Below are positions 1 through 64,000 of a stretch of DNA of 64,000 bases, in pieces. The stretch is from Rebecca billardiae RCC1528. Lineage: Eukaryota; Protista; Haptophyta. The translations under genes were made by a program, and so were the position numbers. The number at the start of each line of letters is the position of its first letter. Within the stretch, counting starts at the first letter, position 1. The notes beneath the pieces were generated by a model. That model was not told the origin of the DNA and searched no databases. It worked only from the letters and a program-made list of their open reading frames with translations. The stretch is from assembly GCA_965240325.2 (NCBI GenBank), contig OZ251229.1, positions 186,001-250,000 of the forward strand, in the 5' to 3' direction.

Positions 1-1
1 G

Positions 2-193
2 CTGTGGTGCTGGGTGTGGCGCGCATGGAAGCACAAGGTCGACCTAGCGGCGTTCCCCCACGTGCGCACTTGGTTCGAGCGCATGGGCCGACGGCCGGCC
101 GTCAAGCGAGGCCTCCTCGTCCCCACGGAGGAGCAGAAACGACGCCCGCGCACCGAGCCGGCCCCCGAGCTGTCATACAGTAATCAGCCGTAG
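2..193 (+). CDS. Glutathione S-transferase, C-terminal end (partial; gene starts before the window)
   Basis: Frame 2 reads LWCWVWRAWKHKVDLAAFPHVRTWFERMGRRPAVKRGL...NQP*. This matches the YfcG/Ure2-type GST C-terminal pattern (DL..FPHV..WF.R...RPAV.RGL). Stop TAG at 191-193. Confidence 0.75.
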   Translation: MWCWVWRAWKHKVDLAAFPHVRTWFERMGRRPAVKRGLLVPTEEQKRRPRTEPAPELSYSNQP

Positions 194-784
194 GCGGGTC
201 GTCGACGAGTCGTGAGTCCCGGAGTCGGACGAGAGTGGCGGGCCGCCGCGCGGCGAGAGTGGCGGCCGCCCGCGGAGTGAGTTAAGTAGACTACGGGCAG
301 CGGAGTACTGAGTGAGCGGCCCTGTGGCTTATGGCCGCTGGGGCCTGGGGCTAGGCGGCGCGGCCTAGGGCGGTGGCCCGGCCCCGGGCCCGGCGGCCCG
401 CCGGCCGGCCGCGTGAGGCGCCACTCACACTGGCACTGGCCTGACAGTACTACGTCGTCGATCATCACGCTATACTGTATGCGCTGAAATAAGTGAGACT
501 GACAGCTATGATATATGCCATATCGATGATCGACTGCGCGGGCCCCAGCCGCCAGCGAGTCACAACTGTCACAAGGTCGAGTGGCGTAGTGCGTTCCGGA
601 GACTGGAGTGAGCTGTGAGGCGCGGGATCGAGTCCAGACTCCAGAGTTAGTAGTTACTCGAGAGTCGAGTGAGTTAAGACCGAGTAGTCTGAGATTGAGT
701 CATTCGCGGACTGACCGCCGACCCGGCGACTGATGGCGATGACTGACGATGAATCGTAGTAGTAGGACTTCACTGTAGCCAGTG

Positions 785-1116
785 ATGGCCCGCGGTGCAG
801 GGCGGAGCGCGCAGCGTGGAGCCCGCTCCGTGGGCCCTAACCACGTTTCAAAAAGATCTTTGATCAAGAAAAAAGGGACGGGGGACGATTTTCATGGCTG
901 GAGGAGACCGAGTTTCGAATTTTGAGACCCTCTCTAACACGCATCACGGCCGAAAAAGGTCGCGCCCACGACAAGTTCATAGTAAAGCGTGGAGTGACGC
1001 CCGTCCAAAAAACGTCACGCCCTTTAGGATCCCTAACGTAACGAACCGTTACAAGCGATTTTTCCCGGCCAATGAGATTGCAGCAAGGTCCAAGGAGCGA
1101 TGACGTATCTAGATAG
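785..1116 (+). mobile_element. Truncated copy of the MITE-like repeat (fuller copy at 48586-48939)
   Basis: About 330 bp colinear with and highly similar to 48586-48918, starting at the same ATGGCCCGCGGTGCAGGGCGG end. The adjacent right TIR is missing. Confidence 0.75.
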
Positions 1117-1906
1117 AGATTGCCGCGAACCGATGTGACCATGTACGTCCCTTGAATCAGTTGAATCAACTATTCAATCGCGCCGCGTGTCTGTATCACG
1201 GGAGCCAACAGGGCAAGGGTCAGTAGCCGATGCGCCAACTTCGGCGTATCTCAATACGATCTGACACGAGTCTGGACCGGACGGCTGCCCAGCAAAGCCA
1301 AACCTTGGTTGCTGCGCACTCTCCGCGAGAGCCGCCGGGGCGAGCCGCACGAGCGACCGACGGGTGAGGTGACGGCGATGGGCAGGTGCGCGCGGCGAGT
1401 TGCGCCTGGAGCGCGCGGCTGTGGCGGGTCCCGACTGCCGTCGACATCGCGTTCGTGCCCCCGCTCACTCCGCGCGCCCCCGCCGCCCCGTGTCGATGCC
1501 TGCGCGCGGCCGCGCGCGTCGCCCGGGGCGCCCCGGCCGCGCCGCGGCAGCCGCCCTGTTACCTGTATTCGGGCTCTCGCAAGCTCAGGGGCAGCGGCGC
1601 CTGATGCCGGACTGATCGATCTCTGAGTCTTCGACTTCACCACGCGCCGCCCTTGCCATGCCTTTCCGGGGAGCGCCGACGATCCGAGTCCATCGTCGAC
1701 GGTCGACTCTGAGCGAGGGCTACGCCTCGGAACTGAACGGTACTCTACGAGGAGGACGAGCTGCGCGGGCGACGGTGGTGCGTGCCGTCCCCAGAGCTGG
1801 CTGTGCCTCTGCAACGCGTGCCGAGCCTGATCGAGGTGTGTCAGCCCGTGCACGCGCGGCGTGCGCGAACGATCCGTGCCTGCGGTGCCCTCGAACCTCG
1901 GCACTG

Positions 1907-2205
1907 CGTGCTCCCTCGGGCTGTCAGCTCCGCGTGGCCTGGCGTGCACGTAGAGTTGCGCTCATGCGTCGATCACGCCTCGCGCCCGCCTGTCGGCCGT
2001 CGCGCAGGCGCTGGTCGAACCCTACTCGGACCAGTGCAAATCATCTAACTATCCTGGCGCTGCCGGTGCGCGGTGACCCGGGACAGCGGTCAGTCAGCAG
2101 CAGCGGCCCGAACGAATCCGCGGCCCCGCACCGTGCTCCCTGGCTGTCAGCTTCGCGTGGCCTGGCGTGCACGTGGAGTCGCGCTCATGCGTCGATCACG
2201 CCTCG
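1907..2205 (+). repeat. Imperfect ~75-bp direct repeat (1907-1982 and 2132-2205)
   Basis: Both copies read CGTGCTCCCT..GGCTGTCAGCT.CGCGTGGCCTGGCGTGCACGT.GAGT.GCGCTCATGCGTCGATCACGCCTCG. Confidence 0.85.
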
Positions 2206-2363
2206 TCGCATCCGCCTGTACACAATCGGCGCCGCGCCGGCGGCTGCGAAGAGTGTGATGGGCCCGCCCGGCCGCGGCGCGGCGGGCGGCGGCGCGCCGC
2301 TGGAGTCTAGTTGTACGGGCATGCAACTCCGGGTCTGTCAATAGACGACGTCGACTGCGACCG

Positions 2364-2436
2364 GGAGGGTGCACCGCCACCGCGGGCCCTGAACTACGTT
2401 CGTTCTACGGAAAAGGACCGCGGAACGCGGTCATAT
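2364..2436 (+). repeat. ~70-bp dispersed repeat ending in a hairpin (second copy 50807-50873)
   Basis: Shared GGAGGGTGC..CCGCGGGCCC.GAACTACGTTCGTTCTACGGAAAA.GACCGCGGAACGCGGTCATAT, with a terminal stem-loop GACCGCG-GAA-CGCGGTC. Confidence 0.85.
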
Positions 2437-2671
2437 ATATGTATGATCTCAGATATGCTGATGGCCATCGCCGAATCGCAGGAGCGCCGGCTGCCGATTC
2501 AGTGTCGCCAGATGTCGGCCCGGCGCCGATCGTCGCGGATTCGCGGGCAGCGCAGCCCGTCAGATTGCAAGCAGTTCCGATAGACGCGGTGTCAAGGACG
2601 CGCGCCATCATCACGCCGTTAGCCGGCGGCGCGAACCCGTCAGGAGCAGCATGCGCAACCTCTCGGACTTC

Positions 2672-3301
2672 TCAGCACCCTTTGGCGGCGAACTCGGCGA
2701 GGCGCCTGCGCACAGCCGGCTCGACGCGCGCTCGCAGGTCTGCGCGCAGCCCGAGTGCAAACCAGCCCTCGACGAGCGCAAAGTGCGGCGCCATGAGGAG
2801 TGCTTGCGCGAGGTTCTCGGCGAGCGCGGGCTGGCGCCCCTCGAACACCTTGTGGCCCAGCAGCTGCGCCGTCCATCCCGCGAGGTGCACGCCAAGCGCG
2901 ACGGGCAGCGGCGCCCCGCGCACGCCAGCGGCGGCGCGAAAGCTGCGAGCGCTCGCGTGGAGGGCGGCGACGAGGACGGCACTCGCGACGCCGTAGACGC
3001 TTCGCCGGTCCAATGCGACGTAGTACCCCGCATAGATCGCCGCGGCGATGGCGCTGGCGTTGATCGGGATCGCGCCGGCGACCGTGCCGAGGGGCTGCGT
3101 CGCGTCGAGCAGCACGAGCGCGCTCCACAGCAGCGCGGGGATGCACACAAAGTGGATGGCCTGGTTGAGGCGATGGGTGTGGTACGAGGCGTAGAAGGCA
3201 AACTGCTCGTCGAGGTCGAGGATCCGCCGCGTGCGCGTGCAGAGCCCGAGCAGCGCCGCCAGGAAGAGGTACGCCGACCAGTCGCCGGCACCGAACGCCA
3301 T
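2672..3301 (-). CDS. MPO1: Mpo1/DUF962 family membrane protein (2-hydroxy fatty acid dioxygenase-like)
   Basis: Motifs LDEQFAFYASYHTHRLNQAIHFVCIP and AQLLGHKVFEGRQPALAENLAQALLMAP, plus hydrophobic segments. Start placed at MAFGAG (3301); the ORF is open to 3361. Confidence 0.85.
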   Translation of the reverse strand: MAFGAGDWSAYLFLAALLGLCTRTRRILDLDEQFAFYASYHTHRLNQAIHFVCIPALLWSALVLLDATQPLGTVAGAIPINASAIAAAIYAGYYVALDRRSVYGVASAVLVAALHASARSFRAAAGVRGAPLPVALGVHLAGWTAQLLGHKVFEGRQPALAENLAQALLMAPHFALVEGWFALGLRADLRARVEPAVRRRLAEFAAKGC

Positions 3302-3768
3302 CGGACGCCCGGCTTCCCGCCGTTGTCCCGATTGAAAGCACCCACCCGGACCCATGTTCATCAGGGACCGTCTCCCTCACGCCGTTTTTCCAACCGCCGT
3401 GGCCCCACGAAGCAGCGCTTGCAACGTCTTTCAGGCTCCAGGCTCTATGTGAGCTCGGCTCGTTGATTGACCGGCGGATACCCACCTGAACGACGTCGGC
3501 GGTTGGAGCGATCTCGTCCTTACGGGAGATTGGCCGTTTGAAAACGGCGGGGGTTACGCGGGCCCGGCCCTCTAATGACGATCGGTAACAACCCGGGCGT
3601 CCCGCCGCGCATTTCCCCGCATCAAAAGAAAAGCCAGCACGAGCGAGAGCGCACCGGGCGAGCCTGGGACTCGGGGAGGCCACGCCGCTGGGAGTCTTCC
3701 TCGCCGGCTCTCAGGGGCCGCGGCGGCGACAGAGCGTTGCGAGTGGGGGACGCGAGGAGCGTCCGCCG

Positions 3769-6516
3769 ATGGCGCAGCAGGGGTACGCGGTGATGCAGCA
3801 CGACGTGCCCGCGCAGACGATCGTGTACCCGGCCGAGGCGCAGCACGGCGCCGTGAGCGCGGACAGGCACCCGATCATACAGGGGGGCGTGCCGCAGATC
3901 GTGATGATGCCGCAGGACCCGGACGACGGGTCGAACAAGAAGAACGCGTGGACGAAGGAGGAGGACGACAAGCTCTGCGAGCTCGTGCAGCACTTCGGCC
4001 CCAAGAAGTGGTCCACCATCGCCACGCAGCTCGGCACAGAGCGCGTGGGCAAGCAGGTGTGTGCGCGCGGCGCACGTGCGGCGCGCGCGCGGCGCCGGGC
4101 GGGCGAGCTGCGCGCGCGCGCCGTCCGCGCGCCGCGCCGCGCCGCGCCGCGCCACGTCGCGCCCGCCCGCCCCGCTCACCGCGCGCGCGCGCCGCGCGCC
4201 CCTGTGCCGCGCAGTGCCGCGAGCGCTGGCACAACCACCTGAGCCCGGCCGTGCGCAAGGACCACTGGACGGAGGAGGAGGACAAGCTGATCCTCGAGAT
4301 GGTGCAGAAGCTCGGGACCAAGTGGTCGCAGATCGTCAAGTACCTCCCCGGCCGCACGGACAACGCCATCAAAAACCGCTGGAACTCGGCCATGCGCAAG
4401 TCCCTGCGGCGGCAGCAGAAGACGCAGGGCGGCGGCACGCCGCCGCCGGCGACGCAGCCCGCGTCGGGCTCGCAGCCGGCGAGCAGCGACGCGCCCAAGG
4501 CGGAGGCCGCCGCGACGCCCGCGCCGCCGCCCGCGCCGCTCGTCTCGCCGGGCCACGCGCCGCCCGCGCTGCCGCTCGCGCAGCAGGTGGGCGCGGCCGC
4601 GCCGGCGCTCGTCGCCGCCTCGAGTGTTAGCCCGAGCTACGCGCAGCCGCAGCCGCAGCCGCAGCCGCAGCCGCAGCCGCAGCCGCAGCCGCAGCCGCAG
4701 CCGCAGCCGCAGGTGGCGGGCGCGGCGGCGGCGGGGCACGCGCACGGCGTGGCGCCGCACTGCCGCCCCGCGCCCGTCGGCGCGGGCCTCGGCCTGCAGC
4801 CCGTCCACTCCGCGCCGCTCGGCGTCAGCTCGCCCTCGGGCGCGGAGCACGCGGCCGTGCGCGCGCTCGGCCTGCTGTGCCCCAACGACGTCTCCGTGCA
4901 GCTGGCGATGGACATCGCGGTGAGTCCGGGGCGGGGGGGTCCGGGGCGGGCGGAGGGAGGGGCGGCGGGTGGGGGGGGGGGGGGGGGGGGGTGCTGGGCG
5001 CAGCCGCCGCGCGGCCGCGCGGCCGGCCGCGCCGCGCCGCCGCGCCGCCGTGCACACCGCGGTGCCGACCCGCGTGCGCACGCTGCACGCCCGCCCCTGC
5101 ACGCCCGCCCCACATCCGCGCGCGCACGCCCGCCGCAGACGTCGCACAACATCGCGGACGGGGACAAGCGGCAGCTGCTGCGCGAGCTCGTGCTCGGCCA
5201 GTCGGTCGCCGCGCCCGCCGCGGCGCTTGGCGTGGGCGGGCAGGGCGAGGACGGCGGCGGCGGCGGCCCGAGCGGGCGGCGGCGCGGTGGCGGGCGCGGG
5301 TGCGAGGACGGCTCGGACGGCGCGGGGGAGGCGGTGCGTGCGCGCGCGCCGCGCCGGCGGCGGCGGCGCGCGTGGGCACGGCGCGCGTCGCGGCGTGCGC
5401 GCGCGTGGGCTGACGGGCGGCCCGCGACCCTCCGCGCTCTCCGCGCAGGATGGCGGCGTGCCACCCCTTGCGCCGCAGCCGCCCGCGCGCGGCCGCGGCA
5501 GCAAGCGCGCCCGGAGCGCCGCGGCCGCTGCGGCCGGCGGCGGCGGCGCCTCGTCCATCAACGCGGCGGAGGCGCAGGCGCAGCTGCGGCACGCGCGCAC
5601 GGGCGGCGCGGCGCCGCCCTTCCACACCGTCAGCGCGCAGCCGATGCTCGCGCAGCACGGCGGCGCGGGCGGCGTGGTGTACGTCCAAGCGACGCCCGCG
5701 CCGGGCGGCGGCGGCGGCGCGGGCGCTGGCGGCGCGCAGCCGCAGTGCGTGCGAGGGGCGTGTGTGCACGCCGTGGCCTCGCACGCGCAGCCGGCGGCCG
5801 AGGGCGCCGCCGGGGGCGCGGGCGGCGGCGGAGGGAGCACCGGCGGCGGGTTCGACCGCAGCAGCCTCGAGCCACTCGCCATGGGCGGCGTCGGCTCGCC
5901 GCCCAGGGCGGAGCACAGGTGGGCGCCGTGCGCCCGGCGCGCATGCGCACGCGCGACTGTGGGCGGGGCGGCGAGCGCGCGCCGGCGCCCCGCCGCTCAC
6001 GCGCCGCCCGGCGCACGGCTGCGCGCGTGCGTGCGCTCGCGCGCGGTACAACAGGCAGGTGGCGAATCTGCGCAAGTCGCCGCGGCTGCGCACGGCTGCC
6101 TCGCCGCGCTCGATGGAGGTGCGCGGCGCGTCGCGCTGCGCGCCGGGCGCTCGGCACACGCAGCAGCGGCAGCGGGCTCACGCGCCGCGCCGCGCCCCGC
6201 GCCGCGCGCGCGCCGTGCGCAGGCCGCCGCCGCCATCTCGCTGCTCGGCGGCCCGGCGGCCGGGACGCTTGCGCCCGCAGCGGACGCGCCGGGCAGCGCG
6301 CCCGTCGGCGCCGACGGCGCAGCAGCCGGCGGCAGCAGCCGGCCGGCCGCGACCATAGCCGGCTCCCTGGGCCTGCAGCCGCGCGGCTCCAGCAGACTGG
6401 CCGAGCCGCCCGAGTCCAAGCGCGCCGGCAAGGGCGGGGCGAGCTCGCGGCCGCTGCACTTCGAGTCGAACGCGCCGAGCTCGACGGAGGCGGCGGGGGC
6501 GCTGGCCGCCTCGTGA
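3769..6516 (+). CDS. Two-repeat (R2R3-type) MYB transcription factor; predicted exons 3769-4056, 4215-4919, 5139-5333, 5449-5918, 6053-6118, 6223-6516
   Basis: KNAWTKEEDDKLCELVQHFGPKKWSTIA...RVGKQ|CRERWHNHLSPAVRKDHWTEEED...GTKWSQIVKYLPGRTDNAIKNRWN. GT..AG introns with CTCAC/CTGAC branch sites keep the frame. The 3' exons are less certain. Confidence 0.9.
4644..4712 (+). repeat. (CAGCCG)n microsatellite, ~11.5 units, encoding (QP)n in the MYB protein
   Basis: Perfect hexamer repeat read directly from the sequence. Confidence 0.95.
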
Positions 6517-7283
6517 GCCGCTGCCGGGCGGCTGCCTTCGCGCCCTGCTTCCTCCGCCCGCCCTTGCCCCCGCGCGAGCGCACGCCACGGTGCGGGGGCA
6601 TGTCCGCGCCGAGGCTGCGCCGACGCGGCGCGCACTAATTTATTCTCGGACGACGACGACGCCCCACCAGGGAGGTGCCACATGGTGCACGCGGACCGGC
6701 GCACCGGAGCAAGCGCGCACACATTGGCACGGACGTGATGTCACCGTCCGCCTGCTCTTCGTCGTTGACGGTGCTCGACCGCATGCGGCCCGCGCCGTGC
6801 CTGGCAGAGCACGCTCCGGGCGAGTCTGACTCGGAGACTCCGACCGCATCATCGTCTCTGCGGTCGTGCGGACCCGCGGGGCGTCAGCGGTGACTGCAGG
6901 ACTTCAGCAGCAGGTACAATGGTGTCAGACAGTCCTGCGGAGTCGTTCAGCACTACGACTCTGATTCTGCCAGTTCAGCCGCCGTTGGCAATATGGCAGA
7001 CAGACCGTGTGCCCACCGGCATGTGACTAGGTCCGCAGCCTGCGGCCCCCTCGGCGGCCTGGGCCGCCCCGGCCCCGGGGCGCCGCCGGGCCGCCCGGCC
7101 CCCGGGCGCCGCCGCCGGCGGGGCCGGGCCCGGCCGGGCGGCCGGGGCCGGGGGCGGGGGCGCCGGGGCGGTGTAGCCCGCCCATATTAGCAGCGCGGTG
7201 CTCAGTACTGCCGGTCGCCGTCATTGCCACCGCCGCGCATGCGAGGAGCAGAGAGCGCGCGGTGCCTGGCGCACCGCCCGCCG

Positions 7284-8105
7284 TCATGCCTCGTCCTCAT
7301 CCTCGTACGGCGCGTCGAAGGGCGTGTTAGCCGTGCCCGCGCCCGCCGACGAGCTCGCGCCGCCGCCCGCGGGGGCGCCTGGCGCCGGGTCGTAGGCGAT
7401 GTTGTACGAGCCGGTGCCCTCGTCCTTGGTCGCCTTGAAGTTGTCCAGCGAGAGCCCAAAGTTGCCGAGGAACATGTTGCCCAGGTCCTTGAGCTTGCCC
7501 ATCATCTCCTCCTTCTCGCGCTCCAGCTTGGCGGCCTCCAGGCCCTCGAGTCTGCGCACGGCGGCGGAGGCGGGCTTCGAGTCGGGCTCGAGCTCGGCGA
7601 TGCGCTTCGCGTCGGCGAGCGCCTCCGTCAGCTTGTCCAGCGCCTCGTACGCCTGCGCGCGCCGGCTGAGCGCCTTGACGTAGTCGGCATCGATGGCGAG
7701 CGCGTTCGTGCTGTCGTCGACCACCGCCTCGTGCTGCTCGAGCTTGAGGAAGCACGCCGCGCGGTTGCAGTGGTACACCGCCTTCTCCTGCGCGGCGAGG
7801 CGCGGGGGCGGCGTGGCGCGGGGTGAGGCGGCGGACGGTGCTCGCGCCCGCCCGCCGTGCGCGCGCGGGCTGACCTGCGCGTCTGGAGGCGCCCACATGA
7901 TGGCCTCTGTGTACGCGTCGATGGCCTCCTGCCACTCGCCTGCGCCGAAGTGGGCGTTGCCCTTGAGCTTGGCGTCCTGCGCCTTGGCGAGGTCGTAGTG
8001 CTCCGGCCACTCCGCCAGCGCGTCATCGTCGTCCGCCGCGGCGGGCGCCGCCGCCGCCGGCGCATCGTCCGCCGCCGCCGGCAGCATCTCGAATCTGGCG
8101 GCCAT
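7284..8105 (-). CDS. TTC1: Tetratricopeptide repeat protein 1 homolog; one 87-nt intron (7788-7874)
   Basis: Three TPRs (KLKGNAHF..., YHCNRAACFLKLEQ, YVKALSRRAQAYE) and the TTC1 C-terminal signature KEEMMGKLKDLGNMFLGNFGLSLDNFK...GSYNI. Confidence 0.9.
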   Translation of the reverse strand: MAARFEMLPAAADDAPAAAAPAAADDDDALAEWPEHYDLAKAQDAKLKGNAHFGAGEWQEAIDAYTEAIMWAPPDAQVSPRAHGGRARAPSAASPRATPPPRLAAQEKAVYHCNRAACFLKLEQHEAVVDDSTNALAIDADYVKALSRRAQAYEALDKLTEALADAKRIAELEPDSKPASAAVRRLEGLEAAKLEREKEEMMGKLKDLGNMFLGNFGLSLDNFKATKDEGTGSYNIAYDPAPGAPAGGGASSSAGAGTANTPFDAPYEDEDEA

Positions 8106-8562
8106 GGATCCCGCGCCCAGCGATTTTTTTCAGGCAGCAGATTTGCATTTTCGTCCACCAATACCCAAATATGTGGGTAGACTCGTCATATATTGATCTT
8201 GGACCGTCAAACTATCATAAAACGCTGGTCGAGTGAGTGGTCGCTGTGCATTCGCTGGACGATAGTACGGAGTACCACCTCAAATACCCGCTAAATATGG
8301 CCCTTGCATTACCGCCATACTACGACCATTCTGTACTCTGCTGGGTAACCGCACGTGATTCGGCATAATTGACGCACCCGCTTTGGCGCCGCCGATTGGT
8401 TACGGTCACAGCCCGCCGGGAACACGGGGGGGGGCGGGGGCAGCAGTGATTTTCGAGGGCAGGGGGTGTGCAAGGCCCCACTGACAACAGGCGGCTAGCC
8501 GGGCGGGCGCTCGACCTCGGCGGCTGCGCGCGCGCCGTGGTGGGGCGGGCCGGCGCGTCCCC

Positions 8563-9927
8563 ATGGCGAGCCTCTCGTCCACCGCCAATGTGGTCCTCGT
8601 GCAGGGCACGCTGTTCCTGCTGATTGCCGGGATGGCGGGCACAACCGACATCAATGGCCTCTTTGCACAGCTCACCAACTTGCGCGGGATCGCGACGGGC
8701 TTCGGCTGCCAGTTCTTCCTGCTGCCGCTGCTGGGTTTCATTTCGGTGATGGTCTTCCAGCTCGAGCCGCTCTACGGCATCATGCTGCTGCTCACCACCA
8801 CGTCGCCGGGCGGCGGCTTCTCGGGCTTCTGGTGCTCGATCTGCAACGCCGACATCGCGCTCAGCATCGCGATGACGACGGTGAGCACGTTCGCGTCGAT
8901 CGTGATGCTGCCCGCGAACGTGTTCCTCTACGTCACCATCGTGTACGGAACCTCCGTCCGGCTCGACTTTGTCGGCATCGGCATCTCGATCGCGGTCGTG
9001 ATCTCGGCCATCTTCACGGGCGTGCTGCTCGGCACGCTCTGGCCGACGAAGAAGACGCTCTTCAACCGGCTGGGCTCGTTCGGCGGCATGTCGAACATCT
9101 TCCTCGCGCTCTACTCCGCCTTCGTCTCCTCGGGCAACCCCACCGCCGCCGAGGTCGACCCCGAGGCGGACGACGGCTTTGAGCTGCCGCCGCCCACGTG
9201 GTACGTCGCGGTCGCGAGCCCGTGCCTGCTCGGCCTGCTCATCTCGCTCAGCATCGCGCGCGCGATCAAGTGCACCAAGCCCGAGTCGGTGGCGATCTGC
9301 ATCGAGTGCTGCTTTCAGAACACCGGCATCGCCAACTCGGTCGCGCTCACCATCTTCTCCGGCAGGGACGCCTCGCGCGCGCTGCTCGTGCCGCTCTTCT
9401 ACGGGCTGACCGAGATTGTGGTGCTCTCCGTCTTTGGCTTTGTGGCGTGGCAGCTGAACTGGACGTACGCGCAGCGCACGGAGAACTTCCTCGCGTGCGT
9501 GGGGGGGAATCACCAGCCGGAGGTGGTCGACATGGGCTCGCGCCAGGCGCCCGAGTGGGTGATGCGCCTGCGCGAGAGGATAGAGTCGATGAGCTCGCAG
9601 ATGCGCAAGGGCGACGAGCGGCCGTCGGGCGCGCAGCAGGCGACTGTGATGCCGGCGCCGCTGCCCGCGGCCGTGGAGGAGGGCACACCCGCCGACGACG
9701 GCAATAAGGACGAGCGAACAGCGGGCGAGGGCGGCGCGGCGGCGGCGGAGGGGGCGGGCAGCGTCTCCAACGCGAGTATACATCCGTTTTCGGGCTCGGA
9801 CGAGTCCGCTCCCACCACGGCCAGCTCCATCCAGCCCGCGCCGTTGCCGGGCGACACGGACAGACCGGCTTCCGAGGGGCCGTCCGCGCTCACGCCGGTC
9901 GAGCCGCGCCATATCACCGCGCGATGA
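8563..9927 (+). CDS. Bile acid:sodium symporter family (SLC10/BASS) transporter
   Basis: GIATGFGCQFFLLPLLGF, SPGGGFS, ADIALSIAMTTVST, ICIECCFQNTGIA, many TM helices and a disordered C-terminal tail. Confidence 0.9.
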   Translation: MASLSSTANVVLVQGTLFLLIAGMAGTTDINGLFAQLTNLRGIATGFGCQFFLLPLLGFISVMVFQLEPLYGIMLLLTTTSPGGGFSGFWCSICNADIALSIAMTTVSTFASIVMLPANVFLYVTIVYGTSVRLDFVGIGISIAVVISAIFTGVLLGTLWPTKKTLFNRLGSFGGMSNIFLALYSAFVSSGNPTAAEVDPEADDGFELPPPTWYVAVASPCLLGLLISLSIARAIKCTKPESVAICIECCFQNTGIANSVALTIFSGRDASRALLVPLFYGLTEIVVLSVFGFVAWQLNWTYAQRTENFLACVGGNHQPEVVDMGSRQAPEWVMRLRERIESMSSQMRKGDERPSGAQQATVMPAPLPAAVEEGTPADDGNKDERTAGEGGAAAAEGAGSVSNASIHPFSGSDESAPTTASSIQPAPLPGDTDRPASEGPSALTPVEPRHITAR

Positions 9928-11610
9928 GGGCGTTGCAGCGCGCGTCCTGCCGGTGTTGTGGCGAGGTCGCCGCGTCGCCGCGGAGCGTGTGAAGGCCCTG
10001 GCCGTGCGTCGCAACTCGCAGCGCGCGAGCGAGCAGCACGACTAGGCTTCAGACGCCTGTCGAGCACACCCCGTGGTCCCCGGCGTTCCGCGACCGGCTC
10101 GGCCCAGTGTAGTGGCCCACTCACAGTGGCCCAGTGTTTGCAGGCAGTGCGTTCCGGGGTGACTTAATCTTATAAAATTTAATATATTTTAATATATATA
10201 TTAAAATAAATAGATAGATAGCCTATACGGGTCGCTGATGAGTAGACAAGGCTGGTTATCTACTTCTAGGCTATCTAGCTTATAGCCGCGACATTATTGC
10301 CGCTCTGCTGTGATGACGAAGTCTGATTATGAATATGACTACTATATATGATGATTATGACGAATAAAGAATTACTGCGCGCACGCGGCGCACGGCGCCC
10401 ACACGGTGACGGTGCCGGTGGCCGGCATCAGGGGCGTCGGCTGCCGGCGGCACTGGTCGCACCCCCGCTCACGCCGCAGTGACCGGAGCGCACCACGGCG
10501 GCTCTCTCGCTCGCCGGGCACGGTCGGGGAGTAGCCGCGTCTGCTGCGCAGACCCGCCACGGCTCGCCCGGGCATCAAGTGGGCGGTCCGCTGTGTCGCC
10601 GCCGCGCGTGACGCACAGCGCCGCTCCACGCACGCAATAAATTCATTCAATCGTGGTGCGCATGCGCGTAGGTTACTCTGTGTCACTGGTCCACACCCAG
10701 CGTGTGAGCCCGTGCTTTGCCACTACGTATGCAGGCTGCCATTGCAGGCGGCACCTGACTGAGTCCTGACACGCTTTCGCGCAGGTGCCGCGCCGGGCAG
10801 TGCCAACCCCTGGCTTCGGACAGGCTCAGCTAGTGGGCAGCCTGGCTCGCTCAATCTCATGCTCCTGCCGCGCGGGGTGCCCAGCTTGCTGCGCTGGGTG
10901 TGTACTGGCGCGCTCGGACGGTACCTCATCTGCCTCACACGCCTTGGTCGGGAGGGCCCGGCCCGCGCCCCGCGGGCCGCGCGGCCACTGTCGTCGCATC
11001 GAGCTCGCCGCCAATAATCGGCTGCACTCGTTTTCAGCTGCTAGCGCGCGCATCACGCGCTACACGCAAGGCTGAACACGTGGCTGTAGGCGGGCATCAC
11101 TCGATCGCCATCAGCCCCGTCACGGACTACCTTCACGAATAGCCCTCGCTTCGGCGCGCCGAGGATAGAGCCGCCGTGCGGTAATGATTAGCGCGCGCGT
11201 AAAAAATGTTAACTGGAGGAACCCCCTTGACTGGAGGGCCATTCTAGATTCGTTTGCAGGCGCGCGCGGCGCGCGCGCCTGAAGTATGCGCGCGCCGCCC
11301 TATTAGGTGTGCCTCTTATATGAAATGGAGCGCAGTAGTGAGTCACTGATGTGTATACCCCCATACTGTACTGTAGACTCGTAAGAAGCGCCGCCGGTTT
11401 GCAGCGCGGTTAATACGCGAACCTTCCCGCCACGCTTTCCTTAATGGCGGCAGTATGATGGATGCTACGATCGATGCTTCTCTCCTTCGGAGATCAAATT
11501 ATAGTAGACGAGTCGTCGCGGCGGCATCGAGCTTTATTGGACCCGCGCGGGCGGTGCGCACGCACCATCGTCTGAACGAAGGCACCCGAAGAGAGGCCCG
11601 CGTGCCCACC

Positions 11611-14600
11611 ATGTCCAGCGTGACGACCGGCTTGCGGCACGCCATGGGTGTCGCGCTCGTGATAAGTCTGCTGGCGTCGGGCGCGGCTGGCATCACTTTT
11701 GAGTCCAGCACCGAGTACACGGAGTGCTTCGGCCACGGGTTTGCGTGCACAAGCATCGATGTGCGTGAGTCGGCGCTGTCGCGTGACCGCGACCGCGCCA
11801 AACGACCAATCGAACCTAAACCTTGGGCTTCCTTGGCTCATGGCGCGCGCGCCGGCGAGCGGCCGTGCCGCGGCAGGCGCGTGACGGCAATCGCATTGCA
11901 ATGAAGAGCGATGACGCCCTCGCCGGCACGGTCGCCTCGCCCACCACATGCGACTCACGACGCGCGCGTCGCACGTGCGCAGGTGAGCACGTCTGATTAC
12001 TCGGGCACGATCCCAACCGACATCGGTTCGCTAGCTGGCCTTACCAGAGTGTACGCGCACGGCGCGGCGCGCGCGGGGCCAGCCAGCCGACCAGCCAGCC
12101 AGCATGCAGCGGCGATTGTACGGGCACCCGCGCAAAACTGCACGTCCACTTTGCGACCACCCAACCGGAGGGAGGATCTGGCCGCAGCCGCCGAGGCTAG
12201 TAGCCTGAGCAGCGCGCGCGCCGTGCGCGTCTGTACGCAGTCGTGCGGTCGCCGGGCAGTAACCAGCTGAGGGAAACGGGGGCGTGCGTCCGCCACCACA
12301 GTCTCAGTTCACCACTCGCCGCGCAGGGATCTGACTGGCAACTCTCTCAATGGCACCCTTCCAAGTGAGATTGGGCTCTTGACGTCTCTGAATCAACTGT
12401 ATGCGCGGCCAGGCCGCCAGGGCCGGCCAGGGGCGGTGGTGCGACATCATCGCCATCGACGCGGGCTCACGGCGTGGTGGCGCACGCCCTGCCGAGCCTG
12501 ACAACCCACTCACGTGCCATGCGCGCGCGCGGCTACTCGCTGCTACTCGCTGCGCAGGGGTCTGCGGGCCAACTCGTTCTCGGGCACCCTTCCAACGGAG
12601 ATCGGCCTCATAACATCTATGGTGTTCATGTACGTACGGCAAGGGCCAGCTAGGGGTGGCTGCGCGGCATTGGCTCACCAGCCACGCGAGCGCCCAGCGT
12701 GGCGCGCACCCCGGCTCACGCGCCATCCGTTGCGCACCGCGCACGCTACTTGCTGCGCAGGTTTGTCTCGGACAACTCGTTCTCTGGCACCCTTCCAACT
12801 GAGATCTTTCTCATAGTTGGGATGATCGGCATGTACGTGCGGCCAGGGCCAGCCAGGGGCGGTGGCGCGACACATTCTCGCCATCGACGCGGGCGCATAG
12901 CGTGATGGGGCACGCCCTGCCGAGCCTGACTGCCCGCTGCTTGTGTGCAATGCGTTCTTTCGCGCACCACTCGCTGCGCAGGCAGCTGCAGACCAACTCG
13001 TTCTCGGGCACCCTTTCAACTGAGATCGGCCTCATGCCGTCTCTGAATCAACTGTATGCGCGGCCATGCCGCCAGGGTCGCCGGCCAGCAGTGGCGGTGG
13101 TGCGACATATGCTCACCAGCCATGCGCGCACAGCGTGGCGCGCACGTCCTGCCAAGCCTGACTGCCCGTCCGCGTGCAATGCGTTTGCAAACAAACCACT
13201 CGCGCTGCGCAGGCTTCTGGACACCAACTCGTTCTCGGGCACCCTTCCAACGGAGATTGGCCTCCTGACATCTATGGTCTCCATGTACGTTCGGCCAGGG
13301 CCAGCCCGGGGTGGCTACGCATCTTTCTCACCAGCCACGCGAGCGCGCACCGCGTGGCGCACTCCCTGCCGAGCCTGACCACCAGCTCGCGTGCAATGCG
13401 TGTGCACGCGACTCGCTGCACAGGGGTGCGTCCGACACCTCGTTCAATGGCACCCTTCCAACGGAGATCGGCTTCATGACGACTCTGCAGGTTTTGTACG
13501 CGCCTGCCGAGGGTGGTGGTGCTACATTCTAGCCAGCCACGCCTGTGCACAGCGCGACGGCGCAAGGCCTGCCGAGCCTGATGCCCGCCCGCTCGTGCGA
13601 ACTGCGCGCGCGCGCGCAACTCGCTGCGCAGCACCGCGAACGGCGTGAATACCGTCTCGTACTCGGGCACACTTCCAACTGAGATCGGCCTCTTGACTGC
13701 TCTGCGCCAATTGTACGCGCCGGCCAGGGCCGGTGGCGCGTGTGCGTGACATTCTCAGAAGCCAAACTGGTGGCGCACCGCTCTGTGAACAGCCCTGCTG
13801 AGTCTGACCGCCCGCTCGTGTGCTATTTGTGTTTGTGTGCGTTACTCGCTGCGCAGCGCTTTGAATTCCGCCTCGTACTCGGGCACCCTTCCAACGGAGA
13901 TCGGCCTCATGACTGCTATGGTGTACATGTACGTACTGCCAGCAGGGCCAGCCCGGGCTGGGCCATGGCCCAGGGGTGGCCGCTCGACCTTTTCGCCAGC
14001 CACGCAGGCTAGCCCACTGGTGCTTGCCCTGCCGAGCCTGACCGCCCTCTCGTGTGCTGTGCGCTTGTGCTCGCCACTCGCTGAGCAGGTTAGTGTCCTC
14101 GAACTCATTCTCTGGCACCCTCCCAACTGAGATCGGACTCATGACGGCTCTATCCTACATGTACGCGCTGCCGGGGGGGGGGGGGGGGGGTGTAGTGGGC
14201 ATTTTCGCCATCGCCCCGAGCGCAAACAGCACTGCCCACACCCTGCCAAGCCTGACCCCCTGCTCGCATGCAATGCGTTCACACGCCACTCCCTGCGCAG
14301 TAATGCATTCGAAACCAAGATCAACGGCACCCTTCCAACTGAGATCGGCCTCAATACGGCTCTGTTTTCTATGTACGCGCGGCCGGGGGCGGTGGCGTCG
14401 TGGCATTTTCTCGCCAGCAGCCATGCGAGTGCACTGCTGCGCACAGCGCGGTGGTGCGCTGCCTGCCAAGCCTGATCGCCCGCTCATGCGTGCAACTCGC
14501 TACTGCGCAGCAATCTGTATACCGCCTCGTACTATGGCACCCTTCCAACGGAGATCGGCCTCTTGACGACTCTGTACGAAATGTACGCGCCTGCCATGGC

Positions 14601-16208
14601 CAGTGGCGGTGCGTGACATTCTCAGCAGCCAGGCGGGTGGCGCACAGCGTGGCGCACGCCCTGCCGAGCAGACTGCCCACTCTGTGCTATGCGTTTGCGC
14701 ACGCTACTCGCTGCGCAGCAATTTGAAGACCAACTCGTTCTCTGGCACCCTTCCAACTGAGGTTGGCCTCATGACGGCGCTGCAGCTCATGTGAGTGATG
14801 CTCTGCGGGCCACCTGGGGTGGTGGTGCGACGTACTTGAGCCAGCCACGCGAGCGTCACACAGCGCGGCGCATGCCCTGCCGAGCCTGACCGCCCGCTCG
14901 TGGGCTCCGCGTTCGCGCACACTTCTCGCTGCGCAGAGATTGGAACACCAACTCGTTCTCGGGCACCCTTCCAACAGAGATAGGCCTCCTGACATCTACA
15001 ATTGCCATGTACGTAAGGCCAGGGCGTGCCAACCAAAGGGGTGGCTGGCTGGCTGCGCGCGACATTCTCACGAGCCACTCGAGCACACAGCGCGGCGGCA
15101 CACACCCTGCCGAGCCTGACCGTCCGCTCGCGTGCAATGCACACCACTCTCTGCGCAGGCAGCTGCAGACCAACTCGTTCTTGGGCACCCTTCCAACGGA
15201 GATCGGCCTCCTGACAGCTCTGGCAGCCATGTACGTACGGCCAGGAGTGGTGGCGCTCGCGCATTGCGCCGGTCCTCGCGTGCCCCGTGCTGTCCGACGC
15301 AGCGCCACGCTTGCTATGCCCGCCGCTGACGCCGCTGCGTGTACGGCGGTGCCCTGTCCCCCTCACTGCGCATCGGTGCCATCGACACTCGCAGGCTTCT
15401 TGACGCCACGCAGGTGTGGCACCCTGGCGGCGCGCACGGCTATTCTTTCGTGTTCCCGGCGACACTCGCATTGGCACCGCCTCCCTCGCCGCCGCCCTCG
15501 CCGCCGCCCTCGCCCCCACCATCGCCATCATCTATGCCACCGCCCTCGCCGCCGCCCTCACCGCCACCATCGCCACCATCTACGCCACCGCCCTCGCCGC
15601 CGCCCTCACCGCCGCCCTTGCCGCAGTCGCTGACGCCTCCACAGAGTCCGCCGCCGCCGCCACCGTCACCGCCGCCGCCTCCACCGTCACCGCCGCCGCC
15701 TCAAAAAGTGTGCAGGGCCTTGTGCTTCTACTCGGTGCGCACTGCGCACCTGGCGGCGCGGGCGCGAACGCCCAGGCGCCGTCCAGCACACCGTGAGCGT
15801 GCGATGGCGCTCACTCCGGCGCGCTGCGCGCCACCGCAGCTCCGCTCGCACTGACAAGCCCTGCTGCCGGCCACCGCGCGCTGCCGGCCCCGCGCGCTGC
15901 GTCTGCAGATCGTCGCATCCGCAGCAAGGTTCCTGATCAAGTCCAGCAGCATGCAGGGCCGTGCCCTCGCCTCGCTGTCAGAAAGCGACCTCCAAGACGG
16001 CCCTGAGCTCTCGGCTGGCACTCAGTCGTCGTCTTGGGTTAGCGCCCCAGCCGCATTGTCTGCCGAGCAGTCCATCAAGGCACTCCCAGCTGCGATGACC
16101 ATTGCTGCTACTGCCGGGTTCGCGCTTGTGGTGCTGTCGGCGGCGGCCTCGGCGCTGGTCGTGACACGCGCCTCTCGCCGTCGGTGTGGGAGCAGCAGCG
16201 TGGCGTAG
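11611..16208 (+). CDS. LRR receptor-like surface protein: signal peptide, ~15 plant-type 24-aa LRRs, SP3-5 proline-rich stalk, C-terminal TM. Exons 11611-11760, 11983-12050, 12327-12398, 12558-12629, 12761-12832, 12982-13053, 13213-13284, 13424-13495, 13632-13712, 13857-13928, 14089-14160, 14301-14372, 14511-14582, 14719-14790, 14937-15008, 15159-15230, 15395-15707, 15909-16208
   Basis: Each exon is bounded by (T)GCGCAG-like acceptors and GTAYG/GTGAG donors and encodes xLxxNSFSGTLPTEIGLLTxLxx. The spliced frame is open throughout. N-terminal hydrophobic MGVALVISLLASGAAG, then PPPSPPPS repeats, then TM AATAGFALVVLSAAASALVV followed by RASRRR. Confidence 0.88.
12301..15300 (+). repeat. Tandem array of ~200-230-bp exon+intron units
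   Basis: Recurrent GGCACCCTTCCAACxGAGATCGGCCTC in the exons and GCCCTGCCGAGCCTGAC...ACTCGCTGCGCAG in the introns. Confidence 0.95.
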
Positions 16209-16612
16209 CTGCTTTGGCACGTCGTCATCGACGGCGCCTTCGCCAGTCGGCCGACGCCGAGCGCTGCTCGCTGACATTGGCAGGCGCCTTCAAGCTGTGA
16301 TCGATGATACAATAAGTTTGACGCGCCGCCTTCAAGTTCATCTGCTTCGTCCTCCGAGCACAACCCGCCCACAGCCACAGGGCCACATCCGCGCACAACC
16401 CGCCCACAGAGCCACTGCCCAACATGGCTCGCGTGTGCATCTTCAACAGTCTCGTGCAGTACCGTACCGCGTACGACATGACCATCATGATATAAGCATG
16501 CGCCAACTGAGTCTCGGATCTATTTCTTGCCTGCTTGCGCTGGCAATAATCATATCGTCCGGCCCGTTCATGGCCTTGCCCGCGGGCGGGCAGTGAACTG
16601 CATGCGCACGAC

Positions 16613-16665
16613 TACAATTTACTAAGAATAAGAGACGCGTCACACAGCTCAGTCAGCAGGCGAGA
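16613..16665 (+). mobile_element. Degenerate solo copy of the Tc1/mariner-like TIR
   Basis: TACAATTTACTAAGAATAAGAGACGCGTCACACAGCTCAGTCAGCAGGCGAGA compared with the TIR at 34652: one substitution plus short insertions. Confidence 0.75.
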
Positions 16666-16679
16666 CATGGTCCGTCGAA

Positions 16680-16875
16680 TCTGCATATATATATTAATAT
16701 ATATATAATACTAATATATTATACGGTGGCCGTATATATATAGCATATCATAGAATCAGTCGTTAATAATAATATAGTCTATATATATATATATATATAC
16801 TATAGCTTCCCGTTACCAAATAATTATATATTATTAATATATATTATTAATCGCCGGTAATTTTTGATAACTGAA
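16680..16875. repeat. AT-rich island with (TA)n tracts
   Basis: Abrupt switch to very AT-rich sequence, with a TATATATA run at about 16779-16799. Confidence 0.85.
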
Positions 16876-17384
16876 GACGATGATGACGACGAACGACTTT
16901 AAGTCTAAGACAAGAGTAAGACAGCTGCCGCCGCAGACTAATTCTATGTATATGATGATTTACGAGGGCGCAGCTCTCCTCAGATTCGTCTGTCGAAGTA
17001 CTGACTCCGGAGTCGTCGGAGCGCGTTGGCCGCGGGTGCTAAGGGAGTCGTCGTCGCCGATGCTGATCACACAGAGGTAGTAGGGGCCAGAGGGATGCCG
17101 CTGTATTTATTGCAGTCGTCGCCGGCCTTGGTCTAGTACTCATCGAATATATCGACTCGTTTTATTCATTATTGGCCCCCTGGCAGTGGCCTGCCCATCA
17201 GCAGGCAGTCACGGCGCCACGACCGATCGCGCGAGCTGTGCCGTGCGAGCAAGACACGACAGGTAGTTATTACGACTGTCACGGTACGCGGTAGAGTAGC
17301 GTTTGGAGACCGAGTCGTGCCAGACTTTACAGTAGACTTGCCGCGCTGCTGCTGCGGCGAGTGCCGCGAGTGCTCCGGTGGCGG

Positions 17385-18116
17385 GACGCGCACGGGGCAC
17401 GGCGCTGCGGGCGTGGATGTGCCCACAGAGCCGCCGCGTGCGGACGGGCTGCGGCGGGAGAGCACCAGGCACCCTCCTGCACCGCGCGTCGTGCGCGACG
17501 CCTCTTTCGCCTCGGCTCAGGGCAGCGCGCACGCGCGCGCACCGCCTCAAGGCCAGCCCGTTGCCGCGCCGCAGCCGACCGCGCGCGCGGCGCCGTGCGC
17601 GGCGTGGTCGGGAAGGAACGGGCGCTGCTGCCGGGCGAGATGGTGATAGCAGATGCGCAGGTCATCCGATGAACATTCATGCACGAGTAGCTCGCGCGCC
17701 CGTCTGGCACTGTTATGTGGCTCTGTGATCGTCCCGACAGGCGACAAAGGTCTCCCCATGCACACCATTCGTGAGAAGTCGAAAGAGGCATGCAAACGGG
17801 TCGACGACAAGCTCGTCAAGGCGTCGTGGGGCGGCATTGCCTGCGCATCTGCTATCACCATCTCGCTCGGCAGCAGCGCCCGTTCCTTCACGACCACGCC
17901 GCGCACGGCGCCGCGCGCGCGGTCGGCTGCGGCGCGGCAACGGGCTGGCCTTGAGGCGGTGCGCGCGCGTGCGCGCTGCCCTGAGCCGAGGCGAAAGAGG
18001 CATGGCGCAAGACGCACGGCGCAGGAGGGCGCCTGGTGCTCTCCCGCCGCAGCCCGTCCGCACGCGCCGGCTCCGCGGGCACATCCGCGCCCGCAGCGCC
18101 GTGCCCCGTGCGCGTC
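17385..18116. repeat. Long inverted repeat: arms 17385-17661 and 17840-18116 (277 bp each), 178-bp spacer
   Basis: The right arm is the reverse complement of the left arm with scattered substitutions, e.g. ATGGTGATAGCAGATGCGCAGG / CCTGCGCATCTGCTATCACCAT. Confidence 0.92.
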
Positions 18117-18242
18117 GGAGCATCGCCGGCCGCCGCCCGCCCCGCGGCTGGGGGCCGGCCCGGGGCGGTGGCCCGAAAACTTTCAACTTGGGCCGGACTG
18201 GTTCCCTTCCGGCTTGCCCGCGGGCCGCGCTCGTGCATCAGA

Positions 18243-19628
18243 ATGGCAGCGTCCCCGCAGCTCGCGCTCCACGGGCTGCGCGCGAGCCTCGCGTCGGCGC
18301 CGCGGCACGGCCGGTGGGGCGCGTGCGCGGATGGCGCTCTCGTCGTGAGCGTCGCCTCGGCGACCGACCTGTACGTCTGGTCCGCCGCCAACGCCGCGGC
18401 GGGCGCGGAGATTGTGGACGTGGTGGCGGGCGGGCAGCCGATGGCGGGCGCGCCGCTGCCCGCGGAGATCTGCGACGTGGTGTGCTTCACGGTGCCCGCG
18501 CTCGCCTCGCGCGCGGCGTTCGCGTGCATCTGCGTCGGCTTCGACACGGGCGAGCTCCGCGTGCTCCGCGCCGACGGCGCCTTCCTCTTTGCGACGCGCG
18601 CGCACGGCAGCCGGATCGTGCGCCTGCGCACGCACGCGAGCGCGGAGGGCGGCGGGCAGCTGACGGTGCTGCACGAGGGGGCGGTGGTGTGCGTGGACGG
18701 CACGTCACTGCACGGCGTGCTGCACACGTGCGCGCGCGAGGCCGCCGCCGCCGCCGCGAGCTGGGGCCCCGCGTCGACGATGCCGGCGGTCGAGCTGCGG
18801 CGCTGGGCGTGTCCGCACAGCGCGGGCGAGCACGGGCTGGGCGGCCTCGTCGACGTGGCGTGCTGCGGCGCGCCGCCCGCGTCGCCGTTCGAGGGCGTGT
18901 CCTCGCTGGACGACTCGCTCTGCCTCGTCCTCGCCGGCGCCGGCGGCAGCGCCTGCCTCCTCACCGCGCTCGCGCCGGACGACAGCGCCGCCGCCTTCTC
19001 CGCCGCCTCACTCGCGCTCAACGCGGCGAGCGCGTTGTTCAGCGCGGCGCGCGGGCTGCTGTGGGGCGGCGGCGGGCGGGAGGCGGGCGGCGCGGCGGCG
19101 GCGGAGGAGGAGCAGCGGCGGCAGCGCGAGGCCGCGCTCATCGCGCCGCCCGCCGTCGCGCTCGCGCCCGTGCGCGCGCTCGCCGACCCGCCGCGCGGCG
19201 TGCGCGCGCTCGCGCTCTCCGCGCGCGGCCGGTGGGCGGCGGCCGCAGACTCGCTGGGGCGCGTGCTGCTGCTCGAGGTGCCGTCGCTGATCGTGCGGCG
19301 GATGTGGCGCGGGTACCGCGAGGCGCAGTGCGCGTGGGTCGACGCGGCCGGCGCGGACGGCGCGGGGCGCGCCGAGCTGCTCGTCATCTACGCGCCGCGC
19401 AGGGGCCGGCTCGAGGCGTGGCGGCCGCTGCCGGGCGCGCCGCGCGTCGGCGCGTGCGCGGTCGGCTCGGACGGCCACCTGCTCGGAGGCGCGCACGGGC
19501 TGGGGCGCGGGGTCGGCGCGGCGCCGTGCTGCATCTTCCTCAGCGCCGACGGCGTGCTCTCCGAGGTCCGCGTCGCGCCGCTGCAGCCCGCGCACTCTCA
19601 CCCGCCGACGCAGCCTCAGACTGAGTGA
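18243..19628 (+). CDS. RAB3GAP2: Rab3 GTPase-activating protein non-catalytic subunit, N-terminal-domain protein
   Basis: LADPPRGVRALALSARGRWAAAADSLGRVLLL...RMWRGYREAQCAWV...LVIYAPRRGRLEAW is the RAB3GAP2_N signature. Confidence 0.85.
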   Translation: MAASPQLALHGLRASLASAPRHGRWGACADGALVVSVASATDLYVWSAANAAAGAEIVDVVAGGQPMAGAPLPAEICDVVCFTVPALASRAAFACICVGFDTGELRVLRADGAFLFATRAHGSRIVRLRTHASAEGGGQLTVLHEGAVVCVDGTSLHGVLHTCAREAAAAAASWGPASTMPAVELRRWACPHSAGEHGLGGLVDVACCGAPPASPFEGVSSLDDSLCLVLAGAGGSACLLTALAPDDSAAAFSAASLALNAASALFSAARGLLWGGGGREAGGAAAAEEEQRRQREAALIAPPAVALAPVRALADPPRGVRALALSARGRWAAAADSLGRVLLLEVPSLIVRRMWRGYREAQCAWVDAAGADGAGRAELLVIYAPRRGRLEAWRPLPGAPRVGACAVGSDGHLLGGAHGLGRGVGAAPCCIFLSADGVLSEVRVAPLQPAHSHPPTQPQTE

Positions 19629-20016
19629 GCTCTCCGCCGTCCCTGTGGGGCCGTGCCTGTCTGTGAGTCTGTCGTCCCAGCGCCGGAGCGCGGGCTGCGG
19701 GGGATGGCTGACGTGCGTGGCAGCGCCAGGCGGCAGGGCGCTGCGCCGACGTTGAATTCGCGTGCGAGTTCACACAGGCGCGGATTCCATCCATATTCCA
19801 TGTTGGCCGGCCGCCGCTTCTAGCTTACACATGACACTTCGCGTGGCCCGGCTTGGTCGTCAGTTGATTGACGACGTCTGTGACGATCTCGTGATCGGTC
19901 GTTGGCGCACTTGTCCGGTGCAGACTGGTCACTGGTGAGCAGCGTGCATCAACAACCATCCTGCAAACGGGACTGATGACATCTTCTTTTTCCGTTGGTC
20001 CCATGATGGCAGACCC

Positions 20017-21662
20017 ATGCACGATGGCGTCGTCCCGCGCCGCCCGAGTAGCAGGGCCGGCTGCTACGGGCTCGTCCTGCTCGCCGCCCGGCCCGGCGCG
20101 GTGGGCGGCGGCCCGGCCCATACCGACACTGCACCGCCGACGACGCGCCTCGCCCTCGGCGTGATCTCCGCGCCCGGCCGCGAGGCTCTGCGCGCGGATG
20201 CCCGGTCCACGTGGGCGCACGCGTCGGTGGTGCCGCGCGACGTGTCCGTGCGCTTCGTGCTGCCCGCGCGCGAGCTCGCGGACGAGGCGCTGCTGCGCGA
20301 GGCGGAGGCGCATGCGGACGTGCTCTTCACCAACTGCACCGACGCCGCGCCCACCGCCGCGTGGCGCAAGCAGTGGCTCTGGCTCGAGCACGCGGCGCGC
20401 GCGTACGGCGCGGCGCGCTGGGTGGGTAAGCTGGAGGACGACGTGTTCGCCGACCTGGCGGGGACGCGCGGCTTCCTCGGGCTGCCCTTCCTCAACGCGT
20501 CGCGCCCGACCATCGTCGGCGCGTGGGAGCACTTCTCGTGGCTCGAGCGCGCGGGCTGCCCCGTCGGCCATGGCTTCAGCCTCTCGGTGGCGGCGCAGGC
20601 GCACCGGCAGCACTGCGCGGCGCGCGCGCTCCGGCGCGCAAACGAGAGCTGCTTCGGCCCGTTCGTGTTCCCCAAGGCGTCTGGCGTGTTCCTCTCCGCG
20701 CCAGCGCTCCGCGCCCTCCTCGCCTCGCGCGCGCGCCGCCTCGCGCACGCGCGCTCGCCCCCCGCCTGCCCCGCCTCCGCGGCGCGCGCGCGGCCGGTCG
20801 GAGCGCGCTTCCGCGGCGTGCTGAGCGAGGACGTGTGGCTGGGGTACGCGCTGCGCAAGCACGTGGCGCAGCGCTCGCTCGTGCTCTTCTCGCTGCAGCT
20901 CTCGCTGCTCGGCGACAACGCCGCGTCCAAGGGCGCCACCTCCGCCGTGAGCCTGCTGCTGCACGACCAGCGCAAGACGGCGCTCAAGCTGCCCAAAAAG
21001 GCGCCGCGCGCGCCGCCGGCCGGAGGTCCGGTCCTGGAGGGCGCGCAGCAGGAGGACGGCGGCGGCTTCTCGCGCGTCCGTCGCGCGCACGTGCTGCGGA
21101 TGCGCGAGCCGTTCAACGCGAGTGCGTATCGGTACGAGGTGCAGGTGTGTACGCACGCGCGTGCGCACGCCCCGGCACGCATGGCGTGCGCGGGGCTGGG
21201 GGCGCGCGGGCCGTCGCGCGCGCGGCCCAGCGCGCGAGCTTTGGCCGTGCTGGGCGGCGGGTGGTGGGCACACAGCGCTGCGCGCGGCCCGCCCCGCCCC
21301 CAGCCCCCCCCCCCCACCCCCCTGGCGCTGCCCACGCCCCGCTGCTCTGGCTGCTCTGTGCTCACTGCCAGGAGAGGCTGATCGGTCCGGCCGCGCCCGG
21401 CCTTGCGCTCACGCCGCACGCCGCCGCCGTGCTGGTGGGCGCACGCGTGCAGTCGGCGGGGCTGGCGCCGACCTACGCAATGTGGCCGCGCGCGTGGGCC
21501 ATGTACACGGTGCACCACGCCGAGCGCCGCAGTGACGGCGCGGTGCCCGTGCTGCTGCCGACCAAGGAGCCGATCGACGCGGGCGGCGTGCCCACGCGCT
21601 ACCCCTTCGAGCGAGTAGGCCGCAGTGGCCGAGGCTGGTTCAACAGCTGGTCGTCATCATAA
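20017..21662 (+). CDS. Putative GT31 (galactosyltransferase-like) glycosyltransferase; intron 21145-21371
   Basis: LALGVISAP...REALRADARSTW, LLREAEAHADVL, WVGKLEDDVF (DxD-type), FPKASGVFLS, SEDVWLG. Confidence 0.7.
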
Positions 21663-21715
21663 TGACAGTCGTACCCCCATAATGACGATTCTGTAATACC
21701 ACCGGTGGCATCTTC

Positions 21716-23032
21716 ATGGCGGCATGGCTGCCCGCACACCGACGCGGCGGGCGCGTCGTCGCGGACTGCGAGGACGGCAGCAGTTCGGCGGCGAGCACGC
21801 GGGATCGGGAGCGCAGGCGGCCGCCAGGCCGCGCGCGCGCGTCGCACGCCGCGTGCATCGCGTGCACGCTCCTCGCGCTGATCTCGTGGCCGCTGTGGTC
21901 CCCGCGCGCGTGGGCGCTCGTGCAGCTGCGCTCGGGCCTGTTCGGCCGCGTGCTGACGGACGCGTCGCCGCGCCAGCTGCTGATCGTGGGCACGCAGTCG
22001 TCGGGCACGTCGGCCATCTCGCTCAACCTCACCGAGGCGCTCGGCCTCGAGATCGCGCACGAGAGCAGCGACGCGTCGCAGAGCCCGTGCCGCGACGGCA
22101 CGGTGAGCTGGGTGCACGGGCTGCGCTTTGTGCGCGCGCACGCGGACGCCGAGGCGGTGCGCGCGCTGTGCGCGGCGCAGCTGCCGCGTCTCGGGCTGCT
22201 GCGCAACGCCTTCCGCGCGCCGCGCGAGTGCGGCCTCCTCGAGTCCCTGCAGGCGTGGCCGCCGTGCCAGCAGCGCGCGTGCAGCGCCATGCAGGCCGAG
22301 CAGCGCGGCTGCGGTCTGCGCGCGCGCCCGTCGTGCGCGCCGCCGTTCGCGCGCACGCTGCTGCAGGTGCGGCACCCGCTGCACGTGATCGCGTCCCTCG
22401 CCGCCAAGTTCTGCCCCTCGGGGCCCGACGGCCCGCTCGACCCCGCCTTCGCCACCGCGCTGCGCGCGCTCTGGCCCCACCACCCGTGGGCGGCCTCGAG
22501 CTGCGTGGGCAGCGCGGGCTGGTACGTGGCGCTGTACAACGAGGACGCGCTGGCGGCGGTGGAGGACGGGCGGATACACGCGTGGTACGCCGTGGAGCGG
22601 AGCGGCGTGTGCGACGTCGCGCGCCTCGGCGGCTTCACGGACCAGCCGCCGCCCGCCGGCGCGTGCGTGCACGCGCCCTCGTGCGAGCGCGTGCGGCGCG
22701 CGTGCGAGGGCGGCGCGTCGGCGCCGCGCGAGCCCGGCACCCTCGCGCTGCTGCTCGCCGGCTTCTCGCGCGCGCTGCCGTTCGCACTGCCGGGCGCACC
22801 GCGGCGCGGGCGCAACCGGCAGAACAGGCGCGCGGGCGGCGTGGACTTACAGCAGATCCGCGCTGTCGACGGCGGCGAGCTCGCCAGGCGCGTGCTGCAG
22901 CTGTGCGGCCGGCTGGGGTACGCGTGCGCTCCAGAGCGGGCAGGAGCGCGCGCCCTGCCTCGGCCGGGGCGGCGGGCTCGGGCGAGGCCGGGCGAAGCTG
23001 CTGCGACCACCGCGCCCGGCCGGTCTGACTGA
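21716..23032 (+). CDS. Putative Golgi-type sulfotransferase-like protein
   Basis: N-terminal TM (IACTLLALISWPLW), a 5'-PSB-like loop LLIVGTQSSGTS..., LEIAHE, and a 3'-PB-like motif LLQVRHPLHVIAS. Confidence 0.65.
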   Translation: MAAWLPAHRRGGRVVADCEDGSSSAASTRDRERRRPPGRARASHAACIACTLLALISWPLWSPRAWALVQLRSGLFGRVLTDASPRQLLIVGTQSSGTSAISLNLTEALGLEIAHESSDASQSPCRDGTVSWVHGLRFVRAHADAEAVRALCAAQLPRLGLLRNAFRAPRECGLLESLQAWPPCQQRACSAMQAEQRGCGLRARPSCAPPFARTLLQVRHPLHVIASLAAKFCPSGPDGPLDPAFATALRALWPHHPWAASSCVGSAGWYVALYNEDALAAVEDGRIHAWYAVERSGVCDVARLGGFTDQPPPAGACVHAPSCERVRRACEGGASAPREPGTLALLLAGFSRALPFALPGAPRRGRNRQNRRAGGVDLQQIRAVDGGELARRVLQLCGRLGYACAPERAGARALPRPGRRARARPGEAAATTAPGRSD

Positions 23033-23358
23033 GGCGCCGGGTCGGCGCGTGGTGCATCTGATGCCCGCATTCGTTCGGTCCCAGGGCCAGCGCTGCGGCA
23101 GACACGCACGCGACAGTCCGCGCAGCTTGATCAGTTGATGCACCTGGAGACGCCGCCACTGTCCGTTGGGCGTGGCTCGAAGCAGGATTCGTCGGCCGAA
23201 CACCGGTAGAAACTTGATCCAACGCCAGACCAAATGATTAATGAGCGCCACCCAGCCTGCAGCTGCAGGCAGCCAATGGAGAAAGTTGCCCGGACAAGCG
23301 GCGTAATTTGTTTGGGCTTTATCTGCGGGCCACTCGCGACCTCGCGTGCGCATCGGCC

Positions 23359-23760
23359 ATGCCGTCATCTCGCCTTCTCGCTGCGCTCTACGCGCTCGCC
23401 GCCATGGCGGCTGTGGACGCGCGGATGACGCGGGTGACGAGCGTGCGGCCCAGTGTAATGGCACCGCGCGTGTGCACGCTTACGGGCTCGCGCGCACTCC
23501 GCATGCAGTCTGACAGCACCGAGCCAGAAGCCGCGACGCCAGCAGCGGAGCCGGCAGCAGAGGCGGAGCCGGAGGATGAGAAGAAGCCGCAGTGGGTGGA
23601 CAAGGACGCGAGCGCAAACGAATCCTTCAAGCTGAGCTGGTGGGGATACCCGTTTCTGGTGTACCCCGTCGTTCTCATCTTGAACGACTTCTTCCACTTC
23701 CTGCCGAAGAACTTTGACATTGTGAAGCTTGTCAAGGCACTTGCGTCAGGTGAGCCGTAA
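23359..23760 (+). CDS. Small predicted plastid-targeted membrane protein of unknown function
   Basis: Signal peptide (LLAALYALAAMAAVDA), an R/S/T-rich transit-like segment ending ..ALRM, an acidic linker and a C-terminal TM (WWGYPFLVYPVVLIL). Confidence 0.65.
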   Translation: MPSSRLLAALYALAAMAAVDARMTRVTSVRPSVMAPRVCTLTGSRALRMQSDSTEPEAATPAAEPAAEAEPEDEKKPQWVDKDASANESFKLSWWGYPFLVYPVVLILNDFFHFLPKNFDIVKLVKALASGEP

Positions 23761-24852
23761 GGCACCCAAGACCACTCGCATACATGGCCTGCTGCTGCTT
23801 TCGGGGATGCCATCGCTGGGCTGATGTGCGCCGTAGGATGCTGAACGCCTGCACCGCTGCTCGCATTCGATCATGCTGGCGATCATATAGACCACTGATT
23901 CATGCGATTTGAGACCGACGCTCGCCTGGCCGTGGTGCGGGCGCGCCGCGCGGTGCCCGGAATGGTACGGAATAAAAGCAGATCGTCACGATCTAGCAGC
24001 CGCAGTCGTCGTAGTAGTATTATAACCGTCTCAGTTGCGCCGATGTGATGACTCAGACTCAGTCGTGGGTCACAGCAGTCGGAATGTGCTGCCGGTGACT
24101 CTGCTGGCACCGTGCCCGGCCCCGTTGACGTTCAACTTCACGTCACTGGCGTTGCCTCGCCCTCATCGGTTGCCGCCTGTTTTATGACTCCGAGCCGCTG
24201 TACGGCAGTCCGGGCCGTATACTCGGATGTGAGTAAAACGGTACCGTTATTGACTAACTGAGTCTGATTCAACTCTGAAACTGTTACTCTGAGTCTGATG
24301 CGAGTCGAACACTCTGAACATCCGCGGGTCGATGATTGTCGCGTGGACCTGTCGACTCCGAGCTCCGAGGCGGACTCACCCGAATGCTTCAAAGTGTCAG
24401 ACTGCATGCACCGGGTGGCGGCAGTACCGGTGACACCGGGTCCGATGGTAGCTCGACTGGCCGGACCGTGCGCGCCACGCGCAGCGGGCCAGCGCGGCCG
24501 GGCCGGCGGGCGGGCCGGCCGCGGGCGCCGGCGGGCGGGCGCCGCGGGCGGGGCAGCCGGCCGCCCTCGCCCCCGGCGGCGGCGGGCGGGCGGGCACACC
24601 CGCTGGCACCGCCTCCCGGCGACGCGGCGCCGCCAGCCGTTCCAGAGTCGTCTGAGCCTGACTCCTTGCGAGTTGCAGGCAGCAGTCCTGCAGCCCGGGC
24701 TGCCATATTGTCGTCGCCAGCCTGCTCGGACCGGAGGATGCTGGAGGGACGCATCGGTGCGCGGTCACAGTGAGTGGTCAGACATGATGCAGCACGCCAA
24801 ATCCTGCACTGCCTCTCAGCCAGCATTGGCAGGGCACGCCCCCGGGCCGGCC

Positions 24853-25611
24853 TCACGTCGAGAGCTTGAGGTCACCGCCCTGCATCTTGGTCGCCACCTC
24901 CTTGTCCACCAGCGCCTTCCGCCTCTGGTTGTACACGTCTGAGCCCGGCCCGGCGAGCAGGCCGTCCCCGCCGAGCAGCTGCTCGTCCACCTCGACGCGG
25001 TCGAGTGCCGTGTGCTCGAGCAGCGGCACAGGCAGCGCGCGCAGCTCGGGGTTGCCCTTCACCTTGAGCCAGCGCAGGCGCGTGCACCCGCCCATGGCGT
25101 CTGGCAGTAGCGCGAGCGTGTTCGAGCTCAGGTCGAGCTCGACGAGCGCCGTGAGCCCGCCCACCTCGTCAGGAAGGCCAGAGAGCCTGTTGCGCGCTGC
25201 GCTCAGCAGCGTGAGCGAGCCGAGCGCGCCGATGGCGGGGGGCAGCTCGGTGAGCGCGTTGCCGTCTAGGTGCAATTTCTTCAGCCGCGTGCAGCCGCCG
25301 ATCTCGGCCGGGAGCGCCGTGAGCGCGTTATGCGTCACGTCCAGCATCTCGAGCCGCGCGAGCTGGCCGACGACAGCGTCGAGCGCGCTCAGCCGGTTGT
25401 GTGCGAGCGTGAGCATCGTGAGGCTCCTGCCGAGCTCGCCCATGCTCGGTCCGATTTGCGAGACGGCGTTGTGCGAAAGGTCGAGCGTCCGCAGGGTGCC
25501 CAGCGCGAGCACGCGGTCGGGGATTTTGGTGAGCGCCGGCACCTGCTTTTGCAGCACCAGCACGCCCGTCTTCTCGGCGCGCTCGATACGTGTGCTCGTG
25601 TTGTTGCCCAT
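24853..25611 (-). CDS. LRRC57: Leucine-rich repeat protein 57-like (intronless)
   Basis: N-terminus MGNNTSTRIERAEKTGVLVL resembles LRRC57 (MGN...A.KTGV..L), followed by about 7 23-aa LRRs. Confidence 0.75.
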   Translation of the reverse strand: MGNNTSTRIERAEKTGVLVLQKQVPALTKIPDRVLALGTLRTLDLSHNAVSQIGPSMGELGRSLTMLTLAHNRLSALDAVVGQLARLEMLDVTHNALTALPAEIGGCTRLKKLHLDGNALTELPPAIGALGSLTLLSAARNRLSGLPDEVGGLTALVELDLSSNTLALLPDAMGGCTRLRWLKVKGNPELRALPVPLLEHTALDRVEVDEQLLGGDGLLAGPGSDVYNQRRKALVDKEVATKMQGGDLKLST

Positions 25612-26004
25612 CACGCCGTCCGTCGACGGAAGAGAGGTCGAGTAGCACGTCCCCATGTATGGCGCGATGCAACGCCCGCGATGAGAACGTCTCGCAGAGG
25701 ACAGCCGAGCTGCCGGCGCTGCAGGCGGCGGCGGCGGCCTTCCACTGCGGCGGCCACTGATCCGGTTGCGCGGCCGCCGGCCGTGATCTCGATCCGGACG
25801 CACTGGAGACCTGCTAATACGGCTTCCTCTGCCATAAGCCACTTTACCCGCCTGGCATTCAGTGTTGGTAGGGCGGCCGCGGACGACGGCGGGTACGTTC
25901 AACGTCAAGGAACTCTCGTCCCCTGCCGTTTGAGTCAAATCGGCCTCGCGCCTGCGCGACTGCGCGAGGGAGGACTGCTGGGGCAGGGCTCTCAAAACGC
26001 GCCG

Positions 26005-29000
26005 ATGAGCGGCAGCCACTCGGCGCTCGCGCGGCTCGAGGACTACTTGCAGAGCCACGACGGCGCGTCAGCGCAGCACGCGCCCGCACGCCAACCAGCG
26101 CCCCCGGCGGCTCGAGCCGCTCCCGTCGTCCAGCGACCGGGCGGCCGGTCGGCGTGTGCAGGCGCGGCTCATGAGCGCTCGGCGCACCATGCGGCGCACG
26201 GCGGCGGCGGCGGCCGGGATGCACGCGAGACGGCACCGCATTCGGGTGCACGCCGTGTGCTCGGTGACTACAATGGCCTCGCGCGCCGCGGCGCGCGCAC
26301 TGGCGAGGGCGCCTTCGCTGCCGCCAATGTGCCGCCGAGCGTGAGCGGAGGTGAGGGCGTGCAGGGTGCCTTCTCGCTCTTGCCGTCTGCCAAGCTGGAT
26401 CGCCTGCTGCAGAGCGCCGCGGAGCCGCCTCCTGGCAGCATTGGCACGTACACGCTCGGCGCAGCCGACTCGACGCCGCTCGCCTCGCAGCTCGACGCGT
26501 GCGTGAGTGCATGCGGCCCCAGCACGCCAGCGGCCGCAGCGGGCGCGCACAACGTCGAGGCATGCGCCCCGCACGAGGAGGGCTGGGGCAGCGCCCCGGC
26601 CGCGCGCGCGGCTGCGCCTGACGTCTTCGCCGATGCCGACCCGCCGAGCATCCGCTGGATCGACGACGGTCAGATCTGGCTCGAGCCGCCCGCGGACGCG
26701 CCGGCAGCGCCACGAGCCGATGCGCATGCGCGGCGCGGCGCGAACGGCCACGCGGCGCAGGTCGCCACCGTGGCGCTCGCCGCGGCGGCGATGCGCGAGC
26801 AGGCGTACGCGTCGTATGATATGTCCGGACTCGCGCCGACCCAGCCCGCACAGCCCGCGGCGGGGATGTGGGCGCCGCCGTACGAGGGCGCGCGCCACGG
26901 CAGCGGCGGCGCGCGTGGCGCGCAGGAGGGCCGGTCAGCCGAGCAGAGCGTGCACGCTGCAGACGGCGCTGGGTTTCCGCGGCCGCGCACGTTCTTCGTC
27001 AGGGACGCGCCGCCGCTGCCCCAGCACCCCGAGGCCCTCGGCGCCGCGCCGTCCGGCGCGCCCACGCCCGCGCTCGCCGCGCGCGCGCCGCAGCTGTCGG
27101 GCGAGTCGTGCAGCGCCCTCGCGTCCGCGCTCGCGAGCCGGACGGTGCACGAGGCGGTGCAGGACATGTACCGCGCGATGGGCGCGGGCTGCTCGGCGCA
27201 CGGCGGCGCGTCGGCGCGCGCGGCGCCGCCCCCGCCCTCCGCGCCGCTCGTGCCCGCCGTCCGCCCGCTGCACATCGCCGCCTCCGGCTTCCCGGGCGCG
27301 CGCGCGCGCGAGGCGCCCGTGGCTCGCGCGGAGGCCGAGCCGCGCGCGGCGCACGCGCACGGCGTGAGCGCGGCGGGCGCAGCCTCGCGCTCGGCGAGCG
27401 CGCGGCCGGCGTCCGCGGCCGCGTCGGCTGCGCCGCTCGCCTCGCCGCGCGCGCGCGCCAGCAACGCGCACGCGGACGCGCGCACCCGGCAGTGGTACCT
27501 GCTGTTCCACTCGAGCGCCAGCGTCTCTTCGCGCGCGGAGCGGGTGCCGTGGGCGCGCTGGCCGGCGGTGCAGAGCTGGGTGCACGCGCGGCGCAAGAAG
27601 CGCGTGCTCCGCCGCCGGCCGCTCGTCGCGAACGGCCGCGGCCGCGGCTTCGTGAGCGCGCTCACGCCGATCGAGGACGACGACGCCGATGCCACGGAGG
27701 CGCATGCGCCGCTCGCAGGCGCGTGCGCACAGCAGGCGCATGCGGCCGCGCCCGTCGCTGAGGATGGCGCTGAGGAGGAGGGCGCTGCCGCTGCCGACCT
27801 CGCGCCCCTCGCGCACACCCGCGCCGACGGTGCGGTCCCGCCACACGCGAGTGCGGAGGCGGGCGCAGTAGGCGGCGAGACGGAGGCGGCGGCCGCTCGG
27901 GCCGCCGACGCCGAGCCCGTGCTCACGCGCTCATCGGCCGAGCGCGCGCCGCCTGCCGCTCCGCCGAGCGCTGCGCCCGCCATGGCCGCGGCCGGGCCGC
28001 CAGGCGCGCACTCGACCGCGCCGGCGATGCCGACGCGCGCCGACGACGGCCTGCTGCGGATGCTCGCCGCGGCGCCACCGCCGTCCCCAGACGCGCCCAC
28101 CGCCGTGCCCACCGGCTTCCCTGCGATCGAGCCTGCCAGCCTCATCGAGGCTGCGCGCTCGGACGCGCCAGCAGCCGCCGCCATGCCGCCGCCGCCGGCG
28201 GCGACTGCATCGCTCGAAGCTGCGCCGGCCGTGGTCGCGCGCGACGCGCGGGCGCAGCCGGAGTCGCTGCCGGCGCTGGGGCGCGCGCTTGCCCAGGCTG
28301 CGGGCCCTGCCAGCACCAGCCCGGGTCCCAGCGCCAGCGTTGCCGAGACACCCGCCGCCGCCGCTGGCCACGCGCCGGCCGGCACAACGCCATCGCCTGC
28401 GGACACGCCCCCCGAGCACGGCGGCGGCGATGCGCGGGCACGCCGGGCGGAGGCGTTCGGCCGGTGGCTCACGCTCGGCGCCGCGATGCGCCGCCGCCGC
28501 GCCGTGCTCGCGGCCGCCCGCGCGGTGCTGCGCGACACCGCCCCGCGTGGCCGCACTGGGGCCGTCGTGCGGCGCGCCTGGCGCCAGCTCGGCGCGGCGC
28601 TCCGGCGCGCGCGCCTCCGCGCGGCGGCGCCTGCGCCCGCGGCGGCGCGGCCCAAGCAGCGCAGCGCCGCCGCCGTCGCACGCCTCCTGCCGCAGGCGGA
28701 CGGGCAGACGAGCGTGGTGTCGCGCGCGCTCGCCTCCGCAGCGGGGAGCGCGGGCGAGAGCGCGCACCCCGCGCGCGCCACAGCCGGCGCGCGCGCCGCG
28801 GGGACACCCTTGGAGCGGCCCGCGCCGCAGCGCACTCCGCAGCGCGCGCAGCGCGCGCAGCGCGCGCAGCCGCTCATCCCGGCGCCAAGTGCGGCGGCGG
28901 ATGCGCGCGCGCTCATCGCGCCGCGCGTGAGCCGCGCCGTGTCCGCCGGCGAGCGGCGCGCGCGGCCGGCGGTGCAGGCGGGCCTGCGCGCGGGCGCGCG

Positions 29001-30375
29001 GCGCGTGCGCATCGCGCCGCCATCGGGCGCGGCCGACCTCGGCTCAGGCAGCGCCTCCCCAGCCGGGCGCGCGCCGCCGCTGCTCGAGAGTCCTGCGGAG
29101 GAGTCTGGGCTGCTCCTGTCGCCGCGCCCGGCGTCGAGCCCGGCGTCGTCGACGGCGGCGGCGCGCATGCTGCCGCTGTGGGGCGAGGCTGCTGCGCGCG
29201 CGGACGGCGCCGCGCACGCGCACGCAAACGAGGGCGGCGCGGCGAGCAGCGCCGTGCCCGCCAAGCTGCCGCTGCTGCACGCGCGCGTGCCCGCGCCCGC
29301 GCCGGGCGTGGGCGCGCGCGCCCGTGCCCGCCAGGCCAAGCTGGAGCTTGCGCTCGTTGCGGCCGAGCACAGGCAGCTCGCGCGCGGCGGCGCGCTGGGC
29401 AGGGCGTGCCGCGGCGCGCGCGCCGACACAGCGTGCGGCAACGTCGTCGCCGCCGTCGCTGCCGCTGCCGCCGCCATGTCCTCGGTGCCGCCGAGTGTGG
29501 CCGCTGCCGCCGTTGCGGCTGAGCCCTTGCTTGTGCTCGGCCGGAGGCCTGTCGCCGCCGCGGCCGGCAGCGCGTGGCTGCAACCGCAGCCGCCGCCCTC
29601 TGCAGGCGCGCACGCGCCCACGCCGCCGCCCGGCGGGCCGTCTGGCGCAGAGGAGGGCGCCGCCGCCGCGCGCCGCCACCGGCGCCACCGGCGGCTCAGA
29701 GTGCCGAGCGGCGAGCTGGCTGATGCGCTGCAAGCGCAAGCGGACGGCGGCGCGGCAGCCGACGAGCCGGCGGCGCAGGAGCTGGCGGAGCGCACCGCGC
29801 GCGCGCAAGGCGCGCATCGCCCGGCGGCGCGCCCGCAGGCGACACCGCCGCGCCTTGACGACGCACTGCCGCCGCGCCCTCCTGGCCCCGCGCCGTCGTC
29901 GCCGGCGCGCCACTCGCGCAGCAGCGCGCCAAGCTCGCCGCCCACGCCGCCGCGCCGGGCGAGTCGCGCGCCGCTGCAGCCCGTGCACCACACAAACGCC
30001 AGCGCAGCGCAGCCCGAGCCAAGCCGGCCTCGCGCCGCGCCCAGTGGAACCAAGGGGGGCGAGCTGCGGGCGGCCCGCGCGGCCGATGCGCGTCGAAGCG
30101 CCGATGCCGGCGTGGCCGCAGCCAGCGCAGATGAGGCTGCCGCACACGGCGGCGGCGCGCCCGGTGCCGGCTCCGCCGAGGACGCGTCCTCCGTGGACGA
30201 GCTCAAGGCGCAGCTTGGCCGGCTGCAGCGCTTCCTCGCACATCCGCCACCCGCCCTGGCGGAGTTTGCGGCGGGCGCGGCGGCGGTGGCGAAGGCATCT
30301 TGCGGATCTGCGGCAACGGACGCGCGACCACATGAGCGGCGGCAGGGTCCTCGTCAGCAGCTGCAGGCGTCGTGA
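26005..30375 (+). CDS. Large Ala/Pro-rich low-complexity protein of unknown function
   Basis: A 4.4-kb open frame starting MSGSHSALARLEDYLQ, with a short C-terminal coiled coil (VDELKAQLGRLQRFL). No domain recognised. Confidence 0.6.
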   Translation: MSGSHSALARLEDYLQSHDGASAQHAPARQPAPPAARAAPVVQRPGGRSACAGAAHERSAHHAAHGGGGGRDARETAPHSGARRVLGDYNGLARRGARTGEGAFAAANVPPSVSGGEGVQGAFSLLPSAKLDRLLQSAAEPPPGSIGTYTLGAADSTPLASQLDACVSACGPSTPAAAAGAHNVEACAPHEEGWGSAPAARAAAPDVFADADPPSIRWIDDGQIWLEPPADAPAAPRADAHARRGANGHAAQVATVALAAAAMREQAYASYDMSGLAPTQPAQPAAGMWAPPYEGARHGSGGARGAQEGRSAEQSVHAADGAGFPRPRTFFVRDAPPLPQHPEALGAAPSGAPTPALAARAPQLSGESCSALASALASRTVHEAVQDMYRAMGAGCSAHGGASARAAPPPPSAPLVPAVRPLHIAASGFPGARAREAPVARAEAEPRAAHAHGVSAAGAASRSASARPASAAASAAPLASPRARASNAHADARTRQWYLLFHSSASVSSRAERVPWARWPAVQSWVHARRKKRVLRRRPLVANGRGRGFVSALTPIEDDDADATEAHAPLAGACAQQAHAAAPVAEDGAEEEGAAAADLAPLAHTRADGAVPPHASAEAGAVGGETEAAAARAADAEPVLTRSSAERAPPAAPPSAAPAMAAAGPPGAHSTAPAMPTRADDGLLRMLAAAPPPSPDAPTAVPTGFPAIEPASLIEAARSDAPAAAAMPPPPAATASLEAAPAVVARDARAQPESLPALGRALAQAAGPASTSPGPSASVAETPAAAAGHAPAGTTPSPADTPPEHGGGDARARRAEAFGRWLTLGAAMRRRRAVLAAARAVLRDTAPRGRTGAVVRRAWRQLGAALRRARLRAAAPAPAAARPKQRSAAAVARLLPQADGQTSVVSRALASAAGSAGESAHPARATAGARAAGTPLERPAPQRTPQRAQRAQRAQPLIPAPSAAADARALIAPRVSRAVSAGERRARPAVQAGLRAGARRVRIAPPSGAADLGSGSASPAGRAPPLLESPAEESGLLLSPRPASSPASSTAAARMLPLWGEAAARADGAAHAHANEGGAASSAVPAKLPLLHARVPAPAPGVGARARARQAKLELALVAAEHRQLARGGALGRACRGARADTACGNVVAAVAAAAAAMSSVPPSVAAAAVAAEPLLVLGRRPVAAAAGSAWLQPQPPPSAGAHAPTPPPGGPSGAEEGAAAARRHRRHRRLRVPSGELADALQAQADGGAAADEPAAQELAERTARAQGAHRPAARPQATPPRLDDALPPRPPGPAPSSPARHSRSSAPSSPPTPPRRASRAPLQPVHHTNASAAQPEPSRPRAAPSGTKGGELRAARAADARRSADAGVAAASADEAAAHGGGAPGAGSAEDASSVDELKAQLGRLQRFLAHPPPALAEFAAGAAAVAKASCGSAATDARPHERRQGPRQQLQAS

Positions 30376-33041
30376 GCCGGTGCTGACGACGTTGCCACGT
30401 CTGCGGCGGGCGGACGTCAGTCTGCGGCGGCCCGAGGCCCGCCGCCCGCGCCCGGATTATTTTATATTTTACATTTCAAAATGTATATATAAACTCTGCC
30501 CTGGCGGGCGGGGGGGTCGGCGGGCCGTGCCAGTGCTGTCGCAATATTTCCCCAGCGGGTTCGCGTCTTTTAGCGGATTGACGGGCAGGATGACGAATAA
30601 TAACAATGCGACATACAGATGATGGTGAGCTACCCGACGGCACTGACGAATAATAACGCGACAGATGACTCTGGTGCGAGCTCACCGACAGTGTGATTGC
30701 GCGTGTATTCGTGCACCCACTGCGCTACTCGTCATCGTGCCGAGCCTTCACGACTGCGCGCACGCACTGCCAACTGATTGCCGTGCGACGGCGGCGTGCT
30801 CACTTGTACGCCTGACGGTGACGGTTTGTTCTTGGAGCTAAACACGAAAACAGTTCAAGTTGTGGCGGAGTGTGATGTCATGATTCATTTGTTCAGGTCG
30901 TCCGGAAGTTAGTGCATCCTACCGAATTCTGTCTCTCTGTAGTCTCTGTCTCTCTATGTTGATTTAGCTGAGATCGTGTGTCGCCAGGATGCCAATGTCC
31001 GCACCGGGCACGCGCTCGTCGGCGCTCGCCGCTCCGCGCGCCAGGTCCGGCACTCGCACGTTCGGCGGTATCAGGAGCTCTCGGTGGTGCGCGCGCGCGC
31101 AGTGCGAGAGCGTGTGCCACTCGCGATCGAGGGTGGGCACGACTACGAGCTGCTCGAGCAGGCACATGAAGCGCAGCGCATGTGCCACTGGCTTCACGAC
31201 GTCGGCCTCGTCCCGCAGCGCCCGTGCCATGGTGGAGGATGGCGCGGCGATCTTGCACGCGCGACGTTGCATCTCTTTGCGAGTGAGCGCCCTGGAACGG
31301 TTGTATCGCGCTGTCGCCTCAGTCGTCGACTCGCGAAGACGCGATTCCTGCCACGGCGGCAGACCCAGCAGGTGCGTGCGGTGCGCCTCGTACGCCGCTT
31401 TGCGCTGCGCCTCCGTCGCATTGGCCACCGTCGACGCAATGCAGGCCGGACGTGGGTTGAGCGATCTTTGGCCGCGATCGCGAAAGATGATCGCTACCGG
31501 GTCTTGTACGCAAACGGATTTGCATGCGCCCGTTCCTTGAGAAGTTGTGGCACGCGACAGTCCGGTGCGCGGATTCCGGCGATCGAGTTCAGAAGGCCGC
31601 GCCAAATCGTGCGTCGCGTGCGATGGCGCTTCCCGCCCGCGAGACGCCTCGTGATGAGGGCTTTCTCGCACCGAGCCCGACGCGCGACGGTGGATCACGC
31701 GAGGTGGCTGTCATGCGCAGCGCTTGCTACTATGGCCGGTGCGAGCGCTCGACGTGCAAGTCAGGCGAGGACCGCCCCAGGTCGCACGATCGTGTCGACG
31801 CGCCGAGCGTACCGCTCCAAACGCGTCGATTTCGCCCCCGTTCGACCTGCACGCGAGACGACGAGGGCAGCAATCGCAAATCGGGCGAAAACCCCCCTCG
31901 GGAGTCCTCTCACGATGTCCGCGCCGGCGTTGGATTTGGCGCGCGCCGCCCATGCGCTCCGCGCCATGACGCAACTCTTTTTCGGCCGAGCGTCCCCAGT
32001 GGGAGCTGCGAGGGCGCCCGGTAGTGAGCGAAGCGACCCGGCAGTGAGCGAGGCGATTTTCTTTTCTCTGCGAGGCGATTTTCTTTTTTCTTTTTCTTTT
32101 TCTTATCTTTTTCCCGGGCACTACAAGGGGCGGACCTACGGCCCGCCATTATTTATTTATTATATATATATGAATATGTCTAGCCGTCCTCGAAGCGCCT
32201 GCGCCATCCAGATCGGCAGCGAGGAGGCGAGGCACACGCCGGGCCGAGGGCGGAGCCACGCGGCGAGATACCAGACTTTATACATATTGTATCATAATAT
32301 GGGATTTTGGTCCTCGGAAACAAAGTGCGAGCGGCAGCCAGCGCTCGGGCCGAGCGCGCGCAGCTTGGAAGGCGCAGCTCGAGAGCCGCCAAGCCACACG
32401 AGAGCAAGGCACGAAGCACCATCGTGCAGAGGGCATCGCGAAGATGCGGGCCGGAAACAGCTGCAGCCATCATGCCAGTGGGCACTTCCGAAGGGCGTTC
32501 GCTGCGAGTGAGCGAGAGGCACTGGACTGCGCTCGGCGCCTGATGGAAAAACCCAGTTCGCCAATAATTGGCCGTCCTGTGCCGCCGCCAACCTTGCCTA
32601 TTTGCCTAGGGCCCAGGAGCATCACAGCTGAGTAGGTTGTTCGGGGTCGTTGTGCGAGCGATAGAGCAGGCTCGAAAGTCCCTCGTGGCATGAGAAGCCA
32701 GGGTGGCCAAGATGGCAGCCGGACTTGAGCTCGGCCGCCTGGCTCGGGCCGAATGGCAGGCAGGTGTTGATATGCTGGCGCATTGCGCTCCCTCTGCCCT
32801 CAGGCTCCCACCGTCCGCTCTTAAGACAATCAGTCGTTATATATATTGTATGCCAATAATAACCCCACATATATATTTAAGCTTATTCGATCAGCGCGCT
32901 GTCGTCTTATTCTTAAGTGCTACTAAGTACTAGGCCGCGGTAGTAGTACTTAACTAACTGCTCAGTGACGACTCTTACCGTATCTGCTTCTGATGTCGTC
33001 GCCGTACACGTGTCCGAGCAGTGGCGGAGCAGTCAGCGTCC

Positions 33042-34361
33042 TTATAGCAGCAGCGCGTCGTACGTGCTGAGCGTGCACGCGGGCTGCGGCAGCTCCGCGT
33101 CGGGCACGCCGGGCCTGATCCACCGCCACGTCATCACGCCGCACGTGTGCCCGCACGGGTCGAGCCAGTTGGCGGGCGCGCCGGGCGCGCCGCCCTTGCC
33201 TCCGAGCGCGCGCGGCGGCGGGCGGTGGCTGACAACGACGCACACGGAGCCGTCGGCGGCGTACTCGGCCGAGAGCTTATTCACGTGCACGCGCTCGTGC
33301 CGGTAGTCGAGCGACTCCATCCAGTGGTTGCACAGCACGAAGTTCCAGTTGTCGCACGGCGGCGGTGCCGCGCGCACGACCAGAGCCTCTGCGTGCCCCA
33401 CCCGCCAGTACGAGTGGTAGTAGCGGATGTTCGGGTCGCCGCCCGCCTTGTTCGAGCGCTCGACGTCGAAGAGCGGCAGCGTGTTCACGTGCGGCTGGAA
33501 CGAGCGGATCCACCCGTTGAACATGAGCGGCGCGCCCGCGACGAGCAGCGCCGTCTTGCGGAGGCCCTCCTCTAGCTGCGCCGGGCTCAGCTGGCGCCGG
33601 GCGGCCGCGGCCGCGCCGCCGCTGTCGGCCGAGCCGTCGGGGCCGACGAGCTCGACGTCGAGGCGCGCCGGCGTCTCGCGCGCGCGGTCGAGGAACGTGT
33701 GCCGCACGAGCAGCATCCCGTCGCGCGGCTCGCGAGCAGAGCGCAGCCAGTTCAGCGCGCCGTCCGGCCGCTCGGGCGCCACCCACAGCTCGATGTACCC
33801 ACCTGGGTACTCGGACGCGCTGCGGCCGGCCGGGGGCGGGCACGGGCGGAGCTCGCTCGACTCGGCGTACGAGACGGTCTGCAGCCCACCCGGCGCGCCG
33901 TACGACCCCGCCTGCACGCCGAAGCCCAGGTACGCCACCGTGCCGCGCGCGCCGTGCACGCGGTACGTGCGCGCGCCCTCGATGGCCGCGTTCTCGTACA
34001 GGTTGTCGGGCGAGTCGGAGCCGAGCTTGACGGGGGCCTCGCGGAGGCCGTTGGCGATGGAGACGAGGCGCGGCGCGAGCGGGTCCGACGCCTCGATGAA
34101 GTTCTCCAGCCCGCCGCGCACGAGCCGTGTCAGGTAGCGGTACGCCTCGGCCTGCGTGAGCGCGTCGCGCGGCGCGCCGGGCGCGAGGATGGCCGCGCCC
34201 GCGCCCTTGAGCTGCTCGCAGAACTCCTCCCATGCGGCGCCGCTGGCCACGTTCTGGTAGCTCTCGTCCGCCTCGCTCGAGCCGCGCAGCGCCAGCACCC
34301 ACCGCCGGTACCGCCTGTACGCGTTGAGGAGCCGCGCGACGAGCCGGCCGATGAATCCCAT
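33042..34361 (-). CDS. DUF1214-domain protein, bacterial-type, intronless
   Basis: AWEEFCEQLKGAG...AEAYRYLTRL...KLGSDSPDNLY...YRVHGARGTV...NHWMESLDYR...DGSVCVVVSH...NWLDPCGH..GVMTWRW. Confidence 0.8.
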   Translation of the reverse strand: MGFIGRLVARLLNAYRRYRRWVLALRGSSEADESYQNVASGAAWEEFCEQLKGAGAAILAPGAPRDALTQAEAYRYLTRLVRGGLENFIEASDPLAPRLVSIANGLREAPVKLGSDSPDNLYENAAIEGARTYRVHGARGTVAYLGFGVQAGSYGAPGGLQTVSYAESSELRPCPPPAGRSASEYPGGYIELWVAPERPDGALNWLRSAREPRDGMLLVRHTFLDRARETPARLDVELVGPDGSADSGGAAAAARRQLSPAQLEEGLRKTALLVAGAPLMFNGWIRSFQPHVNTLPLFDVERSNKAGGDPNIRYYHSYWRVGHAEALVVRAAPPPCDNWNFVLCNHWMESLDYRHERVHVNKLSAEYAADGSVCVVVSHRPPPRALGGKGGAPGAPANWLDPCGHTCGVMTWRWIRPGVPDAELPQPACTLSTYDALLL

Positions 34362-34651
34362 GGCGGCCGTGGGCGCGGTCTTGATGACAATAACCTGAGC
34401 AATCCGGTGGCACGGTCCTGTGCGTGCTACCTCAGTGACCATGTGCTCAGCATCGGATACGACGACTCCCTCACTCCCGCGGCCAACGCGCTCCGACATC
34501 CTCCATTGAACTCCATTCAGTACTTCGACAGACGAATCAGGAGAGCTGCGCCCTCGTGCCTGTGTCTTTAAATCATAGAATTAGTATGAGGAAGTTCGCA
34601 CTGACGCGCTGCGACACGCCGACGACATCAGGGTGTGGGACTCTGTGCGCC

Positions 34652-37204
34652 TACAGTTTACTAAGAATAAGAGACGCACACAGCTCAGGCAGGCGAGAAC
34701 AGTACGGTTCAAGCTAATACGTCGTATTGTACTATACTATACTAGTAGTAGCTAGTAGTAACAGACTAGTCAGACTACAGACTCAGTTACAGAGTACGTA
34801 GACTACTCGGACTAAATAGGAGTAATACAGGCAATCGCGGGCAATAAGGAGCTGACAGCTGTCACGTTAAGAAACTGGGGCTTGCTATCTGCGGATCTGG
34901 CCTAGAAACTGAGACTAGCGATTGGCTGGTTCGCTATACGCGCATAGTCACACTAAGAAACCGGGACTATGTCGTCGCGGCTCGGACGAGTGGTCGACGC
35001 CGCCAGGCGCCGCGACCGGTCGGCCCGGTGCGGGCCGTGCGGGACGGGCGGCGCGCGGCCCGCGACTACGAACTCGCACAGGCCAAGTCCCGACTCTTCT
35101 GAGGACTGACTCCTGGCTGGCCAGTGCACCACTGCACCGCAGCATCCATGCAACATCATGCCAGATTTACTGCTCCAAAATGGCCCAAACTTTTCTTCCG
35201 GGCCGCCTCGCCGGCCAGTACTAGAGTAGAGTACGCGGTAAGTCGGTAACTTAAGCCTTAAGGCCTAAATAAATACTACTAGACTCAGCGCCAGCGGGGC
35301 CGCGGCTCTGCCCCCTGCGCCCCCCGCGCCTGCGCGGCGGGCGGCGGACCTGCTAGCTAAGAATAAACTGAGACTCCGTAGGCGCTCGGGCTACCGAACG
35401 GCTAAGAAACCGAGACTATTGCCGTGAGTGAGAGATCTCTCGGACTTCTTATTAGTTATTGCCCGCGATTGCCTGTAACTAGCCTGAGTCTGCTCCGAAG
35501 ACTGCGGCCACTCAGAAAGGCCACCACGCCGGCGCAGCCTGGGAGCTCCCGCGGGCACGCTCCGCCGCCTTCTCGCTCACGTACACCTCGAGCTCGACGA
35601 GCCGGAGTGCGCCGCTGGGCCAGCCGATGATCCTCTCATACGCGGTGCCTGGGGCGGAGGACGCCTGGCGCAGGTCGCCGCCTGCGCTCAGGATGTCCTC
35701 GGTGCCCGGCCCGGTGATGCCGCCCATCACGGCGGCCTGGCCGCGCCCGATGACCAGGTCCGCCGCGCCGAAGCACGGCCCGGACGAGGCGTAGTCGAAG
35801 AGGCACGCGTCCCCGCCCGGGAAGACGGGCGCCTTGCGCCAGCCGCCGCCGCCGTCATCCACAAACAGGAACGCCGCCATCGACTGGCCGTAGTCGTCCG
35901 AGCTGCGCCAGCCGAGCGGGTTGAAGCCGCCGAGAGTGGCGCCGCTACGCGCGCGCGCGACCACCAGGCCCGAGCCCTTGTTGTCCACGCAGCTGTGGAA
36001 CGCGCCCGCGGACCAGCCGTCGACGCTCGCCTTGAAGCAGCGCACGAGCTCGACCGACTGTGGGTCGAGCGAAGTGCCCTGGAGCAGCGGCGTGGGCAGC
36101 GGCAGCTGCTTCGGCGCGATGCCCGCGGCGCTCAGCGGGTCGGGCAGCCTGACACCACTGGCGGGCGCAGCGACGAGCAGCACAGCCGCGAGAAGAGCAG
36201 CTCGTCGCGACATGATGGCCGTCGCCGTCGCCATCGTGGTCAGTACTGGTACTGTACCAGTAAGATCGTTCACCGGTGGCACTCGCCCCCCCGCTTGGAC
36301 ACCCCCCGGGGTGTAGCCAGGGAGGTGCCAGCAGCAGCGCCGGCGCTCAAGCACCACCCGTCGCGCCGCGTGGCGACCCCCCCGTGGTGGGGCGTGGCCC
36401 GCCGGCCAAACGGAGCCGCCCGGATTCCGATACCCTGCAGCAGCCTCTCTGGCCTGGCGCCCCCGCTCCTGACCAGCCCAGACCCCCGACGCCTGCGGTG
36501 CCGGAGGCCCCGCCCCTACGCAAGTCTGCCAGGCTGTGCCAGCGCCGCACGCGCGGCGCGGCCATGACTGCAGCTCCACACCGGCAAAACGACGCTTCGC
36601 GCGCACCCGGCGCGCCGACACAGCCTGCCCGGGAGAAGCCAGCAGGGGCTGACCTTGGGCAGCAGCCATACATGCAGGCCAGCATGAGCGGCGGGGTGGC
36701 ATCAGAGCCGGCCCCGGCCCGCAAACGCAAACAGCCGGACGCCCCGGCCCACACAGCTGATGCGCCAGCAAACCCTGCTCCGGGCCACAGAACCCTGCCG
36801 CCGGCTTTGAGGCCGACACGCCACACTGGGGCACATATCACCTGAGGGCCGGGCCTTCTGTGTGATAAGCTACCCCAGTCATGCCGCTTGATACACACCT
36901 TCCCCAACTGACAGTGGGGCTCTACATTCCCTACTACATCCTCATCCTGTCGGCGCGCTGTCGCATCGGCGCCCAGTCGGCGAGTTCGGACGACGACGTT
37001 TTGTGGACGACGGTGGGGCGAGGACGACGGGCGCTGGCGCGCCGCGAGGCGGCCGCAGCCCTCATCCAGGCCTCGCAGGCGGACGGCTGAACGAATTTTT
37101 CCGGCGGCGCTACCATCGGCGACGGCTTCATGGGCGGTGACAGTTGGCGGGCGTCAATCTCGCCTGCCTGAGCTGTGTGCGTCTCTTATTCTTAGTAAAC
37201 TGTA
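34652..37204. mobile_element. Putative non-autonomous Tc1/mariner-like element defined by perfect terminal inverted repeats (34652-34698 / 37158-37204, including the TA)
   Basis: TACAGTTTACTAAGAATAAGAGACGCACACAGCTCAGGCAGGCGAGA and its exact reverse complement, with TA|CAG...CTG|TA ends. No transposase seen. Confidence 0.65.
35512..36234 (-). CDS. TLDc (OXR1-like) domain protein with signal peptide, probably plastid-targeted
   Basis: CFKASVDGWSAGAFHSCVDNKG...LGGFNPLGW...AFLF...GPCFGAADL...LVELEVY. N-terminal AALLAAVLLVAAPASG. Start at 36234 or 36213. Confidence 0.88.
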   Translation of the reverse strand: MATATAIMSRRAALLAAVLLVAAPASGVRLPDPLSAAGIAPKQLPLPTPLLQGTSLDPQSVELVRCFKASVDGWSAGAFHSCVDNKGSGLVVARARSGATLGGFNPLGWRSSDDYGQSMAAFLFVDDGGGGWRKAPVFPGGDACLFDYASSGPCFGAADLVIGRGQAAVMGGITGPGTEDILSAGGDLRQASSAPGTAYERIIGWPSGALRLVELEVYVSEKAAERARGSSQAAPAWWPF

Positions 37205-37306
37205 CCCCCATACACTCTCTAACTCGGTCGCTCGTGCGGCGCACACCTGGGCGCAGAGGAATCTGGAACCCGCCGGGCGCGCGCGCCTCACTCAACAGCG
37301 AGCTGA

Positions 37307-39235
37307 ATGCTGTGCCTCGTCGTGGCCGCGTGTTCGCTCGCGGGCGGTGGCGCCCCGTCGGCGGTGGCGGCCCGCACGCGCGAGATGCGCTCAGCCATCG
37401 CGCGCGACACGTGGCGCGCCACCGCCCTCTCCGAGCCCGAGGAGCGCGAGGGCGTCCGCTGGGACCTGCGCGAGCGCACGCGGCTGTTCGACGCGGTCCC
37501 GGACGCGCGCGAGAAGCTGGAGGAGTTCCTCGGGCTGGCGGGCACGTACTACCTGAACGGGCTGTCGAGCTGCCGCATCGGCGAGCGCCTCGTCCACCCC
37601 TTCGAGGCCCACGGCTACGTCAAGGCGCTCACCTTCCACGGCGACGGCACGGCGACGTACCGCGCGCGCGTCGTGCAGACGCCGTGCGCCGCGCTCGAGC
37701 GGCAGAGCGGCACGGTGCTCTTCCGCGGCGTGATGTCGTACGCGGTGCGTCCTGGGACGCCCGGCCCGCTCGGCGCGCTCGCGCCGCTCCTCAACGCGCT
37801 CTCGCCGCAGGAGCGCAACACGGCCAACCTGTGCACGCGCCTCTGGCCGCCCACGCAGCACGCGGGGCCGTCGGCGGTCGAGCCGGTGCTCATCGCGGGG
37901 GGCGACAACGGCGTGCCGTTCGCACTGGACCCCGAGACGCTCGAGACGCGCGGCCCGCTGCCCAGCTCGAACGCCGCCTTCCGCGCGCTCGCGGGCAAGC
38001 GGCTGCTCGCGCACACGCGGTACGACGCGTCACGCGGCCGCGTGGTGTTTGCGGCGTCCGACATCGAGCTCGGACCGGGTGGCGCGCGCTCGCGGCTCGA
38101 GTTCTGGGAGGTGGACGCGCAGGGCGAGGTGGTGTCGCACGCGCAGCACGGCACCGACTTCATGGTGATGCACGACTTCGCCATCACCGAGCACTACTAC
38201 GTCGTGCCCAAGAACCCCGCGCGGCTGGAGTGGCGCGGGCTCGGCCGCTTCCTCCTCGGCCTCAGCCGCGGCGTGGGCGTGTTCGACATGGCGCGCGAGC
38301 AGCAGACGGCGGTCCTGCTGATCCCGCGCGGGCACGCGCGGGAGGAGCGGCGCGTGGTCGAGGCGCCCGCCGGCGGCTTCTTCACCTCCTTCCACTTCGG
38401 GCCGTGCTACGAGCGCGACGGCGGCGCGGCGGCGAGCGGCGCGAGCGCGGGCGCGGGCGAGGGCGAGGGGGCGCGCGCGGGCGCGGGCGCGGGCGCGCGC
38501 GCGGGCGCGGGCCAGCTGGTCGTGCACGCCAACGTGTTCGACCAGTACCGCTTCGGCGGCGAGATGGGCTTCGTCGCCGAGGCAGACGACTTCGACCCGA
38601 TCGGCTGGTCCGCCTCAGAGGACGCGCCGCCGCCGCGGCTCGACCGCATCGTGATTGACCTGGAGTCTGCCGCGGTCGTGTCGCGCGAGCGGCTGGGCGC
38701 GACGTGTGCGCGGCTGCACTCGGCGCCGCCGCCGCCGGACGAGCCCGAGGCGTTCGACGTGCCGGTGGACATGCCCACGCTGCACCCGCTGCGCGACGGG
38801 CAGCCCGCGCGGTACTGCTACTGCACCGGCGGCGCCCGGCTCGAGGGCTGGTTCCCTTGGAACTCGGTCGTGAAGCTCGACCTGGGCGAGGGCGTGCCGG
38901 ACGGGCGGCGCGCGGCCGCGTGGGCGGCGGCCGAGACGTCGGTCGTCTCCGAGCCCATGTTCCTGCCGCGCGCCGACGGCGGGCTCGTGTGGCGCGGCGC
39001 GGAGCACGAGGACGACGGCTGGCTCGTCTCCGTCGTGCACGACACGGTGGGCGGCACGTGCGAGCTCGTCGTCTTCGACGCGGCGTTGTTTGAGCAGGGC
39101 CCGTTTGCGGCCGTGCAGCTGGGCGAGCTGTACCCGTGGGACGTGCACGGCCAGTGGGTGCCGCACCCGCGCGCAGCGGGGGCGGAGGCGGCCGCCGCGT
39201 CGCACGGCCCCGGGCAGCCCGGCGTCGGCGCCTGA
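37307..39235 (+). CDS. Carotenoid cleavage dioxygenase (RPE65/CCD family), CCD7-like motifs
   Basis: Four candidate Fe-ligand His residues (AHTRYD, MHDFAITEHY, SFHF, VHGQW), plus FALDPETLET, SEPMFLPR and EDDGWL. N-terminal signal peptide. Confidence 0.9.
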   Translation: MLCLVVAACSLAGGGAPSAVAARTREMRSAIARDTWRATALSEPEEREGVRWDLRERTRLFDAVPDAREKLEEFLGLAGTYYLNGLSSCRIGERLVHPFEAHGYVKALTFHGDGTATYRARVVQTPCAALERQSGTVLFRGVMSYAVRPGTPGPLGALAPLLNALSPQERNTANLCTRLWPPTQHAGPSAVEPVLIAGGDNGVPFALDPETLETRGPLPSSNAAFRALAGKRLLAHTRYDASRGRVVFAASDIELGPGGARSRLEFWEVDAQGEVVSHAQHGTDFMVMHDFAITEHYYVVPKNPARLEWRGLGRFLLGLSRGVGVFDMAREQQTAVLLIPRGHAREERRVVEAPAGGFFTSFHFGPCYERDGGAAASGASAGAGEGEGARAGAGAGARAGAGQLVVHANVFDQYRFGGEMGFVAEADDFDPIGWSASEDAPPPRLDRIVIDLESAAVVSRERLGATCARLHSAPPPPDEPEAFDVPVDMPTLHPLRDGQPARYCYCTGGARLEGWFPWNSVVKLDLGEGVPDGRRAAAWAAAETSVVSEPMFLPRADGGLVWRGAEHEDDGWLVSVVHDTVGGTCELVVFDAALFEQGPFAAVQLGELYPWDVHGQWVPHPRAAGAEAAAASHGPGQPGVGA

Positions 39236-39739
39236 CCGGGCGAAGAGCGCCGTCATCGCTGGGGCCGCGCCAGCGGCGCCATCCACGCCGCCACGGGACC
39301 GGGTGCATGATTTTACTATGCCGTAACTATGCGCTGGCCGCGGGACCTCAGCTGCATGCAGACTCAGTGCGTGCATGCTCACTAAACACTATACGACGAC
39401 GATAAGATCCGCCAGCAATAATATAGCAGCATGCGCCGATGCGGCGCGGTGAGTCATCACTGCTACTTATTATATTCCTTGCCGCCAATTACTTATATTT
39501 TTATTCATTTTTGCGACCTCGGACCTTAGTACAAGTCCGAGGCCGAGGCCGGGCCGGCGACAATACGTTCTAAAGTGGTCACATCGTCATCAAGCTGTGC
39601 GCTGGCGACGCGCTGCTGCCTGCCATTGAGCAGCGTGCGCAGTGCCGCTGCCACTACCAATCGATGAGCCCGTCCGTGCCGCTGCCCACTCAGTCTCAGG
39701 GGCGCTTCTCACAGACAGTCACAGTCGTCTCACGCGTCG

Positions 39740-40822
39740 TCACTCCTTGAGCCCGTGCTCGGCCGTCTCCTCGATCGCCTGCCAGATCTTGACGGGGATG
39801 GGCATCTTGCCCGCGGCGCGGCGCTCGCTCGCAATGCGCGCCGACGACTCGCCCGGCAGCCGGATCGACGGCCCGGACTCCTTGACCGCCTTGAGCACGC
39901 TCGACGCCTTGTCCCCAAACTGGTCGACCAGCCCGTCCGCGCGGATGGCAATCATCGTGTGGCCCCACGACTTGGCGGCCTTCTTCGACTCGCACTGGCC
40001 GAGCACGGCGGCGCCGGGCAGCGCGCCCGCGAGCAGCTCCACCACCAGCGAGAGCCCCGCGCCCTTGTGCCCGCCGAACGTCGCGATCGCGCCGCCGTCG
40101 AGCGCCTGCGCCGCGTCCGTCGTCCAGCTGCCGTCCCGGCCGTACGCGACGCCGTCCGGGAGCGGCTCGCCCTTCGCCTTGGCGGTGAGCACGCCGAAGA
40201 GCGCGATGGCCGAGGTGGCCATGTCGAAGACGAACGGTGGGTCGCTCGGCACGCCCACCGCCAGCGGGTTCGTCCCGAACACCGCCTTCCCGCCCGGCGC
40301 GGCCGCGACAAACTCAGGCGAGTTGGCGAGGCAGAGGCCGATCACGCCGCGCTTGGCCATGCGCTCGGCGTAGTAGGCGAGCTGGCCGGAGGAGGTGGAG
40401 GTGTTGTACGCGCCAACGATCGAGATGGTCGGCGCGTCCTTCCCGGCGAGCACCTTGTCCGCCGCCAGGTCCGCCGCCGTGACCGCCGCGAGCATGCCTG
40501 GGCTCTGGTTTGCGTTCACCACCGCAGAGTCGCGCGTGTCGCGCTCGACCTGCGGCAGCGAGGCGCCTGGTGCCGGCGCCATCAGCGCGGGCTGGTACAT
40601 CTTCACGAGACCCTGGTTGTTGCCACAGAGCTCGGCGGACACCATGATGTCCGCCTGCAGCGACGCCTCCTGCTCGCCCCAGCCAATCTTGCGCAGCGCC
40701 GCCGCCGTCTTGGCGCGCGCCTCCTCGATGGGCACCTCGATGCTGTCCGCCGCCGCGCTGGCGAAGACGCGCGCGTGCGGCATCAGCCGCGCCGGGCCGC
40801 GTCGGCTCACCGCCGAGAGCAT
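39740..40822 (-). CDS. Ldh_2 family NAD(P)-dependent oxidoreductase (malate/L-lactate/sulfolactate dehydrogenase-like) with mitochondrial-type presequence
   Basis: FGTNPLAVGVP, FVFDMATSA, GVAYGRDGSWTTD, FGGHKGAGL, IRLPGE. N-terminus MLSAVSRRGPARLM. Confidence 0.88.
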   Translation of the reverse strand: MLSAVSRRGPARLMPHARVFASAAADSIEVPIEEARAKTAAALRKIGWGEQEASLQADIMVSAELCGNNQGLVKMYQPALMAPAPGASLPQVERDTRDSAVVNANQSPGMLAAVTAADLAADKVLAGKDAPTISIVGAYNTSTSSGQLAYYAERMAKRGVIGLCLANSPEFVAAAPGGKAVFGTNPLAVGVPSDPPFVFDMATSAIALFGVLTAKAKGEPLPDGVAYGRDGSWTTDAAQALDGGAIATFGGHKGAGLSLVVELLAGALPGAAVLGQCESKKAAKSWGHTMIAIRADGLVDQFGDKASSVLKAVKESGPSIRLPGESSARIASERRAAGKMPIPVKIWQAIEETAEHGLKE

Positions 40823-41574
40823 GCTAGACTGCCGGCTGCCGAGCGCGCGCGCACGCGCGAGGTCGTTGATGACGACGTGCGGGCGTCAAGTCGCCACGCG
40901 AGCGGTCGGATTCAGATGCACAAGATCGATTCCGGTTCCACGGTGGCGGCAGCCCTGCGCCACCCAAAAAAAGATGAGCGTCCACCTGTCCCGCACATCT
41001 AGTGTCTCGAGATTTGGTGTGTCAGAGAAATGAGAATGCTCGTGAGACTTCTCTTATTGCATTTTTTTCTCTAGAACTACTACCGTAGTCTAGCAGCCGT
41101 CTAGCGGCCGAAGGTCGCGGCCTCCGCTCGATAGACGGCTCGCCCGGCCGGGCAATCTGACGATGCAGATGGAATGATGTCAACTACATACATCTATACG
41201 CCTATGATGATAGCACCTCGGATGCACAGCTCAACAGTCTGGAGTGCCGAATGGGCAGCAGCGTCGCGACGCCAGCGCGAGAGCGTGCGCGCGCTGGGAC
41301 GGCTGCCGCCGAGCGAGACGGGCCGCGGGCCTACCACGGCGGCTGCGCTCTCGCCGTCGAGAGGCCGAGGGCTCCCGCGCAGGGCGCGGGGGGATGCGTG
41401 TGCGAGACAAGGACACAGAGGACGGGGTCGTGGCGGAAGCTGAAGAGGTGCGGAAGCGCGCCCCGAGTCGTCGGGCCAGCGCATGGCGGCGGCCGCACGG
41501 GCCAGCCGAGCGCCGGCCTCAGAGTCGCACCCGGCGTGCGGCGTGCGGCGGCGGGCGCGGGCGTCGTGCGGCGC

Positions 41575-42664
41575 CTACCACACGTTCTTCGCCTTCTTGT
41601 GCGCCGGCTCCTCCTCGTGCTCCATGTTGCCCGCCTCGCGCCCGGCGAACTTGACCTTCATGTCCTCGCAGTTGATCCCGACCATCGGCGCGCCCAGGTC
41701 CTCTGAGACGCGCGCCAGCACGGAGGCGTCCGTGAAGTTGGTCGTCGCCTCGACGATGGCGCGCGCGCGCTTGTGCGGGTTGTCGGACTTGAAGATGCCC
41801 GAGCCGACGAAGACGCCGTCCATCCCGAGCTGCATCATCATCGCCGCGTCCGCCGGCGTCGCCACGCCGCCCGCCGCGAACTGCACCACCGGCAGCCGCC
41901 CGAGTTCCGCCACCTGCTGCACGAGCGCGTAGGGCGCGGCAATCTCCTTGGCGTACGTGAACATCTCGTCGGGGTCCATCGACTTGAGCTGCCGGATGGC
42001 CTTGTTCATCTGGCGCGCGTGGTGCACCGCGTTCACCACGTTGCCCGTGCCCGCCTCGCCCTTCGTCCGGATCATCGTCGCGCCCTCCGCGATGCGGCGC
42101 AGCGCCTCGCCCAGGTTGCGCGCGCCGCACACAAACGGCACCTTGAAGCCCGTCTTGTTCACGTGGTTCTCGTCGTCGGCCATCGTGAGCACCTCGGACT
42201 CGTCGATGAAGTCCACGCCTGCGTCCGCCGCACGCGCGGGACGTCGAGCGTGAGCCCGCGCCGCGCGGGCGCGCGGCTCGCGCGCGCGCGCCGGCGCGCA
42301 CGCCGGAAGGTGCGCCGCGCGCGCGCGCGCGCCGGCGCGCACCGAGCTCCTGCAGGATCTGCGCCTCGACGAAGTGGCCGATGCGCACCTTCGCCATCAC
42401 CGGGATCGTGACCGCCGCCTTGATCTCCTTGATCAGCTTCGGGTCCGACATCCGCGCGACGCCGCCCTCCTTCCGGATGTCGGCCGGCACGCGCTCGAGC
42501 GCCATCACCGCGCACGCGCCCGCCTCCTCGGCGAGGCGCGCCTGCTCCGCGTTGACCACGTCCATGATCACGCCGCCCTTCAGCATCTGCGCCAGCCCGC
42601 CCTTCACCTGGAAGGTGCCCGTGCCGTTCGCACCCGCCGCCGCGCCGTTCGCCGCCTTAGGCAT
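41575..42664 (-). CDS. PDX1: Pyridoxal 5'-phosphate synthase subunit PDX1; intron 42219-42342
   Basis: [83 protein letters not shown]. Confidence 0.97.
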
Positions 42665-43007
42665 GGTGGTCAAGCTCTGGAAGGTGGCGGTCGTGAGCGG
42701 AGCGGGCCACGCGGAGGGACGGCCACGTCTTTGGTGCTGCGAAGCATGTGTGCTCGCCACCGCGCGGAAAGGATGGCGTGCGGATGCGCGGCTTCGTGAA
42801 GCAACTTCAGACTTGAGACTGCGCCTTGCGGGGCTGCGCGTTCCGCCGCACCCGGACGGGCGTCACGGCGACGCCCGGACTCTCACGCCCACCGCAGCAA
42901 AAGCTTGCCGGACGTGGGACGGCAGCCGGGGGCGGCGCTGTGGGCGGCGGCCTCAGACCATCGCCGAGGTCACTCGCCGGGCCGGGCCGCGCGCGCGCGC
43001 GGGCGCG

Positions 43008-44525
43008 ATGCTGCCCACGCTTGGGCGCGGCGGCTTCGCCACCGCCTCCTCGCCGCCGCCCGCCCCGCCGCTGCCGCATCGCGCCGCGACGCTCGGCGCG
43101 CTCCCGCCCGCGCCGCGCGCGGACGCGGGCGGCGGCGCGACCGCCCTCGTCTCGCTGAGCGGCGCGCCGACGCAGCGGCGCGGCTCGTCGGGCAAGGGCG
43201 CGGCGGAGCGGCCCGGCGGCGTGCTCTACAGCTTTGGGTACAACGAGTTCGGCGCGTGCGGCCTCGGCCACCGCTCGGACGCCGTCCCCGTCCCCACGGC
43301 CGTGCCGCTCGGGCCGACGCACCGCGTCGCCGCCGTCGCCGCCGGCCCGTTCCACACGCTCGCGCTGACGGACGGCGGCGTCGCGCTCGCGTGCGGGCGG
43401 AACGAGCACGGGCAGCTCGGGCTCGGCGGGCGCGCCGACGCGCACGCCTTCCGCCCCGTCCTCGCCCTCACCCACTTTGCGACCGGCGCGGCGTGCGGCG
43501 CGCACCACTCGCTGCTGCTCACGCGCCGAGGCCTCGTGTTCGGCTGCGGACGCGGCGCGGGCGGGCGGCTGGGGCTCGGGCGGCGGGCGGGCGGGGCGGG
43601 CGGCGACGCGCTCGGCGCGCAGCACCGCGCCTCCTCGCCGCCGCCCGCCGAGGGCCCGTCGGCAGATCGCGATCTGGCAGATCGCGATCTGGCAGATCGC
43701 GATCTGCCGACGCTTGTGCGCGGCCTCGTGGGGGCGAGGGTGGCGGAGGTGGCGGCGGGGTACGCGCACAGCCTGGCGCGCACGCGCGCGGGCGGCGTGT
43801 TCGCGTGGGGCGCCAACGACGCCGGCCAGTGCGGCGTCGGCGCCCCCGCCGCGCACGCGCGCGCGCTCCTCAGCCCAACTGCCGTCGCCGGCCTCGCGCC
43901 CGGCTGTGTGGCCGTGGCGTGCGGCGACCACCACTGCCTGGCGCTGGTGGAGGAGGCGGGGAGCGGGCTGAGCGCGGTGTACTCGTGGGGCGAGGGCGCG
44001 TACGGCCGCCTCGGCCACGCCGCCGAGGCCACCGAGCGCGCCCCGCGCTTTGTCGAGGCGCTGCCGCCGTCGGCGCGCGTGCGCGCGCTCGCGGCCGGAG
44101 GCGCGAGCTCGGCGGCGATCGATGAGGACGGCGGGCTGTGGGCGTGGGGCGGCGGCACGTGGGGGCTGGGCGCGGGCGGCGCGCACGCGGACATGCTCAC
44201 GCCCACGCGCGTCGACGCGTTCGCCCGCGCGCGCGGCGCCGACGCCGAGCCGCCGCCGCCGGCGCGCGGCGGCGCGCGCGCGCGCGCGGGCGCGGGCGCG
44301 GGCGCGGGCGCGAGCCCGCGCTCGGGCCCGCGCGCGCCCGCCGCGCCCGTGGCGACGCCGATCGGCGCGGTGGCGTGCGCGGAGGACCACATGGTGGCGA
44401 TCGCGCGCGACGGGCGCGTCTTCTCGTGGGGCCGCGACTCGCACGGCCGGCTGGGCCACGCGGCCGGCGCGCGAGCGCTCGGCGGCACGTCGATGGCGGC
44501 CGCGCCCACCGACCTGACCGCTCGA

Positions 44526-44563
<38 letters not shown>

Positions 44564-47500
44564 CGGCGGCGGCGGCGGTATCGGCGCGGAGAGCGGCGCC
44601 CCGCGCGGCGGCATCGGCGGCGTCGGCGGCCCCGCGCGGCTGTCGCACCTCGGCCGCGCCCGCGCGCCGGCCGAGCTCGACTCCTCCGCCTGGGCGGACG
44701 CGCCCCCCGCCGCGCGGCCGCAGGCTGTGGTGTGCGGCGGCTCGCACTCGATGTTGCTGGCACCTGCGGACGTGGGGCGGGGCGGCGGCGCGGAGGGGGC
44801 GGTGGAGGCGGCGGCGTGCGCGCTGCTCGGCGAGGCGCCGCCGCTGCGCCTCCGCGCGGGCGAGCGCGCCCACCTCGCGCTGCAGGCGCGCGACGCCCGC
44901 GGCAACGACCTGGCGCGCGGCGGCGCTTGCGTGCGCGCTCGGCTGCGGCCAGCCGCGCGGCCGGCGGCCATGCTGTCTCGCGCGCGCTCGGAGGGCGGCG
45001 GCCTGGTGGGCGCGGCGGCGGGCGGCGAGCGCTCGGCGGCGGAGGACGAGCTCTCCGCCGCGTCCGAGCTGCGCGTCACAGACGAGTCCGACGGCTCGTA
45101 CACCGTCTCCCTCACCCTCCACCGCGCGGGTGCGTACCAGCTGCACCTCGCGCTGAGCACGCCGACGGCGGCGCGCGGACGCGCGCGGCCGGCGGGCGGT
45201 GCACGCGCGGAGGCGGGCGCGGGCGCGGAGGCGGAGGCGGCGGAGGAGGAGGTGCCGCTGGGGCCGTCGCCGGTCGAGCTGCTCGTCGAGCCGGCCGGCG
45301 TGTGCGCCGAGCGCTGCCGCCTCGTCCCCGCGCCGCCCTCCGCCTCCCTCGCGCGCGCGCTCGCCGGGCGGCGCGAGTGCGTGCGCGTGCACACGGCAGA
45401 CCGCTACGGCAACCGGCTGGCGGCGGGCGGCGCGCAGCTGCGGCTCAGCGTGGACGCGCTGGGCGCGGCGGGCGGCGGCGCGGTCGGCTCGGTGGTGGAC
45501 CACGCCGATGGCAGCTACACCGCGTCGTACGTCGTCACCGCCGCCGGCCGCGTCTGCGTGCGCTGCCATCTCGTCCGGCCGCGGCCGCGCGGCGGCGCGG
45601 GCCGCGGCCGCGCGCGTGACGGGCGCGGCGGCGGCGCCGCGGGCGCGGAGGCGGCGGCGGCGGAGGCGGAGGCGGATTCGGAGCTCGAGCTGCTCGGGCC
45701 GGGGCCGCTCTTTGTCGACGTCGCGCCCGAGCAGCCCAGCGCGCAGCACTCGAGCCTACAGCTGCTGACGCCGCCGCCGCCGCAGCCGTCGGCGCGCGCC
45801 GAGCAGGGCGCGCGCTCGCCCGCGCCGCCCGCCGCCCAAGGGCTGGGCGCAGACGGCAGCGTGCGCGCGCTGGCCGGGGGCGCGGTGCGCTGGCGCGTCG
45901 ACCTGCGCGACCGTTGGGGCAACGCGGTGACGGGCGCGGCCGCGGGCCTCACGCTCTCCACAGCCGGCGCGCCCGGCACGCGCACCCTCGTCGAGCTCGA
46001 CCCCTCGGGCGGCCACACCGCCACCGTGTTCACCTCCGCGCCGGGCTGCTTCTACGCGACCGCGCTGCTGGGCGGGCGCGAGCGGGTGGGCGCGCCCGTG
46101 CGCGTGGTGGTCGCGCCGCGCGGCGCGGCGTGCGCGCTCGTGCGCCCCGCGTGGGGCCCCGCGCGCGCGCCAGCGCCCAGCACGCACCCACACCCGCCCA
46201 CACCCGTCGCCGTCGGCCGCACCCTCCACCTCGAGTGCGCCGCCTGGGACGAGACGGGCGCGGCTCTTGAGCTGCGCGCTGCGGACGTGGCGGTGCGGCC
46301 GCGCGCGCTCGGGCGCGCGGCCGCCTCGCACGGCGCAGCGCGCGCGGGGGCGGACGAGCAGCCGCTGGCGCCGGCCGCGGCCGAGGGCGAGGTGCGCCCT
46401 GCAGAGCACTGGCTGCTGGGCTGGGTGGCACACGGCGACGGAGGCGGCGGCGGAGGCGGAGGCGGCGGCTGCCTCGACGCCGCCGCCCAGCCGGCGGGCG
46501 CGGCGGCGGTGGCGGAGGGCGGCGGCGCCGCAGCCGCTGCCCCCGCCCAGCCGCTGCGCATCGCGCTGTGCGCGTGCGCGGAGGGCGTGGCTGAGCTGCG
46601 CGTGAGCGCGCTCGGCGTGCCCGCTGCGGCCGTGGCGCCGGGCGGCGCGCTGGACTGGGCGGCCGCCACCGCCGCCGTCGGCGCGGCGGACGGCGGCGGT
46701 GCGCCCCTGCTGCTGCGCGCGGTGCACCCGGCGGCGCTCGAGCTGGCGACGAGCGGCGAGTGCGCGTGCGCGCTCGCGCCGCCGCGCCTCCCGCCTCGCC
46801 CGCCGCCGCCGCCGCCCGGTGGCACCGCAGCCGGCGCCGCGCCCTTGCCCTGGCTCTGGCCGCCGCCTGCAGCCGCCGCCGCGCCCGCGGCCGTCGCGGA
46901 CTGCGTGCTCCGGTGCGCGCTCACGCGCACGCGCGAGGGAGCGTGCGTGCGCGTGCGCGTCGACGCCGCGCCCACGCCGCCGCCGCCGGCCACGCCGCCG
47001 TGCTGCGCGCTCGTCCTCGAGCCGAGCGCAGACCCGGGGCTGGCCGAGGCGCTCGCGCGCGCGCGCGCCGCGCTGGAGCGCGCGTTCGGCCGCGGCTGGG
47101 TGCTGCGAGCGGCGCGCGGCGGCGCGGACGGGCGCGCGCACACGGGCGTCGCAGTCGTGAGCGCGGCGCAGCTGGCCAGCGTGCTCGGCGGCTGCGTCTC
47201 CGCTTGGTTTGGCGGCGACGCGCGCGACGGCGCCGACGCTGCCGAGCTCAGCCGGCGCGCGGCGGCGGAGGCGGAGGAGGCGGCCGCGGCCGCGCGCACC
47301 GCCCGACCCACCGGCTGCCCAGAGCGGCCGCTCGGGCGCGTGCGCGCGGGCGGGCCGGTGGAGCGCGCGCTGCTCTTCAAGCTGCTCGCTGATGAGCTCG
47401 GCCTGCGGTGCGCGCTCAGGGCGGATGGGGCGGGCCTGCCGCCGGGAGAGCAGGCGGGCGACGACGCTCCGCCACAGCCGCAGCCGCAGCCGGCCGGGCT

Positions 47501-48020
47501 GCTGGTCGAGCTGCGGGAGGACGACGCCCCGGCCGCGGAGCCGCCCGCCGCGGGCGCGCACCCCGGCGCGGCGCCAACTGCGGAGGCGGCGGCGGCCGCG
47601 CGCGCCCGCGCCCTTGCCCTCGTGGGCCTGCTGCCCGCGCTGAGCCCCGCCCCAGAGCCGCCGCCCCGGGCAGCGAGTGGCGGCGGGGTGGCGCAGCAGG
47701 GCCAGTACAGCGCGGAGGTGGCTGTCTTTGTCACCGACCTCAACTTCCACACCGAGCGGCGGCGGGCGGGCAGCGGCGCCAGCACCGGCGCATCACGCTC
47801 TTCGCCTTTGTCCGCTCACGACGCCGAGCAGCAGCTCCGTGCTGAGGACGCTGCGGCGGCTGATGATGGTCCGATGACGAGCAGTGGCCATCGCTCGGCC
47901 TCGGGCTCGGCAGCGGTCTCATCCCACGCTCACCAGCAGCTGCTGCAGCAGCAGCACGGCGGCAATGCCAATGGCTATGTCAGCGACAGCAGCAGTGATG
48001 GCGGCAGTGAAATGATGTGA
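43008..48020 (+). CDS. Large RCC1-repeat protein with filamin/Ig-like repeats and a degenerate EDR1/ARMC3-like C-terminal domain
   Basis: About 7 RCC1 repeats (SFGYNEFGACGLG, ACGRNEHGQLG, AWGANDAGQCG, SWGEGAYGRLG), filamin-like D.RGN...D..DGSYT motifs, and LGRVRAGGPVERALLFKLLADELGLRC. Confidence 0.8.
43659..43710. repeat. Three tandem 15-bp units each containing a 14-bp palindrome (CAGATCGCGATCTG), encoding ADRDL x3
   Basis: GCAGATCGCGATCTG at 43662, 43677 and 43692, flanked by TCGG...CCGA. Confidence 0.95.
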
Positions 48021-48585
48021 CGATTCTGCTGCTGCGCTGCTGATGCAGGCATATGCACCCTCTCATCGGAGTCAGACTAAGAGACTCGGATTGCGGTAGT
48101 CAGAATATGAATATATATATATATGAATTAATATACTATAAGCTTCATCGCCCAGAGCGCGCTAGGCGGCGCGCTCACTCTCCAAGCCCCTCTTCAGTCT
48201 TCTGCAGCTGCGCGACGCTTGGCCGGCGCGCGGCGACGCGTACTACGACCTCATCCTCATCCAGGCGCCCACGCGGGCGCACGGGGGCCGCGGCTGCCGC
48301 TTGCCGGAGCTGCTCGCCGCTAGGTCGGCGGGCGGCGACATCGACTACGACCTCACCCTCATCCAAGTGCTCCGGAAGGCGCTCGGCCGCGGCGGCATCT
48401 GCCGTCGCCGCCGCGTGCCCCAGGCCGAGGCGGTGCTCCATCCCGGCCCCGCTCCCGTAGGGGGGCAGGGCTGCGGGTGGCGCACTGTCTGACCTGGACG
48501 GAAGGCGCGGACGCATTCTATGTGTCTGTTGCACTCTGAGCCTGACGCTTGTCCGATGCTGCCACGTCGTTAAATATATATATTC

Positions 48586-48939
48586 ATGGCCCGCGGTGCA
48601 GGGCGGAGCGCGCAGCGTGGAGCCCGCACCAGCGGGCCCGAACAACGTTTCAAAAAGATCTTTGATCAAGAAAAAAGGGACGGGGGACGATTTTCAGGGC
48701 TGGAGGAGACCGAGTTTCGAATTTTGAGACTCCCTTACAGGTGCATTAGCGTCGAAAAAGGTCGCGCCCACGGCAAGTTCATATTGGAGTGACGCCCGTC
48801 CAAAAAACTTCACGCCCTTTAGGATCCATAACGTATAACGAACCGTTACAAGCGATTTTTTCCAGCCAATGAGATTGCCGCAAGGTCATCAAGGAGCGAT
48901 GACGACGTATCTAGATAGCCAGCCGGCACCGCGGGCCAT
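48586..48939 (+). mobile_element. MITE-like element, 354 bp, 14-bp TIRs (ATGGCCCGCGGTGC / GCACCGCGGGCCAT)
   Basis: Perfect terminal inverted repeat at 48586-48599 / 48926-48939, a non-coding AT-richer interior, and a second copy at 785. The TSD is ambiguous (possibly AT). Confidence 0.75.
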
Positions 48940-49289
48940 TCGTTCATTACTTGTGTGCTGGACTGCGCTTGTTATTAATTCATTACTTGTGTGCTGGACT
49001 GCCGCTAGCTTTTGCGGGTTCTGATCATCAATCACCCAGGGCCCGGTCTGGTCATAAATGAGCCGCCCGCCGTTTATGACGACCCATTCATGTACATGTA
49101 TGAACAATGGGTCATTAGACCGCGTCGTATCTTAAAAAAAACCGCTTCACGTTGCACCGCGTCGTATCAATGCTCGTAAATGAAATTCTATTCTACCGCT
49201 TCACGTAGTAACCCTGAGATGAGTCGTCGCGGCCCCGTCACCGACGCAAAACAACAGAGGTGGGCCCGATCGCACGTGGGTGGGGGGCG

Positions 49290-50678
49290 ATGGCAAGCAG
49301 CACCTCGACCGGCGACGCCGACCAGGACTACGTTCGCCGCGTATTGAACGCGCTGCTCGACTCGAGGACGGTGACGCGGGTGAACAACACCACGTTCCAG
49401 AGCACCGCTGCCGCCATCTCCGTCGCCAGGCACAAGCAGACCATCCCCGGCGCCGCGAGCGAGTACGGCAAGTCAACAAAAGCGATCAAGCAGCTCCTTG
49501 GCCAGGTCCGCAAGGTGCTGGCGGCGGAGGGCGCACTCGGCAGCGGTGGCGCTGCGCGGTTGATCACCGACTTTCGTTCGTGCCCCGCAGGCGTTCGTCA
49601 CTCGAGGAGCAGCGCGCAAGGGCGAGCCGAGTCCGGAGCACGCGAGCTCGTCGCTCGCCGCCCGGAGCAGAGCGCGCCGCTGCGAGCGAGCGGGCGCGGC
49701 AGAGCTGATGAGCCGGATGCGCCCGGAGCTCGCGCGGCTGAAGGGCGAGCTCGAGCACGCGAGCTCGCGCCTCGACGCCGAGCGCGAGCTCCTCCTCAAC
49801 TCGGTCGACGGCGGCGCGGAGGTGCAGCAGCGTGAGGACGAGCAGGAGCATCAGTGAAACGCGCGCCGGTTCCGGGTCGCGCAGCGGTGCCCAGCTGCCT
49901 GCCACGCGAGCGGCGGCCACGTGGCGCGAGGAGCTGCGTGGGGAAATCGCCGCGCGCGTCGACGCGGCGATCACCGGGCTGCAGGCCTCGGCAATCGACG
50001 CGGTGCGCACCCTCGCCGCCAGCCGCGACGACTCCGCCGTCGAGCTGCAGCAGCTGCGCGCGCAGATGCCAGAAGTGCCGATGGGCGGCGGCGTATCAGC
50101 AGGCTGACGTGCACGAGCACGTGACACGCGGAGGCGCTAGGCGCCAAGCTGGCGAAGTGCGGCGCCGAGCTCGACGAGCTGAGCGACGCGGCAACGGACG
50201 CGCTGGGCGCCCGCGCCGCCATCCTCGCGGCGCCCTCCAGCAGCTCGAGCAGCTGTGGATAGTTGGCCGTCGAGGCGACCGCGGGTGTGACTCACAGTGT
50301 GAGTGAGCCGGCGCGCGGCTCAGCCTGCCGCTGGCAGCCGCCGTCTTCGAGGCCGACGCGGCGGAGGAGGCGGCGGGCGAGCACGGCGGCGCGGTGGAGC
50401 AGGCGCGCACGCGCGGCGGCAGGCGCGACGCGCCGCTCGCCTCGTTCCACCGCCCCGAGCTCCGCTCGGTCGGTCTCGGTGCGAGGCTGCGCAGCCGGCA
50501 GGCCGGGGCCAGCAGTGGCGCACGCTCTCGCTCTGCCGGCACGAGCGACCAGCGGCCCGTCGTCGAGCGCATGGCGCAGGGCGAGTACCTCAAGCAGGTG
50601 CGCCCGCTCGCGCGCACGCGCTGGCTCGCGCCGCGCCAGCGCCTCTCGTCCTGCCTGCGCGCGCGCGCCGGCCGCTAG
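49290..50678 (+). pseudogene. Possible degraded coiled-coil protein gene or TE ORF remnant
   Basis: Protein-like segments in different frames (DYVRRVLNALLDS..., RPELARLKGELEHASSRLDAERE, WREELRGEIAARVDAAI, KLAKCGAELDELSD), separated by stops and frameshifts. One plausible intron at about 49515-49590. Confidence 0.35.
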
Positions 50679-50806
50679 TCCCCGCGGCGGCCCGCGGACC
50701 CGCGGCGACAGTCCTCGGCCCGCCGGCCCGGTGGGCGGCAGTGACTGAGTTGGCGGTGGCAGCTCAGGCGAACTGTTACACATGTCAGACTGACACAGCA
50801 GCCGAC

Positions 50807-50873
50807 GGAGGGTGCGCCGCGGGCCCCGAACTACGTTCGTTCTACGGAAAAAGACCGCGGAACGCGGTCATAT
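50807..50873 (+). repeat. Second copy of the ~70-bp hairpin-ended repeat
   Basis: Near-identical to 2364-2436. Confidence 0.85.
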
Positions 50874-51265
50874 CATATGGATATATATATAATATTATTA
50901 TATATACACACACGAAACCAGTAGTAGTCACAGTGCCCCGGCCCGGGGGCTCGTGAACTCGGTTACGACTCAGAATCAACAAGAATGCACCGGTGTCCGA
51001 CGCCCGACGGCGTGCCCCCGACGGCGACGGGCCTGACGGGCCGATCCGAGTCCAGTACTCCGAGTAGGCAGTGGGCTGAGTGGTGCCAGGGTAGCGCTCG
51101 GCCACTATCATGGCATGCGCAGGATAGCGCGCCGGCCACCGGCCGCGAGAGCTCCTCGCGCGATCGACTCAGCGTTGCGAGCCGTCGAATTCGGGCCGAG
51201 CATCGGAGCGTGTAACGCGGACACGTGCTCGTCGTCAGCGGTCACGTCGGTGGCGCGCGGTCGCC

Positions 51266-51770
51266 TCATGCCGCCGGCTGCGAGCTCGCGCCCGCCTCAC
51301 TCGGCTTGAGGTGCGCCTGGATGAACTCCTGCGTCTCCTGCTCGATCTGCTTCACGCGCCCCTCGAGGCTCGTCTTTTTGCTCGCGAGGCTCGTCGCCTC
51401 CCGCCTGCAGTCCTCCTCGCGCTTCTGCAGCTGCTGCTTCACGCTGTCGAGCGGCCGCGTGATGAACGCCTTGCCGAGCTGCGTGTGCACACGCGTGTCG
51501 TCGGGCACCTCGGTGAGCGCCTTGAGCGTGAGCGCCGACAGCTGCCCGTCGCGACTGCGCTGGCCGAGCTTCTGCGTCGTCAGCTGCAGCTCCTGCGTCG
51601 CGCGCGAGAGGTTGCTCTGCAGCTCGCTGTATGTGCTCATCTCCTGCCGGGCCAGCGGGCGCGCAGAGGGGCGGCGGCGCGGCTCAGGGCGGGCGCGAGC
51701 GCACGCGAGCGCAGAGGACGGCCGCGCGCAGCGGGGCGCGCACCGCTTGGTCCATCTCGAGCGACAGCAT
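51266..51770 (-). CDS. PFDN1: Prefoldin subunit 1 (beta type); intron 51644-51743
   Basis: Two coiled coils around the hairpin LTLKALTEVPDDTRVHTQLGKAF. The short first exon MLSLEMDQA is inferred from splice signals. Confidence 0.8.
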
Positions 51771-52060
51771 CCTTGCGTCGGGCCGTGCGCGGCCGTTGCG
51801 ATCGGGCAACTCCTTGGCGCGATGGCGGCTCCCCCACTCACGCCACCTGCCGCCTTCTCGTGCCCCCGCCCCCGGACTTTGATGAGCCTCCCTCGGAGCG
51901 GAGAAGCCGCCGCCGCCGCCGTCCTCGGAAGTGGCGGCCACCGGTGCTCCTCCTCTCAGTCAAAGCGGGGCTCGTCACGGCTGCAGGCCCGTCAGACATC
52001 GTGGACGCCGTTCCGCCAAGCCGGCCTCGAGGCAGCGATCGCCCCAGTGCCGGCTGCGCC

Positions 52061-53907
52061 ATGGCGGCCTCGTCGTCCAGCACGCCCTCGCACGCCGGCC
52101 GCCGCTGGACGCGCTCGATGCGCGTGATGGACACGCTCGACAGCGCTTGGGCGTCCGATGTGCTGAGCACGATGCCGCACGAGGTGCTCGAGACGATGAT
52201 GCAGTTCCTCGACGAGCCGGCGCTGTGCTCGATGGCGAACGTGAATCGGACGCTGCTCCACCTCGTCCGCCACGCGGACGAGCTGTGGCAGAACCGGTAC
52301 GCCCAGCTCTGGCAGGGGCGCCGCCTGCACGACCCGCTTTGCACGCCACTCGGCAAAGTGCGCCTGCCAGCCGCCGCGCTCTCGCGCATCGGCGCGCCCT
52401 CGTGGCAGGAGGCGTGCATGAGGCGGCGCTCCCAGGATGTCGTCATGCTGCGCAACTGGGGCAGCGGGCGGCACCGCGTGCGCGAGTTCGTCGGCCACGA
52501 GAACGAGGTGCGCGCCGCGCCGGCCGGCTGCGCTCGCGGCCGCCGGCACGCGCTCACGCGAGCACGGCCGCCCCCTCGCCGCGCAGGTGTTCTGCTTGAT
52601 GCGCAAGGGCAACCTGCTCCTCACCGGCTCGCAGGACAGCACGATCCGCGTGTGGGACGTGCACAGCGGCGACCTGCTCGACCGCTGGACGCGGCACGAG
52701 AGCTGGGTCTCGTGCCTCGCGCTCGACGCGCAGCGGCCCAACACGGTGTACAGCGGCGCGCACGACGGCACGGTCCGCACGTGGGACATGGAGAAGCTGC
52801 AGATGGCCTCGATGATCCCGTTCGACGCGCTGTGCGTGCAGCACGGGTACATCGAGGGGGCCACCGGCAACCACCGGTACATCCTCTCGATCGAGCCGCT
52901 GCCGACCGAGGTGTGCTCGGCGACCTACCTGGTGGGCACGATGGACCGCGTCGTGCGCGTCGTGGACATGCGCCAGCCGCGCGTGGTCGGCACGCTCACG
53001 GGGCACAACTCGTACGTGAGCTGCCTCGTGCCCGTGGAGGGCACGCACGAGATCTACACGGGCTCGGGCGACACGCAGATCCGCCAGTGGGACGCGCGCA
53101 CGATGCGCTGCACCGACATCCGCTCGTTCCACACGCTGCCGGTCACGTGCATCCGGCTGCGCGACGGCGAGCTCATCAGCTCGAGCGAGGTGCGCGCGCG
53201 CGCGCGCCCGCGTGTGCCGCGCTGCGCGCGCGCGCGCGCGCGCGGGCTCACGCGCCGCGCGCGCGCGCGACCCTCCGCGCGCGCAGGACGGCCGCCTCAA
53301 GTACTGGCGGCAGAACATCGTGCACCACAGCTCGAACCACAACGAGCTGTGGGGCTTCGACATGAACGAGCGCGTGCTGGTGGCGGGCTGCGAGTGCGGA
53401 CGTCTCGAGGTGCGCGACGCGGTGGACGGCAGGCTGCGCTACGTGGTGAACGGGCACGGCGGGCCCGTGGGCTCGGTGTACCTGGAGGACGACTTCATGA
53501 TCACCGCCTCGGAGGACGCGCTCGTCAAGCTCTGGGAGTTCGACCACCCGGCGGGCGCCGACCTGCCCGATGACGTCGAGCCCGTGCTGCCGCCTGACGC
53601 GCCGCTCGGCGCGGCGCGGACGGTGCTGCCCGCGGGGCCGGAGCGCATAGCGTTCATGCCGGACAACGTGGACGAGCAGGCGGCGCAGCTGGTGCGCACC
53701 ACCACGGTGGACATGGTGCAGGCCTTCCTCACCAACCTCGGCTTCAGCTCGGCCTGCCCGCCCGAGCGCGAGGCGATCCTCGCGGCGTCGGACGCGCTGA
53801 TGCGCGCCATGTTCAGCACCGCGGCCGAGCTGAGCGGCATCGCGCTCGACCACTTTGGGCCCGACGCGACGCCGGAGAATGCGATGGAGCTGGGCGTGCA
53901 CCCCTAG
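52061..53907 (+). CDS. F-box/WD40-repeat protein; introns 52508-52586 and 53190-53286
   Basis: F-box LSTMPHEVLETMMQFLDEPALCSMANVNR...ELWQ, and WD repeats GHENE|VFCL..TGSQDSTIRVWD, SGAHDGTVRTWD, TGSGDTQIRQWD, TASEDALVKLWE. Confidence 0.9.
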
Positions 53908-54530
53908 GGGCGGGCCGCGCGCTGCGTCGCGTGGGCATGCGCTCGTGCCACGACGCTGCTCGGCCGTCAGCGACGACACTGTGTTCTGTGCATGTACGAA
54001 TCCTGTCTGACGGGCAATATGCGTGCCTCGTCCGTTCGGCGTTGCCGCGTTGAGCGTTCTGCCGTTCACTTCACGTCACGCGCCACACCAACGCCGAGAA
54101 CGGGCATCATACACTTGTGAAGCCTAAGACTGTCGCCTGCCAGCCGCCGCCTGCTGCGCTGCTGGTTCAGACGGTCACTATATATATATATACATATAGG
54201 CACTCCTTCCGAGTCGCTGAGACCTGAGTAGTGAGTCACAGTCAGTGACCTCAGAGCTTATTATATATCGTAGGACTTCCAGAGTCCAGCGGATCGATCG
54301 AGCCTCGTCCGTCGTCGTCGTCCCATATATATATATACGTGTACCGCACTCATCAATCGCCATCAGTCGCGGGCTGAGTGCCGCACTGGCGGGACTCGGC
54401 GACTCGGGCGGCCCGCCGGCGTGGGCGTCCGTCGGCGGTCATCATTGGCGACGCCGACGGAGCCCTGTCGCTGAGGAGTCACTGTGACTGAGGGCCTCGA
54501 CTCGTGTGCGTGCATGTATATGGGATATGC

Positions 54531-55775
54531 CTAGTTTCCTACTGCCTGCCGGACGGCCGGGCGCGCGTCTCCGGACGAGACAGGCTCATCGGCTGCAGGT
54601 GTGCTGCCGCGGCTCCGGCTACGCGAACGCTTGCGCCGTGAGCGGCGTGCACCATCCTCGCTCGTTGCAGAGGTGACCGAGGAGGAGGAGGACGAGGATG
54701 ACGAGGATGAGGATGAGGACGAGGACTCGAATGGCAGCGGCGGCGCGCTCTCCAGCTCGTGCGTGCGCGCGAACAGCTGCGGCTCCTTCTCGCGCAGCCG
54801 CTCGCGGAAGGCGCGCGAGAGCTTGGGCCGCGACTTCTTCAGCCGCCGCCAGACGACGTCAAAGTTGACGCGGGAGCAGAAGTTCTGCGTGACGGCGATG
54901 GTGTCGTCGACGTTGAGCACGACGTGCCACCAACCGCCGGGCACGAAGAGCGTCTCCCCCGGCCGCTGCACCACCGAGATGGGCCGGTGCTCCGGGCGCG
55001 CGGCCGCCTGCAGCTGCGGGAACACGTGCTCAAACCACGAGATGGCCTCGCGCCCGCCCGCGTGCTTGGGCTGCACGACGTCCTTGGGCACCGTGGGCGG
55101 GAAGAGCGCCCAGCGCTTGGTCCCGCGCACCACGTGGTTCCACGCCGACGTGCCCAGCGGGTCGATGTGGATGTACGAGCCCGAGCGCGCCGGCCCCATC
55201 ACGAACCAGCAGTAGGGGGGGCGGCGCTTCTCGCCCACCAGAGAGAGCAGGTCGTCGCGGAAGTACTTGGGCGGCTCGTACTCGCGCGCGAGGGCGCGCA
55301 GCGCGCCGCGCTCGTAGAACGACGAGTCGAACACGTAGAGCGGCGAGTCGTCCACCGTCTCGCGCGCGTACCGCAGGTAGTACTTGAGGCGCACGTACAC
55401 GGCGTACCCCTCGTCGTCCGTGCCGATCTTCATCTTCTCGCGCGCAAAGTCGCGCATCAGCCGCTCGTACGACCACTCGGTGGCGGCGCGCTGGCCGTCG
55501 AAGGCGCCAGTGATCACCACCGGCACGGCGGGCCGCTCGAACCTCTCGATGAACTCCTCGAGCGACGTGTCCGCGCAGCGCACGCGCGGCAGCTCGTCCC
55601 TCACGCCCTCCAGCCAGCGCGCGCCGGGCGCGCGCGCGTAGCCGCACGCGGTCCAGTCCTCGGGCGCTCGGCGCGGGTACTCCTTGCGCTTCGCGCGCGC
55701 GATGCGCCGCTGGTACTTGTCCGCACTGGCACGCTCCTCCTTGTCCGCCGGCGTCGTCTGCTCCGGCGTAGCCAT
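54531..55775 (-). CDS. JMJD6: JmjC-domain protein 6 (PSR) homolog
   Basis: RRPPYCWFVMGPARSGSYIHIDPLGTSAWN, GTKRW, GWWHVVLN..TIAVTQNF and a C-terminal poly-Ser tract. Confidence 0.95.
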   Translation of the reverse strand: MATPEQTTPADKEERASADKYQRRIARAKRKEYPRRAPEDWTACGYARAPGARWLEGVRDELPRVRCADTSLEEFIERFERPAVPVVITGAFDGQRAATEWSYERLMRDFAREKMKIGTDDEGYAVYVRLKYYLRYARETVDDSPLYVFDSSFYERGALRALAREYEPPKYFRDDLLSLVGEKRRPPYCWFVMGPARSGSYIHIDPLGTSAWNHVVRGTKRWALFPPTVPKDVVQPKHAGGREAISWFEHVFPQLQAAARPEHRPISVVQRPGETLFVPGGWWHVVLNVDDTIAVTQNFCSRVNFDVVWRRLKKSRPKLSRAFRERLREKEPQLFARTHELESAPPLPFESSSSSSSSSSSSSSSSVTSATSEDGARRSRRKRSRSRSRGSTPAADEPVSSGDARPAVRQAVGN

Positions 55776-55942
55776 CGTGGACGACCCCGACACGTGACGC
55801 CCAAGCTCGGCGAAAGCGGCAACCAGCAACCAACCGCCAGCTGAAAAAGCATCGCTTCGGCCGCAGCGGCAGCCCCTCCAGGGCTCATCAGCCAGTGCAT
55901 CAGCGCGACGATGGCTAGATGGTGCGCCTGTCACCGGCCACG

Positions 55943-56824
55943 ATGATTGCGGCTTGCTCTGCGAGCGCGGTAAAGCGCGTGCTGATCTTCGACTTTGATG
56001 GTACACTCGCAGCCACGCCGACGCCTGCCATCGGGATCCCCGCGTATGAGCGGGTCACGGGCCGCCGATGGCCGCACAGGGGCGGCGGGTGGTGGTCCAA
56101 GCCGGAGTCACTCCAGCCGCCGCTTGACAGGATGATAGGCGATGGCCCAGCGATCGAGGACTGGTTCCGTGTCCAGAGGGAGCGCGCCGTGGCTCCGCCC
56201 GCGCTCGTGTGCATGATGACGGGGCGCATTGTGCCGCTCGCCCCTCTCGTCGAGCGCTGGCTGCAAGCGCGCGGCGTGTCCCCCGACCGATGCTACTACC
56301 ACTCGGGCGGGGGCTCCACCCTCGACGTGAAGCTGCGCCACATCCGGCGGATTCTTCGCGAGTGCTCGCGAGCGACGGCGCTCGAGCTGTGGGAAGATCG
56401 GCCCGAGCACGCGGATGCGTTTGAGCTCCTGCATCGGAACGAGGCCATCCTCGGCCGCCACGACGTGGCTGTCCGCGTGCACCGCGTGGGGCCGGCCGCC
56501 GCTGCAGCCGGTGCACCTGCGCCCGTGGCCGAGGCCACCGCGGCTGCACCCGAGCGTCTGGCCGAGACGGACGCGGCCAGCGCTGCCATCAGGGCTCATT
56601 CGGATGGTGTCGGCACCGCCAGCCAGCCGCCAGCTGCCGCTCCTCGCGCTGCAGAGCCGGGCGAGCAAGACGAGGACCGTGGTGCCCGCGTGGAGCCAGT
56701 GGCAGTGCCAGGGGCACAAGGACCGGCCCAGGCGGGCTGCGACGACTCTCCACAGTGCGACGACGGGGCTTCCACGCTTCCAGGCTCAGAGTTGTCCGGG
56801 CTCAAACGCAAGCGGCATGCATGA
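55943..56824 (+). CDS. HAD-superfamily phosphatase, Swiss-Army-Knife RNA-repair-like (HAD_SAK_1)
   Basis: IFDFDGTLAATP, WWSKPESL, MMTGR, STLDVKL, LWEDRPEHADAF. Start at 55943 or 55919. Confidence 0.8.
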   Translation: MIAACSASAVKRVLIFDFDGTLAATPTPAIGIPAYERVTGRRWPHRGGGWWSKPESLQPPLDRMIGDGPAIEDWFRVQRERAVAPPALVCMMTGRIVPLAPLVERWLQARGVSPDRCYYHSGGGSTLDVKLRHIRRILRECSRATALELWEDRPEHADAFELLHRNEAILGRHDVAVRVHRVGPAAAAAGAPAPVAEATAAAPERLAETDAASAAIRAHSDGVGTASQPPAAAPRAAEPGEQDEDRGARVEPVAVPGAQGPAQAGCDDSPQCDDGASTLPGSELSGLKRKRHA

Positions 56825-58063
56825 GCCGCGCGAGCTCCACGGTCGGGAGGCCGCCGCGCCGGCGCCGTGAGTCCCGCCGGTTGCTGCGAGCGACTGCTGG
56901 CATCATATCATATCAGCAGCATGCACATCAAGTCTCTTCATCTGAGTGGTGACGCCGGCTGCTGTCCGCTGCCGCGACGACAGCCGCACGCACTTGCGAG
57001 CAGACGTAGGCCCCAGGGCCGCGCCCGCCACTTCCGAAGCCTGTCGGATCTGGCAGATGACGCGAGACTGAGCATGGGCCATGGGGCCCCAGCCCCGGCC
57101 GCCCCCCCTGGGGGGGGCGGTACTCGGCGACCGGACTCAGTCAGTGACTCAGTGAGTCAGTCTTACGGCAGTACTGTACTCTCAGTTACACCGTTACAGA
57201 CTCGATCTCAGTAGTCAGTCAGACTCAGAGTGACACGGAGTCGCATATATGCATCTGACGTGCCACCGACTCCGCCGGTACATACCGCGTCTCATGCGTA
57301 CAGTGGGCGGGTCTCACTGGGGGACCTGCAAAACAACGGACCGGAGTTTTGGCGAAGCTTCGGCGGTTGCGCGGCGGACGGCGGCGGCGGCTTCGAAGCC
57401 GCCCCCGCGAGGGGGCGCGGGCGCTGTGGCGCGAGGCGAATGCAAGTCCGCCGCGTGAGCCGGCGGGGAAGTGAGCACCACGAGTTGTGAGGCGAACCTG
57501 GGCGATTGCGGACGCGCGCAAGCTCAAGGCGCCGCCGAATCGTGGCGACTGGCTCCACGACCAGAGGCACAAGCCGGGTGCCCGCGCTGGTGCGCGCTCG
57601 CTCGGCGCGCCGACCGTGCGTCCACGGGGTGCAAAATCGGGCACGGTGGTTCCGCACAAGTTTCAGTGAGCAACGCGTTCCAGAAGTTCCGCTTGAAAAC
57701 GCCCGCCGGAAGCGCGGTCACCATACCTGACATCTGCTGCGGCGCCCCTCGCGTCGACATCGTGCGGCGCGGCCACCGACTCCGCGCCCGCGCGCAGAAT
57801 GGGAGGGGCTGGTGCAGGAGCAGATGCAGGACTCGGACGCCGAGGAGAAGTCAAGCGCCACGTTCCGCACCCACCGCTACGCATACGGCGCTCCTGGGCG
57901 AAGACTGCCACTGTGCGGGTGGGCTGTCTCTTCGCGAGCTCTCAGCGTGGAGTCAGCGATCAAGCTGAGGTTGCAGCGCGGCAACATCGTGCAGGGTGGG
58001 CGGGTACCGACGCCGCGCTTCGCACGCCGTCTGCGACGGCATCAAACGCCGCGACCACCGCGG

Positions 58064-58613
58064 CGCCCGGCCAGCGTGGCAGCATCGGGCCTGCTGACGG
58101 CGGGCGTGACGGTCGGGCGCGGGCGCGGTGGCATCCCGGGGCGGCGGCGGCGAGTGCAGCAGCGGTGGCGGGCGCGGCTGCTGGCAGAGGCATCTCGCGA
58201 CGAGGAGTCACTCGGCGCGCACGTCACGCCGCGCGCGATATCGATTCGTCGCCCGGCGAGCGCGGCAGCACCGGGCCTGCTGAATGCGGGCGTGACAGCC
58301 GGGCGGGCGCCGCAGCGGTCGGGCGCTGCGCCGGCACTGTCTGTAGCCGGGGCGGCGCGGAGTGGCAGACGCCGCTGCGGCGGACGCCGCGGCGGCCGGC
58401 GCGACGGCGGGTGGAGCGCATCTCGCGACGAGGAGTTACTCGCCGCGCACGTCACGCTGCGCGCATCTTCGAGGGGTCGCCCGGCGAGTGCGGCAGCACC
58501 GGGCCGGCTGATGGCGCAGCGACGGCGGTCGCTGCGGCGGCAGCCGGCGCGGCGGCCGCAGCGGCGGCCGGCTCGGCAGCGGCGGGCGCTGCGGCGGGCG
58601 GTGCGCATCTCGC
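58064..58613 (+). repeat. Degenerate tandem duplication, period ~228 bp
   Basis: GCATCTCGCGACGAGGAGT.ACTCG.CGCGCACGTCACGC at 58190 and 58418. CGCCCGGC.AG.G.GGCAGCA.CGGGCC occurs three times. Confidence 0.8.
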
Positions 58614-59584
58614 CACAAGAAGACGTTCGGTGCGAACTTCACGCCGCGCACACCATCGAGCGGAGTCTGCGGTGCTGCTTCGGCGAGCGCGTCAGCTGCA
58701 CCTCCGGCCGAGCGACGAGTCGACGCAAACGACGACGCGCGACGCATCGAGCTGTTCCGAGCAGTGCCATTCACATTGGCGCTAGTGGCAGCGGTGGGCT
58801 GTACACGCTGACGACGCAGCGAGGCGTGAGGTGGTGGTCCACGCCACCGTCGTACCGCGTCGCCTCGCGCACCCCGAGCGCGCGCGACGAGCTGTACGGG
58901 CTCGGAAGCTGACAGCATCCCCGCGCCCGGCGCCGCGACCGCGACCCCGCGCAGGCCAGGGGCCCTCCCGGAGAGCTGATTTTCGTCCGCGCGCTTTGCT
59001 GAAGTCGCGCTGGTGAGCTCAGACGCCGGCGCATACCCCGCCGGCGCTAGTCTGTCGCACCCCGTTTGTTCCGAGTCGCTGAGACCGCGCCGATCGTCAG
59101 ATAGTTTTGAATTTCTGCTCCGCCAGTGGGACCAGCCCACTGTACGCTGAGCTTGATTACTGAACGGCCGGTCATCATTCACGTCACGGACACGGTTCGG
59201 GTGCGGGTCGGCTGATGCCAATCCGAGATATCATGATGGCACGGAACTGCGTATACGCGTCTCGTGCATGATGAATATTGATGAATAAATATTGCTGATG
59301 ACGTCAGGCGCGGCCTCTATGGCTCATCCGCCTGCAACCGCGATGCCTCACAACAGCCGCATCTGCTGCTGCTGCACCGTTGGTGGGCCGCGGCACCAAC
59401 CACCAGGCATCATGCAGCTAATCCGGCGCAGGCGCAGTGGCACCTGCTTGTGTCGCACGCGCCCCGCCGGGTTGTGTGGGCGCGTGCCGGTGGACGCGCC
59501 CTCGCTGCGTGCCAAGCGCAGCGTGGTGGCGCAGCGCGCGCGGCATGCGCCTGTGCGCCCAGCGACCCGCCCGCGCTCGGGCGC

Positions 59585-61435
59585 TTAGGCGGAGGGCGAG
59601 GCCAGGTTGGCCGGCCGGACGGCCACCTGCGCGAGCTTGGCACTCGGCGCCGGCGCGGTGCCCTCCGCCGCGCTCGGCGCGGCCGTGTGCCACGCCCACG
59701 TGCCCTTGTGCTCGTCCAGCTCGGCGCGCACGACAAACTCGAGCTCGGCGGCGCCGCCGCCCTTCTTGCCGCTGCCGATCCCCTTGAGCCAGCCCGAGCC
59801 CCAGCCGTTGGGCACGCGCACCGCCGCGCCCGTGCGCAGCAGCTCCTCCGCCTCCGCCAGCCGGCGCCGCAGGCTCTCCAGCTCGGTCTCGCCGCTGCGC
59901 GCGGCGGACGGCGTGCGCGCGGTCGGCGGCAGCGCGGGCACCTCGTCCGCCTGCACGTACGCGATCACCTTGGGCACGAGCAGGCCGTAGTCCTTGGCCG
60001 CCTGCGCGAGCGTCTCAGACTCCATCTTGGCCGCCCACAGCAGCTTCTTGAAGAACTTGGCCTCGATCGAGACGGTGACCTGGCACATCGGCGACTCCAT
60101 CCCGAGGTCGCCTGCGGGCGCGGGCGGGAGGGCGGAGGGCGGGCGTGGCGTCAGGGGGCGTGGGGTGCCGGCGGCGCGTGCGCACGCAGACTGTCCGGCG
60201 CCGCCCGCGCGCGCCCACCGAGCGGGCGGACGAGCCACTTGTTGCGGATGCCCCACGCGTCTGAGAAGGGCACGTCCTTCACCACCGAGAAGGTCTCGAG
60301 AAGGAACGCGCCCGAGTGCAGCCAGCCGCAGCGCTGCACCCAGAAGCCGCGCCCCTGCTTGATCGGCGAGAGCGGGTTGTCGATCTTCTGCACGAAGCTC
60401 GCCTCGCGCGTGCGCCCGCCGGACTGCTTGCCCCCGCTCGTGCCCACGCCGCCGTTGTTCGCGGCCGGGTTGGTGTCCTCCGCGCTCGTCGAGGGCCGCC
60501 ACTTGCCCACACTCACCTTGGACGCCTCCTGCGGGGCTCGCGCGCGGGAGGCGGGCCGGTCGTGCGCGTCGGTGCGGCGCGTGCCCAGCCCCGCCACAAC
60601 GCCCCCTCGGGTGCGCGCGTGTGCGGTGCGCACGAGTGCGACTGCACGCCTGCGCTGCTGCGCTGCTGCGCCGCCGCGCCGCCGCGCGCACCTGGTTGGG
60701 GAGCAGCACGCCGCTCGTGAAGTCGGAGCCGTCCGAGAAGAGCAGCGCGAAGGCCTGCTTGACGGAGACGGGCAGCTCGAAGGTCTTGAGCACGTGCTTG
60801 AGCGGCTCCTCGTGCATGCCCTGCACGCCGGCCTGCAGGTCGCTCAGGATGTCCAGGTCGAGCACGTCGCCGATGTCCGCGGTGCCCGCGGCCGAGGCGG
60901 GCTGGCCGTTGGACGAGTCGTCGTCGCCCAGGTCGATCAGCTCCTCCGAGATCGACTTGCCCACGAGGGTGGTGGACGGTATGGGCTTGAAGATGAGCTT
61001 ACGTGAGAGCAGCGCCGTCGCTGGCAGCCGCCCCTTGGCGACGAGGAGCTCACGCGTGCGGCGCTGCAGCACGACAGCGGCGTTGTACAGCGCCCACTGC
61101 GCCTCGATGATCGTGAACGCGTGGTCACGCATCGTGAAGGGGAAGAAGGAGGTGAAGAGGTAACGCTTCTGCCGGGTGAGCATGTGAATCGCTGGGTTGA
61201 TCATCGCGTGCCGCGACTTGTGCAGGCGCACCAGCTCCCCGAACGGCACGACGACATCCTTGGTCGCGCCGACGATCGTGCGCGCGTGCCAGCACACGTA
61301 GTTCTGCGAGACGTACAGCCGGCCGTGGTAGAGGAGCTGGCCGCCGCGCCGGCGCTTCTTCGCGCAGAGGAACTCGGAGATCACGCGCTCGCCCTTCAGC
61401 CCGAAGAGCTGCTCCATCGGCTGCACACCCGGCAT
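59585..61435 (-). CDS. GRAM + VASt domain protein (GRAMD1/Aster/LAM-like lipid transfer protein); introns 60529-60691 and 60112-60218
   Basis: GRAM: FGLKGERVISEFLCA...YHGRLYVSQNYVCW...MINPAI...YLFTSF...RDHAF. VASt: VSVKQAFALLFSD...VKDVPFSDAW. Confidence 0.85.
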   Translation of the reverse strand: MPGVQPMEQLFGLKGERVISEFLCAKKRRRGGQLLYHGRLYVSQNYVCWHARTIVGATKDVVVPFGELVRLHKSRHAMINPAIHMLTRQKRYLFTSFFPFTMRDHAFTIIEAQWALYNAAVVLQRRTRELLVAKGRLPATALLSRKLIFKPIPSTTLVGKSISEELIDLGDDDSSNGQPASAAGTADIGDVLDLDILSDLQAGVQGMHEEPLKHVLKTFELPVSVKQAFALLFSDGSDFTSGVLLPNQVRAAARRRSSAAAQACSRTRAHRTRAHPRGRCGGAGHAPHRRARPARLPRASPAGGVQGECGQVAALDERGGHQPGREQRRRGHERGQAVRRAHARGELRAEDRQPALADQAGARLLGAALRLAALGRVPSRDLLGGEGRALLRRVGHPQQVARPPARWARAGGAGQSACARAAGTPRPLTPRPPSALPPAPAGDLGMESPMCQVTVSIEAKFFKKLLWAAKMESETLAQAAKDYGLLVPKVIAYVQADEVPALPPTARTPSAARSGETELESLRRRLAEAEELLRTGAAVRVPNGWGSGWLKGIGSGKKGGGAAELEFVVRAELDEHKGTWAWHTAAPSAAEGTAPAPSAKLAQVAVRPANLASPSA

Positions 61436-61828
61436 CGTCGTCGAGCGTCGCGCGCGCGAGGGAAGGAACTTTGGGGCGGACGCCGCGTTTTCCGGCCGCG
61501 AACCTCAGCCCCAGTTCGGCCGGAAGCGCGCGAAAACACGCCGGCGGCGCCGCCCTACAAAACTTTCAATTCGTCGTCATCCAATTTGGAAATTTGGCCG
61601 GACTCACAGGCCGGAATGTGGCGTGCCACGCGCCTGCGCGCGTTTTCGGTCGCTCGTCCAAGAAGAAGTCGAGCAGAGAATTTGCAAGCAAGCTCATATT
61701 CGCTGCGCAGCTCGGTGATTGGCTGCGAGAGGATCGGCTCGACTGCCATTTAGAAATCGTTATTTGCGTACAAGTACAGCTGGAGAGTGTACCCACGTTC
61801 CGTGGCGTACACGGCCCGACATTCGGCC

Positions 61829-63106
61829 ATGGCAACGATGAGGATTGACGAGGGCAACCTCCCGCTCGCGATCGGGCTATCGATCGGCTCTGGGCTGGCC
61901 ACCTCGGTGGGCGGCCTCACGGTGTTCATCGAGGTGTTCAATCGCTCCTCGCAGGCGACGATCCTCTCCTCGGCGCTCGCCGTCTCCGCCGGCGTGATGC
62001 TGTACGTGAGCTTCCTCGAGATCTTCGTGAAGGCCAACGACGCGCTCGAGGCGCAATTGGAGGAGGGGACGGCGCTCGCGGTGACGACGCTGTGCTTCTT
62101 TGGCGGCATGGGCTTGACAGCGCTGCTCGAGGTCCTCGTGCACTACCTCAACCACGTCACCGGCAGCCCGCACTCGCACGGGCTGCCAGACGAGCCGGCA
62201 GCGCGCAGCAGCACGCAGCTGTCTGAGGTGCAGCTCGAGGCGGGCGGGGGCACGCGCGCGGGCGGGGACGGGGCCGCGGCCGGACACGGGCAATCGCACG
62301 GAAACGCCCACTTGAGCGACCTCGAGCCGACCGACAAGAAGGAGCTCATGCGCACGAGCACGCTGACCGCGCTCGCGATCGCATTGCACAACTTCCCCGA
62401 GGGGCTCGCCACATTCATCGCGACGCTCGCCGAGCCGTCGCTCGGCGTGGCGCTGGCGGTGGCGATCGCGGTGCACAATGTGCCCGAGGGGATGGCCGTC
62501 GCCATGCCCGTGTACTACTCGAGCGGCTCGAAGATGAAGGGCTTCCTCTGGGCGTCGCTCTCCGGGCTGACCGAGCCGATCGGCGGCATCCTCGGTGCTG
62601 GCCGCGCGGGGGCTGGCCGCGCCGCCCGCGCCGCCCCGCGCGCTGCCGGCCGCGCGAGGCGAGGGCGGGCGGTGCGCGGGCGGAGCGGGGCACGCGGCTA
62701 GCGGCGTGCACGTGTGGCGGAGCCCGCCCGTCGCCCACCCCGCCCCGCGCTCCCCCTGCCCCCTCGCCCCCCGCGGCCCCCGCAGGCTGGCTGGCCCTGC
62801 GCTCGATCCTGACCGACCTCGGCTTTGGCATCGTCTTCGCGGTCGTGGGCGGGATGATGGTCTTCATCGTGATCCACGAGATGATGCCCGTGGCCGTGCG
62901 GTACCAGCCGAGGTGCGCGCGCGGCGATGGCGCGCGCGACTCGCCCCGCGCCGCCGCGCGGGGCGCCGAGCGCTGCGCGGCGCCCCACGCTCACCGCCGG
63001 CCGCGCGGCGCGTCGGCGCGCGCCGTGCAGTGGCAACCACACGACAGGGCTGATCGTGCTCGGCATGTTCGTGATGGCGCTCTCGATCGTTCTGTTCGGC
63101 CTCTAG
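61829..63106 (+). CDS. ZIP family metal transporter (ZupT/GufA type); introns 62595-62785 and 62913-63030
   Basis: SAGVMLYVSFLEI, AIALHNFPEGLATF, AIAVHNVPEG, SGLTEPIG, GGMMVFIVIHEMMP, and a His-containing loop. Confidence 0.93.
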
Positions 63107-63471
63107 GCGCACGCCGGGCAAGCGACTGCGCGCGCGGGCACGCCCGTGCCACCGCGCCTAGGAGGAGCGCCGCAGGGCGGCACCTCAAACTGTGTCACAC
63201 AGACACACCCACCCACTGGCACTCGTCTGGCGAGATACTGATAGATCGCACAGCTAGCTATGATATAGATAACGAAGCGGTCGGCCCGCTCGGCCGCCGC
63301 TTTTTGCTGTCCATGATGATGAGCGCAAAGTAAGCAATAATTAATTAACGCGACGACCGATGCGCACACGACCGCGAGGTGGGCTGCCGCGGAACGCGAG
63401 TCGGAGGGCGAGATGAGAATCGAAGACGAATCTGAGGATTGCCCGGAACAACGGCCGCCATTCGAAAGACC

Positions 63472-64000
63472 ATGGCGCTCGCCTCCGCGAGCAGCGGCCG
63501 CGTCACGATTGGGCTTGGCCAGCTCGTGCTGCAGCCGACCGCGCTGGGCGCGGCAGGCGGGGATCGCGTGTGGGCGACGGTGGACACGAAGGGCGTCACC
63601 GAACCCGTCGCCACGCCGCGCCTCCGCCTGCACCCGGACGACCCGTCGGACAGCAGCTCACCGCTCACCGGCCTTCTCGGCTTCACGCGCTCGTGGCCCG
63701 TGCAGAACGGCGACGCGGCGCACGCGGCCCTGCTCGCGCTGATGCGGCACTCGCGTGTCGACGACGCCTGCTTCGAGGTCACGCTCCACGCCGTCGGCCG
63801 CGCCTCCGCGCGGCGCGCGCTCGGCTCGGTCGCGCTCGACCTCGCCAAGCTCGCGCGCTCGGGCAAGGACACGCGCGACGAGCCGATGCTGCTGCACGCG
63901 GACGGGCGGGTGATCGGCTCGGTGCGCGTGACGCTGGAGGGCTTCGCGCGGCTGGCCAGCCTCCGCGACCCCGCCGCCCTCGGCCCGCCGACGAGCGCGC
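63472..64000 (+). CDS. C2-type domain protein (RPGRIP1 C-terminal-like), partial, runs off the window
   Basis: Open frame MALASASSGRVTIGLGQLVL...FEVTLHAV...LGSVALDLAKLARSGKD...DGRVIGSVRVTLEG, with a beta-sandwich pattern. Absent from the ORF track because there is no stop in the window. Confidence 0.6.
   Translation, partial: MALASASSGRVTIGLGQLVLQPTALGAAGGDRVWATVDTKGVTEPVATPRLRLHPDDPSDSSSPLTGLLGFTRSWPVQNGDAAHAALLALMRHSRVDDACFEVTLHAVGRASARRALGSVALDLAKLARSGKDTRDEPMLLHADGRVIGSVRVTLEGFARLASLRDPAALGPPTSA

Follow-up and report, generated by a model that had tools for sequence, protein, structure and literature searches.

LRR exons of 72 nt and phase 2 occur in the SERK family. Rice LRR-kinases have them too, in that their extracellular LRRs lie on 72-nt phase-2 exons with the intron placed in the first Leu of xxLxLxx (PMC3050792). 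In the brown alga Ectocarpus, the so-called type II LRR exons (xLxxNxLxxxxxGxxxxxxxLxxL) are found in LRR-kinases and in eight other loci, and positive selection has been reported at exposed positions equivalent to those of the haptophyte gene described here (PMC3341825). Shuffling has been recognized in Ectocarpus by the presence of inverted or inactivated LRR cassettes in introns (PMC3341825). More distant parallels are the 90-bp LRR exon arrays of Tetrahymena, which has thousands of such genes (PMC6564038), and the vertebrate glycoprotein-hormone (gonadotropin) receptors, which also have phase-2 LRR exons (cited in PMC11378527).

The gene analysed here lies on the plus strand of a 64-kb window (by which we mean the whole stretch of DNA studied, 64,000 nucleotides) and comprises 18 exons between positions 11611 and 16208 (Table 1). 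Exon coordinates were taken from the AG/GT boundaries flanking a repeated motif, and the resulting spliced ORF is uninterrupted over 615 aa. All 17 introns are GT-AG, and their splice sites are strong, near-identical and canonical throughout, with donors mostly GTACG and acceptors CTGCGCAG. Since 11 of the 17 introns contain in-frame stops, the frame is open only once the transcript is spliced. The TM exon (exon 18) would be joined to the rest of the gene via the predicted donor of intron 17.

Table 1. Parts of the LRR gene, in positions of the 64-kb window.
Feature	Position	Strand	Description
Exon 1	11611..11760	+	ATG, signal peptide, Cys39/Cys46 pair; phase 0 end, donor GTGCGT
First LRR exon, degenerate	11983..12050	+	68 nt, phase 0 to 2, GT end; weak profile match, E 0.065
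LRR exon	12327..12398	+	72 nt, phase 2-2, CT end
LRR exon	12558..12629	+	72 nt, phase 2-2, AT end
LRR exon	12761..12832	+	72 nt, phase 2-2, AT end
LRR exon	12982..13053	+	72 nt, phase 2-2, CT end
LRR exon	13213..13284	+	72 nt, phase 2-2, AT end
LRR exon	13424..13495	+	72 nt, phase 2-2, TT end
LRR exon	13632..13712	+	81 nt (27-residue repeat), phase 2-2, TT end
LRR exon	13857..13928	+	72 nt, phase 2-2, AT end
LRR exon	14089..14160	+	72 nt, phase 2-2, AT end
LRR exon	14301..14372	+	72 nt, phase 2-2, AT end
LRR exon	14511..14582	+	72 nt, phase 2-2, AT end
LRR exon	14719..14790	+	72 nt, phase 2-2, AT end; sole LRR exon with donor GTGAGT
LRR exon	14937..15008	+	72 nt, phase 2-2, AT end
Last LRR exon	15159..15230	+	72 nt, phase 2-2, AT end
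Exon 17	15395..15707	+	short spacer, then extensin-like (S/T)PPP stalk; phase 0 end, predicted donor GTGTGC
Exon 18	15909..16208	+	Ser-rich juxtamembrane segment, TM helix (about residues 577-600), 14-residue tail; stop TAG 16206-16208
Conserved intronic element CCTGCCGAGCCTGAC	within 12488..15120	+	array introns

The interval 11983-15230 holds 15 LRR exons, 14 of which are consecutive and of phase 2-2 (13 of 72 nt and one of 81 nt). The initial annotation had described 14 internal exons of exactly this kind, each encoding one LRR, and the exon coordinates agree with it; its count fits the interval that it gave for them only if the first exon there, of 68 nt and phase 0 to 2, is left aside. 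The intron interrupts the first Leu codon of LxL in phase 2, and the exons end in GT (one), CT (two), AT (ten) or TT (two), so that the junction codon always has the form NT/N. The earlier claim that any such join yields a hydrophobic residue and never a stop was borne out when all pairwise joins were computed: each of the 225 gives M, I, L, V or F. Because 14 exons are of phase 2-2 with NT/N junctions, omission of any of them preserves both frame and register. The repeat core GGCACCCTTCCAACNGAGATCGGCCTC is present in 14 copies at ≤3 mismatches, all on the plus strand and all inside the gene, where shuffled sequences lead one to expect none.

The consensus of 13 exons, xLxxNSFSGTLPTEIGLxTxLxx plus a junction residue L/M/I, places the array in the plant-specific (PS) class of 24-residue LRRs, defined by tandem repeats of LxxLxLxxNxLxGxIPxxLGxLxx. 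When the read-through of array exons 5-6 was used as a query against 1.84 billion representatives, it returned LRR proteins, with 968 matches at E<=1e-3; named among them are a protein of Cymbomonas and, from Seminavis, an ‘LRR receptor-like serine threonine-protein kinase’, and the word-indexed ones bear PF00560, PF13855 and PF23598. The matches in the PDB are almost all plant LRR ectodomains, led by FLS2, MIK2, HAESA and RGFR and followed by PEPR1, SERK and LRX. Pfam gave no match to single exons or two-exon read-throughs, query pieces that are too short.

Read from its N terminus, the protein consists of a signal peptide (judged from hydropathy only, with a peak at residues ~11-30), a Cys-pair cap (Cys39/Cys46 in CFGHGFAC) similar to that at the N terminus of plant LRR proteins, 15 LRRs, an SPPP-rich, extensin-like stalk of ~75 residues (61% Pro, 20% Ser), one TM helix (the top KD-19 hydropathy windows fall at about residues 574-602) and a basic 14-residue tail, TRASRRRCGSSSVA. 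Neither the last exons nor the ORFs downstream yielded a Pfam kinase, and the gene contains no domain besides the LRRs, ROC-COR included. A signal peptide, a Pro-rich stalk, a TM and the lack of a kinase had all been noted before, and hydropathy, composition and the Pfam scan agree with that description. These predictions, an N-terminal signal peptide with a Cys-pair cap followed by a single C-terminal TM with a short tail and without a kinase, are those of an RLP, and they support an extracellular receptor-like protein without kinase as the product.

A protein with such a stalk might instead have a structural or adhesive role of the LRR-extensin type, tethering the cell covering or mediating cell-cell or gamete adhesion rather than recognizing pathogens or self. 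The ~75 extensin-like residues of (S/T)PPP, the 14-residue tail devoid of a signalling domain and the appearance of plant LRX (LRR-extensin) among the PDB matches, weak as these are (E 0.2-0.4), are in keeping with this idea. We nevertheless consider it unlikely, as LRX proteins have a Cys-rich hinge and no TM, whereas here the TM is present and the hinge absent, as receptor ectodomains head the PDB matches, and as the hypervariable residues of the concave face suit specific ligand binding.

The haptophyte gene resembles plant LRR-kinase and LRR-RLP genes in its extracellular, plant-specific 24-residue LRRs, each on one 72-nt phase-2 exon, and in the order of signal peptide, Cys-pair cap, LRRs and TM. 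It differs from plant LRR-kinase genes in having no kinase and in the extensin-like stalk between LRRs and TM, and from the many plant genes that have lost most LRR introns in keeping one exon per repeat. Similarity to plant LRR genes is at the level of the repeats (35-45%), orthology with them is not detectable, and the database searches retrieved neither an ortholog nor a paralog. With the Ectocarpus type II exons it shares size (72 nt, 24 aa), an identical register and the absence of intronic or inverted cassettes, so that there is no tangible mark of ongoing shuffling; unlike the type II genes described in detail, which are from a brown alga and encode kinase domains, it has no kinase. Brown-algal LRR-ROCO genes, with one LRR per 72-nt phase-2 exon of type I, are modular and skippable in the same way (PMC3341825, PMC11378527), but their exon boundaries are offset (GxxPxxLxxxxxLxxLxLxxNxLx), their proteins are cytoplasmic with ROC-COR domains, and at their loci some intronic cassettes are inverted or inactivated and splice variants are documented, whereas no such cassettes occur in the haptophyte window. 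Tetrahymena and the glycoprotein-hormone receptors share tandem LRR exons of equal length, phase-2 introns and a split junction codon, and differ in exon length, LRR class and register. Against the thousands of array genes of Tetrahymena, one array is seen in our 64-kb window.

A further array was found in Cymbomonas tetramitiformis (KAK3281766.1; LGRX02003711.1, locus L001), where nine 72-nt exons of phase 2-2 meet at CT/N junctions. It has an identical register (x/xLxxNxLTGTVPTELGLLSSAxx/CT, slashes marking the exon boundaries), the same kind of core motif and tandem exon+intron units. However, these units are ~990 bp long and young (introns 94% and exons 86% identical), whereas those of the haptophyte are ~217 bp and old (65% and 71%). 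That the Cymbomonas exons are less alike than the introns means that they diverge faster. This array is a better candidate for an actively diversifying receptor than the haptophyte locus.

Sequence signatures of three mechanisms known from other systems were looked for and not seen: the dynamic shuffling of Ectocarpus ROCO/type I exons (offset register, no ROC-COR, no stray cassettes, best unit identity 77%), Dscam-like splicing (no docking site complementary to the intron motif above chance, and no sign of a conserved fold when the units are aligned) and VLR-like somatic cassette assembly (the gene is complete and spliceable, and the 64 kb contain no flanking cassettes). The initial annotation knew of the Ectocarpus arrays and omitted the extracellular precedents, namely rice LRR-kinases, Ectocarpus type II and Cymbomonas; since extracellular 72-nt phase-2 genes had been published, the extracellular location is no novelty. 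The layout is real, yet receptors of plants, green algae and brown algae are already known to have it.

Introns 2-14, those of the LRR array, align with one another (mean identity 65%, against 52% when shuffled), and their homology indicates that, as the array grew, an exon+intron unit of roughly 217 bp was duplicated in tandem. In this respect the modular-cassette idea of the initial annotation was correct. Exons are 71% identical on average; pairwise values range over 56-85% for exons and 53-79% for introns, and the units are roughly equidistant, with a star-like divergence and no distance-dependent pattern or higher-order periodicity. As no unit pair exceeds 77% identity, the duplications are old. 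Paralogous arrays and orphan cassettes, to which the initial annotation had looked for a check of its proposal, were sought in the window with a DNA profile (nhmmer) and a protein profile (hmmsearch), and only the 15 coding exons were recovered, all on the plus strand; neither in introns nor elsewhere, on either strand, did the 64 kb contain an orphan, inverted or inactivated cassette.

These results bear on whether exons are still being shuffled in the germline by unequal crossing-over or gene conversion, such that their number and order vary among strains and paralogs. Misaligned recombination has substrates in the homologous introns and in the invariant core of the exons, the array was clearly built in this way in the past, and the high intron identity of the comparable Cymbomonas array speaks for recent duplications there. 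Such shuffling nonetheless seems quite unlikely here, given the low identity and star-like divergence of the units, the lack of inactivated, inverted or intronic cassettes in the window, and, as weak evidence, exact-core DNA scans of a metagenome collection, itself unlikely to include the host, in which no related arrays were found.

Variation among the repeats is concentrated in codons 1, 3, 4, 22 and 23, the x positions of LxxLxLxxN (pN 0.69, pS 0.49), whose residues sit at predicted solvent-exposed beta-strand positions, while a pN of 0.05 in the repeat core indicates purifying selection. Synonymous sites of the core are invariant as well, on codons that are rare in the neighbours (CCA 14/15 vs 5.7%, CTT 15/59 vs 1.9%). 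A plain reading of the locus as an ordinary gene leaves these frozen rare codons unexplained; they point to a constraint at the nucleotide level, perhaps on splicing. GC3 is 0.69 in the LRR exons and 0.86-0.97 in neighbouring genes. The gene's exons are also lower in GC than its own introns. The depressed GC3, and the lack of any identical or near-identical protein in the databases searched, might suggest a pseudogene or decaying tandem repeat that merely mimics exon periodicity. We give this next to no credence, because frame, splice sites and LRR consensus are kept in all 15 repeats, the 18 spliced exons contain no stop, the core is under purifying selection, and in-frame stops in the introns leave the frame open only after splicing.

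Allowing ≤2 mismatches, the element CCTGCCGAGCCTGAC recurs in 11 of the 13 array introns; it precedes the acceptor by 39-56 nt and is likely to be the branch-point region (CTGAC). It could be speculated that the symmetric cassettes are used combinatorially, regulated skipping and inclusion generating many receptor variants as in brown-algal ROCO genes or Dscam. Skips would be in frame and in register across the 14 symmetric exons, for brown-algal ROCO genes with 72-bp phase-2 LRR exons as many as nine splice variants are reported (PMC11378527), the introns have been kept although the genome is otherwise of an intron-poor type (PMC8379373), and the invariant synonymous sites of the core could act as splicing signals. 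However, the splice sites are strong throughout, and none is weak or deviant in a way that would mark a regulated exon; complements of the intron motif are not above chance (one minus-strand match at 3 mismatches, against ~6 expected); folding of the alignment reveals no RNA structure that is conserved (-10.7 kcal/mol; the covariation term is unfavourable); and skippability in frame is a by-product of symmetric repeat exons, common to constitutively spliced plant LRR-kinase genes (PMC3050792). We therefore regard this as decidedly improbable, and more doubtful still is the specific form in which the cassettes are really in use and a splicing code, made up of the exons' invariant core and the conserved motif of the introns, allows regulated in-frame LRR skipping or inclusion. 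If that were true, a unicellular alga would gain a combinatorial repertoire of surface receptors from a single locus.

The window has a GC content of about 70%; in Diacronema lutheri it is 73%, and 45% of the genes there are single-exon (PMC8379373). A PdxS ORF in the window is 85% identical to that of Diacronema lutheri and 81% to that of Pavlovales sp. CCMP2436. The retention of 17 introns is unusual in an intron-poor lineage, and the introns could be useful.

On balance, we think it fairly probable that the locus is an ordinary, intact and probably constitutively spliced gene of a Pavlovales haptophyte, encoding a type-I membrane LRR receptor-like protein without kinase. Constitutive splicing is suggested by the uniform splice sites, and the topology, ligand binding and need for a co-receptor are likewise inferred. 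After removal of the signal peptide, the 15 plant-type 24-residue LRRs would fold as a curved solenoid, whose hypervariable residues on the concave beta-sheet may bind a ligand. The Pro-rich stalk, rigid and probably glycosylated, would space the solenoid from the membrane, where the TM helix and basic tail would serve as anchor; with these 14 residues as the sole cytoplasmic part, signalling would need a partner protein. The array itself was built by unequal crossing-over that duplicated the ~217-bp units in tandem, and because the first Leu codon of LxL is cut after base 2, the units are symmetric and their duplication is in frame. The duplications are ancient, and the array is stable at present by appearance. 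On this reading, the one-repeat-per-exon layout is an ancestral feature conserved in plant-type extracellular LRR genes and not a device specific to this locus. The active shuffling or combinatorial-splicing system envisaged in the initial annotation finds no support in the sequence, given old units, uniform sites and the lack of stray cassettes, docking and RNA structure.

In summary, the locus alone is no proof of a diversity-generating immune mechanism, and it is a clean example of how tandem duplication of an exon together with its intron enlarges a domain. The freezing of rare codons and the AT-richer exons could shed light on exon definition in GC-rich genomes where exons are short. If the plain reading is true, the 72-nt phase-2 design of one LRR per exon, documented in land plants and brown algae and here also in a prasinophyte (Cymbomonas), extends to haptophytes, and the haptophyte case supports the view that this design is ancient, or has been repeatedly favoured, for plant-type extracellular LRRs.

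The gene with one LRR per exon is probably a stable, constitutively spliced gene for an LRR receptor-like protein, whose array (the 14 phase 2-2 LRR exons and their introns) would have arisen by ancient tandem duplication of exon plus intron, with a conserved phase-2 design; this is one of five readings that we weighed, not all of which are mutually exclusive. We read 10.5-17 kb with the repeated motif GGCAC.CTTCCAA as an anchor, which gave unambiguous AG...GT exon edges. When spliced, the 18 exons form a single open frame of 615 codons, and because in-frame stops are present in 11 introns, the frame is open only after splicing; that the gene is a pseudogene is highly improbable. The LRR exons end in GT, CT, AT or TT, and every possible join (225/225) yields M, I, L, V or F. 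These boundaries and joins confirm the layout of interchangeable cassettes with hydrophobic junctions proposed in the initial annotation. The 14 phase 2-2 exons counted there stand, but the first exon of the span it delimited is a shorter one that passes from phase 0 to phase 2. With up to 3 mismatches allowed, 14 copies of the 27-nt repeat core were counted, against none in shuffles, all of them in this gene and on the + strand.

Features of the LRR gene and its surroundings in the window
Feature	Position	Strand	Remarks
Exon 1	11611-11760	+	
First LRR exon, degenerate	11983-12050	+	68 nt, phase 0 to 2
14 LRR exons, phase 2-2	12327-15230	+	13 of 72 nt, 1 of 81 nt
Repeat core GGCACCCTTCCAAC	exon cores in 12327-15230, e.g. 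12352-12378	+	synonymous sites invariant across 13 diverged repeats
Intronic motif CCTGCCGAGCCTGAC	within 12488-15120, e.g. 12488-12502, 14876-14890		11 copies
Introns with CCTGCCGAGCCTGAC absent or degenerate	12630-12760; 14583-14718		
Run of about 17 G	14176-14192		within array intron 14161-14300
Stalk exon	15395-15707	+	
Last exon	15909-16208	+	
AT-rich (TA)n-like low-complexity island	16670-16870		directly downstream of LRR gene 3' end
Stretches of 81-83% GC	4000-6000; 28000-30000; 44000-48000		very long open frames, both strands
Second, unrelated LRR gene	24856-26067	-	intronless, 404 aa, GC3 0.83
Long open frame	25270-30372	+	1701 aa, no Pfam match
Carotenoid cleavage dioxygenase (RPE65), Ldh_2 dehydrogenase, PdxS	37307-42396		
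PdxS ORF	41578-42396	-	
Open frame	42381-48017	+	RCC1, filamin-like, EDR1/CTR1-peptidase-like domains

By hydropathy, the 615-aa product has a hydrophobic core near its N terminus (residues ~11-30) and a single helix towards its C terminus (residues ~577-600), after which comes TRASRRRCGSSSVA. Cys39 and Cys46 (CFGHGFAC) stand ahead of the repeats, as in a plant LRR N-cap, and the repeat consensus, xLxxNSFSGTLPTEIGLxTxLxx plus a junction residue, identifies the repeat as the 24-residue plant-specific LRR. Residues 439 to ~515 form a stalk of (S/T)PPP repeats (61% Pro, 20% Ser). Neither the gene nor the next downstream ORFs contain a kinase or other domain, which bears out the absence of a kinase noted at the outset. 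An adhesive or structural role for this protein, rather than a receptor role, is possible but doubtful.

Combinatorial splicing of the LRR cassettes is in our view quite unlikely, since the splice sites are uniform, no docking or selector complement was found and no RNA fold is conserved. All 17 introns are GT-AG, and donors read GTAYG in 15 of them (the remaining two GTGCG and GTGAG); acceptors read CTGNNCAG in 14, of which 12 are exactly CTGCGCAG. The intronic motif CCTGCCGAGCCTGAC, whose conservation far exceeds the intron background, is nearly invariant and lies 39-56 nt upstream of the array acceptors; it is probably the branch-point region. No complement to it was found above chance, the one minus-strand match at 3 mismatches comparing with about 6 expected, and a Dscam-like docking site was therefore rejected. 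A conserved RNA structure was likewise rejected, as RNAalifold on 12 units (one exon plus one intron each) gave -10.7 kcal/mol with an unfavourable covariation term. Thus, across splice sites, motif complement and unit fold, nothing resembles docking or selector elements of the Dscam type.

Compared pairwise, the 13 array introns (131-160 nt) are on average 65% identical; shuffled controls give 52 +/- 2.5%. Because the introns are mutually homologous and share CCTGCCGAGCCTGAC, what was duplicated was an exon together with its intron, a unit of about 217 bp. The units have diverged far, in a star-like pattern: identity is 56-85% between exons and 53-79% between introns, the most similar whole units (3 and 6) reach 77%, and distance inside the array has no bearing on identity. 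Co-duplication of exons with their neighbouring introns was rejected, as their similarities correlated weakly in Mantel tests (r 0.26 and 0.21; p 0.10 and 0.15). A higher-order repeat structure was rejected for want of periodicity. Ongoing germline exon shuffling, in which cassettes would still be exchanged, is unlikely given that the units are so diverged, even at best, and that 64 kb yielded no intronic, inverted or inactivated cassettes, the evidence for ‘dynamic shuffling’ at Ectocarpus ROCO loci (PMC3341825). DNA and protein profiles of the exons, run over the window on both strands, recovered the 15 coding exons only, so that the search for orphan cassettes came out negative within these 64 kb. 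The initial annotation, which had proposed an exon-shuffling or combinatorial-splicing recognition system, is therefore upheld in its symmetric cassettes and missing kinase, but neither stray cassettes nor Dscam-type elements were found alongside them in the 64 kb.

Variation among the repeats is concentrated in codons 1, 3, 4, 22 and 23 of each LRR exon, which correspond to the x residues of LxxLxLxxN and so to the predicted concave beta-sheet. These exposed codons have a pN of 0.69 and a pS of 0.49, and the core codons GTLPTEIGL (9-17) a pN of 0.05 and a pS of 0.21, rough values because sites are near saturation and paralogous repeats, not alleles, are compared. Such a pattern of variable exposed and fixed core positions is typical of ligand-binding LRR domains and is uninformative about splicing. 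GC content is 54% in the LRR exons and 70% in their introns, and the GC3 of these exons is 0.69, below the 0.81-0.97 of the window's other confident ORFs. Codon choice differs from that of neighbouring genes: 14 of the 15 repeats use CCA for the Pro in GTLP (CCA makes up 5.7% of Pro codons in the neighbours), and CTT accounts for 15 of 59 Leu codons (1.9% in the neighbours). Over 13 repeats the codons GGC-ACC-CTT-CCA show little or no change in their third bases, and in the adjoining Thr codon the third base varies freely (ACG 6, ACT 5, ACA 1). A free third position flanked by frozen ones is better explained by nucleotide constraint at particular sites than by gene conversion, and the frozen synonymous sites of the core suggest constraint at the nucleotide level. 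The constraint could stem from an exonic splicing enhancer that serves short exons, from targeting by a small RNA, or from programmed slow codons.

Database searches returned no close relative. An exhaustive HMMER search with the stop-free read-through of array exon 5, intron 5 and exon 6 matched 968 LRR proteins in a representative set of 1.84 billion, among them Seminavis robusta LRR receptor-like proteins, a Cymbomonas protein and bacterial LRR proteins; as a search for orthologs or paralogs it gave generic LRR proteins only (bacteria, diatoms, Cymbomonas), none close. In the LRR region the highest local identities were 35-52%, a level that reflects repeat similarity. Queried with the exon 14-15 region, a word-indexed search found distant LRR fragments only, two metagenome DNA scans (the 27-nt core; two cores at array spacing) found no match, and Pfam gave no meaningful match to single exons, two-exon read-throughs, exon 1, the stalk or the last exon. 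Matches in the PDB, obtained with a 100-aa read-through, were almost all plant LRR ectodomains, with FLS2, MIK2, RGFR and HAESA at the top and HSL1, PEPR1, ERL, GSO1, HPCA1, SERK and LRX below; the 23-column exon profile had no significant match there.

The window is about 70% GC, as is the genome in which the AT-rich island lies; Diacronema lutheri has 73% GC and 45% single-exon genes (PMC8379373). The second LRR gene has strong Pfam matches to LRR_8, LRR_14 and LRR_4 and does not match the cassette profile. PdxS is 85% identical to that of D. lutheri, 81% to Pavlovales sp. CCMP2436 and 70-76% to other haptophytes; with no match at 100% and no shared gene order around PdxS, the window most likely belongs to a pavlovophycean haptophyte other than D. 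lutheri. The best matches of the RPE65-family neighbour (only 54% identity) are unnamed marine-eukaryote, dinoflagellate and diatom sequences. The PdxS neighbourhood of D. lutheri has no genes in common with the window; as the RPE65 and Ldh_2 neighbours are absent there, local synteny is not conserved, and PdxS synteny was abandoned as a route to a Diacronema ortholog.

Precedents for the design are found in several lineages. Brown-algal ROCO exons, the parallel drawn in the initial annotation, are 72 bp, phase 2 and alternatively spliced (PMC11378527); the extracellular-type precedents in rice LRR-kinases, Ectocarpus type II and Cymbomonas had been missed. Rice LRR-kinases have 72-nt exons with one repeat each (PMC3050792), gonadotropin receptors have phase-2 LRR exons (PMC11378527), and Tetrahymena has arrays of 90-bp phase-2 LRR exons (PMC6564038). 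Of the two LRR exon types in Ectocarpus, type I (ROCO) is offset in register from our exons, whereas type II (xLxxNxLxxxxxGxxxxxxxLxxL), which occurs in LRR-kinases and eight other loci without signs of shuffling, shares their register (PMC3341825). In Cymbomonas tetramitiformis, KAK3281766.1 (409 aa over 12.2 kb) has at 10179-18207 of its locus (LGRX02003711.1) nine tandem 72-nt exons, phase 2-2, flanked by gcag and gtaagt, with CT/N junctions and exactly the register seen here; the public model appears to run into intronic sequence in places. Its introns (~920 nt) are 94% and its exons 86% identical, and the array is young, with exons diverging faster than introns. The phase-2 72-nt design is thus widespread in extracellular plant-type LRR genes, and its occurrence in a receptor-like protein of a haptophyte adds a further case rather than a new kind.
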